Of a stretch of 64,000 nt of DNA, positions 1-64,000 are shown one piece after another (within the stretch, counting starts at the first letter, position 1; every line of letters starts with the position of its first letter). A program made the position numbers and the translations under genes. The stretch comes from Naegleria gruberi (taxonomy: Eukaryota). The stretch lies in the NCBI GenBank assembly GCA_000004985.1, contig GG738881.1; one strand, written 5' to 3'. The notes under the pieces are model-generated. The model did no database searches. It saw only the letters and a list, made by a program, of their open reading frames with translations, and was not told the DNA's origin.

Positions 1-449
1 TTTATCAATTAATAGAAAATTAATACCCTAGCTGCCAATAAACTAAAATTAAATTCTATCAAGATCGGAATATCAACACTTTCCTTTAATTTACTTTAAT
101 CAACATGGTTAAATGTAGATTGTGTATTCAAAGCTAATCTTGAGCTCACAATTCTTCTGAATGAACATCAACTAAATGTTTAGTTATCTTCATTGCACTG
201 TATTGGAGTTAGACAAGTGTTGTTCTAAAGATTTGACATTTGTCATGGAAATTAACACTTGCTAGGTATGTGTTTAATCCTCTTCAAAGAAGTCTAATAC
301 TATACTATTGTTTTTGAAAAAGTAAAAGCAAATATTTGAAGACTCAAATCCGTAAATTGATCTTTTATTGATCAACCACAAGTATCTCTTTCTAAATGAT
401 AAAATTCAAAGGTGATATATAGATGGTCACGTAGCAAGCTTTTCTAAAT

Positions 450-554
450 AACAAACTTACTGAACCAACAATCAATAGATTCGTTGCCTTCACTGTTCAT
501 ACAGTCAAAGACTGTAGCGGGATAGTCGCCATATTCCTGGCAGGCTTCCCGTCT
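450..554 (+). repeat. Conserved ~105-nt element 'X', copy A. Near-identical to complement of 43428-43532. Weaker homology continues to ~318. Candidate structured ncRNA or retroelement terminus.
   Basis: Direct comparison of the printed sequence. 450-554 is the reverse complement of 43428-43532 with ~1 mismatch. Flanks 318-450 vs 43532-43680 are ~80% identical. It contains a 7-bp hairpin (TACAGTC ttt GACTGTA). Confidence 0.6.
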
Positions 555-2100
555 AATTTAACAATTGAAATTTAAATAATACAATAATATGTTCCTCACA
601 GTAGTAAGGGCAGTAAATTGATTATCAATCAAAAAAAATGAAATATTTAATATGGCCGTATATTAGTTCACAATATTCTCATTTAACACTCATATTGATT
701 TTGTAAAAATGTAGTTACTTGGAACGATGATTCAAAATGGAAAAGTTCCAATATTGCTTTTCAAAGATTGAGAAGATTGATATTTGAGCAAAATGTTAGA
801 ATTGAATACTTTAAGTTTTATTTACAATGATCGCCTAGGTTTACAAAATTGTGAGTTGTGGAGATTACCACATTTTGAATTGTTTGTTTCTCATTTCTAA
901 AGTATTATGTGATTGAGATTTAGAAGTTTTACTTGTTTCATTTCCGAAATTTCCTTGGATAACATTATTGGTGAAGTGTTATTGGAGGAATTATACATAT
1001 TTCTTCTTGTTGAGACCATTTTCTTATTATTATTTTGTTATTTTCTTTTGTAGATTTTCATTAAATTTCCTTCATCAAAATATTAATAGAAAAATTCAAA
1101 CTTCTTGTTAAAAATCGGAATCACAAAATTAGTGGAAATCATCTTGGAAGTAAATAGATAACTGATCGGATGATGATATTTCCACAACAAAACAAAATAA
1201 CTAAATAACAAACACTAAGAGCAAAATGCCAGCTAGAAATACTTCATCACATTCTTCCAAAGATAAAATTCCAACAAAAACAGAATGGACAAGATCTAAA
1301 CCAATTGATTTATCTAAAAGATTACCATTATTTGATATTGATACTTCAAATATTATAAGTGGAACTAGACATCGTAATAATATTGATTATCATCATGCAA
1401 ATTTAAATGGTAAACAAATTTCAGTGAAAAGATCTTCGAAAAATTCAATTGAAAAGAGAACTAAATGTAAATATCCTAAATTTGTAAATAAAAAAAGAAG
1501 AGAATTAAATACCCAGAAGAATCAGATCTTATTATTGTTCATAACTGAAGTTGCCCTACTGTGTTTGAGGCAGTAGTTCATTTAGTAAATTACTTTGATT
1601 TATGAGAAGAGTTTAATATTGTGTGAATTGTACAACAGAGATTTATTTAAAACTGAAATGATTCAATCTGCTATCATATAATTGTGGTTTTGTTCTTGAT
1701 ATTAGGAGTGCTGTGGATTTGATGAATTCTGCAAATACTAAGTGAGAGAAATAATTGTCAGCCCTCTTGAACTCTATTCTCAACTATTAATTGATTAGGA
1801 AAAGTACAAGAGGGCTCAATGAATCTATAATCATAATAGCTATAGTATTCATTGCAGTAGGTTTCTTTTTTTTTTAATTGAACAAGAGACAATTTCACTC
1901 ATTCAACCCACTTGCTATCTATTTATATTTTTGGAAAATGTAACTTTCATATTTTGAAGCTCACATCCATGCATTTACTTGTCATAAGCAATGCTCAATT
2001 TCATTGTTGTACAGGACATGTGTTTCTGTTGAACAAATATTTCAGGATTCAAATTAATGACTACCGGTACAATTATATTTCACAATTTGAGGAAGTGTAT

Positions 2101-2220
2101 GGCTACGGCCATATCACGATGAATGCACCTCATCCCGTCCGATTTGAGAAGTTAAGCATCGTCGAGCCACATCAGTACTGAGGTTGGAGACAACTTGGGA
2201 ACCTGTGGTGCTGTAGTCTT
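2101..2220 (+). rRNA. 5S ribosomal RNA gene, copy 1, ending in a T-run (pol III terminator).
   Basis: The sequence GGCTACGGCCATATCACGATGAATGCACCTCATCCCGTCCGATTTGAGAAGTTAAGCATCGTCGAGCCACATCAGTACTGAGGTTGGAGACAACTTGGGAACCTGTGGTGCTGTAGTC plus TTTTT matches the eukaryotic 5S consensus blocks (CGGCCATA, CCCGTCCGAT, GTTAAGC, GTACT, GGGAGAC, TGCTGTAG). Helix I pairs GGCTAC with GTAGTC. Confidence 0.9.
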
Positions 2221-2460
2221 TTTGATTGCAATAGGAAAATCTATCCTAATATATGGTTATTCATGGATTAAAAGCATCTTTTGTAATGCAATGTTTGAGA
2301 GTGGTGCATCTTTCTGTGATATTAAGGACGATGTACCCTCTAGACAAAATTATTCGAACCATCACATTCACTTGTTCAATTAGATAATTGCTAAATACTT
2401 TATTTTACATTTCGATATGTACCTTGTAAAGTGCAGGGAAGTTTTGATGAGGAATTTGAG

Positions 2461-2733
2461 TCATCCTCCTAAAACAATCATTTCTCCAAGTGCCTTTTGA
2501 AATTTCTCAACAGATTCCCAATGAGCATAATTAATATATTGATATTGAGATTTTTCCATATCGAGTGCCTTATGAAGTGAAGTATGAATGAAACCATCTT
2601 GTTTTTTAAAGAATTCTGCGCAAACAGTCCAACCCAATTCAAATTCCTTCTCATCTTTCACATCAATGTGAAATGGATTCATGAGAACAACGTAATTGGT
2701 TTTCATTGATTTAACAGGACAAGTATTGGACAT
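2461..2733 (-). CDS. Small protein (90 aa) resembling the antibiotic-biosynthesis-monooxygenase (ABM) / stress-responsive dimeric alpha+beta barrel fold.
   Basis: ORF track. The size (~90-100 aa) and the hydrophobic/aromatic pattern (NPFHIDVKDEKEFELGW ... YINYAHWES) are typical of ABM-domain proteins. The match is by pattern only. Confidence 0.35.
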   Translation of the reverse strand: MSNTCPVKSMKTNYVVLMNPFHIDVKDEKEFELGWTVCAEFFKKQDGFIHTSLHKALDMEKSQYQYINYAHWESVEKFQKALGEMIVLGG

Positions 2734-3258
2734 GTTTTGATGGAGGTATTAATGATTTTGTTTTTTTTTGATTTGATTTTGTGACTTTTCCTTATTGGGA
2801 GTGTTTCTTAAAAAATCCGCTAACAAAATTGCTCAACTCCTCAGTAGAGGACAATTGAATACTTGGATTTGAGGACAATTTTTCTAGTTTGAACTTAAAT
2901 GAGCTCACATTATAATGAGAAGAAACAAATGGGGTCGAAGCTGTGTCTCTTTCTAGATGGATATTGTGTTTGGAACTGATGATTAAGTAAATTTTGTAGG
3001 AATTACAGTCTGTTATTAGTGATAAAGATCTATAAATTCGAAGAGCAAAGATAATAAAGTAACGAGTGGGTGACAGGCAATTGAGTCCATCCTGACCTTG
3101 GAAAAAAATTAGGTCAAAACTGTGGGCATTATCTCGATCATTAGTATATTTAAAGAAGATATTTTTGAGATAATTGTAGCCCTACATGTCTAGTTTATGG
3201 GGTAAAAAATTGGAAGTTGTACTCTTTGTAGATAAGGCAAAAATTGACAATCTTGAGA

Positions 3259-3329
3259 TGCGTCGACCGGGAATTGAACCCGGGTCACGGCGATGGCAAC
3301 GCCGTATTCTACCACTAAACCATCGACGC
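3259..3329 (-). tRNA. tRNA-Gly (anticodon GCC).
   Basis: The reverse complement is GCGTCGATGGTTTAGTGGTAGAATACGGCGTTGCCATCGCCGTGACCCGGGTTCAATTCCCGGTCGACGCA. It folds as a cloverleaf with a 7-bp acceptor stem, anticodon stem CGGCG/CGCCG, loop TTGCCAT, T-arm CCGGG TTCAATT CCCGG and discriminator A. Confidence 0.9.
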
Positions 3330-3435
3330 TTCTTGTTCAAATGACTTGTTACCTATTTGTAAAATTAAATATGAATGCTTATGTTAAAGCAAACGATTTT
3401 AGGAATTGTACGCGTCCTTTTGAAAGTTAAAAAAA

Positions 3436-5235
3436 ATGATCAAGAAACCAGAACTCTTTTCCGACGATATTTGTTTTGAAATTCTTTCCCATTTGGCAAA
3501 TGATTGGAAATTTATTTTCACAACTTGTTCATTAATTTCTCAACAATGGCTAAATGTTATTAAACACAATTCATCATTGTTGAATCTTTCCATTTATTTT
3601 AATCAAAAACTAAATGATGAACAGAAAAATCAAATGTCAAAATGTGAATTATTAACATGTTTATCCAATGTGAAAGTTTATTCAAAGATTGCGAAATGGT
3701 TTTGTACAAATATTGGAATATTCATGAAAGGAATGATTAGATTAGAAATTAGCTATTGTCGTTTGGAAGCAGAAGATGTCAATTTTATTGGTGAAATGAA
3801 GCAATTAACTGAACTTGATATTAGTTTAAATAATATTAATTGTAAAGGAGCTATTACTATCAGTCAATTGAGTAAATTAACTAAACTCAATGTTTATCAA
3901 ACCAAAATGGGTGTTGAAGGTGCTAAAGAACTAAGTAAATTGAAAGAACTAACATCCCTCGAAATAGGAGACAATCATTTAAAATCTGAAGGAGCAGCTC
4001 ACATTGCCCAAATGAGAAAATTAACATTCCTTGATATTAATACCAATATGATTGGAAATGAAGGTATTGAGCTGATAAGTAGAATGGAACAATTAACTGA
4101 TTTAGATGTTATGGATAATAATATTCGATCAGAAGGTGTTAAATCACTCTGTAAAATGAAACATCTTACTAATCTAAATATTGGAAACAATCCAATTGAA
4201 GATGAAGGGGCTATATTATTAGGTGAAATGAAACAATTGAAAAATCTCATTACAGCTTGCAACAATATTGGGATGAAAGGATTTAGCTCACTTAGCACAT
4301 TACTCAATTTGGAATCACTTGTTATACTTGGATTAGATGGTAAATCTACTGATTTCATTCGTGAAATGAATCAATTAACTCGTCTTGAATTTTATGGTTC
4401 TAACCTTGAGCCAAAAGGTTTCGATCCAATTAGTCACCTGTCCAATTTAACATTTCTAACTATAAGGGGTCGAAATATTGCTGATGGTGACTTGGAATGT
4501 ATTGGTCAATTTAAAAAGCTGACCACACTTAATGTACCATCATGCAATATTAATCAAGGATTTAAATCAATTTGTGGGTTGAAGAATTTAACATTCCTTG
4601 ACTTGAGCTATAACAAAATTGAAAGTGTTGAATCAATTACTAATTTGAAGAGTTTGACACAACTTGACATCAATGGGAATCGAATTGGACATGAAGGAGC
4701 AAAATCTATCAGTCAATTAGACAATTTAACTAATCTCCAAATCGGTCATAATTTAATACAAGATGAGGGAATCAAGTATTTAAGTACTATGCAGTGTTTA
4801 ACTACTCTGGGTGTGGCTGAAAATCAAATAAGCATTGAGGGTGCCAAGTTCATAAGCAAATCTCATCAATTGACTTCACTTGATCTCACAAACAACGTTA
4901 TCGAAACTGAAGGAGCCAAAATTTTGAGTGAGCTCAATAATTTGACAGGGTTATTTGTTTATGGAAACAGAATTAGAGATGAAGGAGCCAAATATATCAG
5001 TACTATGCAACAATTAACAATTCTTGATATTGCCTATAATGAAATAACAGATGAAGGAGCAAAAGCAATAAGTAATCTCGATCAACTATCGACACTTTAT
5101 ATTTATTCAAATGAAATTTGTGATGAAGGAGCAAAATCCATTTGTGGAATGAAACAATTGACCATTCTTGATATTGACTATAATGTACTTAGTGAAGAAG
5201 TATCCAATCAATTAAGAATGGAATACCACAACTAA
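3436..5235 (+). CDS. F-box-like N-terminus plus ribonuclease-inhibitor-type leucine-rich repeat protein (~20 RNI-like LRRs).
   Basis: ORF track, 599 aa. The N-terminus FSDDICFEILSHLAN is F-box-like. The motif L..LT.LDI..N.IG.EGAK.IS is repeated throughout. Confidence 0.7.
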   Translation: MIKKPELFSDDICFEILSHLANDWKFIFTTCSLISQQWLNVIKHNSSLLNLSIYFNQKLNDEQKNQMSKCELLTCLSNVKVYSKIAKWFCTNIGIFMKGMIRLEISYCRLEAEDVNFIGEMKQLTELDISLNNINCKGAITISQLSKLTKLNVYQTKMGVEGAKELSKLKELTSLEIGDNHLKSEGAAHIAQMRKLTFLDINTNMIGNEGIELISRMEQLTDLDVMDNNIRSEGVKSLCKMKHLTNLNIGNNPIEDEGAILLGEMKQLKNLITACNNIGMKGFSSLSTLLNLESLVILGLDGKSTDFIREMNQLTRLEFYGSNLEPKGFDPISHLSNLTFLTIRGRNIADGDLECIGQFKKLTTLNVPSCNINQGFKSICGLKNLTFLDLSYNKIESVESITNLKSLTQLDINGNRIGHEGAKSISQLDNLTNLQIGHNLIQDEGIKYLSTMQCLTTLGVAENQISIEGAKFISKSHQLTSLDLTNNVIETEGAKILSELNNLTGLFVYGNRIRDEGAKYISTMQQLTILDIAYNEITDEGAKAISNLDQLSTLYIYSNEICDEGAKSICGMKQLTILDIDYNVLSEEVSNQLRMEYHN

Positions 5236-5437
5236 TTCATATCCTAGATGTTGCTATGGTTTGAACGTAGCTATGGCTGATGTGGAAGGAATCAAAGGGA
5301 GAACTCTCCTCCTAGCGGTATGACAATGTCCAAAGGAATGAATCAACACTTGAAGGCGTAAAATCATTTAGAGATATCATTAAGTTCGTTGCATATTTTT
5401 GATTATTCTCATATAATTATAATATAATGGTTCGACT

Positions 5438-7958
5438 TTAAATGGTCATACAGAAAGAGACAACGTCATCCAATACTTCAGTAACTCTTGAATACTGAAC
5501 TGCACTCATTTTCTTAATACAATTAGAGATTGGAATAATGTTGTATTCTTCAAAATGAATGTCATTACAAATCTCTTCACAAACCCTGGAATAGTTTGCC
5601 ATTATCTTTTTAATAACCACAGACAGTGCAAATATATCATGTTTTACCGTGAATCTGATATTCGGATCTTGAGGTGTGTAATCATCTTTGTAATTCAATA
5701 TACTTTGTTGATTGGAATTCAAGCATTTAGAGTTATTGAAATCTATTAAAACAGCATCAAAATCGTAACTGGTTTTCATTCTAAACATAATGTTATGAAC
5801 ACTGACATCACAATGAACAATGCCCTTATTATGAATGCATTTAAGAGCATGTAAACACCCTATCAATGTCTTCAGTATGATTGTTCTTATAATGGAATTT
5901 CCTTGATACTCTTGATTACTTTGCATCTTTTTTATCAGCTCATCATAGTTTAATAATTTTTCTTGAACTGTAATATTTAATTGGCTATTTACAGGTCCAT
6001 AATAGAAAATATTGCAAATATTAGGGTCTCTAATTTCTTTCATCAATTTCATTACAAACACATTGTCGATTTCTCTATTTGTAATCTTGAAATAAGATTC
6101 CTTATTCTTATATTGTATGGTTCCTAGAATTGATTTTTGTTCTAACTTTTCCATTTGCAAGTTGCTAAAGTCTAATCCTAAATCAAGATCATGAATACTT
6201 TGGGAAAGTTTAAAAAGAGAAGTATTGTTGTTATCGTTATGATCAATGTTATTGTCTACGGTACAATCGTCTTTCCTTTCATTTTCATCCTCAAAATCTT
6301 CTTGATCGTTCCCATCTTCAATTCTAGAATATATATATTCAATTGTTCTCATTGAAACTTTAAGAAACCAATACCTATAAGTAAACTTCTCACCTTCAGT
6401 ATTGAAAAATAATTGAATTTCATTCATAGGATGGGGACACAATTGTCCCCTTGGATAAATATTCAATTCGTAAGGTTTTTCCTTAGTAAAAAATAGTAAG
6501 GTTCTGCCTTTTTGGTTCAGAAAAGTTTTGTGACAAGAGCTTTTGAGTTCTTTTTGGATTTCTTCTTCAACAGGTAGTGGATATCGTAGTATTTGAGAAA
6601 AATGTTTAATGGCTTCATCGGGCGTTTTGAATTCATATAACATTCGTTGAGGGAAAAATTGATGTATCATAATTGACTGATTCGTTATATCAAAAAGTCC
6701 TGGATCTGTATTGGACTTTGAAGTTGTTGGTGTATCAGATATGTTCCTCACCTTTTTTTGGGCTTCATTATTGAAACTCTTGTTCAAACAGTTTTTTCCA
6801 ATTTGAAGAAGTATTGATACAGCTTTAGCTCTTCCGTTCGATGTGTTAATATCATACCATTCCGAACTGAATAATCTAAAACTATAACTAAAAATTGTAG
6901 TATTACTACTCTTTGGAACAAGATAAAGTCTTAAAAAGCAAATTTTGGTCCCACCTGAGAGCGATCCAAAGGTGTCCAATTCAGTATCTGAATTAAGTAA
7001 ATCATTTGAGAACAAGTTATTCATCAATTCTTTTAAAGATCCTCTCATTAGAAACACAATTTTCTTAAAGTCTGGATGGTCGTAAATAGAATCCACTTCA
7101 ACTGGTTTCCATTCTCCAAAAAAGCACCTCCAATCATGGTCTTGAATAATATTTCTGCGAGTCAGTATTTTATCAGGTAAGAAATATTTGGTTGTGAAAT
7201 ATTGTGCCAATCTTGTTTGATTTTCCAGTGATTGTTGCCTGGAATTTAAAAGAATTGATTTTCGAGTGATTGTTGTCTCAATTCCAGAATTTAAAAGAAT
7301 TGATTACATACCCAGTAGAGGTCAATTTTCCCTGTGAAATACTAATAAGAAAGGCAAACAGAATGGAAAGAGTTTCCTGATAGTTCATTTCTGATTCCTG
7401 TTCAAAATGTAAGTTCTGCAATGCATAGAGTGGTGAGAGTAATGGAGTTGGATTGTTGTTCTTGTAGGAGAAGAACAGTTTTTTGGAGAACTCAATAGGA
7501 CAATCAACATTTTCAATTTTGTCTCGATCAAACACACGCTCCATATCTTCTTCAACTTTTAACATGTCTCTATTATCATCAAACACAATGCCTGTTGGTT
7601 TAAGAGAAATCAAGCCTTTTGCAAGAAAAGATTTTGTACTTATTGACAAGCTAGGAGCAACTTCATTGTTCTCTGCCTCTATTCTATCAATAACAGTCTT
7701 TTCTTGTTTTTCAAAAAAGTGTTTCATTATCAATTCCTCTTTTGTATTATTAAACGCTAATTCCAAAGCACTCTTCCAAGAACTTTGAAGATAATCAGGT
7801 ACTTTGGTCATGAATACATCTGAATCACATAATTTAAAATCAAGGACCGATAACACCTCATAATCACCTAAATCATCGGCATTCAAAATAGTTGCCTTGT
7901 GATTCTTCTTATCATATAAACCAGGCCAATTTAACATTCCAAATGGTCCATATATCAA
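5438..7958 (-). CDS. Protein with a C-terminal atypical kinase-like (probable pseudokinase) domain. The 590-aa ORF plus the upstream 226-aa ORF are probably one multi-exon gene.
   Basis: ORF track. The catalytic-loop-like segment GIVHCDVSVHNIMF has HCD in place of HRD, and VLIDFNNS has DFN in place of DFG. The upstream ORF (7278-7958) stays open to ~8036 without an ATG, so further 5' exons may lie toward the gap at 8368. Confidence 0.45.
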
Positions 7959-8367
7959 GACCCAAACACCTTCTTCATCCTCAAACTCTTCCGAAGCGCA
8001 ATCTATTTTACGTTTCTTCTCTCCCCTTAAACATTTTCAGTTCTATTTAATAATAAGGTAGCGACAACACTTACTTAAAAAATGTGCTAAGGGAGATTTC
8101 TTTTCTCATTTTTTTTGTTTGGTAGTGAAGATGATGATATGGCGAACTTACAAAGTTTACGGTTAGTAAGGCGCCATAATGAAATAATATTCAACTTTAA
8201 AAAAGTAATTCTTTTGTGATCATTTCGATGCGGAAACCATTGGTCAATTAATTATTGATCCATTTTCCAAACCAGATTATTATTCTATTTACTCATTCGA
8301 TATTTCTCAGAATTTATTGAGTTTTGGTGTGAAATCTTCGAGAGAATTACAATTCAAATGTGATAAG

Positions 8368-8417
8368 NNNNNNNNNNNNNNNNNNNNNNNNNNNNNNNNN
8401 NNNNNNNNNNNNNNNNN
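8368..8417. other. Assembly gap (50 N).
   Basis: N run in the sequence. Confidence 1.
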
Positions 8418-9272
8418 TCTCCAGAAAAGGCCACATTTATGGATGGTTTTTTCCATTTGAATTGTCAAGAAAATGTGATGGTCAACTCGTATCAGCTCTA
8501 TCTTGTAGCCAAGAAGATTTTCATTCCAATTCCTCCTAATCCAACTCCATCAATTCCACCAGAACCTTCCATTGCTCCGCCAAAACCTGAACCAACTCTT
8601 ATTCCTCCTAAACCATCTCTGCCAACACCAATTCCAAGTTATTCGAAAGGTCCTGCTCCACCTCAACCAGTTCCATCTCCTCAACCAATAACTTCATTCG
8701 AAAGAGAAAATGGAATTCCACTTATTAAAGATTCAACAATTTCCAAGAAAATTCAAGCAGGAGAATCATCTCTCTATCGAATAACCATTCCATCCCATTC
8801 AAGATTGTCTCTTTCATGTTCCACCTTATCTGGAAAAGATATTCTTGTGTTGGTTGGTGAAAATTTCAAACCAACAAATCAACACTATTCCTTAAGAATG
8901 TTTTCAAATCACATTCAATCATTGGATAATCCTTCATCAAATTCTCAAATTTATTTCATTGTAATTGAGGGTCCTAGTGAAGGTTTCTCCCAATTTACAC
9001 TTTTACCATCTGTTGCTCAATTGAATGTACGATCGGCATCATCTTCATCTCAACATTTAATTGGTCAAAGTGTCACTGGATTTATTGTAACTATTGTACT
9101 ATTGACATTATCCTTAATTGGAGCTTTAATTGTAATTCTTTCTTGTGGAATTTATTGGAAAAAGAAAAGCAATAGCGAACTATACTCCCTAGAGACAACT
9201 GGATTAGTAAGAAGAGGAAATGCGAATTCATTACAAGTAGAAGCAAGTTATTATAGTGAGAATAATTTATAA
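8418..9272 (+). CDS. Proline-rich protein with a single C-terminal transmembrane helix. The 5' end is probably lost in the gap.
   Basis: ORF 8439-9272, but the reading frame stays open back to the gap edge at 8418. It has P-rich PxP repeats, a TM segment FIVTIVLLTLSLIGALIVILSCGIYW and a basic KKK stop-transfer. Confidence 0.45.
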   Translation, partial: SPEKATFMDGFFHLNCQENVMVNSYQLYLVAKKIFIPIPPNPTPSIPPEPSIAPPKPEPTLIPPKPSLPTPIPSYSKGPAPPQPVPSPQPITSFERENGIPLIKDSTISKKIQAGESSLYRITIPSHSRLSLSCSTLSGKDILVLVGENFKPTNQHYSLRMFSNHIQSLDNPSSNSQIYFIVIEGPSEGFSQFTLLPSVAQLNVRSASSSSQHLIGQSVTGFIVTIVLLTLSLIGALIVILSCGIYWKKKSNSELYSLETTGLVRRGNANSLQVEASYYSENNL

Positions 9273-9329
9273 TAAATAACAATTTCTATTTGAATATCAA
9301 TCTATTGTAATACTATTTCATTACAAATG

Positions 9330-10058
9330 TTAATAATTACAAGTATCTGGTCCCTTATTATTGAAATACAAATAGAAACAATACCAATTCATTTCATTAA
9401 TATTCCACTTTGGCATTGGTTGATACTTCTTATGAATCAATGAATTGTAAAGCAAAGTCTTACTCCAAGTCCATCCAAAATTAGCCAAATAATAAGCTCC
9501 ACTAATTTCACCAGTTTGATCAACTCCATTATCATCATGAATAAAGAAAACAATATTTGATTGATGATGTGATTTTAAATTATTGATTGAGGTCTTGTTG
9601 TGAACCCAATGTGTTAATTGGTCAACTCTTCCAATAAGTTGATCTTCCAAATTCCAAACACCTTGACCTTCTACAACTAAACTTGCTTGTAACCATTCTG
9701 GAAGTCCTGAAATATTTGCTGGATTTCCAACAAGTGGCCAATGAATAAATTCACCTTCTTTGGAATGCATGGCGAAGTATGCTTCTTCTTGAACAACAGA
9801 ATCAACTTTTAACACTGAAATATCGACCAAATAAAAGTCATCTACGTTTTGATTGGTTTTACTCTTGATTTCTGCTTGAATTGCTGTTTGGAGAGTTTTC
9901 ATGTCCAAGTTTAGTCCAATCACTGGTGAATCTCCTCTCAAAAGATATCTTTGAAGAGTCGGATTAGAGTCTATTAAATTTACTTGTACACATTCTGTCA
10001 ACACAACAGTAAATGTGATGAGAAGTAAAAGTATAATGCCAGTTGTCAATTTTACCAT
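9330..10058 (-). CDS. Secreted protein with a Y_phosphatase3/PFA-DSP-like fold signature whose P-loop is degenerate (HDDNGVDQTG instead of HCxxGxxRTG).
   Basis: ORF track. It has an N-terminal signal peptide (MVKLTTGIILLLLITFTVVLTEC). LLRGDSPV resembles the YRSxxP motif of that family. The P-loop-like block has Cys replaced by Asp and Arg by Gln. Confidence 0.35.
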   Translation of the reverse strand: MVKLTTGIILLLLITFTVVLTECVQVNLIDSNPTLQRYLLRGDSPVIGLNLDMKTLQTAIQAEIKSKTNQNVDDFYLVDISVLKVDSVVQEEAYFAMHSKEGEFIHWPLVGNPANISGLPEWLQASLVVEGQGVWNLEDQLIGRVDQLTHWVHNKTSINNLKSHHQSNIVFFIHDDNGVDQTGEISGAYYLANFGWTWSKTLLYNSLIHKKYQPMPKWNINEMNWYCFYLYFNNKGPDTCNY

Positions 10059-10284
10059 TTTTTTTTATGTTTGGAACAAGAATGAATATCTCCAAAAGTT
10101 CTTTAATTGTCTCATGGAGTAACACCTCAAACTACACTTCCTAAACTCCCACAATTTGACTAGTTGTTTAGGAAGTGCACAGTTTTTAGGGAAACATTTC
10201 AAAAGCGCAGGAAAAAATTCTCAAGTTGGAAGCTGGTTGATTATTTCTTGGAATTAGGAGTTGTACTGAAGCCGAATATTAAAG

Positions 10285-11061
10285 TTGAACGCAGCTAATT
10301 TCGAGCAGAACTTTGATATTGCTATTTCTAATTGTTTCGACATATTCATTGTAGTTGGTGGATCATCATTGATGATTTTCGATAAATCAAAAGCTGTCAC
10401 CTCTGAAAATTCCCTTTTATTTAACATCAAGTATTGGGAATTTTCGTTTCATTGCTTGCGATTGGTGACTGAGAATTCAGAGGAATTTATTTATGCAAGT
10501 AAAAGTGGAGGAATTATTAAAATTAGAGTGAAGGATTTGATGGAAGGAAAGGAAGGAATTGTGTGGGAATGTAAAAAATCAAACATGAATATTTGGGGAT
10601 TAGATTTGATGGGAAATCAAGTGTTTTTTCTAGATTACAATAGATCAGTAATTTGTAAAGCAAATAAGGAAACAGGAAAGGATGAAGGTGAAGATGTTAT
10701 TCATTTATTTAATGGATATGGAATTGAATTTTTATCTGAAAGTGAAATATTGACATCCAATCAACAATCTTTAGAAATTTTCAAAAAACAAGAAAATAAT
10801 TGGATTTCTAAAAGAAGAGTGGTTATTCCCAAGTGTTCTACTGCCTATTCAATATTTTATGAGAAGGAATCTGGATTAGTTTACTTATCTGATACTGAAA
10901 ATCATCGAATTTTTGTCATTAGATTGTTTGATTTCTCAATTGTTAAAACATTTGAAGATTCTAATGCCATTTCAAGAAATTTCGGATTGTTTGTTGATAA
11001 GCGAACTGGTTTACTCTATGTTGTTAATAACAAATCCAAAGAAATTTCTATTTTTCAATAA
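10285..11061 (+). CDS. Hypothetical protein, possibly beta-propeller (NHL/SMP-30-like) repeats.
   Basis: ORF track. Weakly repeated blocks (GLVYLSDTENHRIFVI, GLLYVVNNKSKEISIF). Confidence 0.3.
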   Translation: MNAANFEQNFDIAISNCFDIFIVVGGSSLMIFDKSKAVTSENSLLFNIKYWEFSFHCLRLVTENSEEFIYASKSGGIIKIRVKDLMEGKEGIVWECKKSNMNIWGLDLMGNQVFFLDYNRSVICKANKETGKDEGEDVIHLFNGYGIEFLSESEILTSNQQSLEIFKKQENNWISKRRVVIPKCSTAYSIFYEKESGLVYLSDTENHRIFVIRLFDFSIVKTFEDSNAISRNFGLFVDKRTGLLYVVNNKSKEISIFQ

Positions 11062-11283
11062 TACTTTCGAAATGTGTCAGTTGACCAAATGGTGATTTTC
11101 AACAATTCGCGCTAGGTCCACTGGTTATCATCTATGGACGATGAAGAAGAAAACTCTGAAACAAAAGATGAAGAGGAGGAAGGAGAACAAGAAAGAATTT
11201 AAACTTGATCAATTTTTAATATTTTAAATAATTTGTACTTTTAAAAAAATGTCTCACATTGACGATGAACTATCCTGCTGCTG

Positions 11284-13007
11284 TTGTTGCATTCTCATCA
11301 ACCCTCCAACAATGTGTATTACCATAAATTGAGAGAAAAATTTAATGAACAACGTAAAGGCTATACTAAATGGTTACAAGCTCAAGTAAATTTCATTCAA
11401 TTACAGAGATTGCGTAGAAGATCCGAATCAATTGCAGCATCACACACTTATCAGCATCTTCCTATTGAATTTTTATTTGATGATTATTTGGTAATTATGG
11501 CAATGAAGAATTTTCCATTGAATTATTCACACATTGTAAAACAATTACCATTTGTTTTGAATAGGAAATCATTATTTAGACTTGCGTTTAAGAATTGTTA
11601 TTCAGATCTGTTGTTTCAAGCCTCAGAAACAGCTAGGAAAGATCCAGAAATTGCACAAATGATTGTACACTTTAAAGGAACAGAATTGGAATTTCTCTCT
11701 GACGAATGTAAAGCCAATAGGAATGTGGTGTTATCTGCTGTTGGAAGTAATGGGTCAATGATTGAATTTGCGAGTGAAGAGTTGAGAAATGATGAGGAAA
11801 TTATTTTGGCTGCTGTTAAAAATGGTTACGTCAACTTTCCCGAATCAATATTCGAAAGATATCCTCAAGTAGCTGTGGAATGTATGGTTTTATATTGGAA
11901 TTCTAGAGCGAGTGAATTGCCTGAATTTATTTGGACATGTAGAGAACTTGTGTTGTCAGCTATCCAAAGAAATGTCAATATTTATTCTGTTAAATTATTG
12001 GCACCACATTTGAAATTAGATAGAGAGATTGTATTGATTGTTGCATTAGAAAATATTACACTTCTAGATGAGGATTTGAAAAATTTGGATAGTTTCAAAG
12101 ATCGAGAATTTTGCTTACAATTTGTCAAGAATAATTACTTGGGATTTAAATTTATTCCAGAAATAATGAGACAAGATAAGGAAATAATGATGGCATGCTT
12201 GAGAAATGATCCATCAATGATTGAATTTACAGAATTGGTCAAAGACAAGGAGTTTTTATTGATGGCTCTCAATGAAGGATGTAAAATTTTACCATATCTA
12301 CCAAATGATTTACTGAATGAGGAGGAATTTTTACCATTCAAAGAGTCAACAATCATTACAATAGATCAAGATTCAATTTAGATGATAATTTTCCAATGTT
12401 TATGGAGGAGTATGATGAAATTGATAATAGTCGAACCAAAATTTCTCTGGATGAAAGTTTATTCATCCAAAATGATAGAAGTGTAATTCTTAGTGCTGTT
12501 CGATTGAATCCGTCTTTGTTGGTATTTGCTACAGAGAAGTTGTTGAATGATTCAGAGTTTGCTTTGCAATGTGTCAATGGTAATGCACTATGCATTGAGT
12601 ATTTACCCAACTTTAGAACTGATAAGGAATTTATTTTGCAAGCCATTGAATTGAAACCAGATAATATATGTATTGGTGATTTGTTTTCTAATGATATAGA
12701 TTTTAAGGAAAGGCTCACAAATTTAATTTTGGAAAGAAGGGTTGCCTTTAGTATTGTTCCTCCATATTTGAAAGAGAATGAGGATGTTTTGCTGACATGT
12801 ATGCAAATCAAACAATACGATTTTTGGTACAACCAAATTCCAACTCATCTATTAGACAGTAAGGATTTTGTTTTGAGAGCAATCAAAGCCTCTCCTTATA
12901 CTTACTGGACTCTCTTTAGTAATGATACAAACTCAGAATATGAAATGCTACAATTGAAATACCATGGAATGTACATATTTTCAAATATCAAAACACGACG
13001 ATTTTAA
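11284..13007 (+). CDS. DUF4116-type repeat protein. It is split into two ORFs (11284-12381 and 12396-13007) in different frames, so it is either a frameshifted single gene or tandem paralogues.
   Basis: At least seven copies of the motif [DN][RK]E[IFV][VIL]L.A[VI]..N[GP]..[LI].[FY]A.E.L[RK]ND.E (for example NRNVVLSAVGSNGSMIEFASEELRNDEEIILAAVKNG, DRSVILSAVRLNPSLLVFATEKLLNDSEFALQCV). This is the signature I recall for DUF4116. Only 14 nt separate the ORFs, with no room for an intron. Confidence 0.5.
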
Positions 13008-13342
13008 TATTTTACTTAGAGAGAGAATGAATTTTGCCTATGATGGGTTAGTAGATACAAGCTGGTGCAAAATGGCTGAATTGACTTAGTAAATTTTTCA
13101 TTATTAAGAATCTGGGAGAATCGAAAAATCAGCTGGATTTCACATGTGCCAAAAAGTATTAAATTGCAACAGAACAAAGCTCTTTGATTATTTACAGATC
13201 CATCTTAGTTTTATTAAAATTGATTTACTAGAGTCCCGAGGTGGCCTAAGCTCAATATCTTATGATATGACCCCCCGTTTAAACCGGGTTATTTAATAAA
13301 GCATCAATAGAGCTGCTTTTTTTTCTAATTTTTTTAAATAAT

Positions 13343-14329
13343 TTAGAAAAGACCACCGAAGCCCATTTCTTCTTCTTCCTCTTCTTCTTCCTTCTTGTCT
13401 TCAACAACAGCAGCAGTGGTGTTAGCAGTAGCAACTGGAGCAGAGGAAGCGAACTTGCTTGGATCAGCAAGGTATTCCTTAACCTTTTCAGCTTGTGGGA
13501 ATGAGAATTCAGTACCAGCAGCAATAGCCAACAAGTTCTTGAAGGTGTTAGCAACAGAGTGAGGAATAGAAGCTTCATTAGGCATATCCAAAGCCAAACC
13601 GAGAGCAGCAACATTGTTGACAGCATCTCTGACCTTTGATTCCATAACTTCGTCAGTCAAAGAAAGGACAGTTGGTGAGTAAACAGCACCGTTGTCATAA
13701 ATGTTAACCAAAACCAAACCATATTCGAAAGGCTTAATGTTCAACAATTGCAACAAAGCAGCTTCTGAGGAACCGACCTTATCACCTGGGTTCAAGAGAA
13801 TGTGTTCCTTGATAATTTCGACGGTACCCTTGGTAATCTTGGTGTTAATGTTAAGGGCTTGGAAGAAAGAAGTCTTGGTTGGTTCAAGACCAGTGTTAGC
13901 TGGTTGAATGACGACCTTGACTGGGGAGATGGCACCTTGCTTAGCTGGAGCACCAACCTTGTATGAGAGAATAACGTCCTTGACTTCGTTCAAATCATTG
14001 TTAGTGAAGACCAAACCAACGTTACCCTTGAGGAGATCAGCAATCTTGGCAATGTTAGCAGCTTGAGCAGCCAATGACTTGTACTTTTCTGGAGCAGAAG
14101 TCAAAACCTTGATAGCCTTCTTCATCAAAGTGTTCTTACCCATGAGCAATTCACCCTTTCCTCTCAAACCGACTCTGATGTCAGCCATTTGCTTGGATCT
14201 AACGTTGTTAGCTTCAACGAAGATAATCTTGGTGTACTTGTCCAACATGTTAATGAAGGATTCAACGTATTGTTCCTTCAACTTTTGCTTTTCGTCCTTT
14301 GACAATTGTCTCTTTGCTCTTTTGACCAT
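13343..14329 (-). CDS. rplp0: 60S acidic ribosomal protein P0 (uL10).
   Basis: Strong full-length similarity to eukaryotic P0, including the block ANNVRSKQMADIRVGLRGKGELLMGKNT and the C-terminal EEEEEEEMGFGGLF tail. The true start is the internal Met MVKRAKRQ, because the ORF-track start at 14392 adds 21 non-homologous residues. Confidence 0.95.
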   Translation of the reverse strand: MVKRAKRQLSKDEKQKLKEQYVESFINMLDKYTKIIFVEANNVRSKQMADIRVGLRGKGELLMGKNTLMKKAIKVLTSAPEKYKSLAAQAANIAKIADLLKGNVGLVFTNNDLNEVKDVILSYKVGAPAKQGAISPVKVVIQPANTGLEPTKTSFFQALNINTKITKGTVEIIKEHILLNPGDKVGSSEAALLQLLNIKPFEYGLVLVNIYDNGAVYSPTVLSLTDEVMESKVRDAVNNVAALGLALDMPNEASIPHSVANTFKNLLAIAAGTEFSFPQAEKVKEYLADPSKFASSAPVATANTTAAVVEDKKEEEEEEEEMGFGGLF

Positions 14330-14922
14330 TTTTGTGGGTAGACCTCTAGTTTGTTTTTTTTCAACAGAAAAATTTAAAACTTGTGCGGACAACTGGCTAA
14401 AAAATATTTTACAATCAAATTTTAATGAAAAAACTTGTTGAAGCAGCCGCCTTCATTTTCTGATTTGATGTTTGCACAAGTTATGTAATTAAGATAAACC
14501 ATTTACATTATTCCAAGTATTGTTACCTCATTCTCTGAATTGTAGATGAAAACCACATGGTTAAACATTGAATGAAAGAATTCAAAAACGATTCAAAAGA
14601 CTACTCTTCCAATCTTAATGAATAGATCTGTCTGATGCTGTACTTATGAGATTGGGTTCCATTCAAACACTACGTGGTAATGAAATTCTGGAAGATTAAT
14701 GAACGATTTGAATTGGATTTGAAATCAATGGTTGAAATCAATTTTCTAAATTACTATCATGATTTAATTAACAACAAAATCACATTTAATAATGTAAAAA
14801 ACAATAATTAACAGTGGTAACATTCGGAATTAATTTTTTGTTTTTATAAGAGTGAGAAGTTGTGTCATTTCGTCGGGTTAAATTATATAAATTGATGTTG
14901 GTGATGATGGAGAAAATCTTCT

Positions 14923-15258
14923 TTACATTTGATATCCACCCATTTGTTGTTGTTGGGCTTGTTGTTGCATTTGGAAGGTTTGTTCAAGTTGGTCAAGAGG
15001 AGCCATTGGAATTGGGAGAGGAAGGAAGGCTAACAAGCTATATAATTTAGTAGAGAATGAAAGTGGAGCATGTCCGTATGGTGTATAATTAACGCCAATC
15101 AAAAAGAAGATTGGGAACAAGGCCCAATGGAATTGTACTAAATTACCACCAATTTGTTTAACTAAATGTTGCATCTTTTCTATCATCGACAGCTTGCTCC
15201 AATCAACTTTTTGTGTTGGTTGTTGTGCAAAACGAAATCCTCCACCTAGTGTATTCAT
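14923..15258 (-). CDS. Small predicted membrane protein with a weak TOM7-like motif.
   Basis: ORF track. The segment QHLVKQIGGNLVQFHWALFPIFFLIGVNYTPYG resembles the Tom7 core (..HYGWIP.VLYLG..). The Q-rich C-terminal tail is atypical for Tom7. Confidence 0.25.
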   Translation of the reverse strand: MNTLGGGFRFAQQPTQKVDWSKLSMIEKMQHLVKQIGGNLVQFHWALFPIFFLIGVNYTPYGHAPLSFSTKLYSLLAFLPLPIPMAPLDQLEQTFQMQQQAQQQQMGGYQM

Positions 15259-15568
15259 TTTTTAATTTACTTCATTTTTAAAAAAATTTAAAATTGATTG
15301 AATTGCAATGGTTATCCACAAAATGATTTGAAGCCTTTAAAAAGATTAAGATTTTGAATTAATTGACCACAATCTATTTTAAATATAATTTTAATTAATA
15401 ACGGATTGGTGACAGTTGTACTACTTTCGATTAAAAATGTTTCAATTTAAAAGAAGGGTTATAATAATCCAATAGTAAATAATCAAGAACATGAAGAGAA
15501 CATTACGATTACACGCCAAAGTACCTGTTGTAACATGATTGATTTAATAATTAGAATAATTAAAAAAA

Positions 15569-16690
15569 ATGGTCAACAATACAAGAATGATTCCTCAGAT
15601 TGCCAATGTGCCAATAGAGGTGATTCGAATTATTTGTTCTTTCATGAGCAATTTGGAGAACATGTTTGTGAGTGGAAATGTTTCATTGACATGGAGAAGA
15701 GAAATTGCCTTTCCAATTTTACTAGATAATTTAAAGAGAATTCATTCCGATCCTATTGATGATGAGATCACTGATTACAATTATTTCAAAACGGTGAAAA
15801 TTGGAAGAAATTTTATTAGAATGGAATTGAGAAGATTTCTTTATGAATTTTCATTGAAATTATATGATTTTCAAAATTTAAATCAGAATTCTAAACCTCC
15901 TCTTGCTTCTATCGATTGTAATGAGTACTTGTTGGAAGAATTTGAACAAATTCAATTTTATTTTTCACATTTTTCAATTCCAAAGTTAAATTTGATCGAA
16001 AAGAAGACTGAAAAGACTGGACTCTTTAAAATGATTTCGAGTTTATTCTCAAAACAACCAAAAAAACAGGAAAAGACGAATGACGAACCAATCATTGTTG
16101 ATATTAACAAGAATAGGGTTGTGGAGAAAGAACCAGTGACTGAAATTGTTTGTAAAATAGCTCTCGATGGCTATCGTGCAACTGGAAGGACATCGTTTCT
16201 GAATGCTTCGTTAAGAGATGACGCTATTGTGAATAAGGACTATTATCCTTCAATTGGAATTGATTTTGCTGCGAGAATCTTTTCATTTCCAGAAGTGTTG
16301 ACCAACATATACAAAGTTCAAGTATGGGATTCCCCTTATTCCCAACTACAACCTGCATATGTGAATAATACTACAATGATTATGGAAGTTTTTGATTTGA
16401 CAAAAAGAGAAACATTAGTCCATTTAATTAATGAAAATATTCCACAAATCAAACGATTAAGGCAAACTCCCCTCGAACTTGTATTTATTGGAACAAAACA
16501 AGATGTCATTCAGGAGAATCCTCAAACCAGAAACATTCCACCCAAAGACATTCAAACATGTTGTCTCAATAATTTTGGAGGAGCCCTCTGTGTTGAACTT
16601 TCTCTAACAGAACTCAAACAAGCTCAATCATTAATATGGTACAGTGTTCTTCTTCAAGATATTTGCTATCCAAAAAATCTCAAAGAATGA
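15569..16690 (+). CDS. F-box-like N-terminus fused to a Rab-like small-GTPase domain with degenerate catalytic motifs (pseudo-GTPase).
   Basis: ORF track. Rab-like blocks are SIGIDFAARI (switch I TIGVDF), KVQVWDSPYSQ (in place of WDTAGQE), FIGTKQDV (in place of GNKxD) and ELSLTE (ETSAK). The P-loop GYRATGRTS has Lys replaced by Arg. Confidence 0.6.
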   Translation: MVNNTRMIPQIANVPIEVIRIICSFMSNLENMFVSGNVSLTWRREIAFPILLDNLKRIHSDPIDDEITDYNYFKTVKIGRNFIRMELRRFLYEFSLKLYDFQNLNQNSKPPLASIDCNEYLLEEFEQIQFYFSHFSIPKLNLIEKKTEKTGLFKMISSLFSKQPKKQEKTNDEPIIVDINKNRVVEKEPVTEIVCKIALDGYRATGRTSFLNASLRDDAIVNKDYYPSIGIDFAARIFSFPEVLTNIYKVQVWDSPYSQLQPAYVNNTTMIMEVFDLTKRETLVHLINENIPQIKRLRQTPLELVFIGTKQDVIQENPQTRNIPPKDIQTCCLNNFGGALCVELSLTELKQAQSLIWYSVLLQDICYPKNLKE

Positions 16691-16953
16691 ACGATCAATG
16701 GGTTAGACTGAAACAGCTTACACGTGCCATTCAGCCGACTTTAATTCATCGTAATTGGTAGAGGAAGCAATTCACGGGCTACGCCATGTACTTTCAGTAC
16801 AAGATAGCACTAATAGGAATCGAACCATATACGTGATACCTTCCAACACTCAATTTTAATGCTTACAATTTGAGAGTAAATTACTTTTTTCAATTATTGT
16901 GGTTTTGGCATTTTTTATTATTTTTAAATTTTGTTAAATTGTGTTATTGTTAA

Positions 16954-18329
16954 TTAAATGTTATTTGCAGAGATGTTATTCTCTGATGGAATGACCAATA
17001 CTTCAGTGGAGAATGAAATTGCTGAGGGGGTTGTTGGAGACATGTCACCACATGAGCTGCTCGAAGGTAGAGAAAGGAAATTATTTTCACTTCCACTCAT
17101 AGAATGATCCTTCAATGTTGTTGAGGATGATGAACCATTTTGAAGGGGAACTTGTAAGTGAGAAACCTTATGGAGTTTCTTTTGAGAGAGAGTTTCCTTT
17201 CTCTTTTCAATTTCTTTCATTGCAATTTCCATATCTCTAAATAGTGGATAAAACAAGAAGAGAATCAAAATACCAAATATCAAGACTCCAGTACAATTGA
17301 GGAATTGCCAAATTACAGAGTAGTTGGCCAATTCTGAGGCTCCTGCAGCAATGGCTATGGCAACAAGTTGTAGAGCCATACATAGCAACAAACCAATCAA
17401 TAATCCGAAAGTAATTTTGAATGGAGATTGAACTCTCTTCTCAAACGAAACCTTATCAAATGAAGTTCTTGAACTGGAATTTTGACTCTCTGTAGCACTC
17501 ATTTTACTCTCTGATTTGTGATGTTCAGAAACTGCTTTAGTGACATTCTTGGATGTTTTCTGAATAGTTCTCACAACAATTATTCCAGAGGCAATTAACA
17601 TACACCCAACGAATACTATAACACATCCTCCAACTACAAATGATACAACTTGAATGGCAGTTGCATATTCTTTTGGAATGAAATCAAATCTCTTAATACC
17701 AGACATGATACCAATTAGGAGAATGATCAAAATGGCCAACATGACAAATAATGTGGCAATAATGGTCATTGAGGTTCGAATAATTTTGGAGGTTTCCTTA
17801 GTGATGGCTCTCATCAGTGTAGCTGTACTCCAACTAGTATTTGTGTGTTAAAATATTTTGGAAATTCGAATACTTACAACATGTTTTGAACGAAAACAAT
17901 GATTGAAAACAGTGTCAAGAAATTACTTGTCATTGTAAAACTGTTCAGACCAAGAAATACTTGCATGGCAATAAATAATTTCCATTCAATTAATTGTCCT
18001 GCTTCAATCTTTTCTCTGATGACTAATTGTAAGGTTTCGTTTACAACTCTTACAAGTAAACTAAATATTTGAACTGTTACATAAATACCAGTCATAATGA
18101 ACAGTATCGTTTGGTTTCTCTTTAGTTTCAGTTTTCTTGTAACTCTAATGATGAATCCAATAAGAACGAAAATGTAAACTGAAAAGAGAATGAGAAATAT
18201 TATTGTATTCGAAAGTACTAAACCACTGGCCCAAATAGGTTTCATTTGATCCAAGGTAACATTCGTATAACCTTCACCATTTACAATTACTGATGATGAA
18301 TCTAATAGTGCAAATAAACGTTCTGACAT
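16954..18329 (-). CDS. Multi-pass membrane protein in two exons. A ~53-nt intron (GTAAGT...TAG) joins ORFs 17874-18329 and 16954-17814 in phase.
   Basis: The minus-strand sequence reads ...AACATGTT|GTAAGTATTCGAATTTCC...AAATACTAG|TTGGAGTACAGC. Splicing yields ...FVQNMF-WSTATLMRAITKE... Both parts are rich in TM helices. Confidence 0.55.
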
Positions 18330-18568
18330 TTTTTGTATGATTATTTGTACATGTTGGTTATTGTGTTGTTCTTGAAAATGGGTATCGATGCTAGATCATA
18401 GATTCGAATATCTTCTCTTTTTAGAGAAGGTAAAATAATCATGACTATTTGAAATCAAATTAGTAGAAATGAAAACATGATTGGAAGGAAGCTATCAATT
18501 CTATATTTATTCGAATCTATTTATTAGGACGAGCCAAAAAAGTACAAGTCGAAAGGTCATACACATCT

Positions 18569-20272
18569 TTATATTATAGATTTAGCACTATTGATAAGTG
18601 TACTACCAACATTTCCAATAACTGAACTAACCATTGAGAATGGATTCAAAGTTTCATTTTGATTTCTTCTAATCTTTGATCTCAATAAATTGTAAAGAGA
18701 ATCAAACTCAAGTTTGCTTTGAATAATTGGTAATTCAAATGTTAATCCATGACTAGTTAAAATTGAAAGTGTTCCTAAAATTGGAGATTCTTGATTGTCT
18801 ACATTTTGTAATTTTTTCACAGATTTGATTGAGGTAAATGGAATGACAGTATCTTTCTTTTGAGGTTTCATCCATTCGAAACAAAAATATTGTTCTCCAA
18901 TAAAGGCAATACCAGTTGGTTCTTGTGAATTCGTGGAAAGAAGGAAATAGGTAATTAACTTTTCTCTTGAACAAATCTTATCAATTTGGAATCTTTGGAA
19001 GAAGTATGTTTGAGCTTCTTCTTGTGTCAACATATTTGAAATATTATCATTCTTTGGTTCTTGACGTTTGAGAGAGGCCTTTGAGTGTTTGTATTGATCA
19101 AGGAATGTTTCACAATTTTCCTTTTCAATATCACAAACTTCAATCTCTCCGTAATCTTTAATGGAGATTTTCAAAGTGTTGGAAGTTTGCACAATGTTCT
19201 CAATTCTATTCCATGTGAATTTTTCATAGAAGGTTGCTTGAACAGCATAGAAACAGAAACTACTTGTAAATACAAATATGGAAGATTTGAAAGAGTTTTC
19301 ATCTTGTCTAACATTGGATGAGAAGAATGTAATGCATTGTTCCTCTAATGGAATATCAAACTTTCTCTTGATGATATCTTCTCTATTTTCCTCATCTTCT
19401 GGACCTTTACTAGCTAATGAATCAGAAGATTCAGATGCAGCTGATATGAATCCCTTTGTTTGTTCAGATGATGGTTTTGATCCAAATTTAAACAAGTTCA
19501 TCAATTTGCTTGGTGTATTGGTGCTTTGTGTTGGGGTGGCCTTGTTCTTTGATATTTCCACATTATTTCCAAGATTTTTGAATTGAGTTTGTAAACATTC
19601 AATGAAAGCACTTCTTGAAGATTCATCAGAAAAGAAAAACTTGACTCTATTCTTTGGATTGTTACTTGAGGAGCCAACATAGATAGAAGTGTTGGCAGAT
19701 ATTTTGAAATGAATAGAAACTCCCTTTCTCATAAAACCTTCTGTTAAATGAATCTTTTCAACATCGCGTAATGAAATTCTGTGATAAACATTTGAGAATC
19801 TAAATTCAAATAATAAAAATTCACCACCAATGTGAATAGTTCCTGGAGCAATCTTTGAAGAATCATAACAGGTCGACGTTAAATAGACAGTTAATTTGTC
19901 TGTTCCTTCAACAATGGAATATCTAGCATAAATATTGAATTTGATAATTAATCTTTGAACCTTTGCAGTTTCCTTATATTTAGAATAAATTTTTCTAGCT
20001 TTTTCATCATTCTTCTTTCTAGTAAAAAGTATGGAAACTATGTGATAGGCCTTAACAGGATATTTCTCTGCAAATTTAGTATTTGAAGCAAGTTTTTGTA
20101 AGTGAGCTTCCAGCTTTTCTGTTTGGGTATTGTAAAGTTTACAAAGCTTGACTAAAAGTTTACTCTTAGTTCTGGCAAAATCATGTGAAAGAGCAGTTTC
20201 TTCCTCTTCGTCATCTGTCTTCTCAGCAGATCCACAAAAGTAAATAATAAATAACTCTAAAATAGATTCCAA
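18569..20272 (-). CDS. Hypothetical protein with GRAM/PH-like segments.
   Basis: ORF track. GRAM-like patterns (GIAFIGEQYFCFEW...IPFTSIKSVKKL, IHIGGEFLLFEFRFS). The assignment is weak. Confidence 0.3.
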   Translation of the reverse strand: MESILELFIIYFCGSAEKTDDEEEETALSHDFARTKSKLLVKLCKLYNTQTEKLEAHLQKLASNTKFAEKYPVKAYHIVSILFTRKKNDEKARKIYSKYKETAKVQRLIIKFNIYARYSIVEGTDKLTVYLTSTCYDSSKIAPGTIHIGGEFLLFEFRFSNVYHRISLRDVEKIHLTEGFMRKGVSIHFKISANTSIYVGSSSNNPKNRVKFFFSDESSRSAFIECLQTQFKNLGNNVEISKNKATPTQSTNTPSKLMNLFKFGSKPSSEQTKGFISAASESSDSLASKGPEDEENREDIIKRKFDIPLEEQCITFFSSNVRQDENSFKSSIFVFTSSFCFYAVQATFYEKFTWNRIENIVQTSNTLKISIKDYGEIEVCDIEKENCETFLDQYKHSKASLKRQEPKNDNISNMLTQEEAQTYFFQRFQIDKICSREKLITYFLLSTNSQEPTGIAFIGEQYFCFEWMKPQKKDTVIPFTSIKSVKKLQNVDNQESPILGTLSILTSHGLTFELPIIQSKLEFDSLYNLLRSKIRRNQNETLNPFSMVSSVIGNVGSTLINSAKSII

Positions 20273-20301
20273 TACATATGCCTTTTTTTAAATATTAGTT
20301 T

Positions 20302-23300
20302 TTAACTAAATTGTGAGATGATACTTACTTGTTGGGCAGTCAAAAAAACTCTATCTTGAGGTTTCCTAGTAAAATTAGCAGGATCCAACAGGAAAGTACT
20401 CAATTCCTCTACTACTATCAAGAATAATCTTTCCAAAATCTTCTTGAATAAATCCTTATAACAATTTTGACTCAAAATTTCCAAAGCAGGTGTTAAAATT
20501 GGGATGAAGAGTGATGAATCTAGAAGTGCATCAGATTTGCTCTGGAAGAGATTTTTAACTTCAACTCTTGTAGAATTCTTCATCTTGGCAAGATCTTTTT
20601 TAGCATTTTGTAAAACGTAATTAATAGCATTTCTTATTGGAGCTTGGAAAATGTTAGCAGTTGCTAATGTCAAATCGAACAAAACTTCATTGAATTGTTT
20701 TGTGAATTTTTGAATTGACATGTTAGACTTTTTGGAATATTCATTTTCAATCTGTTTAGATTTTTGATTCGATTTCTTTTCAACTTCATCAAAATCAATA
20801 TCATCTCTATCATAATCTTCAAATCCAGTTTCTTCCGTAGTTTCTTCATATTCAGCCCATGAAGAAGTATCAAATATATTCTTTACAACAGATTGAAGCT
20901 CTTGTCTACATGCTTCAATGTCATTCAATCTAATCACAAAATGTTTGGTGATTGCAACAGGTAAAATATGAGTATCCTTCAAATCTTTAAATACAGACTT
21001 TGGAACAATCATATTAAAGAGAAGGTTACTTTGTTTTTGTTTTGAATCAACATTTTGGTTGGAGAGACTGTTGACATCCTCCAAACATTGATCTGAGACT
21101 TTCTTTGCATATTCTGTTGCGGTAATTCTAATAACAAGCTCTGCAAATCTTACATACAAATTGGAATCAGAAAATTCCAATTTTTGTAACAATTCAAATA
21201 TTTGATTTACAGAGGTAAAATAATCTACCACTGAGGTACTATGCATACAACTATCATTGATAGGTTCAAAAGTATCAATTGCAATACTTTGTTTGATCCA
21301 TTTGGATAACATTTCACTTAATTCTGTCATATATCTTTCAGAATAACCCTCACTAATAGATTTAGCATCAATAAATTTGAAATTAGAAAGTTCCTTAGAT
21401 GAAAAATCGTGTCTAATTTCCTCATGGAGAGGTTTCAACTTGTTACAAAGAGTGAGCATATAAAATCCATTAATGTTATCATTCTTCTTAGCGTATTGGA
21501 TATAGTTGTCCAAATTAGAGTAATAAAACGTCAGTGCCTCCATTTCAAAATTGTCGATAGAGAAAATTCCTGAAAAATAGAAAATCTCATCAATAACTTT
21601 CACTAATTCTGAGCACAGCTCTACAAGAATAGGTCCGTTCATATCTTTAAATCCAAGACTATTTTGAATCTCCTCAATAATTCCATCTAGATGTGTTTGA
21701 AAAGCTCCATTAATAATCTTCTTCAATCTCTTACTGTACTCCTTTTCAACAATTCTGTTATTATATTTACAACACAAGAGTTTGTGTACAAAAACGAAGG
21801 ATTTTAGGGCTCCTTGTGGTTCGTTCTTAGGAAACATGGTAATATATTGTTTCATAGCTTTCTCAATCTTTTTCAAAAGTGTTTCTGTCAAGTCAAAATA
21901 TCTGTTTCTTTCAGTTTGTGTCATTGGGAAATATTTGCTTTGTAAATTGTTATCAAGCAATTCCAAACACTTTTGTAAATCATCAGAAAATGTGATTGCC
22001 AACTTAATATTGGATGCAAACACTTCCAAATATAACAATCTCTTATATGTCTCTGTGATACCATATCTCTTCTCAAAATCATTTAAAATCCAACCTTGAC
22101 TAGGACACATAAAATCTTCACAGTCAGAATCTTGTAACTTCTCTCGATTTTTAACTAAAGATTTCAATGTAAATTTGTACAATTTAATCCAATCAATTCT
22201 ACTCTCCTTAGAAAAATCAGTAATTACATCGACCTTACATGGATATCTTCTAAAAGTAGCTTTCATGCATACTGAAATACATCCTATAACTTCATTTTCA
22301 TTCTTAGAATCACGAGGATGTGGATGTAAATCAATAGTTTCAGAAATTTGGGCACTTCCCCAAACACCACTTGAGGTATAAGCTTGTGTCATTATAGAGG
22401 AAATTCGTAGCTTTGTAGTACCAAAATGAATCTTCTTCAATCCTCCAAGCTGGAAATAATAAAATTCTATAGACATATCTTGATCCTCGCATGATGTCGA
22501 AATGGTATGAGAAAGAGTCTCTGGAATTTCAATATCGATTGCATTCTTAATGTTCATAGCAAATTTACTACAATCAATTTTTTCAGATTCTATAATGGTC
22601 TGTTGTGTACTCTTTGAATCTTTCAGATAGCATATTTTGTAACAAATTACTTGATTTGTGGTGATCTCTGTGAATATGTGTTAGTTTCCAATAAAATAAT
22701 AAGGTGAACTTACTTTTAAAAGCCTTTTGCAAATCAATAGTAACCATATTAAACTTGAAATTCAAAGTTCCCAAAAATGGAACAGCTCTCTGTTGGTCTA
22801 TAGAATTTAAAATTAAAGAAATTTGATTGAGTTCATCTTTTTTCCAAGACTGATATTCAGTTTCTTTTGAGAAAATTTTCTTATAATACATTGGGTTTAA
22901 ATCATTTTCAGCCATATATTTTCTGAATAATATTACATTCTTTACCAAATCACTTCCATTGGTATTTCTCATAATTTTACTTCGTTGAGGAAAATATTGA
23001 GTATCAACTGTTTTCCAAATCTTATCAAATTCACTATTCGAAACTGTATTAGCAAATGAAATTTTCAAAGTATTTTTCAATAATTCCAAATCTATATCAT
23101 TCGATATTTCCAACTTGTCAGTCTTACTATTTACATTAATTTGTGGAAATAAAGGCATATAAATACATTGAACGCACATTCTAAGTGCTTCCATCATTTC
23201 AAATTTTGTAAATTCTTCAAATGAATCATCTTTATCCAAATTATCCAATTGTTTCAAAAAATCTCCCAAATTGATTGTATCAATAGCAATTTCAGATTCT

Positions 23301-23656
23301 TGATTATCATTTGATTTTGCACTTGTTGTTGCACTTTTAGTAGGTGGTTTCCTAAAGCTAAGCCACTCCGAGAAGGAAATTCCCTGCTTTTGATTATTTA
23401 CATCTCTCTTCTCCTTCTTTCTACGTGGCGTAATTTCTCTAATTTCATTCCCGATAGCTGATGTAATATTCTTCGGATTTGGAATGGCAGACAACAAGCC
23501 AGAGAAGAATTTTGTTGAAGTTGAATTAAAAGCCGTCACTGGTTTAATCCGTTGATGACTATTATTCATACTAAGAGTGCTACTATTATTTAGATCGGTA
23601 GTGCCACTACCAACATTAGAAGCCAAAGAAGAGGAAGAAGGCTTGGTTTTGAGCAT
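20302..23656 (-). CDS. Large conserved-looking protein (~1100 aa) in two exons joined by a 46-nt intron at ~22657-22702. Possible C2/MUN-like architecture, unverified.
   Basis: The minus strand reads ...CAAAAGGCTTTTAAAA|GTAAGTTCACC...ATTCACAG|AGATCACC. Removing the intron puts the 357-aa and 751-aa ORFs in one frame (..DLQKAFK-KITTNQ...SKFAMNIKNAIDIEIPE..). Confidence 0.45.
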
Positions 23657-24454
23657 TTTTTTTTGAATTGGAAATTGTTGTAAAAAAAGGTGTTGATTTT
23701 TTGATTGTCAACGTCTAATTTTAATCATAAGAAAGGAATGAAGTTAGATGAGTTGTCGGATGAACGATTTACAGGAAATCCATGTAATTTTGACAAAATT
23801 CTTTAAAATAATTTAGATAATTCAAATATTTCTTATATGAATAATTAAATAGTGGGCTTATCTTCTCGTCAAAATTTCAAAAATAGTTCAAAACTATTCT
23901 TATCAGCCCTTAATTGCATAAATTTTGGAGCAAGTAGTTAGTTAATACTGGAATTGATGAAACACCAACGACAAAAGAGACACGGTCCTATCTTGGAAGA
24001 ATATTTATTGAATTCTGATAGTCACAGAAGAGAATTGTTGAAACAAAACGGTGTTTTGGATGAATTGCTCGATATTGCCATTAAGATCAAACATGAACAT
24101 GGCTATTGGTGGCAGATACAATGATAATACAGTCTATTAGAATGTCTCTTTAAAAAAGAAAATGAATATAACATGGTTAAGAAATATGATGGACATGAAG
24201 TATTTGACTTTAGATTTTCAAATACTGGGAATTTTACTCTAGCCTATTTAATTACCTACAAATTTTGTAAATAATAAATTTTTTACAAAATATTAAGCTT
24301 ACTGGAAAAATTGTATAATCTACCAGTATCCATTGTTATCCTATCCATTCAATAATAATAAGGATAATACAATATTTGATATTAAATTGTGAAATCCATA
24401 TGTTGTATTTGTGTTTGTAACGGCTTTCCAATAAATGTTTAAAAATAAAAAAAA

Positions 24455-24945
24455 ATGAGTTCATCAACTAGTGCTGAATCATCCGCTGTTGCTGATGTTG
24501 CTAAGATTGAATCTATGAGCGCAGCTGAAAGATTGGAACAAAGAAAGAAGAGATTTGCTAATGTTAGTATTTTATATTATGATGATGGAAATTCTCATCA
24601 AGAATTTTTAAAAAATTAATTTGATCATGTTTTGTCATCATCAAATCTTAACATCAATTAACACCATGATAGGCCGCAGCCACAACTGGTGAATCAACAA
24701 CAACTAGTGAAGCCACCACAAGTGAATTAACTGAAGAAGAAAAGATCAAGAAACGTAAAGAAAGATTTGCTTCTTCCGATTTGGAAAGAATGACCAATCA
24801 AGCCCTAGGAACTGAAGGAGTTGAAAAGAAGAAGAAAGGTAGAGGAATTCATAAACAAAACAAGACTGGAGGTCGTGGAGGTAAATCAAATCGTGGAAGA
24901 GGTGGAAAGAGAGGTGGTCGTGGTCGTGGAGGTAAAAAGAACTAA
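24455..24945 (+). CDS. Small basic protein with KRxERF repeats and an RGG tail, resembling the Tho1/MOS11/SARNP C-terminal motif. Two exons (24455-24562 and 24673-24945).
   Basis: Both exons are too short for the ORF track. Exon 1 ends ...RKKRFAN|GTTAGT. Exon 2 follows ...GATAG| and encodes EEEKIKKRKERFASSDLERM ... GGRGGKSNRGRGGKRGGRGRGGKKN. Confidence 0.4.
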
Positions 24946-25096
24946 GTCCTAAGCAATTTAATATTAAATAAAAGAATTTATAAGTTTCCAATGTGTTTGA
25001 GTAAAAGCCCATTCATGGTAGAACTCGAATGTACAAATGATGATGACATTTCGAAAAATTGAGTGTATATTATGTGTGTTAAAATTATTACTAGAA

Positions 25097-25725
25097 TTAC
25101 TTTTGAGTGGCAGCATTCAATTCCTTTTCAGATTCCAAAAGACCAGTACCCTTGAAGTGACGAAGTTGGGCATTGTATACTGGATATTGGAAACGAGTTG
25201 TAGAATTGTAGAACTTTTCATAAGCATTGAATTCAGGTTCTCCCTTCATCAATTCCTCAACCTTCTTTAAGAAGGCTCTTCTTTGTAAAGTAAAAGCAAT
25301 ATCATGTTCGGCTTGTAAGAAAGGTGTCATAGCTAATTCGAGAACTTCTCTTTCCTTCTTCAATTCACTATTTAAATATATTATCATCATAAATTTTCCA
25401 ATTAATTTCCATTCAATATATCTACAATTACTATTAATAATAACACTTACTCTCTCTTCTTGATCCATTTATAATAACGATACCAACCGTAAGCCATCAC
25501 TGCTGTGGAGATGAAGAGGAAAGTTCCTATGGACCAAAACTTGTTTGGAGAGTTTCTTCTAACTCTTACAGCTGGGAAACCACCTTGTGGAGCAACATCT
25601 TGGTTCAATTCAAGTGGGTTTTGAACAAGAGGACCCATATTTGCAATTTTGCTGTTGTTTCCATCAACAGCAGCACGTTTTGGCAAGAGGGAAGAAGCAC
25701 CTCGAATAACTCTTCTACTCATCAT
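25097..25725 (-). CDS. ndufa13: NADH dehydrogenase [ubiquinone] 1 alpha subcomplex subunit 13 (GRIM-19/B16.6), two exons with an ~83-nt intron at ~25368-25450.
   Basis: QDVAPQGGFPAVRVRRNSPNKFWSIGTF aligns with GRIM-19 [26 protein letters not shown]. The TM helix and the LQAEHD (LQAETD) block are conserved. The intron reads GTAAGTG...AAATAG. Confidence 0.85.
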
Positions 25726-26124
25726 TTTTTATTTTAAATGAAAAAAATTTATTCCAATAGAAAATAATAGTAATAATATTAATAATAAATACCAATACTA
25801 TTGAACAAATGTAATTGTTATAATCGTGTTATATGAATATGGAATGATTAAAGTAAATTCTTATTTGTATGATTTGAATATTATTATCTTTTAAAAGATT
25901 CAATGCCTGCAAAAATAAAAATTTTCAATGATGTTTTGAATATTTTCCAATGACCTTGAATCTCCAACAATAAAATCATATCCAAATTAATTACATTCTC
26001 TAAAGTATGGAAGCATCTTGTATTTGAAGATAATCTTCCTCTATAATATTAATAATAGAATCAAAGGCTTTGTTGAGTTTTTCTTTGCTGGCTTGTGGTG
26101 TGTTGTAAAATTGAAGAACAAAAA

Positions 26125-27359
26125 ATGAGCCAAAAGCTAAGCGCTGCCAACACAATTTCTCAACAACAACAACAACAAGATGTTGTTCCTGTCCAAGAAT
26201 TTGGAAAGGACTTTATCGAAAAGATGGAAAATGCTCCACCTGTTACTGAAGTTTCCATCGATGCTATGGTATTGTTGAAAATGATTAATCACTGTACCGA
26301 AAAAGTTCCAATTCAAGTCACCGGACAACTCTTAGGTTTGGATAATGAAGGCGTTTTGGAAGTTACAAATTGTTTCCCATTCCCATCATCATCATCATAT
26401 AACGAAAGTATGTTTTATTAATTATAAGAATATAGAATATTCTAAACAAATTTGAACCTTTAACAAAAACAACAGGTATTTCTGAAGAAGAAAGAAACGA
26501 TCAAGATGATAAATATCAAATTGATATGTTACAATGTCTTACGGATGTTAATGTTGATAACAATACTGTTGGTTGGTACCAATCTACTTACATGGATAGT
26601 TTTATGAATGCTACAACTATTGCTAATCAATACCAATATCAAAGAACTCTCGGAAATAAGCGATGCATTCACTTAGTTTTTGATCCATTGAGAACTAGAC
26701 GTGGTGAATTATTTGTTAAAGCTTATCGTCTTTCTGATAAATTCATTGAAGCTGTTAAAATTTCATACTTACAACAAACTGAACTTTCAAGTATGAAAAA
26801 GAAATACGATTTAAAGAATAAGAATAAGAAAGAAGATATTGAAGTACTTACTGAAAAGGAAAAATTACCAGAATCAATTGAAAAAATTCAAATCACACAA
26901 GAAATTTTGGCTACATTGAACCTCTCTGATAAGGATATTTTCGATGAATTACCAATTCAAATCCATAACTATGCCTTGGTTCAAGCTTTCCTCTTAGATT
27001 TTGAAAATGATGAACCATCTCATCTCTTGGCTGGTTATGATAGCTTGGATATGGCTAATACTCAATTCTTGACACGTGGATTGGAAAGTCTTATTGAATA
27101 TGCTGATAGCTTATCAGTCCAACAACATCGTTACCAATTATATCAAAAGAAATTGGCTCAACAAAAACAAAACGCCAAGAAGAAGGATAAGACACAAGAA
27201 GAACAAGAATTTATGTTAAAGTCTGTTCAACAACCAGATCAACTTGATTATTTGATGATTGCCAACCAATTAGGAAATGCTTGCGACCAAATGACTTCGT
27301 TCTCCTCTCAATCTATCAACTTGAGCAAAATTGCTGAGCTCGGAATGAAAAAGGAATAA
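26125..27359 (+). CDS. eif3h: Eukaryotic translation initiation factor 3 subunit H (MPN domain), exons ~26125-26407 and ~26476-27359.
   Basis: The MPN block [45 protein letters not shown] is followed by [23 protein letters not shown]. Both are diagnostic of eIF3h. The intron reads GTATGT...AACAG in phase 1. Confidence 0.85.
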
Positions 27360-27392
27360 ATTCCATACAATAATTTATTAAGATTTTGTATT

Positions 27393-27904
27393 TTATAAAT
27401 TAAACTTTAATTTGATTTCGTCTATTGGATCCATAGAAATATGTTCCACATCTATCTCTTCTTGAACTTCATCCTCTGCAATAATTTCATCAACAGGGAA
27501 GGAGAATTCGCTTGTTTGAATTGGCTTTTCGTGGAGATACTCTTCGTCTTCATCTTCAGCTTCCTCGAACATGTTGCTGGAACTGACTGATTTACAGCTG
27601 AGCACAACTTGTCATAATTTAACAATGATTTTCCTTCTTCTTTCTTTCTTCTTTCTTCTTGGATTGTGTGTGAGATTTTCACACCAATTAAAAAACTACC
27701 AACTAGAGTTATGGTGATTATTTGGAGAAAATTAGATGAAACTGAAATAATAGAAAATAAATGAGCACCATTTGCAACCTCATCAATTACTACACAAGAA
27801 ACCTCTTTTGCTACAAGGAATACACCATAAATAGTCCATCCAAGCCTAATTAATAGGAATAATATTGAAGTAAAAATCATTCTTTTGAAATTATAATGAA
27901 TCAA
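27393..27904 (-). CDS. Hypothetical membrane protein with an acidic C-terminal tail. The two overlapping ORFs and possible 5' exons at 27900-28110 leave the model unresolved.
   Basis: ORF track. TM-rich 150-aa ORF and a D/E-rich 70-aa ORF in another frame. Confidence 0.3.
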
Positions 27905-28116
27905 CTGAAAAACTCAAACTCACTTTTTTCCCTTAACAAACAGAACTACAGAACAGCAAACAAACGAGGCACAAGCATTGACTAACAACCATGACCAAAT
28001 AGGTTGGTCACATTTAGAACATTCCTTATAGTACACAACCAACAGTACTATCGAAGTGAGTAGGAACAGTAAATCCCATACAAATATTATAATGTTCGTT
28101 CTATGTTATTGGTTAT

Positions 28117-28446
28117 TCAATTAATCCAAAACAAAACATACAATCCAGCTTTCACTCTTTTCTTTATACTATCCTTAATTTTTGTATACTTCGGAGGTGA
28201 AAGTAATTGAGGGTTAAAATCTTGCAGTTCAGGTCTTCCATATTGAATTTTTTCTTCTTCCTCGGAATCGCTATCATCCGATCTATTATCCAAATCAATC
28301 TTGTTATTTTGATTTGAAGGATCATCCCCTCTATCTTGTAATTCCAATATTATTTCTTCTGAGGGTGGTATTGATTGACTTCTGAGGGTATCCTGAATCA
28401 TTTTTTTTTTTGATTGAAAAATTGTACTTTTTTTAGGCGGGATCAA
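28117..28446 (-). CDS. Hypothetical small acidic protein.
   Basis: ORF track only. Confidence 0.25.
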   Translation of the reverse strand: MIPPKKSTIFQSKKKMIQDTLRSQSIPPSEEIILELQDRGDDPSNQNNKIDLDNRSDDSDSEEEEKIQYGRPELQDFNPQLLSPPKYTKIKDSIKKRVKAGLYVLFWIN

Positions 28447-28457
28447 GATTAAAAAAA

Positions 28458-29363
28458 ATGCTCACACATCAAACTTCTCTCTTCCGAAGTGTTGTCAGAA
28501 GAAGCTTTTGTTCGTCATCATCACTGCTGTTATTAACAAGGAGAAATTTTACCACAACAATAATTTTAAATAATAATCAGGAAAAAACAAGAGTTAGACC
28601 GTTGACAGAGAAGGACAAACTTAAACAGAGACAAATTAATTTCGAGAAGAGGCTGAAGGAATTGGATGACTCTGCTATCGATCTAGGTAATAATGAAACT
28701 TTGAATCAACCACCAAAAAGTTTTGAACAGAGATTGAAGGAATTAGAAAGAAATGCAACTACAACAAAATCCAAAGTTCCGAAATGGCTTAAAGAACATC
28801 ATACAAGACATCCAACACCATATTCGATATATGTGAAACAGTGTTGGAAAAATGCAATTGAACATTATGAAAACAACAAGGAACATTTTGATAATTTATT
28901 TCCAAATTTCGAGAAACGAAAGAATTTGATGATTTCAAAAATATTAGCACTTCAGTGGAAAACATTGAAAGAAGAGGATAAAAAAATATATTACGATACT
29001 CATGAGGAGATTAAAAAAGCAAATCCTTTACCAATCGTGGATGATAAACCAGAGTGGAAGAAAATTAAAAGACCAAGAACAGCTTTCCTACATTTCAAGA
29101 TGGATATTTTCCAGAGTGTGAAATCTCAATTTGCAAGCTACAACATCCAACAATTGAATTTTATTATTTCTGAAATGTATAAAAAATTACCAGAGGATAA
29201 GTTGGAATATTACAGAGGACTTTGCTCTAAAGAAAGAAGCCAGTATTATAAACTAAAAGAAGAAACGATAAATAAGCATAAGAAGCCAACAGAGGAAATC
29301 AAACAGGAGGATTATGAAAATGAGGAAGAGGATGATGAATACGAAAGTGATGAATTTTATTAA
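28458..29363 (+). CDS. Mitochondrially targeted protein with two HMG boxes (TFAM/Abf2-like).
   Basis: The N-terminus MLTHQTSLFRSVVRRSFCSSSSLLLLTRRNF looks like a presequence. The two HMG-box-like segments are KVPKWLKEHHTRHPTPYSIYVKQCWK... and KRPRTAFLHFKMDIFQSVKSQF.... Confidence 0.6.
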   Translation: MLTHQTSLFRSVVRRSFCSSSSLLLLTRRNFTTTIILNNNQEKTRVRPLTEKDKLKQRQINFEKRLKELDDSAIDLGNNETLNQPPKSFEQRLKELERNATTTKSKVPKWLKEHHTRHPTPYSIYVKQCWKNAIEHYENNKEHFDNLFPNFEKRKNLMISKILALQWKTLKEEDKKIYYDTHEEIKKANPLPIVDDKPEWKKIKRPRTAFLHFKMDIFQSVKSQFASYNIQQLNFIISEMYKKLPEDKLEYYRGLCSKERSQYYKLKEETINKHKKPTEEIKQEDYENEEEDDEYESDEFY

Positions 29364-29404
29364 ACTCTTAGGTTTTAAAACAAAGACTATTTATTTGTAT
29401 TCGA

Positions 29405-32400
29405 TTATTGGAGTGAATAGGTAATTAAATACTTTGGATAAGCTTGTGAATTTTTGTAAACAATGAAAATATCACTTCCACCAGTATTTCCCTTCACACT
29501 GTCATATCTTACAGCAGAGTTTGGCTTGAGAGGAGGAATTCTAATATTACTATTTGAACTACAACTGTGAAAATCACCTGTTAACACTTCAGCAAGGAAA
29601 AATTTTCTGTAATTAGTACCTGGAACGGGAAAAGCATAGCCATTAGAATAACTTGCATTGACAGCAAAATAACATCCAATTCCCCACATTCCAGTATTTG
29701 AAAATCTCATGTCAAATCCTTCATGACCATCATAGATAATGCTTGGATCTGTACTTCTTGTTCCATGGAACAATAATTGAGGATCGGTTGAATATTGTCC
29801 ATTTGAATCAATCTTAATCTTGTTGATTCTATCTTGTTCAGTTTTATAACTTTGATAAACCAATTGATTTTGAACTTTTTCAATATTTTGAATCACTGCA
29901 TTTGGAATGGTCAATTTAATTCTATCATTGATCATTTTCCATTCATTACTTGATTGAGATAAATTGATGAGAATTACATTTGAAGTTTGAAGCTGCCAAT
30001 CTTGAGGATAACTGAATTTACTCAACAATTCAGGTTTATCAGCAATGGTCAAGAGAGCATATTCCTTAAATTTGTCAACTGTATACTTGAATCCAGTAAT
30101 TGTAAATGGTGATACGTTCATATCAATCTTTAACATTCCATTATCAAATTTTGCTTTCATTGATGCATGTTCTGATAGAATGTGATCAATTACAAACTTG
30201 TTACATGATTTTGTTAAGGACTCGGTAATGTAGCTTTCTTTGATATTATTTCTAAAATTAAGCTCGAATGATTGAACATCTGAAGCTTCTCCATAAAGTC
30301 TGAATGAATAAACAGATTCAGTTACGCTTGCATATTTAGTTTTGCTAACTGATTTAACAATTTGAATGGGAACAGTATCAGTAATTAGTATTCTGTTATG
30401 AGCAGATCCACTCACAAATGTGTAATGATTGTCATCTTGATCATAAACATACAAGATGGAATTCTTATTCAAATCTGATGCAACATCAATGTTACACTTC
30501 ACAATTTTTTGAATTGGTATCCTCTTAACTCTTCTTACATATTGAGTTTGTGAGTTGACTTGAACGTGCTCTTCTTTAAGGTAATCGAATTTCACAAAAT
30601 ATTTGATATCTTCAGAGGTATACTTTTCATTAGTCATCAGTACATTACATTCAGTATTTCTTTCATTATAGCTCCTTTCAATTTCTTTCATTTGATTTTC
30701 TCTATAAGGATTCCATGTCTTGTTATCATCAGCCAACCATAGCCATAAAGCAGTCAAATGTTCAGTATCCATTGTTGGAACATAAATAATCTTTCTCTTA
30801 AATTTAGAAGAATTTTCAATTTGTTCCATCTTGTCAAAGTCAATTTGGTACTTTTTACCTTGTTCCGCATTCAAAATGAAAGTTGACTTGGGATCTTTTT
30901 CATATTCTTGACATAATTTACGATTATCATTCACTGTGAATGGCAAATACATCTTTTTGATATCATCAAAATATTTGAAACATCCAACATATTCATCTTG
31001 TTCAATTTCAATAAATGAGGAATCATTCTTTGTATCTAATGTATAGACTAGATCTGTTTGTAATAAGTTGATAGATTTTGAGAATGATTCAGTAACTGTA
31101 TTAATATCACCAATCAGTATAATTTCCCTCAAACATGATAATTGTGGTGCATATTTGTAAATTGTTCTGACAATGATATCAGTTGATTGATCAAGTGGGA
31201 ATCCAAATATTCCAGATGAAAGTGCAGGAATAATGATTGAACAATATCCATCCTTTTCTGCTTGAGTCAAAATATTCACAACTGTTTGTTCAAGTAAACT
31301 ACATGAGTTAAGATGATTATTTGAATCATACATTGGAGGAATGGCATTATAAATCTTTGAGAGGTAACTGAGATTTCCAGCAGTTGTTGGAACTACATCA
31401 CCTGGTTTGAGTTTAAGAGAGGTGGTAATATTTTTACATTCTTGATCAAATTGTTTTCCACATTTCTCTAAACATTGAGCAGCAATTCCTCCACCATGTG
31501 CCAATTGGTCATTTGCACTGTTAACAAGTACTTGAGCTTTCCATTTCTTATCAAACATGTCACCTTGACAAATGTAAATAAATGAATTCTCAATTTTGTG
31601 AACTTCCTTGATTCCACTGTCAAGTTTCTTTTCCAAAACAACCTTACCCTTTGTCTCAATATTCTTTTCTGAAAAGAATTTGAATTCATCATGTTGCATT
31701 CTAATAAAGTCAACCAATACTTTCTTTCTCACTTCCATCATTACTCTGTGATAGGAATTGTCAATGAATTTGTACATATCTTGAGATGGTGCAACTAATG
31801 TAATTGATAGTCCTTGTTCTAAAATCTTTACATTATTTTGTTGAACTGACTTGAGAAGTGGTAATGCAAGATTCTTTTCAATAATATTATTAAAAGTCAA
31901 TTTGATTCTCTTTTCTTTTGATTGCAAAAGTTCAGATTCAATTCTTGATTTCACTTCCTTCACATCTTCATCTCTTAATCCCTTGATATAAAAAGTCTTC
32001 TTATTTGAATCAAAATCAACATTAATTGATGAAATATCCTTCTTGAACTTGTCAATCTTGGTTTTAACAGTTACCTTTTTCAGTAAATGTTCATTGACTT
32101 GTTTTGCTTGAACAATATCAGAGCTTCCTTTCAACAATTCACTCAATTCATTTCTAATCTTCATTTCATTTTCTTGATTTTCAACAATAGCAAATAAAAT
32201 AATAATGTTCTTTGACTTTTCAGGTGCCAAAACTGTTGAGGCAGTTTGAATTTCTGTTAATTGCTCAAAATATTTCTCACCTTCCTTTTTAACATCTTCT
32301 TTCAAAGAGGCATGGATAAATTGTAATTCCAATTTAACACTTTTAATTTTCTTAAGCTCTGCTTGCAATAATTGTCTTGCCTTTTTAGGTACATTTAATA

Positions 32401-33755
32401 CGATCATCTTACTGGCATCCTTTTCGTCTCTCTTGCATTTGAATTCAATTTGGCCACTCTTTAATAAGTGAGAGCTGAACTTTCTCAAGAACTTATATTG
32501 TGTAGTTTCTATAGTTACTGGATTCTTTGTATCACCCTTCTTAATCTTGTTAAAAACTTTGTATTCACTTTCACTCTTCAAAGTACATTCAATTTGAAAG
32601 TTTTCATTTTGTTTGGTATATTTAAATTGAATATTTTTGTTAAACAATTCCTTTTTTGTAGCATCAAAATCATCCTTTGGAATTGAAAACTTAATTTTGA
32701 ACAAATCAATAATTAATTGATTGTTATATATATCACTCAATGAAGTTAAGTGCCAAGTAGTGAAATTTTTCTTGGATTCTTCAATATATAAATATACACC
32801 TGGTGGCAATTTCTTTTGAACTTGGTCTTTCTTTTCATTGCTATTTTCATAATAAAATTCGACGAATCTTGCAGGTTGCAATAACTTGATAACAAGATTT
32901 TGTAAATATTGTTGAACATTTTGAATATTTGGTTGTGTTGGTTGAATTTTGAAAGTAATTGTCTTATCTTTGATCTCAAATGAATTGTTTGTACCACCAG
33001 ACATTTGTGATAACTCTCTTCTCAAGTCATCACTGAAGAATTTATCCAAGGCAACTGCTTTGATTCCAGTTGGAATTTCAATAGAATAAACTCCAGCAAC
33101 AGTTTTCTTTGGCTTATTGTCAATGGTAATTTCAAGTGGTTCATTATAATACTTGATGGAAGAACATTTTTCTTTGATTATCTTGGCAATACCATATGTT
33201 GAAATATTGACCCAAATAAGTTGTTTCTTCTTATTGGTAGTGAGTACAGGTTTAACTTTTTCTTCATTAAGAATGTTTCCAACTAATTCTGGAACAGTCA
33301 ACTTGATATTGAAGAGTACATCATTAAAATCAACACCAAGAGGGAATACAATACGAACAGCTTCAGTTACAACGGCACTAGATGTTGAATCAAACGAAGT
33401 GGAAGAACTAGGTGATACTTCTCTATCACTAAAGTTATCAATTGGTGTTTGAGGAGTTGAACTAATTCTTTGATTCATTCTCAAAGGATCAATTTGAATG
33501 TTAGTCATTTGTTGATTCATCATTTGACTATTATTCATAGTGTTATAATAGGTATTGTTGTTTGGATTACCATAATTATTATTGGTATTCATAGGTTGGT
33601 TATAATTCATAGAAATTTGATTAGTATTGCCATAATTATGCATACTACTACCAGTACTATTATAATTCAAAAGCAATTGTTGATTACCACCACCCATTGT
33701 ATTACTAATAGGATGAACCATGGTTTGATCATAAGGATTGTTCATACCATAACCA

Positions 33756-33786
<31 letters not shown>

Positions 33787-34105
33787 AATTAGCATTAAAA
33801 TCATATTGATTCATATTGGTATGATTATTAAGTAACAATCCATTTGAACCATATTGATTGTTACTTAATGAATTGATAGGTTGTTGTTGTTGTTGGCCAT
33901 TCATTGCTGAAGAATTAGTGTACATGTTGCTTTGAATGGGATCATTAAACATTTGGTTATTATTACCACCATAACCTTGATAGAATTGACCACCATTATT
34001 GTACATATTTTGTCGGTGATTTTGCTCTTGGTTTGGTTGTTGGTTATAACCTTGTGTTTGATTTTGTGGAGTTAGCATATTTCTGGTTTGTTGAATAAAA
34101 CCCAT
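29405..34105 (-). CDS. Macro-domain + WWE + PARP-catalytic ADP-ribosyltransferase (PARP14-like macroPARP) with a Q/N-rich N-terminus.
   Basis: Macro signature VLVNSANDQLAHGGGIAAQCLEKCG at ~31.1-31.6 kb. WWE-like LTALWLWLADDNKTWNPYRENQMKEIE at ~30.5-30.8 kb. PARP catalytic LFHGTRSTDP...GIGCYFAVNASYS...FLAEVLTGD...IFIVYK at 29.4-29.8 kb. The third triad position appears to be Ile, as in mono-ARTs. Confidence 0.85.
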
Positions 34106-34459
34106 ACTAAACTTATCAAGTTATTCTTTTGATATTTGTTTTTAAGTTTGTTTTGAAAAAGTGTTTACAAGAATTAACTATTTGAACAATGGAGAACAAG
34201 AGTGAAAAACCTTTTCTGATTTAAAAAGCCAGATTAGAATTTGAGTTGGTGATGTATTTCATGTGGAATGGGTTTGTACTACTTGATCAGTCAATGATGC
34301 GTGACAAACTCAAGTCATCAAACGTTTGTGAATTCAGATTTGATGAGAACATTAGTATTAACTTGTGCGTGAGTTGGGAATTCTGAATAATAAGGTATTG
34401 TTCAGATATTTTATGGATGCTGAATGAATTCCAAAGTCCACATTTAGCAATCTTCATTT

Positions 34460-36463
34460 TTAGAAAAGGCCGTGATCTCTCAAAGTCTTTTGTAAAATAA
34501 TATCCTTAATATCATCCATAACCATCAAAGAAGCATCTTCACGTATCAAATCAACAAAATGAGTGTATAAACACCGTTGTCTAATTGTTGGATCAACATT
34601 AATAAATTTCTCAGCAACAAAACTAGTGTAGAGGAATACATGATCACCAGAATAATCAAAGTCTGGAAAACACATTCGAAGAGGAACAGATTTGATTCTT
34701 TTACGGAATATATCTAATTTTGTAAATACTAAAATGATTGGTGTATCTTTGTAAAAGCTTAAGATTTCTTTGAACATTGAAAGTGAATTATGCATATGGG
34801 AAACCAATATTTGGTTTTGAGTTGGAGGAACAAAATTTAGAGGGTCAACAATTGGTGGGCTTTGAGGATTTTTAGTTGGACTAAAGTCAAGTAAGCTTAA
34901 AGAATATTCACAATATTCACTTAAAGAAACCATGAAAACAATTGCAGAAACTGAATCTCTATCAAAATGAGAAGTCATCCACTTTCTTCTTTCATTTCTT
35001 TGTCCAGTAATATCTACAAACTCACATGGGAACGGAAAATTTAACTGACATGTTTCAATAGATGTAGAAGGAAAATATGTAGTTAAAATATCTCTTGATG
35101 TTGGTGTATATCTTAGTGATGCTATTCTGTCAATATTATCAAAAAAGTATCTTGCATTGTAAAGTATTGAGTTATTTAAAGATAACTTGTCAAATGTGTG
35201 TTTTACGTATTTATCCTTCCATAAACTCTTAAATAATTCAACTGCTTCTGGATTTAAGAAATTTTGAGTAATCTTATTAGATTCCTCTGATTGAGTATCA
35301 TATTGTGATGGTTGTTTGTGGAATTGTTTTGAATCATTTTTAAAATTACTTAATCTTTGGTGAAGAACGTTTAAACTTTCATCCAATGATGATGAAACTC
35401 TTAAAGGAGATTTGTTCTTTGGAGTTATAGGTATGGATTGGCTTGTATTATTACTAGCAGCACTATCACTATTGCATTCATTTTGTGTATTTAAAGTTTG
35501 ATTAAACCTCCAAAGTTGAAGTAATTGAGCTCTTCTCCTTAAATTTTCTCTAAATTCTGTTTCCGTGACATTCTTAATTAAATATTTTGCATTATTCAAT
35601 ACAAATTTCAATATTTTACATTTAAATAATTCTACAACTTGTTCATTCGAATAATCACCCTCTAATAATTTGATTTTTCTAATGAGGGTACTTTTTCCTG
35701 ATTTACCAGATCCAAGAGTTAAAATTCTAACTTTTTTAGGTTTTTTAGAATCCAACTCGATTTGCCTTTGGATTCTACGATCATTTTCATTGTTATCAAC
35801 ATCAGATGAAACTCTTTGAATGTTTGATGCTGATCGATCTAAACTATTGAAAGATGCTCTTCTACGAGGTGTTGTGGTTTTCTTTGAAGGTAAAGCATCA
35901 TCACTTGGTGAATTACTTGTAGGAGATGGTGAACCAAAAACCATTTGATCATCATTTTCTATTGCTAATTCAATCATGGCATGAGAAGATGATGATCCAT
36001 TAACGTCTTCATCCTGAATTAGACTTGATGTAAAATCATTGATTGAACTCAAGTCAGCAGTTGATTGTCTAAGAATATTAGAATGTTCTCTATGATGATG
36101 CTCCCTATTCTGAGTTGATGATGATGATGGTATTTCATTATTCTCCAAAGAGGATGATGCATCTCCTTCTATTATTTCAAGTTCCTCCTCGCTTCTATTA
36201 TGACGTCCTACAATTATCTTTGGTGATGAAGTAGATGACGAGCTATTATTCAAACTACCACTACTACTTGCTGCTGTTAAAATGTTATTATTATTATTAT
36301 TGTTTTGATTCGGAATTAAAAGAATTTGAGAACCACTATCAAATGATGAAGATAAAGATTGTACACTAGCAGTGTCATTGTCTTGTTGACTAGATAATTG
36401 CTGAAAATCTGTTGTAGATGTTCTCCTCTTTCGTTTTGAATATTTGAATGGATTGAAAGGCAT
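34460..36463 (-). CDS. Divergent heterotrimeric G-protein alpha-subunit-like protein with a ~240-aa S/N-rich N-terminal extension.
   Basis: P-loop [49 protein letters not shown] aligns with G-alpha [39 protein letters not shown] replaces NKKD. Confidence 0.7.
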   Translation of the reverse strand: [667 protein letters not shown]

Positions 36464-36860
36464 ATTATGATGATCAATTTTAAAACGAAGTATTATATTG
36501 CAGACAGTGTGGTAATTATTCTCACCAATATGAGAAACTTTTAATAAGAGAAGAGATCTTCTTTGACAATTTCTTTTTTTAATGGAAAAGAAGAGGTGAT
36601 GGTTGATGATGAGGGAAGGCTAGTTTTGAACACTGCATACAAATTCCGAAGTTATCTTCTAATTTTGGTTGGCTGTGTACATTCTCAGCTGATTATATTT
36701 ATGTTGGCTGTCTCAGGTAGATAGTAAGGAATGTATTTCACTTCATAATAGATCTGCTGTTCTGTTTTAAATTTTTGTTTTTAAAGATTTAAAATTTGAA
36801 AAAGCATTAAGCAAATATTTGAAGGTTTTGCAATTTTTCAAATATAATTTTATAAAAAAA

Positions 36861-37958
36861 ATGTCTTCCAGTAGAAGTGATAGCCGTGATAGTAGAGACA
36901 ATCGCGATAATCGTGATGGTCGTGATAGAGACGGAGGTAGATATAATGATAGAGACTACCATAGAGATTATCACAGGGATTATCGAGGAAATAATGATAA
37001 ACATAATTATCGAAATGTAGCAGTGTATGAAATACCAACACCATTGCCTACAATAGATGTTTCATCATCGGATATTGATAAAACACCACATTTAATATTT
37101 TCTAAATATTCATACGTTGGAGATTATCAATGGCCTGAAACACCAAATAATCATATTAGAAGAATATTATCTAAATATTCAAATGCTTTTGATCAAAACA
37201 AATCGGAATATTCTCCTAGTGCTATTGCGAATATGGACCATGGAAAATATGTTTATATATTAATGTATTTTCAATCTAATAAGAAATTTTATGTTGATGC
37301 TTTGTTTAAATTCTCATCAGAAGGTGATAAATTTATGCAAGATAATCCAAAGATGAAACATGAACTAAAATATTTTATTTATTTTTTTAGAATTGTATCA
37401 ATAGTAAATGCTTTAAAACATAATAGAGCATATGCTGAGAATATTGAAGTGGAACCAATATATAAGAAGGCAACAGAAACCCTTCAAGAAAGTTTAAAAA
37501 ATCAGGAAATCAATCAAAAACAATTTGAACATTATTTATGTATGTTAAAATTGTGGTTTGCAAATTATTTGGATGTTTCAGAAAAACCACGTGATGATGC
37601 ATTATTTTATTATAAGGAAGTGTTAATGTTTTGTTTACAACATTCTCCATTCACAGAAGATTTATATTTCAAAACTGTATATAATTTAGCTATTTATTTC
37701 ATCAAACTTAAATTATTGGAAAGTGCAATTGGCTGTTTTGAATCACTGTTTTATATTGCCACAGCAGAAAATAGATTATCAAAATACCTTTCAACTAAAA
37801 CAAGGAACATTGGAAGATTAGCTTATGAATGTTCAGACCTACTTTACAAGAATGGAGAAAAAGATCGTGCTAAAGATATCATAAATAAGGTTCTAGATAA
37901 AAAACTAAGCTCTGATGACTATGCTAGGGATTTAAGACATTTACTAAATAAAATTTAG
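36861..37958 (+). CDS. Hypothetical protein with an N-terminal RD/RDY dipeptide-repeat region and a helical (TPR-like) C-terminal half.
   Basis: ORF track. The likely start is the Kozak-like aaaaaaaATGTCT at 36861. Confidence 0.4.
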   Translation: MSSSRSDSRDSRDNRDNRDGRDRDGGRYNDRDYHRDYHRDYRGNNDKHNYRNVAVYEIPTPLPTIDVSSSDIDKTPHLIFSKYSYVGDYQWPETPNNHIRRILSKYSNAFDQNKSEYSPSAIANMDHGKYVYILMYFQSNKKFYVDALFKFSSEGDKFMQDNPKMKHELKYFIYFFRIVSIVNALKHNRAYAENIEVEPIYKKATETLQESLKNQEINQKQFEHYLCMLKLWFANYLDVSEKPRDDALFYYKEVLMFCLQHSPFTEDLYFKTVYNLAIYFIKLKLLESAIGCFESLFYIATAENRLSKYLSTKTRNIGRLAYECSDLLYKNGEKDRAKDIINKVLDKKLSSDDYARDLRHLLNKI

Positions 37959-38305
37959 TTTATATTACATTTATGTTTAATTTTCCAATCTAATACTCTA
38001 TCACCTCGATTGACCTTAATAACTCTTGAGAATCTTCGTTGTTTTTCACACATATTTATGCGAAAATAGATTCTTTGTAGAGGAGTGAGGTGGTGAATTT
38101 CAATTACGCCACAATTATTAATCAAACAGACTTTATTGTGTGACAGTAGGGCCAGAGAGGATAATTTGCATTGAATACAGATTGTATTTGTGATGACTGC
38201 CACAATAATACTACTAACCACATGGTAAATCATCTTTGCAGAATAGACAAATCAGCACAAAACATCAAAATAATAACGTAATTTAATTTATTAAATTTAA
38301 AAAAA

Positions 38306-39743
38306 ATGAGAAAATCCATCAAGCAAACATTTTCTTCTGCTTCAAGTCTTATACAAGCAGCCTCCCAACCATCAAAAGCCTTCTTCTCCCAAAGTGCTCT
38401 CCAAAGAGAAGCAATCAAAAAGGTTACCTTGTTGCCTGGTAGGTAATTTAAAAGAATACAGTGACTTACAATGGAACGGAATCAATTGACACATTATTTG
38501 TCATTTTAATACAATAACAATAATATAACAATAATAATAATTGAATTGGTGATGGTGATGATGATGAATTATAATAGGTGATGGTATTGGTGTTGAAATT
38601 TGTAGTTGTGTTTGCGAATTGTTTCACTATGCCAACATTCCAATTCAATGGGACACTTATCTTGTGAGTGGTTCTTTCTTTGGTGTTGGTTCTGATAGTA
38701 GTTTAAATCCAACTAGAAATCTCATTGAAGAAGATCCACGTCGTCGTGGAGAAACTAATCCATCTGGAGGAACTGCTTATTCTTATTTGAGAAAAGAAAA
38801 GTGGTCTCAAATTGACCCAGAGGTTCACTATCCTGATTTACATCAATCTATTTTAAATAACAAGGTAGTTTTGAAAGGACCATTTATTACTAGAGATGTA
38901 AGCAAATCTATTGACAGAATGTTGGCTTTGAAATATGGTTTATATGCTCACGTTGTTCCTGTCAAGGCTCCACAAAATTTACCACCATCTGTTTTCACAC
39001 CTTTCAGAGATGTTGACATGGTTGTTGTCAGAGAAAATACTGAAGCTGAATATTCAGGTTTAGAACATCAAGTTCAACCAGGTGTTGTTGAATCATTGAA
39101 GATTATTACACGTGATGGTTCTATGAGAATTGCCAAATGGGCTTTCGAATATGCCAAACAATCTAAAAGATCTAAGGTTATTGCCATTCACAAGGCTAAT
39201 ATTATGAAGAAGAGTGATGGTTTATTTATTGAATGTTGTAAACAAGTTGCTAAGGAATATCCAGATATTCAATATTCCGAATTAATTGTAGATAATGCTG
39301 TCATGCAATTGGTTAAGAATCCACATTCCTTTGATAATAGTGTTGTTGTCACACCAAACTTGTATGGTTCAATTGTTAGTAACACTGCTTCATCACTTGT
39401 TGGTGGTGTTGGTGTTATTTCTGGTTTCAATGCTACTGATATTAATAAGCCTGATGCTGTTAGAGTTTTCGAACAAGGTAACAGACACGTTGCTATGGAT
39501 ATTTCAGGTAGATTAATTGCCAATCCAATTGGTCTTATTTCTTCATCTATTCAAATGTTGGATCATATGGGAATGAATACTCATGCTAATAGAATTAAAT
39601 TCGCTCTCAAGGAAACACTTTTGAATGCTAATCCAAAGATTTTGACTCCTGATATTGGTGGTACTGGTTCATCTGTTTCATTCATTGAAGCAATGATGAG
39701 ACATATTCCAAAAGCTGATGATCCTCGAATTAAAGACTTGTAA
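38306..39743 (+). CDS. idhB: NAD-dependent isocitrate dehydrogenase, mitochondrial, regulatory-type subunit. Two exons (~38306-38438 and ~38578-39743).
   Basis: Exon 1 ends MRKSIKQTF...VTLLP-G|GTAGGT. Exon 2 encodes DGIGVEICSC... VRENTEAEYSGLEH, HKANIMKKSDGLF and NLYGSIVSN match IDH3. FEQGNRHVAMDISGR replaces the catalytic-subunit FESVHGTAPDIAGK. Confidence 0.9.
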
Positions 39744-39976
39744 ATACCTCTTGTAAAAGGTGAAATTTGTTTTCTATTCTGTTAAATAAAAATAATGTTA
39801 AGGTATTCCAATAAGAATTCAAATCCTTTTTGTTTTAAAATATGAACCTTCAAATAATTTATTAATTTAGGAATGTAAGATTACTACTAGTAGTGAGGGT
39901 TCAATATTAAACTAGTTTTTAAGGTTTGTTCCTCTTCCTATTGTTGTTTCAAATTTTGATCATTCAAATGTTAAAT

Positions 39977-40475
39977 TCAATACAAAAAAGAAAAACTAAT
40001 CTTACCTCTTCCCGAAGATGATCTATTATCATTAGTTCCTCTCATCCCCGATCCTCTACCTGAACTATTACTACGTGATCTTTGTGATGATGTATTTGAA
40101 TTATTAGTATTGCTATTATTATTAGAATTTCCTTGTTGTTGTGGTTTACTTCTGCTCTTCTTTTGTTCTTCTTTAACTTTGTTTATAATTTCATCCAAAA
40201 TTCGAATGTATTTTAATGTGTATCCTCTAATGTAAACTTTGTCCATTTTCCAAAACCTAGTACCATCACGACTAGTGCAAGTAACATCTTCTAAATTCAT
40301 ATTCATAAATTGGTCGCAATTTGTAAGAGTGCCATTAAATGTTTCACCATTTTTTAATTCAACCAACATTGTGGTTCCTATAGCACCTTTCAATAACGTT
40401 AATGGAAGCTATCCAATCCGAAATAATAATTATTTGATGATCATCACACAATTTCTATTTAATTTAAACATACCA
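39977..40475 (-). CDS. lsm4: U6 snRNA-associated Sm-like protein LSm4. Exon 1 is the ATG codon alone (~40473-40475), followed by a ~64-nt intron and exon 2 (39977-~40408).
   Basis: The minus strand reads aaaaaaaaATG|GTATGTTTAAATT...GGATAG|CTTCCATTAACG..., giving [27 protein letters not shown], which matches LSm4 MLPLSLLK...[13 protein letters not shown]. It has an RG-rich tail. Confidence 0.85.
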
Positions 40476-40660
40476 TTTTTTTTTTAATTTAAAAAAAAAT
40501 ATTTGAAGGCTTGTTTTTTATTTCTAGCCTTTGTATTTTAGCTATGAATGTGTCTTGTAACAACCCTCCCTCTTCAATGAAAAGAGGTGAATGAATTCAT
40601 CACCAAATATTGAATGATAATAAGGCACATACATGGTGATAAAATTTAATTTTAAAAAAA

Positions 40661-41603
40661 ATGAAAATTGCTCTTGCACAAGTTCGTTCCATCAATAAGA
40701 TTGGTTTTAATTTTGGAGTTTGCGAAAAATTGATCAAAGAGGCTTCGGAACATAAAGCTTCATTGATTTGTTTTCCTGAATGTTTTGCATTTATGGGAAC
40801 AAGTGCAACAGAGACAATTGCAAACTCTGGATCTTTGGATTCAGAACTTTTTAAATCCTATCAAGATTTAGCTAGAAAATATTCAATCAATATTTCATAT
40901 GGTGGATATCATGAAAAGTCATCTAATGATCCTCATAAAATATTTAATTCACATATACTTGTAAATAATAATGGTGAAATAATTAATGTTTATAGAAAAG
41001 TTCATTTATTTGATTTGAATACTGAAAAAGTTAAATTGAAGGAATCAGAAATTACAGAATTTGGAAAGGATTTACTTGTTGATGATGGTGGATTGATATT
41101 TTCAAATGATTTAAAAATTGGATTATCTATTTGTTATGATTTAAGATTTCCAGAATTATATATTTTACTGAGAAAGATGAATAATGCCAAGATTTTATTA
41201 GTACCAGCTGCTTTTACCAAACATACAGGAGAATTAGGTCACTGGAAAACTCTTTTGATGGCAAGAGCTATTGAAAATCAATGTTATGTGATTGCAAGTG
41301 CTCAAGGTAAGTTTAAATCTTGAGAGCAATTCTTAACATTCTCAAGTTGGTACTCATAATTTGAAGAGACAATCTTATGGTCACAGTTTAGTGATTGATC
41401 CATTAGGAAAGATTATTCTTGACCTAGGTTCACAGGAAGAAACATTTGATTTGGACATTCAAGAAAAGGAACCTTTCGAAGGAAAATTAGGTTTTGTGGA
41501 AATTGATGATTGGATTTCTAATATCAAAAAAGTAAGAGAAGGAATGCCAGTTTTTGATCATAAGAGAAGTGATTTATATGATGTGATCACAAAGAAGGAT
41601 TAA
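40661..41603 (+). CDS. Carbon-nitrogen hydrolase of the nitrilase superfamily (Nit1/Nit2-like amidase), with a ~40-nt intron at ~41307-41346.
   Basis: The catalytic-triad context is present (E in FPECFAF, K in YRKVHLFD, C in LSICYDLRFPE). Splicing gives ...ASAQ-V-GTHNLKRQSYGHSLVIDPLG, restoring the conserved RxSYGHS block. Confidence 0.8.
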
Positions 41604-41641
41604 TAACATGGAATTAATAAATTACTTTATGAGAATTTTGA

Positions 41642-42424
41642 TTAACATCTTTCAAAGAGAGTACAATTTTCCATCAATAAAAATTGAATACATGGATAAA
41701 CGAGTTGTTGTGGGATTGAGTCTTGGGTATTATATTCTCCCTTGGTAATGATTGATTCCATTTGGTTCCACAAATCAGTTTTATCTTGTCCTTTGAAAAA
41801 CATGAATAATTGAGCTGAGTGTTTAAATAAAAAGTGATAATTAACAGTAATTCTATCAAAAACAGCAAATTGAGTTGTAGTTGTGTGAAGTATTTTAAAT
41901 TCATTATCAAAAGTTCCAGGAATAACTGTACTTGAAGGGAATAATGAACAAGTATGACCATCTGGACCCATTCCCAATGTAGATAAAGTAACTTGTTGAT
42001 TTGGTTGAAGAGCTAATTCTTGTTTCAATCTATTTTCATAATCTTTAACACATTCATCAATTGAAAGTTGAGAATTTGGGAAAATTAAAGTAATTTGATC
42101 AGTAACACTACTTGTCAATGATTCAAGTACTAATTTTTGATTACTATCCTTATCATCTTGTGGAACATAACGATCATCCATTAAAAAGAAAATAATATTC
42201 TTATTCGGAAGAAGTGGTTGCATTAATTTTGATAATTTTTCATAAATTGGAATTGGTGTTGAGCCTCCTGAAAGTCCTACCATAGCACGTCCATGTTGTT
42301 GAACACTTTTAACAATTGAATCAAAAATAGCTTGAGCACAGACTGTATTAAAACTGTCATCGGCAACTGATGGTGCTGAATTTGCGAGTGATTTGATGGT
42401 ATTACGTGAGTATTGTACTTTCAT
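41642..42424 (-). CDS. pgl: 6-phosphogluconolactonase.
   Basis: LSGGSTP, FLMDDRYVP, DSN and LGMGPDGHTCSLFP motifs of the 6PGL/NagB family. Confidence 0.85.
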   Translation of the reverse strand: MKVQYSRNTIKSLANSAPSVADDSFNTVCAQAIFDSIVKSVQQHGRAMVGLSGGSTPIPIYEKLSKLMQPLLPNKNIIFFLMDDRYVPQDDKDSNQKLVLESLTSSVTDQITLIFPNSQLSIDECVKDYENRLKQELALQPNQQVTLSTLGMGPDGHTCSLFPSSTVIPGTFDNEFKILHTTTTQFAVFDRITVNYHFLFKHSAQLFMFFKGQDKTDLWNQMESIITKGEYNTQDSIPQQLVYPCIQFLLMENCTLFERC

Positions 42425-43427
42425 TTTTTTTTAATTTTTTTAATTTCGAAGGCTTTTCAAATCTTAACATAACTATTGGATTTATTAAATAATTGGATTT
42501 TAATAACAACTTGGCTTTTTCAATGGTAACTTGATTTGTTGGCCCAATCAAATTGTCGCAGAAGTATGAAATTTGTTTTCTTATTTTTGATTGTAAACTT
42601 AATTGGAAATTAAAAAGTTGAAAAAGAAACATTCAATTAAATGAATGGAAAGTTTAACTAAAAACATAGTCATATTGTATATTAATATAATTTTTTTACA
42701 AATCTCTCTAAATAATCATAATGAGCTTTTCCAATTAATTGACCAAATGAAGCAGCATTCAAAGAGTAGATGTCAATACTATTATAAATACTAGATGTAG
42801 CAATACCAGAGTATTAAGTAGAAGGTCAGAAACTTATTCAAACCGATTTGTCCAACGAAAAAGTATGTACAATGCCCGCAGTGAATGTCCAGGGTTTAGC
42901 AATTCTTAATTAATTCAATTATCCTCAATGGATTAGATATCAAGTTAATTAGCTTAGATGAAATTCATCCAGAATCAACATTATAACTCTATTGAAAACT
43001 TTAAAGAAACAGTTGTTAAGGATTGAAAAATATCTTGCCATAAAAGGCATATTTAAATACACTTTACTTTTACAGAATGTTGATGTGGTTGTAAAATACA
43101 TGATGGTCTTTAAATTCATTTTGCTTCGCTCTTTAAAATTATTTTTGTAAACAACTAGAATTATTTTGTAATACGCTATTCAATGAATACTTTTATTGAC
43201 AATGATTGAGAGAATCCATGATATTTTGTTAATTTAACAACCTCCTCTCAATCTCAATACTAAATGCACAGTTGAATCCCCTTGAAAAGATATGTCATAG
43301 CCATTTATTGCCTTAATACAATGAACAACAAAAATTTTGAACATGTTCATCAATTTAAAATCAATTTAAAAAGGAGAATAAGTTGGAGCATTTGTTGTTT
43401 GTCTTTCAATTGTTATCAAATTTGATA

Positions 43428-43532
43428 AGACGGGAAGCCTGCCAGGAATATGGCGACTATCCCGCTACAGTCTTTGACTGTATGAACAGTGAAGGCAACT
43501 AATCTATTGATTGTTGGTTCAGTAAGTTTGTT
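43428..43532 (-). repeat. Conserved ~105-nt element 'X', copy B (reverse complement of 450-554), 216 nt upstream of 5S copy 2.
   Basis: See copy A. Near-identical core with diverged flanks. Confidence 0.6.
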
Positions 43533-43748
43533 GTTCAAAATAAAAAATTGGATCACCATCTATTTATCACTTTTGAATTTGATCTATTTAGAAAGTGAAA
43601 CTTGTGGTTGATCAATACTCTAAATTAAAAAAGTGTAGAATTTCCTTTTCCAAGTTGAGTCTTCAAATGTTGTAATAGTCCAGTTTTATTTAATTCAACA
43701 GATCCAAATCGTTTTCTCATTCAATATTAAGATTTTAAGAGTATGAAT

Positions 43749-43868
43749 GGCTACGGCCATATCACGATGAATGCACCTCATCCCGTCCGATTTGAGAAGT
43801 TAAGCATCGTCGAGCCACATCAGTACTGAGGTTGGAGACAACTTGGGAACCTGTGGTGCTGTAGTCTT
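43749..43868 (+). rRNA. 5S ribosomal RNA gene, copy 2. Identical to copy 1 over the gene, with different flanks.
   Basis: Same 118-nt sequence as 2101-2218, followed by TTTTTT. Confidence 0.9.
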
Positions 43869-43961
43869 TTTTGAACCACCTTCTTGAATCCATGTATCTG
43901 TGTAATATTTTTAATACTTTAAACTCGTTTAAATATAATAATATATTTAAAGTTAGTTTAT

Positions 43962-44687
43962 TTACAAAATTGAACATGGTTTCTTCTTTTTCTTTGTTAA
44001 TTGATCTTCATCTGATGATTTTAATGATTTTCTAACTTCTCTAACAAGTAAAGCAAAAGATTCATCAACATTTAATCTTTGTTTAGCAGAAGTTTCAATC
44101 ATTGGAATTCCTAATTGTTTAGAATAAACTTTAGCTTCATCTATACGAATCACTCTTTCTGATTCTAAATCACACTTATTACCAACTAATACCATTGGTG
44201 CTTTATCACAATCTTTAACTCTTAATATTTGTTCATAAAATTCATTCACTTCTTCAAATGTTTTTCTATCAATCACTGAATATACCATTAAAAATCCATC
44301 AGCTGTTCTCATATATGAATCTCTTAATGCTTTATATTCTTCTTGTCCAGCTATTTTTTGTAATATTAATATATTTAATATATTAAATATATTTAATATT
44401 ATTATTGTAAACTTACCTGTATCTAAGATTTCTAAAAAAACTGGTTTATCATCAATTTTAGCATGTTTACGATAGGAATCTTCTATTGTTGGATCATATT
44501 CTTCAATATAAATGTTTTGAATGAATTGTACAGTTACTATAAATGGATTGAATATATTAAATATTTCTAAAAGGTTAGGTGAATACTTACATGCACTTTT
44601 ACCAACACCACCTCCACCAATAACTGCAAGCTTAAATTCTTGCATACCATTTGAATTACTATTAGTTGTTGTTTCCTTTGGAGCCAT
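43962..44687 (-). CDS. Ras-subfamily small GTPase with CAAX (CSIL). Three exons (~44591-44645/44687, 44417-44536, 43962-44350).
   Basis: Spliced product (M)[41 protein letters not shown]...LEILDT-AGQEEY...LVGNKCDL...ETSAKQ...CSIL. Introns read GTAAGTATTC...TTTATAG and GTAAGTTTAC...AAAATAG. The start is either MAPKE (44687) or the canonical MQEF (44645). Confidence 0.85.
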
Positions 44688-45001
44688 TTTGATAGTTTTT
44701 TTGCTTTTTGATTTTTGGCAGTTTGTCATTTTTTGCTGCTTGAATTTATTGTTGGTGAACTGGAGAAATTGAATGAACATTTCCCGAACAATGTACAATA
44801 GTTCCCATCTCAAGCTACTCTTGTGTCCACCAAGTTGAAAAGAGAACACAAAGAACATTTCATGACCTCAGTACACATTTCATCCATTCATACATTTATG
44901 GTTTCTTACCATGTCAAATAATGAAATACAAAAAGAATAAATATATTGAAATTATTATTATTATCATTAATATTATTTAATATTATTATTACTTTTAAAA
45001 T

Positions 45002-46545
45002 TTATTGTTGATTTTGTACTAATTGAGGTTGTTGAAAGTGTTGTTCATTTAATTGACCACTTTGTTTATAAATTTCAAATTGTAAAAGTGCGCCTTCTAA
45101 ATTTCTTCCTTCATTAAAAATTTGTTGAGCAACTTGAGGTTTTAATTTAGTTTTTGAAATGAATTGAGTAATTTCTAAAAAGAATTCCAAATCAAAATTA
45201 GAATATGGTCTAATATGATAAATAAAATTAGAAATTAATAGAGAATTTTCATGTTTTTTTAAAATGAAAGAAGTATCAAATGATTTTGTATGCTTATCAC
45301 CATTATTATCTAGGAAAATAACATGACCATGAACAGAGACACATAAACGTCCAATTAGAGCATTTGTTTCAACTTGTCTTGTACTAAATGATAATGCATC
45401 TGATGTTATTCTTTCAATATTATGTTTAGTATTTGGTAGTGCATTAAAGAATTTTAAAATATTACTTGATGAAATGATACTTGATTTTAACTGTTCATTA
45501 CATTCTGTTTTCCTAGATTTTGTATCTTTTTGATCAGGTATATTGAGAATATCACGTGAAAATTGTTGTAATTTTTGAAATGCTTCAATTTCAACTGAAT
45601 CTTCAACATAATCAACATATTCATTTGTAGAATTTGAATAGGTAATAAATGCATCTTTTGCAAATAATGTTTGTAATTCTGTTTTTCTACAATCAATATG
45701 ATCAAATAAATTAGTTAAATATTTTCTTAAATTATCCTCTGATAATCCTTCAACTAAATTATATGGATTAATTTGTGGAAGTGTACTACCACTCTTTCTT
45801 AATTGAGGAGGTATTGGTGCATCATCTAATACTTCTAATTGTGGAAATATTTTACATAATGTAATTACATCTTCATCAGATGCAACTCTATAACATTGAT
45901 TTCCTCTCAGTAATAACATTTTTAAAGGTAGTCCTTTCAATAATTTTAAACTCCCAATGCTGTACATGAATCTTTACAATTTTCTACAACTGATGCACAA
46001 ACTTGTCTAATTAATCCATCATCATAACCATTATTACTCATTCCTTTAAGTGTATCATCAACACACATAAAATCTAATTTTACCAATTGACCTTCTTCAC
46101 TTGTACGTTCTAAAACCCATTCTTTCAACTTTTCACGGAATGGTGTTCTTTTTGGTCCTCCACCACTTTGAAATCCACCTCTTGTATTACCAGAATTACC
46201 TCCTTGATATCCTCCACGTGGTTGATAATTACCATCATTACCACCTTGATATCCTCCTCTTCTACCTCTAAATGAGCCTCCACCACGAGTATTATTACCT
46301 TGTTGATTATATCCACCACCACCACCACTACCACCATCACTATTATTATTGTATGAATTATTTCCTCCTTGATTAAATCCTCCTCTACCACCACCTCCTC
46401 CTTGATAGCCTCCACGTGTACTTCCACTATTTTGATAGCCTCCACGTGTACTTCCACGAGAGTTACCTCTAAACGATCCTCTAAATGATCCTCTGAATCC
46501 GCCTCTAGTATTACCTCCTCTAGTTGATGGATATGGTGTTGACAT
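45002..46545 (-). CDS. Nuclear mRNA export factor NXF1/Mex67-like (RGG-rich N-terminus, LRR, NTF2-like, TAP-C-like). The two ORFs (45002-45967 and 45946-46545) need a frameshift or intron to join.
   Basis: LKGLPLKMLLLRGNQCYRV...ITLCKIFPQLEVLDDAPIPP aligns with NXF1 KIKGLKLEELWLDGNSLC...[22 protein letters not shown]. An NTF2-like region follows. The upstream ORF has RGG/FRG repeats and an RBD-like end. Confidence 0.5.
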
Positions 46546-46910
46546 TTTTTTTTAAATTATAAAAATGTATTTTGAATTATTTTTATATCAACTCTACAAG
46601 TAAATTTACTTCATCATCAATGAATCTTGAAGAGATGAAGAAAATAGATACCATTGATGAATGATCAAACTGTCCACTCACTGTATTCATTTTGAGGTTA
46701 TTGTAAAGTTACTTGTCAACCAAATTCAAATCTAAAAAAAGATTTTGAAAATGAACTTCAAATTGGATCTTCAACCTCTTGAAAAAAGCCTTCACATCTA
46801 TTTATTGAAGAACTCTACCCTCAAAAAAAAAGCCTTCAAATCAATACAACTATAACACATCACTATACCTATTATTAATTCTACTAAGATAGTCTACTAC
46901 TAACTATATA

Positions 46911-47729
46911 ATGAAAAAATCCAATAACAATAATAAGAAAGCATCATCTTCATCTTCATCATCTTCGGAACAAGCAGATAGTATTGATATTATAAAATTT
47001 CCACGTACTCATCACTTATTTTCAACCAATAAAGAAGTAACTCGTGATGATTTAGTAATGGATGAAAAGGATGCAGCTAGAGAATTCTATGCACCATCAC
47101 TTGGACCACAAGTAACATTGGAAGAAAAAGTTGATGGATCAAATTTGGGAATTACATTAGATATTGAAAGTTATAAATTAAGATGTCAAAATAGATCACA
47201 TTATGTTACTTGTCAATCACATGCACAATTTAAAACATTACAATTATGGTTAGATGAACATTCAAGTGAATTATTTTCATTATTAAGTGATAATAATAAT
47301 GGATATATTTTATATGGTGAATGGATGTATGCTAAACATTCAATTTATTATGATCAATTACCTGATACATTTATTGCATTTGATATTTATGATAAACATG
47401 CAGAGAAATTTGTATCAGTTCAATTAAGAAATCAATTACTTTTAAATCATGCACCAACTATTTCAATTGTTCAACCACTTCCAATTTTAAATTCACCACA
47501 TTTAACAAAACAAGTTTTATTGAATTTATTAGAAAATCAAAAATCAATTTATTGTTCACCCGAATTGAATCAACCAATTGAAGGTGTTTATGTTAGAGTT
47601 GATGAAGGAAATTATTTAAAAACAAGATCAAAGGTTGTTAGATCAGATTTTATTCAAGCAATTGATACTCATTGGTCTGGTCAAGAACTTGTTAAAAATA
47701 GAGTTGATTTTTCATTAAAATATAATTAA
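46911..47729 (+). CDS. ATP-dependent RNA-ligase-like nucleotidyltransferase (KxDG motif).
   Basis: FPRTHHL followed by EEKVDGSNLGI (motif I K-x-D-G-x-N), YGEWM (motif III-like) and EGVYVRVDEG (motif IV-like). Confidence 0.5.
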   Translation: MKKSNNNNKKASSSSSSSSEQADSIDIIKFPRTHHLFSTNKEVTRDDLVMDEKDAAREFYAPSLGPQVTLEEKVDGSNLGITLDIESYKLRCQNRSHYVTCQSHAQFKTLQLWLDEHSSELFSLLSDNNNGYILYGEWMYAKHSIYYDQLPDTFIAFDIYDKHAEKFVSVQLRNQLLLNHAPTISIVQPLPILNSPHLTKQVLLNLLENQKSIYCSPELNQPIEGVYVRVDEGNYLKTRSKVVRSDFIQAIDTHWSGQELVKNRVDFSLKYN

Positions 47730-47806
47730 ATTATTTAATTTTATAATTTAAATTTATTTAATTTATTATTTAATTTTTCAATATTTATTAATACATATAA
47801 TTTTAA

Positions 47807-48388
47807 CTAATTTTGATCATCATCTAAATGATTTATAAAAATATTATTTCTATTATTTTGATTTGAATTATTAACATTAAATTGTATAATTTCAACACAT
47901 TTTCTTAATTCTTTAATATTATGATATAAATTTCTCATTTGTTTTAATTCATTATTTAAATCATTTAAACGATTAATAAAAGATTCCAAACTATCAACAG
48001 ATTCATTTACATTATTACAAAAACTATCAACTGTATTTTTATATAATTCAATATGTTGTAATGTTATTGCACTTTTAGCATACATTGATGTTTGTAATGA
48101 TCCTAATAAATGATTAAATGATTCTGATAATTGAAAGGCTTTACTTTCTAATACTCGAATTGTTTTTGATGTTATTTGTTGTTTTTCATCTTCTACTACT
48201 AATACTGTACTATCTTGTTCATTTGTGTTATTATTATTATTAATATTATTATTAATATTGGATTGTAATTGTTGATTTTCATTCGATCCGATTATTTCTT
48301 CATGTTGTTGTTGTTGTTCCATATCGTGATGGTCATGATCATCATTTATTATTGTTGATGGATTAAAATCTTGTTGTTGTTCACTCAT
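47807..48388 (-). CDS. Coiled-coil protein, possibly a BLOC-1/BORC-family small subunit.
   Basis: ORF track. Heptad-rich C-terminal half. Pattern only. Confidence 0.25.
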   Translation of the reverse strand: MSEQQQDFNPSTIINDDHDHHDMEQQQQHEEIIGSNENQQLQSNINNNINNNNNTNEQDSTVLVVEDEKQQITSKTIRVLESKAFQLSESFNHLLGSLQTSMYAKSAITLQHIELYKNTVDSFCNNVNESVDSLESFINRLNDLNNELKQMRNLYHNIKELRKCVEIIQFNVNNSNQNNRNNIFINHLDDDQN

Positions 48389-48498
48389 TTTTATTATTTG
48401 TTATTATTTTGATGTTGAAAATATCTTTGACAATTTTGTAATTATTCAACCACCAAATAATATTCAAATACAAATACTTGGAGAATAAATAATTTATT

Positions 48499-49965
48499 TT
48501 AATTTTTATCAACAACATTCTTTAACATGTCTTTTAATTCGTCACTATAGTTTGCATTCAAACATTCTATATCATTGGTAACATATTTAGAAAGTGTGAC
48601 AAATGTTTTTGGAGCTGTTGAATTTGAAAGTGTTGATGATGAAATACCTTTCCATTTCAAATCATCATCATTTGATTGACTTGTATCATTTGTATTTGAA
48701 TTATCAATATTATTATCAATAGTATTATCAATAGTATTATTAGTATTATTATTAATATCTGATTGTTCTTTTTGTTGATTTAACATTAAATTTGAATGAA
48801 TTAATTTAGAATCAATTGATACATTTGGAATGAAAGATTGATTTGAATTCTTATCATAAAATTTAAATTTCTCAACTTCTCTAAAACGAATATCCAATAA
48901 TAAAATGTAACGATCTTGATCTGTGAAATTATATGCTTCATGTGTAATGTAATCATCAAATCCAAATACAACTCTCTCATTCCAACAATGTCTTATATTA
49001 CCAACTCTAATAGCACATGCATGATGATTGGATGAAGGAACAATTAAACCCATATGAACTCTTAAACAATGATTACTATATCCACAATATCCCTTATGTG
49101 CAGAAATATAACAATTTGAACTTAAACAACTAAAACCAGCAGTTGTAATATGAACATTATATTCCTTATTCAATCTTGAAAGTAATTGAACTGATTTTGG
49201 ACATTTTGTTGGTTCATTTGTTAAATCACGTCCAAATGCAAATCCCAATGGATAAACTTTCCATTTACCTTTAGTTTTACAAATTGTTTCAGGCCATGCT
49301 TGAAAATCATTTTCTTCTTGTTTTAATAATTCATCCAATTCACTCCTTATTAAATCATAATTTGATTCTAATTCTGAAAAGAATTTTGAAATATTTGAAT
49401 ATTCTTCTCTCAAACTACTGAATGGATCATTTTTATAATAGAAACATTTTTTACCAACATCATCCATTGATAACCAATCCCAATATAATCCTCTATCTGT
49501 ATTATATTCTTTTTTAACATTTTCACCTGATAAATGTACATTATCTGTTGTTATTATTATTTTATTATTAGAATTATTAGAATTATTATGAGAATTATTA
49601 TTATGAGAATTATTAGAATCTATGATAGAAGGATGATGGTGATGGTTGACTTGATCAGATGATGGTAATGTTACATTGTTATTATCAGTAGTATTATTAT
49701 CAGTATTATTAGTATTACTAGTATTGTTAATAGTGTTATTATTATTATTAATAGTATTGTTTAGAAATTCTTGTTTACAACAAGTACAATTATTATCAAC
49801 ATGCCAATCTTGATGAATTTCTTGTAGTTTTTTAATTTTCTTTTCAATTACTTGTTGATCTCTAATAGGATTATTATCGGGATTATTCTTTCTTTGATCT
49901 TCTGTTATATTAAATGTTGTCTCTTCATTATTTGATGATGATGATACAGGAAATTGATCACTCAT
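48499..49965 (-). CDS. Aspartyl/asparaginyl beta-hydroxylase-family 2-oxoglutarate/Fe(II) dioxygenase-like protein with an N-rich N-terminal half.
   Basis: C-terminal block SAHKGYCGYSNHCLRVHMGLIVP...CAIRVGNIRHCWNERVVFGFDDYITHEAYNFTDQDRYILLLDI matches the AspH signature (H.G...RLH.GL..P..C.IRVG...W.EG....FDDS.EHEV.N....R..L..D). Confidence 0.6.
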   Translation of the reverse strand: MSDQFPVSSSSNNEETTFNITEDQRKNNPDNNPIRDQQVIEKKIKKLQEIHQDWHVDNNCTCCKQEFLNNTINNNNNTINNTSNTNNTDNNTTDNNNVTLPSSDQVNHHHHPSIIDSNNSHNNNSHNNSNNSNNKIIITTDNVHLSGENVKKEYNTDRGLYWDWLSMDDVGKKCFYYKNDPFSSLREEYSNISKFFSELESNYDLIRSELDELLKQEENDFQAWPETICKTKGKWKVYPLGFAFGRDLTNEPTKCPKSVQLLSRLNKEYNVHITTAGFSCLSSNCYISAHKGYCGYSNHCLRVHMGLIVPSSNHHACAIRVGNIRHCWNERVVFGFDDYITHEAYNFTDQDRYILLLDIRFREVEKFKFYDKNSNQSFIPNVSIDSKLIHSNLMLNQQKEQSDINNNTNNTIDNTIDNNIDNSNTNDTSQSNDDDLKWKGISSSTLSNSTAPKTFVTLSKYVTNDIECLNANYSDELKDMLKNVVDKN

Positions 49966-50382
49966 GATTAAAATAATAATAATAATAATAAATAATATAG
50001 ATGATGATGATGGTGGTGATATTAGTGATGAATAATTTTGTTGTTATTAAATGGGTAGGAGTAATAAATTCCGTGCAACACAGGAAGACTCTGAAAATAC
50101 AATCAACTAGTGCAACACTTGAAAAGCACGTTTGAAGGCTTTTTTTTAAATAATATATTATGCGATAAAAATGATTGAGAGTTGCCTTGTTTATTCATAT
50201 GCAATGTTTTTAGCCTTTTTTGTCATCACTTTAAAAAATTCACCAATTTCCCTTTCTTTGTAAAATTGAATGATATGACATATTACAACCAATCAAATAA
50301 ATTGTAATATTATAATATATTATAATAATAATTGAATAATTAGAATAATTAGAATAATAATAATTAAAAAAAGAATGAATAT

Positions 50383-52198
50383 TCATCTATGTTCAATTTC
50401 ATAGAGTAATGAAAAATCTTTGGATTGAAATTTTTTAATAAATTCTTTTAATTTCATTGATTTAATAATATATCTAAAAGTAGAAAATTGAAAATTATGA
50501 TAAATAATTAAATCTTTTGTATTATTATTAAATTCATTCCAATCTAATAAAAATGGAATATTTACTTGATCATTACCATATTTATCAATTAATTGATTTA
50601 ATTCTTCATGAATTTGATTAATTTGTAATGTTTTTACCATGTAACATACAATTGGATGTATTTTAATAATTTTACAATTTTTAAGAAATTTAATTTTACA
50701 ATTTTTAAAATTTTCACTTGCCATTTCAAATTCAATTTTATAAGATTCATAATTAAAAAATAAAAAATCATCTTCATCATATGATTTATAACATTTAATA
50801 GGTGTAATATTATATTCATTTTCTAAATATAGTAATTTATCAAAATCAATATTTGATGAAAATCCAACAAATTCAAAATAGGATTTTCTAATAATATAAT
50901 TAAATTTATCTTTTTTTAAATTATTTAAATATAAATTATAAATATATTTAAATACTTCTTTATCATTTGATTTTAAAATTGTTCTAAATAAATTAATTTC
51001 CTTTTCCAATTCTTTTAACATTTTTGAAATTGATTTATTTTTTAATTTATAATTATTATAAATTAATTCAATCATTTCTTTAACTTGATTAACATTTTCA
51101 CAACTTGAAAAATAGTCTAATAAATATATATAAATAATATCTTGTTTACTATATTTGTAAATTATTAATAATAAATTAAATAAATTATTAGTTCTTGATA
51201 AAATATTTTTAATTAAATTTTCTGATAATATAAAATTACTAATTAAATATTTAAATAAATTTTCTGAATCACAAAGTTTTGAAGAAATATTTCTAATTAT
51301 AAACCTTTCTGGCATTAATCTAATTTCCTTATTTAGTTTTGGTTTAAAATATGATATTAATTTATCAACTATTAATATTATTGTACTTTCAGGAATATCA
51401 ATTCTTAATAATCGTATTAAAATCATATTTACATATTTGCCAATATTTAATTAAAAAACCAATATTTTTAATAAATTTCATCTTGTTATTGAAAAATTTA
51501 TTAAAAAATAAAATAATTAAATTAATATTTTTAATTTCATAACTATATTTAATTAAATATTCAAAATATGCTTCACAATTATTAGAAATGCATTTATCAC
51601 CATTATTTAGTATATTTAAATTATATTCATAAAAATCAATTTCAAAATAATTAAAATTTTGAAATTTTATCAATTTTTTATTTCCTAAAAATGTATTTTT
51701 TTTAAAAATAAAATTAATATACAAATTTAAATCATTTAAAACTTCAGATGAAATTAATTTTACAAAATTAATTTCTAAATTTTCATTTTCAATAATTTTA
51801 TGAAATTTCATTTTTGTTTTTAATATTTCTTTTAAAAATTTATTTTTTTTAACTAAATATTGAAAATTAGTTTTACTATTCAAGTATTTTGAATAAAATC
51901 CATCAAATGATAATTTATCTGTTAAATCTTTACTAACAATGATATAAAATATTCCATTTAAATATCGTTTCCAAAAATGTATATTTTCTAAAGTAGATTC
52001 ATTCCAATGTTTATTAATTAAAAATATAGATGGTAAATATTTAATTGGAATTGTCATAAATTCAATCATGTAAATAATAATATCACTTGGTAAATATTTA
52101 AAATAATTAATAGTATTATTATGAATATTATCAATATTTAATTGTATTGTTGATTCAACATCGGAGGATGAAAAGCCTTCCATTGATAATGATGACAT
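50383..52198 (-). CDS. Extremely AT-rich Ile/Asn/Lys-rich hypothetical protein (two ORFs, 50383-51426 and 51398-52198, probably one gene). Possible F-box-like N-terminus.
   Basis: ORF track. LPSDIIIYMIEFMTIPIKYL is F-box-like. The composition is low-complexity, so coding status is moderately supported only by ORF length. Confidence 0.35.
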
Positions 52199-52324
52199 TT
52201 TTTTTGAAAGTTTTGATCAAAGTTGTTTTTCAAATTTCAATATTGAAATTGATCAACAAAGAAATTATATTGGAAAGAGAATAGCTCCCGCCAATTTGTA
52301 ATTTAAAAAATTGCGCCAAAAAAA

Positions 52325-53333
52325 ATGAGTTCAGAAACCGTTGCATATTTTGAAGTGGATGGTCAAGCCTTTGTTATTTATAGTGAATTAATCACAACTT
52401 CCACAACAACAAACTCTTCTCTCACCTCCTCACTTACTCAATGTACTTCTACCACCACTAATAATAATAGTGAAACTTGTAAAAAGATTAAAATCACACT
52501 CCGATGGAGAGAACATGTACTATAATCATCATGATATTCAATTTAAGCCTAATACTCACCAACATAACTCTATTCATAATACATCATCATTATCATCATT
52601 CACTACTAATAATAATACTAATAATAATACTATTAATAATAATACTAATTCTACTAAATCATCTAATAATAATGAATATAATTTATTTCAAATAATTCAT
52701 TCATCACTTGTAAAACAAGATTCATCAAAATTTAAATATCGATTAAATTATTTAAATAATGGAAATATAAATTTTATAATTAGTATGATTGTAAATCCAT
52801 CAGGTGATTATATATTATCAAATATAGAATTAATAAAATCAACAAATACTAAAACAGGACATTTATCTTTATTTAGATATTTAATTATATGTAAAGAAAA
52901 TGATGAAAAAATAATTCAAAAATTAACAAAACAATCAAAACATTATAATGAATGTATAGAACAATCTAAAAAAGTAATTGAAGAAAAAGATAAAATGGAA
53001 AAGGAATTATATTCACAATTTATTATTTTATTAAATTCTAAAAAGGAAGCCATTAGAAAATATAATACAAATAAAAATCAAATTGAAGAATTATTTGAAA
53101 AGGAAAAAGATAAAAATAGAAAATTAAATGAAGAAAATAAGAAATTACAATTACAAATAGAAGAATTAAAAAAACAAATGAAAAGTAACAAATTTAATCA
53201 AATGGAATCTCCTAAAAATGGATATTCTAATAATAATAATAATAGTAATAATTATCAAACACCTAGAAAACAATCTAAAAATGTTACAAGTTTTGATGCA
53301 GAAGATTTATTAGAAGATTTATCATTTGAATAA
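52325..53333 (+). CDS. xrcc4: XRCC4-like NHEJ factor (head domain plus coiled coil). The 5' exon/frame junction near 52400-52480 is unresolved.
   Basis: EKELYSQFIILLNSKKEAIRKY aligns with human XRCC4 [32 protein letters not shown] resembles ITLTDGHSAW. A long K/E coiled coil follows. Confidence 0.55.
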
Positions 53334-53468
53334 AAAAAGATGATTTTAAATTTGCAACATGTTCAACTTGTTGGAGGCTTCTTTCCAGCCTTTTGGTTCT
53401 ATCTTTGGCACATCATTATGATCCAATCACAACCATCATCATCAAATAAAATATATTTTATAAAAAAA

Positions 53469-54255
53469 ATGTCTCTCTCATCAATAGTTTCCGTTCCATT
53501 ATCAACATCAACATTGTACAATGGTAATTCAGATAAAACATCTGATCCTATTGAATTTCCAATAATAAGAAAGGAATGTTTAGGAGATGGTAAATTTATT
53601 AAAATGAGAAGATATACACTTGGAGCAGAATGTAAATTATGTGGTAAAGTTTATACAAGTTTTTCATGGAAGAAACATCCTAAAGATACAACCTATCAAC
53701 GTACAATAATATGTCCTGTTTGTGCTATTACAAAGAATTTATGTCAAGTTACAGTAGTTGATTTAGATTATGATATTCCAGCCTATATTAGAGATTCAAC
53801 TAATTTATCTTCATCATCAGGTCATATTACTGAAGGAAATACAAATAGTGCTTTTAGTGGACAAAAATCAACTGTAACTTCTGCTTACTTTTCATCTCAA
53901 GCTGAAAAATTATTAAGTGAAGGTGGTACAAATAGACATTTATTAAGAAATGAATTAGCAAATAGAAATGTTTTAAATGAATTAAGATCAAATGAATATG
54001 ATGATAATTATAATTTAAATATTACTACTACTACTAGTAATATGAATAATAATAATATGAATGATATAAATACAAATACAAATGAAAATCTAGAAAATGA
54101 TGGAACAATAATTGAAGAATCGACTAAAATAATTGATTATAAAACATTACAAATTGGACCAATTAATAAGAATATTAATGAAACATCTGATGAATTTATA
54201 GAAGAAAAGACAATATTAGAATATTTAATAATGTATGCAACAGCAGCAGCAGGGG
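53469..54255 (+). CDS. Pre-mRNA splicing factor RBM22/Slt11-like (N-terminal zinc-finger region). The 3' part is lost in the 506-N gap.
   Basis: ECLGDGKFIKMRRYTLGAECKLCGKVYTSFSWKKHPKDTTYQRTIICPVCAITKNLCQVTVVDLDYDIPAYIRD parallels RBM22 [37 protein letters not shown]...[28 protein letters not shown]. Confidence 0.65.
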
Positions 54256-54761
54256 NNNNNNNNNNNNNNNNNNNNNNNNNNNNNNNNNNNNNNNNNNNNN
54301 NNNNNNNNNNNNNNNNNNNNNNNNNNNNNNNNNNNNNNNNNNNNNNNNNNNNNNNNNNNNNNNNNNNNNNNNNNNNNNNNNNNNNNNNNNNNNNNNNNNN
54401 NNNNNNNNNNNNNNNNNNNNNNNNNNNNNNNNNNNNNNNNNNNNNNNNNNNNNNNNNNNNNNNNNNNNNNNNNNNNNNNNNNNNNNNNNNNNNNNNNNNN
54501 NNNNNNNNNNNNNNNNNNNNNNNNNNNNNNNNNNNNNNNNNNNNNNNNNNNNNNNNNNNNNNNNNNNNNNNNNNNNNNNNNNNNNNNNNNNNNNNNNNNN
54601 NNNNNNNNNNNNNNNNNNNNNNNNNNNNNNNNNNNNNNNNNNNNNNNNNNNNNNNNNNNNNNNNNNNNNNNNNNNNNNNNNNNNNNNNNNNNNNNNNNNN
54701 NNNNNNNNNNNNNNNNNNNNNNNNNNNNNNNNNNNNNNNNNNNNNNNNNNNNNNNNNNNNN
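54256..54761. other. Assembly gap (506 N).
   Basis: N run. Confidence 1.
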
Positions 54762-54768
54762 ATTTCTT

Positions 54769-55521
54769 CTATTCAGATTCAGTTGGTTCACTAGTGGTAC
54801 CAGAAGTATTATTATTAGAATTGGTAGGAGGACTATTTGAATCATCAATATCATTATAAGATCTAGTATTACCTAATAAATCAGCAATGACACCTTTCAA
54901 TGGTTCCACTTCTTTTTTATCAATTAAATCAAATTCATTAACAAAACACATAAAATGTTTAAAAGCAGTATTTAAATGTCTATCTAAATTCAATTGTTGA
55001 GCATCTTTAAAATGATTGTAATACATGTGAGCATAAACTCTAAACATTCTTTTAAAAATAGTTTTAACAATAGTTAAGAATGATTTTGGAAATTTAGTTG
55101 GATCAGAAGGGAATGCATTTTCATCATTTACAATATGACAAATCCAATCCATTAATAAAGCAACATATTCAGGTGCAGATAATTTTGTTGCTTTTTTATA
55201 ATCTTTACCATCCATCCATAAATATTCATATTTATCACCTGCACACATTATTGGACAAGTATCACGTGTACAATTTTCACCTAAACTACCATATAATAAA
55301 TTTGTAGTATTATAAAAATCAACTGTATTAATAGCTAACCATTCATTCAAATTTTCATCTTGTGGTAATTTGACTGCTTCCGTTAAATCTCCACTTCCAA
55401 GTGTTTCTTTTTTATATTTATGTAATGTATGTTGATTACTACCTTTAATAAATTTATGTTTTGGACGAAATGTCTTGTTACGATCAAGTGCGTTTTTTAA
55501 ATTATTAACAATATTTGACAT
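54769..55521 (-). CDS. mob1: MOB kinase activator (Mob1). The C-terminal end abuts the gap.
   Basis: EAVKLPQDENLNEWLAINTVDFYNTTNLLYGSLGENCTRDTCPIMCAGDKYEYLWMDGKDYKKATKLSAPEYVALLMDWI is a near-canonical Mob1 core. Confidence 0.9.
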   Translation of the reverse strand: MSNIVNNLKNALDRNKTFRPKHKFIKGSNQHTLHKYKKETLGSGDLTEAVKLPQDENLNEWLAINTVDFYNTTNLLYGSLGENCTRDTCPIMCAGDKYEYLWMDGKDYKKATKLSAPEYVALLMDWICHIVNDENAFPSDPTKFPKSFLTIVKTIFKRMFRVYAHMYYNHFKDAQQLNLDRHLNTAFKHFMCFVNEFDLIDKKEVEPLKGVIADLLGNTRSYNDIDDSNSPPTNSNNNTSGTTSEPTESE

Positions 55522-55984
55522 TTTTTTATATTATTATTATTATGATGATGTGGATGTTATGAATGTTATGATGTGGATGTTTGTATGTTGTTGTAGTTTG
55601 TTGATAGAATATTATAATTATTAGTAAAATGTATTATTCAATATGATAATGATGATGACTTGGGGGAATGAAAATATTTTTCAATACAAAAAGAAGGAGT
55701 GGAGGAACTTGAGGTAGTGTATTGGTGAATTTTTTTCTAGAGATTTTGATGGCTTTTCATAAAAAGGCTTTTTTCATTTAACATCAATGCAAAACTCACT
55801 AGTTCGTACAATATGTGATTTTATTGTTCCGCCCCCATTCATCATAATTATGAATCTTCATTGAATCTTGGTGATTCCTATTTGTTTATCGTTTGAAAAT
55901 GACTGTTCGTTACTAAAAACCAATCAAAAGTTTATTATTACAATATTCAAATTCATATTATTACAATGAAAATATCTACTGAAA

Positions 55985-56824
55985 TTAAATATTAGTATGA
56001 TGATAATTCATTTGCCATGGAGCTAATGTATGATTATGATATGATATAATTGATTGTTGTTCATTTTGATTATTTTGTATATTAGCAGATAAATATGGAT
56101 TAATTTTAATTAATTGTAACATGAATTGTTTAAATATATTTGTATTATTAAATATTGAATATATTGTTTTAATTATATTATTAAATGTTATTGTATTATT
56201 TAATATTTTATTTATATTTTTATTATTATTAGAATTATTATTACTATTATTAATATTATTATTTATATTATTATTATTATTATTACTTGTATTGGGATAA
56301 TTATCAATATTATTATTATTAAATGAATCATTAAATAAATTATTATTATTAGATAATGTATTATCAATTTTACTTCTATTATTATTAGATAATTTATTAT
56401 CAATTTTATTAATTATTTTATTATTAATATTATCAATTGTATTATTTGTATTACTATTTATATTATTATTTATTTTAGTGATTGTTGTATTTGTTGTTGG
56501 ATTATTTTCCTTATTATTATTTACATATTTATTCTTATTAATATTATTAACTAAATTATTATAATTTCTAAAATTAATATCATTTTGTAATAATCTAATA
56601 TCAGTATTATTATTTACAATATTTAATATATCATTTAATATATCATTCTTTATTTTTAATCTATTAATTTTATTATCATCATGTATGTTATCATTGTCAT
56701 CAATAATTGTATTATCATTATTTAATTCATTTGAAAATATTCTCCTCCGATGTTGTTGTTTATTCATCATTTTCATGATGAAAGGTGTTGTGTTAAAAGA
56801 AACAATTTTTTTTAAAAATGTCAT
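55985..56824 (-). CDS. Asn-rich low-complexity hypothetical protein.
   Basis: ORF track. The sequence is mostly poly-N/I, so coding status is uncertain. Confidence 0.25.
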   Translation of the reverse strand: MTFLKKIVSFNTTPFIMKMMNKQQHRRRIFSNELNNDNTIIDDNDNIHDDNKINRLKIKNDILNDILNIVNNNTDIRLLQNDINFRNYNNLVNNINKNKYVNNNKENNPTTNTTITKINNNINSNTNNTIDNINNKIINKIDNKLSNNNRSKIDNTLSNNNNLFNDSFNNNNIDNYPNTSNNNNNNINNNINNSNNNSNNNKNINKILNNTITFNNIIKTIYSIFNNTNIFKQFMLQLIKINPYLSANIQNNQNEQQSIISYHNHTLAPWQMNYHHTNI

Positions 56825-56908
56825 TTAAAGATTGAAACTATTTAAAAGTTGAAGAAGGAATTTAATAATCCCTTAATATATTGCAAAAGAGGTAAATATA
56901 AAATTTAT

Positions 56909-57664
56909 TTACAACTTGGCAGAAGCCTTCTTGATAGCATTTCTAAAGAGAAGAGATTGAACTCTACCAATAATAGCAGAATCACTGTTAGCCATTCTCA
57001 TAGATGGACCAGAGAGTCTTTGACAAGCAGCTGGCAAAGTGAAAACAGCAGAAGCTGGCTTTTGATGAATCCAATTGAAGAATTCTTCAATAACATAACC
57101 ACTACCAACACCAGCAGCCTTAGTAATAACTGAAACTGGAATGTTAGTATTTGGAGCATAGGAAATCTTGGCTTGGAATCCGAAAACCTTTTCTTCATAG
57201 ACATCAACCTTCAATGTACCACCCAAAACATCAGATCTATCATGATGATTTAATATTAATATAAAAATAATAATATAATAGTATTAATAATGTTAATAAA
57301 ATTAAAATAAAAAAACAAACCTAGCATAAGTAGCATTTGATGAAATACAGAATGGTTGTTGAGGTTGAGAGAGAACAATAACATTACAAGTACCAGTAAC
57401 GATGTCATAAGTGTATGACTTCATAGTGTTATAATTAAGATAAACACTAACATTTCTGCTGACTGGTTCTCTTACGAGCATATCAATTCTAGTCAAACCA
57501 GCATCAGCATCAACGTACATGGTTTGAGTATCAAAGAAATCTCTCTTTGGTTCAAAAACTCTGACACGAGTTTGGAATGATTTATCAAAGCAGTGTTGGG
57601 TTTGAGCACTGGCAAAAACAATAAGGCAAGCCAAAGCAAAGAGTGCGGTAACAATCTTGATCAT
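56909..57664 (-). CDS. Secreted protein in two exons (57302-57664 and 56909-57226, AT-rich intron ~57227-57301). Family unknown, possibly ependymin/LolA-like.
   Basis: Signal peptide MIKIVTALFALACLIVFASAQ. Both ORFs are in the same orientation and separated by an AT-rich ~75-nt spacer. Confidence 0.45.
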
Positions 57665-58139
57665 TTTTTTTTAAGGGGAAAGAATATTTGGTTGTTTTTT
57701 TGGACTTTTAATGTCGGAGCCTCAATTTTACAATCAAAAAGACGACCTTATTGACTATCACATACTGCTGATGAATAATGGAGGCAACGGAATGGAATTT
57801 GATGCCCTTTTTTGATTGGACTCGGAGCTTCTGATGAGATCCTTAATAAATTTATTGTATAATTAATTAATCAATTATTATTTTTATATTATTATGGATG
57901 AATTTAGAGTGAAGAATGAACCATTTTTTGGATTCATTTAAATGAATCCAAAAGAAAGTTGAATTACAGTTTGTTGAAGATATTCGTTAATTTAGTTTGA
58001 GTGGAATTATTGTCTTGGCATGTTTTTTCGAAAGATTTTTGATCAGCATAGATCCAGCTTCTATGAGAAACATCTCTTAACATTTATTCATCAATATAAA
58101 TTGATAGGGCTTTCCAATAGATATCTATCAATCAAAAAA

Positions 58140-60249
58140 ATGTCGTTTAATCAACAACAACAACATGAACAACAATCACCACCTCCAAATCAACAACATG
58201 AATCATCATCATATCTATTTAATAATATAATCAATAATAATAATAACAATACACTATCATCATCATTTAATCTTCAACATCATAATACTACTATTAATAC
58301 CATCAATAATAATACAATTAATAATAATAATATATATTCAAATAATGTATTATCAGAATTAAATACACCTTCCTATGCAAATATAAATTTTTCATCACCT
58401 AATATTAAAAAAGAAATTCTATTAATGATTGCAGGTTATTTACATTCAGAAGGTTATAATACAAGTGCATTAACTTTATTAGAAGAATGTCAAGTCTCAC
58501 AAAAAAAACAAGATACTAACCATTTATTAATTGAACAATTATGTTCTGATATGAGAGATGGTAATTGGAATCAAGTTGATAATATTTTACAAGATTTATT
58601 AAATAATTTAAATAATTTAAATAATTCTAATCAATTAAATAATATAAATAATAATAATTCTAATAATTCTAATAATAATATAATAATTAGTAAAAATACA
58701 ATATATTTAATATATAAACAATATTATTTTGAATTAATTGAAAGTGGAGAATATCAAAAAGCATTTAATATTTTAAATAAAAGAATTAAACCAATTAAAA
58801 ATGTAATTACACGTGAAGAATTTTCAGATTTATGTTTATTATTAACTTGTAAAAATGTTAATGAAGTTGAAAGATTTTCAGAATTTACTTTAAATCAACA
58901 ACAAGATTTTTATTCTTTATCTAGTAGTAGAGATTTATTAATACAAGAAATTTTAAATCAAAATTTAATTGATCAATCAAATTATCCAAATTTAATACCA
59001 CAAAATAGATTAATTGAATTATTAAATCAAGCTATTAATTTTCAAACTTTAAATAATTATTATAAAAATAATTTAAATAATAATATAAATATAAATAATA
59101 ATATAAATAATTTAAATATAAATAATAATAAAACAATTATAACAACATTATTAAAAGATTATGAAACATTAAATATACCTAATAATTTATTATATACATT
59201 TAATGGACATGAAGAAAATGTAAAATCAGTTGAATTTATTGGTAAACAAGGTTTATATTTAGCAAGTGCATCATCTGATAATACTATTAAAATATGGGAT
59301 ACTATTAATAGAAATTTATTATTAAATTTAAATGGACATGTTAATAGAATTTGGGATTTATCATCAAATCAAAATGGTAATTTATTAGCTTCTGCTTCAT
59401 CTGATGGTACTATTAAAATATGGGATGTTAAAAATTTAATTGATAATATTAATAATAATTATATTAATAATAATAATATAAATAATAATAATAATATATT
59501 ATCAATTGAACATTTTAAAAAGAATATAAAATCAGATTTATATTGTGTTGAATTTTCATCAACATCTGATAGTATAGTAACAGGTGGATATGATAATATA
59601 GTTAGTTTATATGATATCAATAGAAATCAAATAATTAAAAGATTTGAAGGACATACATCATCAGTATGTTCAGTTGTGTTTTCATCAACATCTTCATCTT
59701 CATCATCTTCATCATCAAACATCATGTAATTCTAATTCTAATATAATAATAAGTGGAAGTAAAGATAAAAGTATAAAATTATGGGATATAAAAAGTGGTG
59801 ATTGTATATTAACAATTGATAAACATTTAGGACAAGTAACAAGTTTACAATTAAATCAATTAGGTGATAAATTATTATCATGTTCAAAAGATAATTTAAA
59901 TAGATTATGGGATTTGAGAAAAATTGATCAAAATCAAAAAATATTACAAAAATATAAAGGACATCAAAATGCATATAAAAATTTTATTAGATGTCATTTT
60001 GGTACATGTGAAAGAATTGTAATGAGTGGAAGTGAAGATGGTTTCATTTATATTTGGGATACTTTATCTGGTCAATTATTACAAAAATTAAATTCTTCAT
60101 CTTCTTTAAATGGTTTAACTGTTTTTGATGTTGATTTTAATTCACATCAAAATTTAATTGCATCTGCTGCTGAAGATACAAAAGTTAGATTATTTAATTA
60201 TTCTACTACTCATAATAATATAATGAATGATAATAATAATAAAAAATAG
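58140..60249 (+). CDS. LisH-CTLH-WD40 protein (WDR26/GID7-like). The two ORFs overlap at 59644-59729 and need a frameshift inside a poly-Ser codon run.
   Basis: LisH EILLMIAGYLHSEGYNTSALTLLEE. WD repeats (SASSDNTIKIWD, SASSDGTIKIWD, SGSKDKSIKLWD, SGSEDGFIYIWD). Confidence 0.6.
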
Positions 60250-60355
60250 ACTATTTATTAATGACAGCAATTTATCTCTCAATTAATCTTTATTGAGTTA
60301 AATACAATTGGAGTTTTAGAGAAAATTTCAATAGCAAGAATTCTTTATCATCACC

Positions 60356-60438
60356 AGCCCGCGTAGCAGAGTGGTCAAATGCGTAAGACTTAAGATCTTA
60401 TCCCGAATGGGTTCGTGGGTTCGAACCCCACCGCTGGC
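60356..60438 (+). tRNA. tRNA-Leu (anticodon UAA) with a long variable arm.
   Basis: Sequence GCCCGCGTAGCAGAGTGGTCAAATGCGTAAGACTTAAGATCTTATCCCGAATGGGTTCGTGGGTTCGAACCCCACCGCTGGCA. Anticodon stem TAAGA/TCTTA, loop CTTAAGA, T-arm GTGGG TTCGAAC CCCAC. The acceptor stem has one C-U mismatch. Confidence 0.85.
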
Positions 60439-60540
60439 AGCCCCTTTTAATCTCTCATCTCATGCCTCTATGTGATTCCCTAAGTACTAGTTCAAATAGG
60501 ATTTTATTAATGTATACATACAGGGGGGGTTTAACAGAAA

Positions 60541-61145
60541 TTAATGTTGTGGTGGAGTGAGTAATTGTACAAAGTGTTTTTTTTCTTTTTCTTTTCTTTT
60601 ACTACATCCCTCCTTGTAAGAATCTAATGGTGTTTCCTTAAAGCTATTTCTCTCATCCAATTTAAAATCGCCAAGAGAAACAAGATATTCACTCACATTA
60701 TAATGGTTATAATAAGCTGCATAATGGAGACCGTTCATATCTTGTTGGTCCATGTCATCACTTTCAAAATATTCATGTTCAATCAAATACTCAACAATCT
60801 CTAAGTTTCCACACAAACAAGCAGAAAGAAATAATGAAAGGTTTCGATTCTTATTAAAACGAGTCTTAATGTTTTGAATAATATTCTTCTTTGCCAAATT
60901 CTCAATTTGTTCTGTGGTAATGAATGCAACATCACTAGAAAAGGACAAAATTGTATTTTGATTGCTATTTTCAAGCTCTTTTTCCAATACTGGTTTTCTT
61001 AATTGTGCATAAACTTGGTACAATCTTTCGAGTTCTTTCAAGTCAACATTCTTCATATCAGGATATTGTTTTTTGAAAGTGGAATATAAAACAGGAGTGT
61101 GATATAAGAGATTTTCAATGTTGGAAGTTCGCAGATGTAGCAATG
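60541..61145 (-). CDS. Ankyrin-repeat protein. The N-terminus is lost in the 262-N gap.
   Basis: ANK-like CLCGNLEIVEYLIEH...NGLHYAAYYNHYNVSEYLVSLG. The ORF runs into the N run. Confidence 0.55.
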
Positions 61146-61407
61146 NNNNNNNNNNNNNNNNNNNNNNNNNNNNNNNNNNNNNNNNNNNNNNNNNNNNNNN
61201 NNNNNNNNNNNNNNNNNNNNNNNNNNNNNNNNNNNNNNNNNNNNNNNNNNNNNNNNNNNNNNNNNNNNNNNNNNNNNNNNNNNNNNNNNNNNNNNNNNNN
61301 NNNNNNNNNNNNNNNNNNNNNNNNNNNNNNNNNNNNNNNNNNNNNNNNNNNNNNNNNNNNNNNNNNNNNNNNNNNNNNNNNNNNNNNNNNNNNNNNNNNN
61401 NNNNNNN
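61146..61407. other. Assembly gap (262 N).
   Basis: N run. Confidence 1.
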
Positions 61408-62686
61408 TTGACTGAGATGAAAATGAGGGTGACGGTTACTTTAATGAGGATTAGTCAACTTTAAATTTTTTAAAATGGGACTCTGACTTTCACTTTTTTC
61501 ACGATTTTCAATTAAGATTAATTGAATTGATAATTTCTCAATAATAAAACACTGATCCACTCATTATCGTTGATACATTGACACAAGGACTTCTGAAGGG
61601 GTCACCACATGACTCTACAAGCTAACACACACCAAGGTAAAGGACAATTGTATCAGTAGTACACGGTAGAATTATCAATAATTTGAGATTACTGATAACT
61701 TCCTAATAATTTGATACAAGTTGAGCCTATCTTGCTAGAACCAACCACAACTTGCCTTGGCAAGGATGCCGTAGCTTTGAGATTCAAAAGGAAGGTACGG
61801 AACAAGATATTACAGTGTGACAATACAATACTTTTCGCCAAATGGTTTTCTTATTCTAATTATTAATTTAAAATTAAATTTTTAGCGCAATATATTTGTA
61901 TACTACTTTTGTTGGTTTTAATAAAACTGTTGGTATTCTCAAATAGCTATGTTGCATAAGTTACTTGCAGTGGCAACATTTCTTCACTTCAGACAAAAAT
62001 ACTGTGATTATACCCAGTAACAAGTTACTATTTGAATATCAATAACTACAAAGTTTGCTCTCAAACTAAACATCCGAATAGTGAGCTAAGTTACTGTGGA
62101 AAAATAACTGTTCAATTGATGGTCGAAGATAATTAAATTATTGAAACACATATTTTCTTCAGTTATATGCAGTAATATCTTACATCTACAAAACACTTTA
62201 AATGCGATGGTATTGTATAATGTAGACATTTTGTGATATTTGTTAGTGTTGGCTGGTCCACATGGGAAAATTGTGGAAGTTGTTGGAGAACCTCGAATAT
62301 CGTGAATCAAGCTTGTAACACTCTATAATACCAATATATCAATATACTAGAATTGAATGGTATCATAAACATACGTCATCTCCAATGATTTTTTGTGTTT
62401 ACTATATGATTAATGGACTACTAGCAATATGATCATTGTGAATCGCAAGAACAATAAGGATAGCACAATATGTAACATTTTTGATAACATTGAAAATCAC
62501 CAACTAGCAGTACATTATTTTTGTCCACATGTCTTTTTAGGAGCTGGTGATTGAGATCTTAGAGATATTTCAGTAATCACTGGACAGCATTCGGTTCCAG
62601 ACAAGAACAATTAATTTTCAAGAAGGAGGTGCAATTCTTTATTGATACTATGTATTTACATTCTAATATTTACAATTTAAACAAGA

Positions 62687-63223
62687 CTATCTTGAATCCT
62701 TATTCGAAGCATTATTTAAAGCAGTAGTATAATTAAGTATTGATTGAATGTTTGAGGAATTAAAATTTGGATGTTGATATTTCTTATTATTATTATGAAT
62801 ATTATTATTATTAGAATTGGATGAAACATTTAAATCAGTACCAAATGGAATTGAAAATGATATTCTCCTTTTATATCTTTTAACACCTAATGATGGTTTG
62901 AGTGAAGATGATTGAAAATCAATTCTTTTAACAGGTTTATGTACTTGATAGGATATCATTGTAATTCTTGGACTATTAGGTATTTGATTCATATGTGATT
63001 TACATCCAAAGTTACTAGTAGTATTACTAATATTAGATATATTACTACTATTATTACTCATACAACTACTATTTATAGAAGAAGATGTTGATGATCTCAT
63101 ATTTAATGAATTTGATCTATTAGATGTTGTTGATGTAGCTGATGATATTATAGTAATAGGTGTTGATTTATTACTCATACTAGATGAACATCTACTTGAT
63201 GATTGTTTGTTTATCATTTTCAA
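62687..63223 (-). CDS. Ser/Asn-rich hypothetical protein.
   Basis: ORF track. Low complexity. Confidence 0.25.
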   Translation of the reverse strand: MKMINKQSSSRCSSSMSNKSTPITIISSATSTTSNRSNSLNMRSSTSSSINSSCMSNNSSNISNISNTTSNFGCKSHMNQIPNSPRITMISYQVHKPVKRIDFQSSSLKPSLGVKRYKRRISFSIPFGTDLNVSSNSNNNNIHNNNKKYQHPNFNSSNIQSILNYTTALNNASNKDSR

Positions 63224-64000
63224 TTTCTTTTAAAATTTTAATATCAAGTTATTGTGTTGGTTTGTTTTTGTTTTTTTAATTGATGATGAATAAAAACATT
63301 GAAAGAGTGAAAGTATTTATGTAAATAATGAGAGAGATTTAGAAAGAGCCCAAAAGGATCCACAATCAAAATAGTATATTTTTTATATTTAATTGACATT
63401 CTCAATTAGCGTACATCTCTTCTTAAAAAATATTGTGGTTCTTCATTAAGGAACTTCAACTATAAATTTGCTGATTGTGTCAGTATAGATTTGAAAATCA
63501 AATGTTAAGAGAGCGATAACATTGACTACTGTATTTGATACTCAATTACGTTTACAGCAAATTAGTGGTATAATTTGGTGTCATATCTTGGGGGAATAGG
63601 GAAATATCACTTGCTTTCAAACTTTAAAACACATCAAATCAACCCACACCTAGACTGGTTTCCAAAATGAAGTCTAAATTATTAGACAGTTTCGTTTTCA
63701 GTATAAGATACCTTCCTAGATTTAGACCTCACTATTAATAATTGAAGCACCAACCATGCTTAAATATATTTCCATAAGGAGCATCTGACAAAATTCATCT
63801 TCTTGATGCTACTACTGTTTAAAATATTGTCACATTTTTACTTAATTATTGGCTCAGTTCCTCAACTCATAAACAATAAAACAGTAACATGTTAAGAAAC
63901 AAGGGACCCATGACCAATTACAGATTGTATTATTTGATATATCTAGAAGTTTTAACTGACATATAGTTTCCACAAGTAGATACATTTTTATACCAAATTA

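Follow-up and report, generated by a model that had tools for sequence, protein, structure and literature searches.

A probable family of small structured RNA genes with snRNA-type promoters near 5S rRNA genes in Naegleria

What is the element of about 105 nt that stands twice, in opposite orientations, near the two 5S rRNA genes of a 64,000-nucleotide stretch of DNA (hereafter the window)? An earlier note, made from the letters alone, had listed it as unassigned and had weighed a new structured non-coding RNA against a terminal fragment of a retroelement that targets Pol III genes. Our analysis favors the former: with a probability of roughly 70%, the two copies belong to a Naegleria (Heterolobosea) family of ~105-nt structured non-coding RNA genes, each with its own snRNA-type promoter, and the element is the part that is transcribed. 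The ribosomal protein P0 encoded in the window is 100% identical to that of N. gruberi, and a dictyostelid frame of reference (DUSE, Class I RNA, TRE) was rejected on this ground; since the host is N. gruberi and not a dictyostelid, comparison with TRE and DIRS elements does not apply.

A constrained duplication conserved in a second species

The element and its neighbors are located as follows.

450..554, plus strand: copy A, small RNA coding region (~105 nt), from folding, homologue alignment and covariation
43428..43532, minus strand: copy B, RNA coding region, 104/105 identical to copy A, from alignment, repeat search and folding
2101..2219, plus strand: 5S rRNA gene 1 (105.4 bits), a genomic neighbor outside the RNA
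43749..43867, plus strand: 5S rRNA gene 2, identical to gene 1, divergent from copy B and 216 nt away from its start
3259..3329, minus strand: tRNA-Gly

The near-exact inverted pair described in the earlier note was borne out by an ungapped alignment in which copies A and B differ only at C482, where copy B has an A. A repeat search returned the pair as the longest inverted repeat of the window (arms 442-557 and 43425-43540, 116 nt, 96%), the remaining repeats being of a low-complexity AT/Asn-codon type with 70-80% identity. Within this one genome, the core is 99% identical and the flanks, which have diverged with indels, only roughly 60-90%, supporting the proposal that the core of an old duplication has been kept under constraint. 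The accompanying statement that the remaining flanks are unrelated has to be corrected for the downstream side, where a short box is conserved. The distances reported earlier between the copies, the 5S genes and tRNA-Gly were accurate, the 3' end of copy A lying 1546 nt from 5S gene 1.

Homologues were found on two metagenome contigs, L046 and L043, both of which carry Naegleria-type 5S genes. L046 represents a second species, its 5S gene being identical to that of N. gruberi at 107 of 119 positions (90%), and contains two copies (L046a and L046b). L043 is an N. gruberi-like contig with one rearranged copy, which lies within a tRNA/5S cluster next to a variant 5S gene, has a 41-nt internal duplication and lacks the first hairpin. 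A covariance model built from the N. gruberi copies only scored L046a at 75.5 bits over its full length, L046b at 54.5 bits and the L043 copy at 52.6 bits. The comparisons below thus cover five copies (A, B, L046a, L046b and L043) from two species-level sources.

A copy was present within 2 kb of the 5S gene at both 5S loci of the window and on two of seven independently fetched 5S contigs, suggesting a tendency of this family to occur less than 2 kb away from 5S rRNA or tRNA genes; outside the window, the association carries some ascertainment bias, since these contigs had been found via their 5S genes, by searching with an antisense-5S open reading frame as protein query. No copy was present in a 21-kb N. 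fowleri locus around P0, where synteny with the window is patchy. Exact-protein look-ups of the window ORFs returned nothing on record.

Structure, strand and promoter of the predicted RNA

The predicted RNA of copy A folds with a minimum free energy of -33.8 kcal/mol (z -5.3) into the following parts, all on the plus strand.

from 450: 5' leader, 16 nt, single-stranded
466-486: SL1 hairpin
487-499: conserved linker, single-stranded, with the sequence UCACUGUUCAUACA
500-516: SL2, a 7-bp hairpin with an AAA loop
517-552: SL3, a 14-bp bulged hairpin abutting SL2

Compensatory changes keep these three predicted hairpins across the five copies. In the full-length alignment, 97.8% of the cells pair, compared with 22-40% when the pairing was slid; of the 29 pairs, 13 have substitutions in both partners, among them seven of the eight in SL1. 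These counts come from a model-fitted alignment, which leans towards the structure. For the 3' module formed by SL2 and SL3, a MAFFT alignment gave 94% of cells pairing compared with 27-44% slid, with six pairs changing on both sides. The SL3 apical loop region (CAUAUUCCUG) is invariant in all copies. The loop of SL1, conversely, reads AAUCAAUAGAUU in N. gruberi, ACUC in L046a and ACUA in L046b. From these alignments, the element is best read as a constant two-hairpin 3' module joined to a fast-evolving 5' domain. Two of the copies, L043 and L046b, have TACTGACTCGAA in common and may form a "type 2" subfamily, for which the support is borderline (z 3.3).

G:U and U:G pairs are invariant in five of five copies, with extra U:G pairs in the L046 copies, and they fix the RNA strand as the one read rightward at 450. 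Folding z-scores agree, being -5.3 for the predicted strand and -3.3 for the other in N. gruberi, and -4.4 and -1.8, respectively, in L046a. The orientation that the earlier note had proposed for an RNA gene, rightward at 450 and leftward at 43532, is supported on both grounds.

The same covariation bears on the idea that the element encodes a micropeptide, with one frame open across it in all copies. An ATG-initiated ORF of 47 codons spans 43559-43416 in copy B, and no stop interrupts this frame over the element in copy A or L046a, nor over the 3' module in L043 or L046b. However, the ATG of copy A is followed by a stop three codons on, L046a has no ATG, and the peptide has no words in common with any of 5.8 billion proteins; moreover, almost every substitution between species is non-synonymous, and the substitutions pair up as compensations within RNA helices. 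The missing start codons refute the micropeptide, and we regard this reading as almost certainly wrong.

Upstream and downstream of the predicted RNA, we located the following candidate signals.

318..449, plus strand: upstream region of copy A, homologous to that of copy B, with a distal block ATTTGAAGACTCAA at 335-348
43533..43680, minus strand: upstream region of copy B, homologous to that of copy A at 318-449 and carrying an insertion of 19 nt
376..381, plus strand: USE-like box CCACAA of copy A, within TATTGATCAACCACAAGT, at -74..-69; the same hexamer stands at the same distance in L046a
43602..43607, minus strand: USE-like box CCACAA of copy B, at -75..-70
415..422, plus strand: TATA-like box ATATATAG of copy A, at -35..-28, inside the conserved block AAATTCAAAGGTGATATATAGATGGT
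43560..43567, minus strand: TATA-like box ATAAATAG of copy B, at -35..-28
560..570, plus strand: downstream box AACAATTGAAA of copy A, a candidate signal for formation of the 3' end
43404..43414, minus strand: downstream box AACAATTGAAA of copy B

Upstream homology between copies A and B is patchy: the distal block is identical in both, the stretch from about -84 to -26 is ~90% identical, and positions -28 to -1 are essentially unrelated. In L046a, CCACAA occurs at 1439-1434, upstream of a start at ~1365, and an A/T box (TATTTAATAA) at -35..-26. The layout of an external USE and a TATA-like box is therefore fixed in position in copy A and L046a, with the CCACAA of copy B 1 nt further out, and this common geometry lends support to the upstream promoter that had been deduced from the one-sided flank homology of the window copies. 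Neither L046b nor L043 shows a recognizable CCACAA at the expected spacing. Since these two copies lack the box and the L043 copy is in addition rearranged, some copies may be pseudogenes.

On the 3' side, the flanks of copies A and B also have TAAATTGATT in common beyond the AACAATTGAAA box, and a related A-rich box (..AA.U.GAA) follows GUCY by 5-17 nt in L043, L046a and L046b, so that an A-rich box after the 3' end is common to five of five copies. No copy has an oligo-T terminator, with at most T3 found within 15 nt, whereas the neighboring 5S and tRNA genes end in T5-T6.

These observations also bear on a mobile origin, in which the copies would be fragments or non-autonomous members of a SINE- or TRE-like element targeting Pol III genes and their similarity would reflect recent transposition or gene conversion. 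The copies do adjoin 5S and tRNA genes at every locus, that of L043 is truncated and rearranged within a tRNA/5S cluster, and the element is followed by A-rich sequence (GTGAAAAAAAAA in L043). On the other hand, compensatory substitutions keep three hairpins across species, the external promoter, which retroposition would not copy, has the same spacing in N. gruberi as in L046a, and the core is much better conserved than its flanks within one genome. Neither reverse transcriptase, integrase nor transposase was present among the tested neighbors, no target-site duplications were seen, and only five copies were found in 107 kb, with none in the N. fowleri locus. Neighbors with a Pfam match are ordinary cellular genes (CHZ-domain, ABM-like, the latter below the Pfam cut-off, Ras, 6PGL-type and polyubiquitin), and two short L046 ORFs had no Pfam match. 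With no reverse transcriptase, target-site duplication or usable ORF, the element is neither a retroelement fragment nor a micropeptide gene in our reading; the retroelement alternative kept open by the earlier note is thus disfavored, and a mobile origin in general appears unlikely.

Comparison with U1, spliced-leader and other small RNAs

The question of which RNA such genes would encode was approached by searching known families. Rfam 15 gave no match at E<=10 for the element of either species, in line with its description as unassigned. In particular, the Rfam U1 model RF00003 had no match at this threshold with queries of 135 and 131 nt, and no Rfam snoRNA matched the core.

The ACUUAC near the 5' end, to which the earlier note had drawn attention as a complement of the 5' splice-site consensus, raises the possibility that the element is the long-missing and highly divergent U1 of Naegleria, in which AAACUUACUG would base-pair to 5' splice sites of the GUAAGU type and the first hairpin would be bound by U1-70K. 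The literature suggests that the N. gruberi U1 has never been found, and in a 2008 survey it needed a special unfiltered Infernal search, by which the RNAs of only two other species were rescued; the U1-70K gene is present in N. gruberi. Furthermore, the N. gruberi 5' end reads AAACUUAC-UG, the AUCAAUAGA in the loop region of its SL1 is similar to the loop of kinetoplastids, CAUCAAGAAA, and the gene is present in several copies with an snRNA-like promoter. The N. gruberi element thus resembles a short trypanosomatid-type U1 in its size, its 5' ACUUAC and its AUCAA-containing first hairpin, the latter two features being confined to N. gruberi. Its orthologue in the second species, however, departs from U1 in both motifs. 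The U1 5' end is ACUUACCU, and where N. gruberi has ACUUAC-UG, L046a has GCACUGUAAAC; the 5' region of L046a reads AACAAGCACUGUAAAC and its SL1 loop, like that of L046b, deviates from the U1-70K loop (AUCACGAAG or CAUCAAGAAA), so that neither motif is kept in L046a, though both are near-invariant in real U1. The conserved RNA of all copies also lacks an Sm site (RAU3-6GR) followed by a 3' hairpin, the position of an AAUUU downstream of GUCU is not conserved, no four-way junction is formed, and no covariance-model match was obtained. Because ACUUAC and the U1-70K-like loop are not conserved and an Sm site is lacking, we conclude that the complementarity is a coincidence; L046a largely refutes a divergent U1, which we consider highly improbable. 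About a dozen candidate introns were obtained in the window by ORF-joining, in which exon position -1 was not dominated by G; they are too few for a pairing test.

Linkage to 5S genes in two species also recalls the spliced-leader (SL) RNA genes of Euglenozoa, a related lineage in which these genes measure ~100-140 nt and lie beside 5S genes, a linkage documented in diplonemids, euglenids and kinetoplastids. The element shares with them its length of ~105 nt, three hairpins, an AAC start, and a variable 5' part followed by a constant 3' part; 5S linkage and a size of ~100 nt are typical of the SL RNA family but do not define it. In contrast to euglenozoan SL RNAs, the element has no Sm-binding site, SL2 and SL3 abutting each other and the linker not being U-rich, and no credible splice donor, the conserved GU contexts (CACU|GUUCAU, U|GUAGCG and CCC|GUC) differing from the candidate-intron donors of the window (GUAAGU, GUAUGU and GUGAGU). 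In addition, the two species have little in common in the would-be leader, and no report of trans-splicing in Naegleria was found in the literature searched. It is accordingly very unlikely that the element is an SL RNA or the evolutionary relic of one. A looser relationship, by analogy, would make it the heterolobosean counterpart of the SL RNA gene, either a still-active, Sm-independent leader donor for a subset of mRNAs or the ancestral small RNA that gave rise to SL RNA; we rate this as quite unlikely, and if it were true, the origin of SL trans-splicing in Discoba would predate the split of Euglenozoa.

Other classes of small RNA were rejected in turn. The element contains no C box of box C/D RNAs. 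With regard to H/ACA RNAs, an ACA within AACAATTG lies at a variable distance from SL3 (8 and 16 nt) and is absent in the L046 copies, and SL3 has no pseudouridylation pocket. A candidate telomere repeat of N. gruberi is TTTGGG (PMC3622300), and telomerase RNA was dismissed, there being no CCCAAA template for this repeat in the element. Fanzor/TnpB omega-RNA, group II domain V and hammerhead RNAs were rejected from the sequence, for lack of a neighboring ORF or of the required boxes, or because the strand was wrong. The 3' module has GCCAUAU and UCCCGUC in common with 5S rRNA, but the evidence for its derivation from that RNA was not significant in comparison with shuffled sequences, and duplex prediction between the element and 5S rRNA was uninformative.

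Since the upstream signals recall those of snRNA-type genes, we compared them with known elements. In plants, the USE is TCCCACATCG. The Dictyostelium DUSE reads [AT]CCCA[CT]AA and lies at about -60. The Naegleria genes resemble USE/DUSE-driven genes in having a C-rich CCACAA/CCCACAA box ~70 nt upstream, reading TCCCACAA in L046a, and an A/T box ~30 nt upstream; like snRNA-type genes in general, they are small, structured and multi-copy, with a short conserved box beyond the 3' end, but their product matches none of U1-U6, U3, 7SL, MRP or Class I RNAs. The motif similarity to USE and DUSE may be convergent. Dictyostelid Class I RNAs are 42-65 nt long, with a terminal 5-bp stem and an 11-nt motif, CCUUACAGCAA; the element is similarly a lineage-restricted, multi-copy small RNA family with an upstream CCCA-type box, yet it belongs to another organism and supergroup, measures 105 nt, and has neither a short terminal stem nor CCUUACAGCAA.

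Proposed function and significance of the family

For a gene family of structured non-coding RNAs, the preferred reading, we propose the following course of expression. An external snRNA-type promoter, consisting of CCACAA (about -72) and a TATA-like box (about -31), would drive transcription of each gene. The start would lie at an AACAA motif, with copy A read to the right from 450 and copy B to the left from 43532, and the 3' end would form near GUCU/GUCC, upstream of the short conserved A-rich box. We infer that the genes are transcribed, by Pol II rather than Pol III because of the lack of an oligo-T terminator, and that the RNA forms an RNP with a nuclear function. Most likely, the constant SL2-SL3 module would serve a small nuclear or nucleolar RNP as its protein-binding core. 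The class of this RNP is a guess, given that known protein-binding motifs, including an Sm site and the C/D and H/ACA boxes, are missing from the RNA. The leader, SL1 and linker, which evolve fast and differ between paralogues, would provide specificity. As a milder form of the SL-counterpart reading, though likewise an unlikely one, the family could represent a new class of modular small nuclear RNA, whose 5' domains could be exchanged so as to direct one shared RNP to various targets.

The family would add a conserved structured RNA without an Rfam counterpart to a genus that has a key place among the free-living relatives of Euglenozoa, to which the pathogen N. fowleri belongs, and for which no catalogue of non-coding RNAs was found in the literature searched. 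CCACAA at -72 together with the TATA-like box at -31 is the first concrete candidate for a snRNA-type promoter in Naegleria, and the 5S genes of this genus would sit among small non-coding RNA genes, an arrangement that SL RNA and snRNA genes are known to show in related lineages. Any heterolobosean genome can be searched with the covariance model from this analysis, both to find further members of the family and to annotate the promoters of other small RNAs.

Searches with the module pattern gave no matches in bacterial and archaeal genomes or in viral contigs, and a metagenome scan with AAACTTACTG-N8-ATCAAKAGA returned 39 loci, all of them chance matches. Two of these loci, L017 and L036, fall in the 3' flank of a small heat-shock protein gene.

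The inverted pair and its 5S neighbours

Copy A of the ~105-nt element aligned without gaps to the reverse complement of copy B, with 104 of 105 positions identical and C482 versus A as the sole difference. In a repeat search of the window, the pair formed the longest inverted repeat (116 nt, 96%); the remaining repeats, at 70-80%, were all of low complexity, either AT-rich or built of Asn codons. The near-exact inverted pair described in the earlier note is therefore real, and its 5S and tRNA-Gly neighbours were also correctly placed.

Element copies and neighbouring RNA genes in the window
450-554, +, copy A
43428-43532, -, copy B
2101-2219, +, 5S rRNA gene 1 (119/119 identical to gene 2)
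43749-43867, +, 5S rRNA gene 2 (119/119 identical to gene 1)
3259-3329, -, tRNA-Gly

The upstream flanks of the two copies were alignable across ~130 nt with uneven similarity. Identity was ~90% between about -84 and -26 (TATTGATCAACCACAAGT, CTTTCTAAAT, AAATTCAAA.GTGATA.ATAGATGGT) and complete in a distal block, ATTTGAAGACTCAA, whereas the 28 nt directly 5' of the core were unrelated; copy B carried a 19-nt insertion in this flank. Downstream, the copies diverged immediately, yet both retained AACAATTGAAA and, farther on, TAAATTGATT, so that the proposed restriction of flank homology to one side nearly, but not fully, holds.

The 5S genes lie in a 145-nt repeat (2079-2223 and 43727-43871; 94% overall) that also holds ~22 nt upstream and the T-run region, and outside which their flanks differ. 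Such dispersed identical 5S copies suggest concerted evolution or strong constraint.

Relatives and RNA structure

Exact look-ups of window ORFs, N. fowleri synteny and a query with the open frame of the element yielded no relatives, and a metagenome motif scan gave chance matches only. Two contigs (L017 240-266 and L036 277-303) had AACAAACTTACTG…ATCAATAGATT in common with the 5' part of the element; this match, in the 3' flank of a small heat-shock protein gene, was judged to be chance. Relatives were found using a spurious 43-codon ORF antisense through the 5S gene as the query, which returned eight such ORFs in ENA metagenome assemblies. All seven of the contigs examined carried Naegleria-type 5S genes. 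In sample ERZ929261, the 5S gene of contig L042 was identical to that of N. gruberi and L043 held a variant copy; sample ERZ27315067 represented a second species, with a 5S identical at 107 of 119 positions. The element was present on L043 and on L046, a second-species contig.

Element copies and RNA genes on the two metagenome contigs
L043 1-1354, N. gruberi-like ncRNA cluster with tRNAs at 1-51, 209-280 (-), 693-764 (-) and 1256-1327 (+)
L043 470-590, -, variant 5S gene with a 2-nt insertion
L043 ~1055-1136, +, element copy within the cluster of four tRNA genes and variant 5S
L046 1362-1257, -, element copy L046a
L046 2736-2631, -, element copy L046b

The L043 copy was rearranged, with a 41-nt direct repeat (944-984 and 1035-1075) and no first hairpin (SL1). 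L046a and L046b, both 0.4-1.9 kb from a 5S gene, flanked a polyubiquitin gene. The association with 5S held at both window 5S loci and on two of the seven contigs, which were picked via 5S and many of which were too short to judge.

The + strand of copy A adopted a fold of three hairpins preceded by an unpaired 5' end of 16 nt (-33.8 kcal/mol, z -5.3), a stability reached by no shuffled sequence. For the 3' module (SL2 and SL3), a plain MAFFT alignment of the five copies placed 94% of cells in standard pairs, versus 27-44% with partners slid, and showed both-side changes at six pairs. A covariance model trained solely on the two N. gruberi copies aligned L046a end to end at 75.5 bits and scored L046b at 54.5 and L043, which lacks SL1, at 52.6. 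In the full-length model-fitted alignment, which leans towards structure, 97.8% of cells paired versus 22-40% when slid, and 13 of 29 pairs, including seven of the eight in SL1, had changed on both sides.

Two wobble pairs never varied across the five copies: the G:U that closes SL3 and an internal U:G; the L046 copies had extra U:G pairs. Since such pairs would become C-A mismatches on the opposite strand, they fix the strand. L046a had an N. gruberi-like fold on the predicted strand (z -4.4), whereas its other strand folded poorly (z -1.8). Together, these observations set the RNA strand as rightward at 450 and as leftward at 43532, in agreement with the earlier proposal.

An ATG-initiated 47-codon ORF spans the whole RNA in copy B (43416-43559, -). 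In each of the five copies, this frame has no stop across either the element or its 3' module, which could mislead gene callers. We rejected a micropeptide gene because copy A and L046a lack a start codon and substitutions track RNA pairing rather than codons.

Promoter boxes and 3' end

Direct reading of the sequences located candidate boxes at matching distances in N. gruberi and L046a, bearing out the upstream promoter that had been proposed.

Candidate promoter boxes
376-381, +, CCACAA of copy A, -74 to -69
415-422, +, ATATATAG of copy A, -35 to -28
copy B, -, CCACAA at -75 to -70 and ATATATAG at -35 to -28
L046 1439-1434, -, CCACAA of L046a, -74 to -69 from the first A of AACAACAAG at 1365
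L046 1400-1391, -, TATTTAATAA of L046a, -35 to -26 from the same A

Plant snRNA promoters combine a USE (core CCCACA) with a TATA box, an arrangement that the Naegleria geometry resembles. It is also similar to that of the Dictyostelium DUSE, [AT]CCCA[CT]AA, about 60 nt upstream. The candidate box itself, (A/C)CCACAA at about -72 (376-381; L046 1434-1440), is closely like both, which hints at a SNAPc-type element widely common to distant eukaryotes. At the other end, an A-rich box (…AA.U.GAA…) lay 5-17 nt downstream of GUCY in all five copies and none was followed by an oligo-T run; the nearby 5S and tRNA genes end in T5-T6. From the box geometry, the A-rich box and the missing oligo-T, we infer that the gene is probably of the Pol II snRNA type, with a signal resembling a 3' box.

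The alternative that the element is a retroelement fragment is contradicted by the compensatory changes in its hairpins, the conservation of its external promoter, the core-flank contrast and its ordinary cellular neighbours. The dictyostelid frame of the earlier note was also misplaced: the ribosomal protein P0 gene (13343-14392, -) encodes a protein 100% identical to that of N. gruberi (next closest, N. fowleri at 79% and Willaertia at 74%). Because the window is N. gruberi (Heterolobosea, Discoba), the TRE/DIRS context drops out and Euglenozoa enter as a related lineage.

Window coding sequence is AT-rich and Asn-repeat-rich, with GC down to 16-24% at 48-60 kb. Microsynteny with N. fowleri is patchy (18569-22557 (-) versus contig L001 1-4229; 13343-14392 versus L001 10001-10993): a 1692-aa gene and P0 retain order and orientation, and the genes between and beyond differ.

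An orphan small-RNA family

Rfam 15 at gathering thresholds returned two 5S genes and two tRNAs in the window and nothing else; permissive E-value searches of 401-nt and 135-nt slices gave no match touching the core, nor did L046a match any family. The element thus remains unassigned, as first described. No match to the 3'-module pattern occurred in 185,579 prokaryotic genomes or in IMG/VR. Similarity of the module to 5S rRNA was no greater than chance, and a telomerase RNA was discarded for want of a template for the candidate TTTGGG repeat.

N. gruberi and L046a shared the 5' AACAA, the SL1 base (AACAA/UUGUU), the linker UCACUGUUCAUACA, the SL2 AAA loop and UGUAGCGGG, the SL3 apical loop region CAUAUUCCUG, CAGG and CCCGUC. 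L046b had the common architecture but another leader and linker; TACTGACTCGAA was common to L043 and L046b, but its excess over chance was borderline.

The ACUUAC that had hinted at U1 snRNA is replaced by GCACUGUAAAC in L046a, and the SL1-loop AUCAAUAGA of N. gruberi is not kept either (ACUC in L046a). N. gruberi has a U1-70K gene, and its U1 required a special unfiltered search in a 2008 spliceosomal RNA survey and was apparently not found, leaving room for such an assignment; it nevertheless fails, as neither U1-like motif is conserved in L046a, an Sm site is lacking and the covariance model is silent on the element. An SL RNA, for which gene linkage to 5S is typical in Euglenozoa, fails as well: the element has no Sm site, no conserved leader and no credible donor, candidate window introns using GUAAGU, GUAUGU or GUGAGU.

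These few candidate introns, picked out by ORF joining (for example, 26408 (+), 28141 (-), 27923 (-), 25450 (-), 17877 (-), 7311 (-) and 44413 (-)), often continue with UU after those six bases. Their upstream exons end in A, U or G without favouring G, an unusual pattern that bears on the 5' end of the real N. gruberi U1.

The main reading of the earlier note, a new structured ncRNA gene whose promoter lies upstream, is upheld. The element is a member of an orphan family of small-RNA genes in Naegleria. In this family, the two-hairpin 3' module is constant and the apical loop invariant, the 5' domain evolves rapidly, and the genes tend to neighbour 5S and tRNA genes. Most economically, the RNA would act in a small nuclear or nucleolar RNP, the 3' module binding a protein and the 5' domain providing specificity.

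Copy B is followed ~80 nt downstream by a 38-codon ORF (MNMFKIFVVHCIKAINGYDISFQGDSTVHLVLRLRGGC*; 43234-43350, -) that resembles a truncated ubiquitin C-terminus. Between L046a and L046b of the second species lies a full polyubiquitin gene (L046 1752-2453), and the element-ubiquitin neighbourhood may therefore be conserved.

Follow-up and report, generated by a model that had tools for sequence, protein, structure and literature searches.

Two identical, dispersed chromosomal 5S rRNA genes on scaffold_37 of Naegleria gruberi

The two 5S rRNA genes

The DNA analysed here, referred to throughout as the window, is a stretch of 64,000 nucleotides. It contains two 5S rRNA genes on the same strand, each preceded by a short AT-rich box:

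2073-2080, plus strand: TATA-like, AT-rich box with the sequence TTATATTT, spanning -28 to -21 relative to copy 1 (function putative)
2101-2220, plus strand: 5S rRNA gene, copy 1 (Rfam RF00001); entry R33494 of Feng et al. (2012), scaffold_37:317953-318069
43723-43730, plus strand: TATA-like, AT-rich box with the sequence AATATTAA, spanning -26 to -19 relative to copy 2 (function putative)
43749-43868, plus strand: 5S rRNA gene, copy 2, with the sequence of copy 1; entry R33493 of Feng et al. (2012), scaffold_37:359601-359717

The two copies are identical at 120 of 120 nt. In an Rfam scan of the whole window, each matches the 5S_rRNA model RF00001 over model positions 1-120, with a score of 105.4 bits (E-value 4.4e-22) against a gathering score of 38, the covariance-model match ending at 2219/2220 and 43867/43868. 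No non-canonical pair is flagged for either copy in the RF00001 alignment, and the minimum free energy fold of the RNA is the canonical three-arm structure. Both copies are intact 5S rRNA genes. An earlier note on this DNA had placed identical 5S genes at these positions and on one strand, each ending in a run of T, and the scan bears it out: the T-run directly 3' of the gene is T5 at 2219-2223 for copy 1 and T6 at 43867-43872 for copy 2. A T-run is also found at the gene end in 11 of 12 related Naegleria-type 5S loci.

From start to start, the copies are 41,648 bp apart. The sequence that they share extends from 2096 to 2223 around copy 1 and from 43744 to 43871 around copy 2, and the flanks outside this block cannot be aligned. 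The spacing of 41.6 kb and the unrelated flanks described in the earlier note thus both stand, with the caveat that a second repeat, here called I1, lies near both copies.

Within the gene, box A is an exact pattern match at +50-64 (AGTTAAGCATCGTCG), and a stretch resembling box C, at +80-97, differs at two positions from the pattern of Feng et al. When 12 Naegleria-type 5S loci are aligned on +1, the A+T content reaches a maximum of 92% at -26 and -24. The genome is itself AT-rich, at about 30% GC, and this upstream maximum gives no more than a faint indication that the AT-rich box may be a promoter element.

Gene content and source of the DNA

The remaining features of the window used here, apart from the I1 repeat and the segment around copy 2, are as follows:

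3259-3329, minus strand: tRNA-Gly(GCC), found by ARAGORN and by Rfam at 66.9 bits, 1.04 kb downstream of copy 1 (context only)
13343-14392, minus strand: open reading frame for ribosomal protein P0, 100% identical to the N. gruberi protein
60357-60439, plus strand: tRNA-Leu(UAA), found by Rfam and ARAGORN

The surroundings of the 5S genes are gene-dense, with 39 open reading frames of 180 aa or more across the 64 kb, in agreement with the earlier description of the region as dense in RNA polymerase II genes. Several of these frames are exact N. gruberi proteins. The only Rfam matches in the 64-kb window are the two 5S genes and the two tRNA genes, with no match to SSU, LSU, 18S, 5.8S or 28S rRNA. 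Linkage of the 5S genes to 17S/26S rDNA, a point raised in the earlier note, is accordingly not seen in the window, and the catalogue of Feng et al. (2012) marks the 5S genes of N. gruberi 'not located with rDNA units'. A 5S gene linked to the rDNA, of the D. discoideum palindrome type or the S. cerevisiae repeat type, was considered and rejected, there being no SSU, LSU or 5.8S sequence in the window.

The earlier note treated the DNA as that of a dictyostelid, in which the 5S gene would have left the extrachromosomal palindrome, giving an rDNA organisation that differs among social amoebae. This proposal has some points in its favour, namely that the genome is AT-rich, that the stretch from 44 to 64 kb has Dictyostelium-like coding repeats of the AAT-rich, Asn type, and that the 5S genes are truly unlinked to rDNA. 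However, five window proteins are 100% identical to proteins of N. gruberi NEG-M, and some of them come from the Asn-repeat-rich part. They are P0 and the products of the frames at 40661-41323, 41642-42424, 46911-47729 and 48499-49965, all four of which match NEG-M proteins from the scaffold of P0. The next-best matches of P0 are from Naegleria fowleri (79%) and Willaertia magna (74%), the low-GC part of the window is syntenic with Naegleria lovaniensis, and the coordinates of the 5S genes agree with the N. gruberi catalogue. We therefore regard a dictyostelid source as having practically no likelihood. The DNA is that of N. gruberi, and the comparison with the D. discoideum palindrome is therefore inapplicable. 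This correction, from a dictyostelid to the amoeboflagellate Naegleria gruberi, is the main use of the present analysis.

The window can be placed precisely. The catalogue spacing of the two 5S genes equals that in the window, and the first base of the catalogue entry, a T, corresponds to window position 2104. It follows that the window is the final 64 kb of JGI scaffold_37, with base 1 at 315,850 and base 64,000 at 379,849, a number equal to the length of the contig in bp.

It is worth adding that base composition changes along the window, from 31% GC at 1-44 kb to 23.6% at 44001-64000, where the lowest value is 16% (50-52 kb). The low-GC stretch begins just past copy 2, extends to the scaffold end and carries genes with AAT/ATT-rich repeats of the Asn type. 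The matching region of N. lovaniensis has a uniform 36% GC and shorter orthologues (STL11_N has 350 aa, against 484 aa in the window). Its synteny with N. lovaniensis shows the stretch to be true DNA of Naegleria. A contig of 5,177 bp from the ENA metagenome ERZ929261 is 99.2-99.4% identical to window positions 3902-9217 over about 5 kb, from which it follows that a strain very near N. gruberi NEG-M occurs in that sample. The contig stops within an LRR gene, short of copy 1.

The published 5S catalogue

Feng et al. (2012, PLoS One 7:e36878, PMC3369914) listed 279 putative 5S genes in the JGI N. gruberi assembly. They reported an internal control region (ICR), a TATA box and T-run terminators, and found no detectable TFIIIA homologue. 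Their Table S1 has three entries on scaffold_37, one at 186613 and the other two (317953-318069 and 359601-359717) being the copies in the window. Both genes, their family and its separation from the rDNA unit are thus already known and were published in 2012. With both copies in a catalogue of 279 genes, the finding is an ordinary one.

Re-analysis of Table S1 shows that the 279 entries are spread over 117 scaffolds. The 162 gaps between neighbouring entries have a median of 33.9 kb; 22 are shorter than 3 kb, and no value recurs. These statistics indicate a family that is dispersed, with some loose clusters, and not tandem. Table 1 of the same paper gives 'tandem arrangement: Y' for the N. 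gruberi 5S genes, which conflicts with the coordinates in Table S1. A tandem 5S array was also rejected for the window copies themselves, on the basis of the 41,648-bp distance, the unrelated spacers and the 162 gaps without a recurring value. That these are dispersed single chromosomal copies, as the earlier note had it, agrees both with two singletons in unrelated flanks and with the scattered coordinates of Table S1. The dispersed rather than tandem arrangement of the published coordinates is a result of minor value here, as is the position of copy 2, described below.

Both window copies fall in the modal class of the catalogue, made up of the 157 of 279 entries that have a length of 117 nt and a similarity of 0.75; as a class of identical sequences this is a proxy, in that entries equally similar to a heterologous query are treated as having the same sequence. 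If the 157 do share one sequence, the identity of two randomly picked copies is unremarkable. The earlier note attributed the identity to purifying selection or gene conversion, a reasonable reading, although the data do not discriminate between the two. Most of the catalogue (264 entries) has a length of at least 112 nt and a similarity of at least 0.70. The other 15 entries fall under one of these limits, suggesting that decayed copies exist.

Full-text literature searches with the 5S and I1 sequences gave no match.

Relatives and synteny

JGI metagenome contigs were scanned with a Naegleria-specific 32-mer of the 5S gene, which yielded 13 contigs. All 13 carry one 5S gene each, in flanks that are unrelated to one another and to the window. 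The 5S gene of one contig (L005) has a single difference from the window gene; the others are about 84% identical. In an alignment of nine Naegleria-type 5S sequences, 15 of 39 base pairs have compensatory changes with pairing kept, which argues that the family is under structural constraint.

Several dispersed copies come from one environmental relative, with a 5S sequence about 84% identical to that of the window (VFQM/VFQO metagenome contigs L001, L006, L007, L010 and L012). Short motifs recur in the flanks of these copies, TTTCTTC immediately before the gene and TTTTACT(T) immediately after it, and the copies differ from one another by compensatory changes in one 5S helix (alignment columns 14-21 with 57-65). 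The motifs may reflect either a duplicated unit slightly longer than the RNA or conserved start and stop signals.

Copy 2 can be compared with a syntenic locus. Gene order is conserved, in reverse, between 34.4-54.8 kb of the window and the 6-phosphogluconolactonase (6PGL) locus of N. lovaniensis. The gap between NXF_NTF2 and 6PGL, which is 137 nt in N. lovaniensis (contig L014, 9864-10000), is 2.57 kb in N. gruberi, and the additional segment contains copy 2 together with other features:

42431-45004: N. gruberi segment of 2.57 kb with no N. lovaniensis counterpart, holding a ubiquitin relic, I1 arm B, 5S copy 2 and a GTPase gene
43240-43296, minus strand: relic resembling a ubiquitin C-terminus, DISFQGDSTVHLVLRLRGG (tblastn within the window, E-value 8e-5)
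43962-44858, minus strand: Ras-family (Rab-like) GTPase gene

The relic sits in an open reading frame of 39 aa (43234-43353, minus strand) that starts MMNMFKIFVV and has no Pfam match; it resembles a ubiquitin pseudogene with an internal deletion. N. lovaniensis for its part has C2-C2_1, Cyt-b5 and SDR genes that are not present in the N. gruberi stretch.

No 5S gene was found in the N. lovaniensis 6PGL locus, in its second haplotype contig, in one Willaertia locus, in one N. fowleri locus or in another Naegleria-like 6PGL contig. Copy 2 is therefore not positionally conserved, and its absence from the N. lovaniensis locus hints at copy turnover, either by gain in the N. gruberi lineage or, equally well on these data, by loss in N. 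lovaniensis. On the side of copy 1, the only homologue of the kinase-like neighbour is on a metagenome contig with 99% identity that ends before the 5S gene, and at the N. fowleri P0 locus synteny is lost on the side relevant to copy 1.

A 20-kb locus of Willaertia magna (L016) has tRNA genes at 4617-4687, 11002-11072 and 19595-19665, each with an Rfam score of 57.8 bits and about 6-8 kb from the next. This suggests that W. magna has dispersed identical tRNA copies.

It could be argued that the two genes are inactive pseudogenes, recently retroposed by reverse transcription of the RNA. The identity is confined to what is essentially the transcribed unit, from about +1 to the T-run; copy 2 is missing at the syntenic N. 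lovaniensis locus; and the 15 short or divergent catalogue entries suggest that decayed copies occur in the family. Against this, neither copy has a poly(A) tail, a target-site duplication, a truncation or a mutation, and both belong to the modal class, each folding perfectly into the canonical structure and having its terminator intact and an AT-rich box upstream. Moreover, an internal promoter could keep a retroposed copy active, in which case the label would describe the origin of the gene and not a loss of function. We consider inactive retroposed copies quite improbable. Terminal inverted repeats, target-site duplications and A-tails were looked for around the 5S copies and the 2.57-kb segment, and none was found. 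A 5S retropseudogene or 5S-derived SINE was likewise rejected, since both copies run the full length of the gene without a difference between them and lack an A-tail as well as direct repeats on either side.

An artefact of assembly, in which a repeat was collapsed or misplaced in the draft scaffold, has also to be considered, given that the genome is a Sanger draft of 2010 and that the window runs to the scaffold end. Each copy is nevertheless surrounded by unique sequence and intact neighbouring genes, the N. lovaniensis gene order matches on both sides of the 2.57-kb segment, and the independent metagenome contigs also show one 5S gene in unique flanks. A repeat of 120 nt is in any case much shorter than a Sanger read, and does not cause misassembly. 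The likelihood of an artefact is very small indeed.

The I1 repeat

The second repeat near the 5S genes, I1, consists of two arms in inverted orientation:

325-557: I1 arm A, with a conserved core at about 452-557; about 1.5 kb upstream of copy 1
43425-43670: I1 arm B, inverted relative to arm A, with its core at 43425-43531, upstream of copy 2 and 217 nt short of it

The arms (about 195-240 nt) are 89% identical over about 195 nt and have a core of about 107 nt with one base difference; at the second site, the repeat lies 0.13-0.3 kb upstream of copy 2. The GC content of the core is 43-44%, compared with 31% locally. On both strands, the core folds better than shuffled controls, with a z-score of -5.3 on the plus strand (arm A) and of -3.0 to -4.1 on the other strand. 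The lone substitution in the core sits in a predicted bulge (plus strand of arm A). Read on the plus strand of arm A, the 5' end of the core is AAACUUACUG, which is complementary to the 5' splice-site sequence CAGUAAGU. Upstream of the core there is a TATA-like ATA(T/A)ATAG about 35 nt away, with a block conserved at 18 of 18 positions farther up and a variable spacer before the core. These upstream blocks resemble the promoter of a small-RNA gene.

I1 has no relevant match in Rfam at E-values up to 10. A comparison with 1.84 billion representative proteins gave three weak matches (E-values 2e-6 to 2e-5). Each of the proteins matched is highly repetitive and bears no apparent relation to Naegleria. 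I1 was absent from viral contigs and from all the other loci compared, these being 13 Naegleria-type 5S loci and the N. lovaniensis, N. fowleri and Willaertia loci.

Two specific identities were considered for I1. The U1 snRNA was rejected, as nothing in Rfam matches, no Sm site is conserved, and neither a U1-70K nor a U1A loop can be recognised. The only U1-like traits are the 5' ACUUACUG and the conserved upstream blocks, and the only Sm-like sequence, AAAUUUGA in arm B, is not conserved in arm A. A coding exon was judged unlikely, since the sole open frame, in arm A, has a stop in arm B and there is no Pfam match.

We leave I1 unclassified: it may be a structured RNA or else a duplicated fragment that is decaying, and its association with 5S comes from two instances. 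A more specific reading is that I1 (core at 452-557 on the plus strand and 43531-43425 on the minus strand) is an undescribed Naegleria gene for a small structured RNA of about 105 nt, with a single-stranded 5' AAACUUACUG and promoter-like blocks, lying beside 5S in lineage-specific insertions. This reading is improbable. If it were true, gains and losses of small-RNA genes in N. gruberi would be joint events, of which the 2.57-kb segment would be an example.

The proximity of I1 raises the further question of whether 5S and I1 were duplicated as a single composite unit, in which, for instance, a pair of small-RNA genes would move or undergo conversion jointly. AT-rich low-complexity families aside, no repeat in the 64 kb is longer or better conserved than I1 and 5S, and I1 lies at most 1.6 kb and at most 0.3 kb from the two 5S copies, for which the chance is roughly estimated at about 1-2% if I1 were placed randomly. 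However, the orientation of I1 and its distance to 5S differ at the two sites and the intervening sequence is unrelated; the 13 other Naegleria-type 5S loci, like the loci of the three relatives, have no I1; and there are two instances only. A composite unit is therefore unlikely.

Proposed working of the 5S family

Taken together, these results make it highly probable that the two copies are members of a large dispersed chromosomal 5S family of N. gruberi NEG-M, in which each copy is a self-contained type-1 unit for RNA polymerase III. The internal control region, comprising box A and the box C-like stretch, would drive each copy together with the AT-rich box some 20-30 nt upstream, and RNA polymerase III transcription would stop at the T-run. 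The 5S transcript would then enter the large ribosomal subunit, alongside the 18S, 5.8S and 28S rRNAs supplied by a multicopy circular element. Two statements of Feng et al. (2012) stand against this picture, namely their tandem label and the lack of a TFIIIA homologue, the latter bearing on how the internal promoter would be recognised.

Because the promoter would be mostly internal, a 5S copy should be able to work wherever it lands, and a family of copies that work anywhere could take the form seen here, of hundreds of single genes between protein-coding genes. For these particular copies, transcription by RNA polymerase III is probable on the strength of their intactness and their modal sequence. 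Copies of the family are presumably gained and lost over time, in a birth-and-death process; in support of such turnover, we note that the syntenic N. lovaniensis locus and the other Naegleria-like 6PGL contig have no 5S gene. The sequence itself would be upheld by purifying selection, possibly aided by gene conversion.

Comparison with known systems

The circular extrachromosomal rDNA element (CERE) of Naegleria was reportedly described by Clark and Cross in 1987 and by Maruyama and Nozaki in 2007, and the extrachromosomal place of the Naegleria 18S, 5.8S and 28S genes has been known since 1987. According to Mullican et al. (2018, PMC5805870), single 18S, 5.8S and 28S genes are carried on the element, which is present at 3,000-5,000 copies; the genes given for it in that paper are these three, with 5S not among them. 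The CERE is the source of the other three rRNAs of the Naegleria ribosome, while the 5S genes are instead chromosomal. With the large rRNA genes on an extrachromosomal element, an unlinked chromosomal 5S gene is the expected state, and the lack of 18S and 28S sequence near the 5S genes of the window is explained by their being carried on the CERE. The earlier note presented a 'different rDNA organisation' as newly indicated by these genes; for Naegleria this arrangement was already in print (PMC3369914, PMC5805870).

The closest comparison is with the N. gruberi family of Feng et al. (2012), which is the same in organism, scaffold, coordinates, class (117 nt, similarity 0.75), ICR, TATA box and T-runs. 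There is no substantive difference, and the only disagreement is between that paper's tandem label and its own coordinates. What the present analysis adds, the dispersal in the published coordinates apart, is that copy 2 lies in a segment with no N. lovaniensis counterpart.

Dispersed 5S genes also occur well outside this lineage. Tetrahymena has 174 putative 5S genes (PMC1557398). Filamentous fungi, fission yeast and ciliates likewise have many single 5S genes with internal promoters, set among protein-coding genes and unlinked to 18S-28S. Dispersed 5S genes are found in both Neurospora crassa and Schizosaccharomyces pombe. The dispersed 5S families of fungi and ciliates contain some copies that are variant or decayed, in keeping with birth-and-death under purifying selection. 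Naegleria differs from these groups in belonging to the Heterolobosea and in having its large rRNA genes wholly off the chromosomes.

In this last respect it resembles D. discoideum, as both organisms carry the large rRNA genes outside the chromosomes, on an element present in many copies. The 5S gene of D. discoideum sits on that element, the extrachromosomal rDNA palindrome, whereas the 5S genes of N. gruberi are chromosomal, and the two organisms are unrelated.

Follow-up and report, generated by a model that had tools for sequence, protein, structure and literature searches.

The stretch of Naegleria gruberi DNA analyzed here (contig GG738881.1, 64,000 nucleotides, hereafter the window) carries on its minus strand an open reading frame that occupies exactly positions 29405–34105 and encodes 1566 aa, uninterrupted by stops. 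It is a complete single-exon coding sequence, closed by a TAA codon at 29405–29407. From Met10 (34076–34078) on, the translation is identical to the NCBI model XP_002674999.1 (EFC42255.1; UniProt D2VM45), which begins at this methionine, has a length of 1557 aa and is already annotated, under the title "PARP family member 14-like protein [Naegleria gruberi]". This exact match places the protein in a heterolobosean amoeboflagellate (Heterolobosea) and not in a slime mould. A dictyostelid origin was thus ruled out, and the remark of the original prediction on the expanded PARP repertoire of dictyostelids does not apply. The GC content of the gene equals that of the flanking DNA, a convergent HMG-box gene lies 41 bp away, a G-alpha gene adjoins, and the scaffold extends over 380 kb. 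The gene is real and intact, and it encodes a large predicted ADP-ribosylation enzyme.

The Pfam scan detected a macro domain, two WWE domains and a C-terminal PARP catalytic domain, all over the curated cut-offs. The macro match covered aa 861–978 (E 4.6e-24, 85.1 bits, cut-off 22), the WWE family (PF02825) matched two stretches (E 3e-16, 59.9 bits, cut-off 21.1), with a score that rose to 67.1 bits when aa 1010–1200 were scanned alone, and the PARP family (PF00644) matched aa 1387–1564 (E 1.3e-17, 64.4 bits, cut-off 26.7). The macro-WWE-PARP architecture read from the DNA in the original prediction was therefore upheld, with every one of these HMMs significant. In the AF2 models, the macro domain is followed by WWE, WWE, a linking segment, a KH-like domain and the ADP-ribosyltransferase (ART) domain. 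All features described below lie on the minus strand.

Catalytic, macro and WWE domains

The PARP/ARTD catalytic domain (aa 1377–1565; 29411–29977) was recognized by Pfam, AF2 and Foldseek. A sequence search of the PDB gave PARP15 as best match (92 bits), followed by PARP12 and PARP14 (72–73 bits), PARP10 (48) and tankyrase (38). The domain was modelled by AF2 with a pLDDT of 95–98, and Foldseek aligned it to PARP15, PARP12 and PARP14 with TM scores of 0.84–0.89 (E about 1e-15). Alignment placed His1447 (29765–29767, in LLFHGT), Tyr1479 (29669–29671, in GCYFA) and Ile1546 (29468–29470, in DIFIVY) at the three positions of the catalytic triad. The third of these is the catalytic Glu in PARP1 and tankyrase, and Ile1546 aligned with the Leu of KLFVVF in PARP15. 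The His and Tyr of the triad were invariant in an alignment of 58 homologues, as were G1448, F1480 and Y1486, while the third position was occupied by Val (43 sequences), Ile (11), Met (3) or His (1) and by Glu in none. With these residues invariant and the third position confined to Val, Ile, Met or His, purifying selection appears to act on an NAD+ pocket like that of mono-ARTs. The expectation of conserved His and Tyr and of a hydrophobic residue in place of the catalytic Glu was thus borne out. Also, the H-Y-hydrophobic triad supports the prediction of a mono-ART like PARP10, PARP14 and PARP15, and on these sequence grounds we assign the protein to the PARP14-like class as a predicted mono-ADP-ribosyltransferase.

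The macro domain (aa 844–1010; 31076–31576) is of the PARP14-macrodomain-1/MacroD type, as judged from Pfam and PDB matches. In the PDB search, macrodomain 1 of PARP14 was its best match, with 69.8 bits vs 30.7 for macrodomain 2. Both active-site loops are intact. Loop 1, NSANDQLAHGGGIA (aa 862–875; 31481–31522), contains the N-x6-GGG motif and aligned with NASNEDLKHYGGLA in PARP14 macrodomain 1, and loop 2, SSGIFGFP (aa 963–970; 31196–31219), which contains GIFG, aligned with SSGVFGFP of the same domain. The likeness to PARP14 macrodomain 1, with both loops kept, is new here. Only one macro match was found along the protein when the counterparts of macrodomains 2 and 3 of animal PARP14 were sought. 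In PARP14 and PARP9, macrodomain 1 has hydrolase activity (PMC10499325; PMC10221186). The orthologous protein of Naegleria fowleri presents HDAGV in loop 1 where N. gruberi has HGGGI, so that hydrolase activity may vary within the genus; such losses are recurrent in mammalian PARP14 (PMC10221186).

The first WWE domain (aa 1041–1110; 30776–30985) corresponds to the second Pfam WWE stretch and is also matched, weakly, by WWE_5. The second one (aa 1119–1197; 30515–30751) contains the best Pfam stretch (1120–1195). Both were modelled with confidence as beta-rich WWE folds (pLDDT 80–96); aligned pairwise with WWE domains of solved structure, they were too dissimilar for a mapping of residues.

N-terminal region and KH-topology units

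The first 235 aa (33401–34105) form a low-complexity, almost uncharged region with 60 Asn, 32 Gln and 16 Tyr (39% Q+N); no more than 6 of its first 205 aa are charged. This region is predicted to be disordered. The original prediction had called it a prion-like Q/N-rich N-terminus. The Q/N-richness and the scarcity of charges were confirmed, and the term prion-like describes composition only. Moreover, a Q+N content of at least 40% over 80 aa was found in 4 of the 35 long ORFs of the window; with similar tracts in several neighbouring genes, the Q/N-richness is real yet ordinary here. The N-terminus of the N. fowleri orthologue consists of about 120 uncharged aa rich in P, Q, S and G.

Downstream of this region, the AF2 model and a fold search supported a predicted RRM-like domain of ferredoxin-like beta-alpha-beta-beta-alpha-beta topology at aa 248–328 (33122–33364). 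It is followed by about 6–7 putative repeated beta-alpha(alpha)-beta-beta-alpha units of KH-like topology (aa 338–800; 31706–33094), modelled at low confidence: the pLDDT of the array was mostly 50–75, and the AF2 model covering it had a mean pLDDT of 56.8 and was built on a 4-sequence alignment. Confidence was also low around aa 800–860, the stretch in which a KH domain split by the macro insertion, known from PARP14 and PARP9, would be looked for. In fold searches with models of several domains, the best-folded one (RRM-like or ART) determined the matches, and the single KH-like units were left unclassified. Downstream of the second WWE, a segment with a pLDDT below 50 (aa 1202–1272; 30290–30502; 31% conserved with N. 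fowleri) precedes a better modelled domain (aa 1292–1356; 30038–30232; pLDDT 76–89), whose predicted beta-alpha-alpha-beta-beta-alpha order is the type I KH topology, an assignment by topology only; the Pfam scan gave no match there. The RRM-like domain, the low-confidence repeated units and the KH-topology domain before the ART are, as model predictions, new here.

None of the KH families of Pfam reached its cut-off; a sub-threshold match to KH_PARP14_3 was obtained at aa 685–725 (E 0.033). The G-x-x-G motif was absent across aa 236–1375, loop 2 of the macro domain excepted. We considered the middle 600 aa as a sequence homologue of the PARP14 KH domains, and this was supported by none of the HMMER, PDB profile, hhalign and BLAST searches. 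Besides the query, HMMER against 1.84 billion representatives recovered only the N. fowleri orthologue and a fragment of 75% identity. The PDB profile search with the same region gave 0 matches at E<=10, and hhalign of the middle region against the N-terminal half of fish PARP14 reached a best P of 0.06, compared with 0.72 for the reversed control. BLAST with aa 700–838 alone also gave no match; hence, where the macro alignment runs on upstream of the domain, this does not count as independent evidence.

Relatives, origin and proposed function

N. fowleri possesses a collinear orthologue with 35% identity, in which conservation peaks in the ART (53%), WWE (53–54%) and macro (42%) domains. No synteny between the two species was found among the immediate neighbours of the gene. 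In another supergroup, the amoebozoan Arcella intermedia encodes protein P0124 (EukProt EP01124_P002545), with Macro, WWE and PARP domains in the same order, alignable with the N. gruberi protein from the second WWE through the ART (E 1e-50). The N. fowleri orthologue and this same-order Arcella protein are also new here. Two long-query word-index searches scored only the 8000 candidates sharing most words, and their near-empty result tells little on the spread of the family. The architecture had been presented as previously regarded as metazoan. This view is outdated, since Perina et al. (2014; PMC4245714) described a Paramecium macro-PARP and, from Amoebozoa and choanoflagellates, PARP14-like macro-PARPs that combine macro, RRM and WWE domains.

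We consider it probable that the protein represents the clade-3 "macro-PARP" (PARP14-like) class in N. gruberi and unites an ADP-ribose writer, an eraser and readers in a single chain. The data show which domains and motifs are present and in which order, that the NAD+-pocket residues are conserved, and that the two Naegleria proteins are orthologous; enzymatic and binding activities, as well as any stress or antiviral role, are what we infer from these features. By analogy with characterized enzymes, the C-terminal ART (H-Y-I) would move single ADP-ribose units from NAD+ onto acidic protein residues, and possibly also onto phosphorylated RNA or DNA ends, as for human PARP14 and PARP10. Chain elongation would be impossible, because the catalytic Glu is missing. 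Given its likeness to PARP14 macrodomain 1 and its intact loops, the macro domain probably binds and hydrolyzes mono-ADP-ribose and would thereby keep the output of the enzyme itself in check. For the tandem WWE domains, binding of an ADP-ribose-derived ligand is probable, together with a part in targeting or regulating the ART. Contacts of the modelled RRM-like domain and KH-like array with RNA or protein partners may anchor the enzyme, and the uncharged Q/N/Y-rich N-terminus may drive its concentration in condensates.

Domain shuffling that occurred independently in protists would give a protein that works like PARP14 and is not its orthologue. This convergence is possible, though we rather doubt it. 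The number and order of domains differ from those of PARP14 (one macro domain vs three, two WWE vs one, a KH-like unit downstream of both WWE), no sequence similarity to it was detected in the first 600 aa, and Perina et al. (2014) argue that PARPs gained macro domains at least twice (PMC4245714). Also, the nearest relatives of the ART are protist or environmental sequences (40–47% identity) and not animal PARP14/15 (about 30–32%). Against this, the macro domain resembles specifically macrodomain 1 of PARP14 and PARP9, the ART resembles PARP15, PARP14 and PARP12, RRM-like and KH-topology units, which are PARP14 hallmarks (PMC10450202), are predicted, and the domain order recurs in Arcella. An unlikely reading is that of a catalytically dead scaffold or reader, comparable with PARP13 or PARP9, whose macro and WWE domains would bind ADP-ribose while no transfer takes place. 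Some clade-3 PARPs are indeed inactive (PMC2964712), and the macro loop is altered in N. fowleri. However, PARP9 and PARP13 have lost His/Tyr or NAD+-pocket residues, whereas here the five H, G, Y, F and Y pocket positions are invariant among the 58 homologues. Between N. gruberi and N. fowleri, it is the ART that is conserved best.

It seems very unlikely to us that the gene was recently acquired by horizontal transfer, be it from animals, giant viruses or bacteria, or that it is a contaminant in the assembly. The patchy distribution of macro-PARPs and the presence of clade-3-like ART domains on giant-virus contigs would be compatible with a transfer, but the collinear N. fowleri orthologue, at only 35% identity, indicates that the gene is older than the split of the two species; the matching GC content and the HMG-box and G-alpha neighbours on the 380-kb scaffold also speak against this reading. 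A giant-virus origin was rejected, the viral relatives being stand-alone ART proteins of 174–181 aa with 27–34% identity and without macro or WWE domains. The closest ART relatives, PARP-only proteins of 200–350 aa on Mb-scale contigs, were considered as bacterial and this was dropped: one inspected contig was gene-sparse, which fits eukaryotic DNA put through a prokaryotic gene caller, and short matches placed in such eukaryote-like DNA do not favour a bacterial donor.

N. gruberi and the pathogen N. fowleri both carry a heterolobosean protein that would follow the enzymatic logic of PARP14, which extends the documented range of macro-PARPs beyond the "unikont" origin proposed in 2014. A further hypothesis, which we judge somewhat unlikely, is that the PARP14-style combination of writer, eraser and reader, composed of an RRM/KH-like array, a hydrolase macro domain of the macrodomain-1 type, WWE and an H-Y-hydrophobic ART, predates the Discoba-Amorphea split, near the eukaryote root, or spread early among amoeboid protists. 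If true, this ADP-ribose-based module for stress or antiviral responses would be ancient, contrary to the animal or "unikont" invention proposed in 2014, and in Naegleria the enzyme may play a part in conflicts with giant viruses, whose own genes include stand-alone ARTs of the H-Y-I type. PARP14 is being actively investigated for its roles in human antiviral immunity and in cancer, whereas evolutionary work on it has dealt almost only with animals. The single-macro-domain version offers a simpler case for the coupling of transferase and hydrolase. As the enzyme class is known and no new mechanism or system is involved, the value of this protein is comparative and its evolutionary interest modest.

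Comparison with known systems

Among non-animal clade-3 PARPs with a macro domain, the Dictyostelium U-box-macro-PARP (DDB0232928; clade 3D of Citarelli 2010) differs from the Naegleria protein by its N-terminal U-box and has no reported WWE. Human PARP12 and PARP13 (ZAP) share with it the tandem WWE upstream of a clade-3 ART, and PARP12 also shares the H-Y-I triad, with a catalytic similarity about equal to that of PARP14; however, both human proteins lack a macro domain and carry CCCH zinc fingers, which are absent from the Naegleria protein. Arcella P0124 presents the same Macro, WWE, linker/KH-like and PARP order and an H-Y-V/I triad; the two proteins align collinearly over the macro domain and all that follows it (E 1e-50 and 1e-23). 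Its N-terminal region weakly matches several KH families; it is shorter (1058 aa), and its transcript model lacks a Q/N-rich or RRM-like N-terminus.

The comparison with human and other metazoan PARP14 (ARTD8, BAL2) is the broadest. The Naegleria protein differs in the missing reader macrodomains 2 and 3, in the additional WWE, in the KH-like unit that is modelled downstream of the two WWE, next to the ART, and not before the WWE as in the KH8-WWE-ART order of PARP14, in Ile instead of Leu as third triad residue, in its long Q/N-rich N-terminus, and in an RRM/KH region without significant sequence similarity to PARP14 and without GXXG loops. Both proteins are of comparable size (1566 aa vs 1801 aa in PARP14), and both present a C-terminal H-Y-hydrophobic ART with WWE upstream of it and a macro domain of the macrodomain-1 type with catalytic loops 1 and 2. 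For Naegleria, an RRM-like domain and, at low confidence, KH-topology units are predicted N-terminal to the macro domain, the side on which PARP14 carries RRM and type I KH domains.

Gene, conserved domains and catalytic triad

The PARP14-like gene occupies window positions 29405-34105 on the minus strand as a single unbroken ORF of 1566 aa, with its first ATG at 34105, a further Met at codon 10, and a TAA stop at 29405-29407. From Met10 to the end, the product is 100% identical to EFC42255.1 / XP_002674999.1 / UniProt D2VM45, encoded on a 380-kb scaffold of N. gruberi. The window is therefore heterolobosean (Discoba), and not dictyostelid as the original prediction had supposed. Public databases already attach a PARP14-like name and precomputed Macro, WWE and PARP domains to this protein.

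The predicted combination of macro, WWE and PARP domains in one polypeptide was confirmed, as all three Pfam families scored well over their curated cut-offs: Macro at aa 861-978 (E 4.6e-24), WWE in two stretches (E 3.2e-16; E 1.8e-18 with aa 1010-1200 alone) and the PARP catalytic (ART) domain at aa 1387-1564 (E 1.3e-17). The protein qualifies as a macro-PARP in the minimal sense. Among PDB sequences, the nearest to its macro domain is human PARP14 macrodomain 1 (69.8 bits vs 30.7 for macrodomain 2), and the ART domain matched PARP15 (92 bits) ahead of PARP12 and PARP14 (72-73), PARP10 (48) and the tankyrases (about 38). The predicted ART fold (pLDDT 95-98) superposes on PARP15/12/14 with TM scores of 0.84-0.89. 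The catalytic triad consists of H1447 (LLFHGT), Y1479 (GCYFA) and I1546 (DIFIVY), the latter aligning with the Leu in KLFVVF of PARP15. A hydrophobic residue thus stands in place of the catalytic Glu, as had been anticipated; in a 58-sequence alignment of the closest relatives, H and Y did not vary, and the third position was V in 43 cases, I in 11, M in 3 and H in 1, with no instance of Glu. The protein belongs to the PARP catalytic family and to its H-Y-hydrophobic clade-3 group. Domain content and order were established, together with the active-site motifs and the conservation of the NAD+ pocket.

The Q/N-rich N-terminus was also recovered, with 60 Asn and 32 Gln in aa 1-235; its first 205 aa hold just 6 charged residues. 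Each element of the original observation therefore held up, the macro and WWE regions reaching HMM significance and the catalytic Glu being absent. Of the 35 ORFs of at least 200 aa in the window, 4 contain Q/N-rich tracts (≥40% Q+N over 80 aa), which are thus a trait of the genome rather than of the PARP gene.

Regions outside the Pfam families

Aa 236-860 were modelled from a 4-sequence alignment (mean pLDDT 56.8). A reasonably confident RRM-like fold (beta-alpha-beta-beta-alpha-beta) was predicted at aa 248-328 (pLDDT 72-85), followed over 460 aa by six or seven beta-alpha(alpha)-beta-beta-alpha units (pLDDT 50-75). This predicted array is compatible with KH domains. Sequence hints of KH were all sub-threshold, both in Naegleria (KH_PARP14_3, E 0.033, aa 685-725, Pfam) and in the N-terminal region of a protein from the amoebozoan Arcella intermedia (four different KH families, E 0.02-0.2); no GXXG loop was found across the unannotated middle region, and hhalign, BLAST and a PDB profile search of that region gave no positive match. 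The model of aa 985-1566 (58 sequences, mean pLDDT 77.8) displayed two WWE folds, WWE1 at aa 1041-1110 and WWE2 at aa 1119-1197 (pLDDT 80-96), a segment without a resolved fold at aa 1202-1272, and at aa 1292-1356 a KH-like unit (pLDDT 76-89) with exact type I KH topology (beta-alpha-alpha-beta-beta-alpha), also devoid of GXXG. We infer the layout Q/N-rich - RRM-like - (KH-like)n - Macro - WWE - WWE - unknown - KH-like - ART.

Relatives and genomic setting

When aa 236-845 were run against 1.84 billion representatives in a full HMMER scan, the only matches were the query protein, an environmental fragment sharing 75% identity and N. fowleri XP_044569422.1. In N. fowleri the complete orthologue (1494 aa), divided into two gene models by NCBI, is 35% identical and collinear along its whole length, low-complexity N-terminus included. 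Identity reaches 53% in the ART domain, 54% and 53% in WWE1 and WWE2, 42% in Macro, 31% in the RRM-like domain and 26% in the KH-like array. Its triad is H-Y-V, and macro loop 1 reads HDAGV vs HGGGI in N. gruberi. On N. fowleri contig VFQX01000002.1 this orthologue lies within a tandem cluster (8771-21468), where the RRM-like N-terminal part is annotated as its own 250-aa gene. Downstream lie two paralogues of 1034 and 1250 aa whose similarity is confined to the macro and WWE region (26-27% identity; E 1e-28 and 4e-34), with no PARP catalytic match. The N. gruberi window holds no equivalent of this cluster and no neighbours in common.

Beyond Naegleria, a 1058-aa transcript of Arcella shows the identical Macro-WWE-PARP order, aligning at E 1e-50 over WWE2-linker-ART and at E 1e-23 over the macro-WWE region. 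The nearest ART relatives (40-47% identity) are environmental sequences, Arcella and the ciliate Halteria; for animal PARP14/15 the figure is about 30-32%. The closest metagenome ART relatives are 'PARP-only' proteins of 200-350 aa (e.g., ENA ERZ21788760 ctg99389l, 6001-6660). The one long contig inspected, this same one, is gene-sparse and therefore probably eukaryotic, which suggests that these proteins are terminal exons of larger genes in uncharacterised eukaryotes. Also, IMG/VR giant-virus contigs (L002, 4956-5480; L004, 4944-5489; e.g., GVMAG-M-3300023174-189) encode stand-alone PARP catalytic proteins of 174-181 aa with an H-Y-I-type triad, 31-34% identical to the Naegleria ART domain, immediately downstream of a Lon-like AAA protease gene and without macro or WWE domain.

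The GC content of the PARP14-like gene (29-31%) equals that of the surrounding 44 kb, and its neighbours are ordinary eukaryotic genes. At 28458-29363 (+), a convergent gene whose stop codon lies 41 bp away encodes a protein of 301 aa that has two HMG boxes and, at its N-terminus, a Ser/Arg/Leu-rich stretch resembling an organelle-targeting presequence; the gene at 34460-36463 (-) specifies a G-protein alpha subunit (E 1.6e-69 for Pfam G-alpha) bearing a 225-aa low-complexity Ser/Asn-rich N-terminal extension. Farther away, a 488-aa ORF at 48499-49965 (-) carries an Asp/Asn beta-hydroxylase domain (E 7.9e-38) and a weak, sub-threshold SPX match (E 1.4e-4, 22.5 bits vs a cut-off of 27.8). At 50000-60000, GC falls to 16-24% vs about 31% in the first 44 kb, in a stretch still containing long ORFs (an STL11-like and a WD40 protein). 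Recent horizontal transfer or contamination is very improbable, given this native genomic context and the divergent N. fowleri orthologue.

Origin, putative function and comparison with PARP14

The architecture had been predicted as previously regarded as metazoan, a view that is outdated. Citarelli et al. (2010; PMC2964712) placed Naegleria PARPs in clade 1B only, besides two unplaced short H-Y-E proteins, and noted a single non-animal macro domain, in a Dictyostelium U-box protein. By 2014, "PARP14-like" proteins with macro, RRM and WWE domains were reported in choanoflagellates and amoebozoans, and a macro-PARP in Paramecium; the authors proposed an early-unikont origin of the macro-PARP ancestor, and that macro and PARP domains were joined at least two times (Perina et al., 2014; PMC4245714). 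Subsequent evolutionary analyses covered metazoans only (PMC10221186; PMC13224862). The premise of novelty and the significance were misjudged. The protein is already annotated in databases and of a known kind. As far as the literature could be searched, XP_002674999.1 is not discussed, and no heterolobosean macro-PARP has been described in print. Its interest is comparative, as it extends the range of macro-PARPs to Discoba. That its domains were assembled convergently or by shuffling, as opposed to orthology with animal PARP14, seems to us rather unlikely, if a serious alternative.

The biochemical reading originally proposed appears sound. The H-Y-I/L enzymes PARP10, PARP14 and PARP15 are mono-ADP-ribosyltransferases (PMC2964712, PMC4245714), and macrodomain 1 of PARP14/PARP9 hydrolyses Glu-linked and nucleic-acid-linked mono-ADP-ribose, curbing PARP14's own output (PMC10499325). 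In Naegleria, the ART domain would write mono-ADP-ribose, the single macrodomain-1-like domain would erase or read this mark, and the tandem WWE domains would sense an ADP-ribose ligand; the RRM/KH-like array may bind RNA or partners, and the uncharged Q/N/Y-rich tail may favour partitioning into condensates. By analogy, a role in stress or antiviral defence can be speculated.

The complete architecture of animal PARP14 is not seen in the Naegleria protein. Human PARP14 comprises three RRMs and eight type I KH domains, with three macro domains splitting one of the latter, as well as a WWE and an ART domain (PMC10450202). The Naegleria protein has one macro domain and two WWE domains, against three and one, respectively, in animal PARP14, and its KH-like unit follows the WWE pair, whereas in animal PARP14 it precedes the WWE. 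Its tandem WWE domains and triad Ile are reminiscent of PARP12. The Naegleria protein represents a version of the PARP14 logic with a single macro domain.

Follow-up and report, generated by a model that had tools for sequence, protein, structure and literature searches.

A probable domain-minimal RNA ligase gene of Naegleria gruberi, from a clade fused elsewhere to RNA end-healing domains

The window analysed here is a stretch of 64,000 nucleotides of the Naegleria gruberi contig GG738881.1, and at positions 46911..47729 on its plus strand the listing of open reading frames shows a single ORF, with an ATG start and a TAA stop, for a protein of 272 aa. From end to end the translation shows 100% identity with a “predicted protein” of N. 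gruberi (EFC42168.1 / XP_002674912.1 / UniProt D2VM54, locus tag NAEGRDRAFT_70015) encoded on a contig of 380 kb, which makes the window nuclear DNA of this species, and the ORF listing and this database match together describe a complete single-exon gene. Its composition is host-like (GC 0.27, GC3 0.08) and matches that of the neighbouring genes, which are ordinary eukaryotic ones and code for a Ras GTPase, BORCS6, an NXF-type export factor, XRCC4-like and STL11-like proteins and an Asp/Asn hydroxylase. Orthologs are found in N. lovaniensis (70% identity), Willaertia (57-58%) and Acrasis (47-51%). Because GC3 is host-like, the neighbours are eukaryotic and orthologs occur across Heterolobosea, contamination and recent horizontal transfer were both ruled out as origins of the gene.

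The gene is adjoined by the NXF-like and BORCS6 genes. An intergenic region of 365 bp (46546..46910, taken from the ORF listing) separates it from the RGG/NXF-like gene, which is divergent from it, and presumably holds the promoter. Within that neighbour an RGG-rich ORF (45946..46545, minus strand) overlaps an NXF-type NTF2 ORF (45002..45967, minus strand) by about 20 nt in a different frame, and the two ORFs (45002-46545) are probably parts of a single NXF1/Mex67-like gene for mRNA export, interrupted by a short intron. Farther along, between 50001 and 60000, the GC content of the window falls to 0.16-0.24 as compared to 0.29-0.35 across 1-44 kb; the ORFs of this AT-rich part include the XRCC4 coiled-coil-like one (52470..53333) and the STL11-like one (53340..54794).

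An earlier note on this DNA had proposed, from a KxDGxN motif and plausible motifs III and IV, a stand-alone RNA-ligase-like nucleotidyltransferase, and the Pfam family PF09414 (RNA_ligase) indeed matches residues 67-242 with 103.9 bits against a cutoff of 27 (E=1.3e-29). The motif (K73-V-D-G-S-N78, nt 47127-47144) lies far beyond a chance occurrence, and the protein is a stand-alone lysine nucleotidyltransferase of the RNA-ligase type. For a closer look the protein was aligned with 26 homologs (27 sequences, 38-70% identity) from Heterolobosea, Amoebozoa, cnidarians, one green alga, Paratrimastix and metagenomes, and all six classical motifs of the covalent nucleotidyltransferases proved invariant in this alignment, with the consensus EEKxDGxNxG (I), QxR (Ia), GEW (III), FD (IIIa), EGxxxR (IV) and RxKxVR (V). 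Motif I is EEKVDGSNLG (aa 71-80, 47121..47150, plus strand, as are all features that follow), with E71, E72, K73, D75, G76, N78 and G80 invariant, K73 (nt 47127-47129) being the lysine predicted to accept AMP. Motif Ia is QNRSH (aa 93-97, 47187..47201; Q93 and R95 invariant), motif III is LYGEWMYAKH (aa 134-143, 47310..47339; G136, E137 and W138 invariant) and motif IIIa is FIAFDIY (aa 154-160, 47370..47390; F157 and D158 invariant). In motif IV, EGVYVRVD (aa 224-231, 47580..47603), E224, G225 and R229 are invariant and Y227 nearly so, while motif V, RSKVVRSDF (aa 239-247, 47625..47651), keeps R239, K241, V243, R244 and F247 throughout. Motifs III and IV, plausible in the earlier reading, are confirmed (E137, E224 and G225 being invariant in the 27 sequences), and the motif I lysine and motif V, whose conservation was in question, are equally constant at K73, R239 and K241.

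The remainder of the protein is short. A low-complexity tail rich in Lys, Asn and Ser occupies aa 1-28, that is, the 84 nt before 46995 (46911..46994, from alignment and model); the orthologs of Naegleria and Willaertia have it, those of Acrasis and the bacterial homologs lack it, and its residues 1-22 are predicted to be disordered (pLDDT <50) in an AlphaFold2 model built from the alignment. This model has a mean pLDDT of 85.8 and a pTM of 0.84, with disorder confined to residues 1-22. The tail is followed by a motif specific to this clade, KFPRTHHL (aa 29-36, 46995..47018), in which K29, F30, P31 and T33 are invariant in the alignment and H35 is nearly so (residues 31-40 have a pLDDT of 92), and by a TRDDL segment (aa 44-48, 47040..47054) with invariant R45 and D47; there are only about 40 structured residues upstream of motif I. 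Towards the C-terminus a single short helix (residues 245-250) is modelled, and the alignment and model place at the position of the C-terminal domain of other RNA ligase families a short tail, HW...KN (aa 254-263, 47670..47699), with W255 and N263 invariant. No OB or BRCT domain was found in the protein, and with only 28 residues after motif V the absence of a DNA-ligase context, as first described, is borne out. The window protein is, in short, a nucleotidyltransferase domain on its own, to which invariant segments specific to the clade are added.

By sequence, the protein fits none of the families Rnl1 to Rnl5, and its clade is distinct. The likeness to Rnl2 that the earlier note had seen is correct insofar as Rnl2 and the trypanosome editing ligase REL belong to the same Pfam family, PF09414, and goes no further: the sole NCBIfam match, to the Rnl2 equivalog TIGR02307, is sub-threshold with 13.6 bits against a cutoff of 197.15, and the C-terminal helical domain of T4 Rnl2 and REL1 is absent, there being only 28 residues after motif V. 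T4 Rnl2 and trypanosome REL1 are just 12-21% identical to the window protein, whose N-terminal KFPRTxHL is particular to its own clade and whose motif IV ends in Arg, at the position of the Lys in Rnl2. Since it has none of the accessory domains by which Rnl1 to Rnl5 are defined, the protein is not a true Rnl2.

Nor does the protein belong to the other families. The Rnl5 enzymes NgrRnl, the characterised RNA ligase of N. gruberi, and DraRnl are 15-18% identical to the window protein, which has no match among the NCBIfam models of the DRB0094 family and lacks the N-terminal domain of about 126 aa that NgrRnl requires for adenylylation and nick sealing (PMC4408790). NgrRnl is, moreover, the product of a different gene (XP_002669268.1, as compared to XP_002674912.1), and the profile of our clade aligns to it at residues 203-321 only. 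The Rnl3 enzymes of archaea and Aquifex (Pab1020, MthRnl, PpaRnl, 3QWU) are homodimers of about 380 aa, whose N-terminal, dimerisation and C-terminal domains are all missing from the 272-aa protein; their structures are the best profile-to-sequence matches in the PDB (E ~2e-5), with coverage of the nucleotidyltransferase core only. That profile search reached Rnl3 and Rnl5 structures weakly, and a single-sequence phmmer search of the PDB returned nothing meaningful. RNA_lig_T4_1 (PF09511), the family of Rnl1 and of the Trl1 ligase domain and one of the candidates named at the outset, had no match in the Pfam scan of the window protein. Fungal and plant Trl1 combines a ligase of that Rnl1-like family with a kinase and a 2H CPDase, whereas the window protein belongs to PF09414, and the domain order of Trl1 is the reverse of that in the fused relatives described below, which add a DSP phosphatase. 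The stand-alone tRNA ligase of Branchiostoma (Englert 2010) was considered as a relative and set aside, since it is Rnl1-like with a 2'-phosphate requirement according to PMC4408790.

Comparison of the model with ligase structures gave the figures 15.5 for NgrRnl (5cot, Rnl5), 15.3 for TbREL1 (1xdn, Rnl2), 14.8 for T4 Rnl2 (1s68, Rnl2), 13.7 for MthRnl (Rnl3), 12.8 for PpaRnl (Rnl3), 12.5 for T4 Rnl1 (Rnl1) and 12.3 for Trl1 (Rnl1-like), with DNA ligases at <=11.5 and capping enzymes at <=8. Foldseek agrees, with a TM of ~0.45-0.55 and 12-18% identity to every RNA ligase family. The second type to which the protein had been likened, RLIG1, does not hold up: the C12orf29/RLIG1 homolog 9c6l has a figure of 6.5, and neither by sequence nor by fold is RLIG1 closer to the window protein than other ligases are.

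N. gruberi is unusually rich in RNA repair enzymes, and Unciuleac and Shuman listed by accession 13 ATP-dependent RNA ligases of this organism, namely seven Rnl1, five Rnl2 and NgrRnl (PMC4408790). XP_002674912.1 is not in that list, and the count should therefore be at least 14. The protein is nevertheless already known at the sequence level, both from the databases and from a wholly computational study (Moreira et al. 2015, PMC4599027) in which the very same XP_002674912.1, under the name “NgRNL, RNA ligase 2 of Naegleria”, was compared by motif alignment and Pfam E-values with DpRNL, a Diplonema papillatum protein described as a “deviant RNA ligase 2”. DpRNL shares with our clade the motif IV Tyr, the motif V R-x-K-x-V and a short C-terminus, and the model of it in that paper begins just upstream of motif I. 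Both proteins were placed under Rnl2 there, and neither healing-domain fusions nor a bacterial operon were mentioned. In the literature searched we found no biochemical data for any member of the clade and no follow-up to PMC4599027.

Contrary to what had been supposed at first, the clade is not sparsely distributed. A profile search of 1.84 billion cluster representatives returned 878 clade proteins at E<=1e-30, and the clade occurs in bacteria (at least 562 species), viruses, many protists, fungi and cnidarians. The 260 closest representatives were typed for domain content with Pfam (ten examples) and local HMMs (all), and in 150 of them the ligase is joined to P-loop kinase, 2H phosphoesterase or DSP phosphatase domains, combinations with duplicated ligases included. 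Stand-alone ligases number 110 of the 260; the fusions comprise 52 kinase-ligase proteins (KIN-LIG), 44 with the order 2H phosphoesterase-DSP phosphatase-kinase-ligase (2H-PTP-KIN-LIG), 18 phosphatase-kinase-ligase proteins (PTP-KIN-LIG) and 36 with other combinations of healing or duplicated ligase domains. The fused domains are known in Pfam as 2H-SAK (PF22547) and PTP-SAK (PF22784), for “Swiss Army Knife”, and the kinase as AAA_33; the SAK names and a description of these multidomain RNA repair proteins reportedly go back to Burroughs and Aravind in 2016. The ligase domain of the SAK-domain proteins shares 43-51% identity with the window protein and is hit by the same profile at E=1e-72 to 1e-116; these proteins carry the 2H, phosphatase and kinase domains in addition, whereas the window protein is the ligase module alone.

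Eukaryotic fusions occur in Aphanomyces, Mucochytrium, Peranema and Rhodomonas and in the fungi Armillaria, Tuber and Phanerochaete. A 1641-aa protein of Aphanomyces combines RWD, MJ1316, AKAP7-type 2H and kinase domains with a ligase at its C-terminus, and some eukaryotic repair proteins carry two PF09414 domains per chain, for instance the ligase-kinase-ligase of Peranema. On a eukaryote-like metagenomic contig (L081, 1087-4236) a 2H-SAK+PTP-SAK gene and an adjacent KIN-LIG gene, with about 600 bp between them, resemble a four-domain protein that has been split, and at least five other 2H+PTP / KIN-LIG pairs share a contig, as judged from equal contig sizes. The same clade is encoded by giant-virus MAGs (L086, L088) and by other viral contigs (for instance L083, L085, L089 and L094, within L083-L162), some with the full 2H-phosphatase-kinase-ligase fusion; on many viral contigs of 100-570 kb the ligase stands alone, and a gene for a P-loop kinase lies 1-3 kb upstream of it. 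In a neighbour-joining tree without bootstrap, in which deep branching is unreliable, the heterolobosean orthologs form with metagenomic relatives a clade of 16 stand-alone proteins, and the bacterial ligases of the operon described below form a clade of their own. Home-made HMMs detected no 2H, PTP or kinase healing domain in the 64-kb window, and no Naegleria 2H+phosphatase partner was among the 34 matches of a word-limited search with a 2H+PTP query, the sensitivity of which is limited.

We consider it likely that the product of the gene is a minimal ATP-dependent RNA ligase that consists of a nucleotidyltransferase alone and belongs to the clade elsewhere fused to SAK healing domains. The enzyme class, an ATP-dependent RNA ligase that would act via K73-AMP, AppRNA and attack by a 3'-OH, is assigned with good confidence on the grounds of its fold, its homologs and its conserved motifs. 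As in the homologous T4 Rnl2 and NgrRnl, Lys73 would attack ATP to form a ligase-AMP, the AMP would be moved onto the 5'-phosphate end of an RNA, and the 3'-OH of an RNA would attack the adenylylated end so that the break is sealed. 2H phosphoesterases open RNA 2',3'-cyclic phosphates, and P-loop kinases phosphorylate 5'-OH ends, as in Trl1 and T4 Pnkp. Since the partner 2H and kinase domains heal RNA ends, the ligase in the fused proteins can be understood as the sealing step: the 2H phosphoesterase, the DSP-type phosphatase and the P-loop 5'-kinase would first turn breaks with 2',3'-cyclic-phosphate and 5'-OH ends, such as ribotoxin cuts in tRNA, into 3'-OH and 5'-phosphate ends. In Heterolobosea the ligase is a polypeptide of its own, with any healing partners necessarily encoded elsewhere in the genome. 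Judging from the fusions and the gene linkage in other organisms, the Naegleria ligase would most likely provide the sealing step of such a heal-and-seal RNA repair, and plausible substrates would be RNAs, tRNA among them, that are broken during stress or by ribotoxins.

In bacteria, the homologs (about 40% identity over residues 26-265, counting one genome per species) have a different setting, the following description of which is based on the 80 best loci, at least 562 species having a homolog. There a gene of its own encodes the ligase (about 229 aa), which in 71 of the 80 loci follows an ABC-ATPase-type ORF of the same strand, and by crude ORF calling at least 52 of the 80 have the exact order ATPase (~470 aa), small protein (~176 aa) and ligase (~229 aa) with 4-bp overlaps (for instance L053:4068-6681, L047:3873-6690 from Desulfobulbus alkaliphilus DSM 24258 and L036:4216-6711 from Endozoicomonas arenosclerae, within L001-L080). 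The ATPases have the domains AAA_15, AAA_21 and DUF3696 and match PADLOC HEC-03B over their full length (E=5.7e-129); the small protein does the same with HEC-03A (E=8.4e-29), and PADLOC has no model for the ligase itself. HEC-03 is a validated anti-phage system of two genes, an ABC ATPase and a VapC-like PIN protein, and the paper that describes it never mentions a ligase (bioRxiv 10.1101/2024.01.29.577857); the loci of the closest bacterial homologs thus have three genes where the published system has two. Related ABC-ATPase/nuclease systems that are grouped with HEC-03 include Menshen NsnB and PARIS AriA. The small protein is regarded as PIN-like because of the PADLOC match, the HEC paper and the invariant residues D10, E61, D120 and D141. 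The three genes sit within type I R-M operons, and in one locus (L062) they are flanked by a PglZ gene. No description of the unit was found in the searchable literature, whose coverage of comparative genomics is incomplete, and the ATPase-PIN-ligase unit is apparently unreported so far.

This setting raises the possibility that the ligase is a conflict or immunity enzyme, one that resets the cell by re-joining RNAs cut by a dedicated nuclease or that serves as a counter-measure against ribotoxins of viruses or of prey bacteria, which would be a variant of the heal-and-seal explanation with another biological role. The regular linkage to the ATPase, the strong HEC-03 matches of both partners to a validated anti-phage system, the location inside R-M operons and the occurrence of the ligase on viral contigs all speak for it. 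However, no HEC-03-type ABC ATPase or PIN-like gene flanks the Naegleria ligase in the window (eukaryotic gene order being little informative on function), a PDB profile search and a Pfam scan of 22 members gave no significant match that would confirm the PIN fold of the small protein, and the part played by the ligase in the bacterial operon is putative. In our view a role in conflict is a tentative alternative. Doubtful in our view is that the protein performs a partial reaction, making AppRNA or sealing only pre-adenylylated ends while a partner supplies the substrate-binding domain. Isolated nucleotidyltransferase domains of Rnl2 are not known to carry out the full nick-sealing reaction, and the window protein has none of the accessory domains on which Rnl1 to Rnl5 depend for full activity on their substrates, which counts against a complete ligase. 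The 28 residues after motif V and the want of an N-terminal OB-like domain point the same way, as does the observation that Rnl2 and Rnl5, once deprived of their accessory domains, lose the overall reaction but retain step 3 (PMC4408790). The invariant KFPRTxHL, RxD and HW...KN segments may, on the other hand, stand in for an accessory domain, and a self-sufficient unit is suggested by the 110 of 260 closest relatives, and most of the bacterial members, that are stand-alone at the same size.

A sealing function in DNA repair can be argued from PNKP, a DNA-repair enzyme that also joins a kinase and a phosphatase; the 2H phosphoesterases fused to our clade, though, act on RNA 2',3'-cyclic phosphates, which are impossible for DNA, and the OB domain of a DNA ligase is missing. 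Neither the automatic names “DNA ligase III” and “ATP dependent DNA ligase” of the Paratrimastix and Armillaria homologs nor the weak similarity to PF01068 noted in PMC4599027 keep us from regarding a DNA ligase as very unlikely. An mRNA-capping-type guanylyltransferase or an inactive pseudo-enzyme is more improbable still, to the point of being negligible: the motifs Ia, IIIa and V are of the RNA-ligase type, there is no OB domain and no Pfam capping match, and a pseudo-enzyme is disfavoured because the catalytic residues are all invariant across bacteria, viruses and eukaryotes.

Starting again from a complete RNA ligase that seals healed ends, we may speculate, with considerable doubt, that the clade is a sixth type of RNA ligase family, self-sufficient by virtue of KFPRTxHL/RxD and HW...KN, that the bacterial members are the “undo” part of HEC-03-type defence and re-join RNAs cut by the PIN protein, and that the heterolobosean ligase descends, by domestication, from this conflict module. 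If this were true, an otherwise abortive anti-phage response would become reversible.

For the window itself the result adds little; the wealth of RNA ligases in N. gruberi had been remarked on before. A ligase of this small, domain-minimal kind could also be of use as a laboratory reagent. What goes beyond the known is the addition to the published list of 13 ligases and a clade that lies outside Rnl1 to Rnl5 and is yet widespread, together with a bacterial unit in which its members are joined to an HEC-03 module; this unit leads to the testable idea that an enzyme for RNA repair may accompany some of the nucleases of abortive infection.
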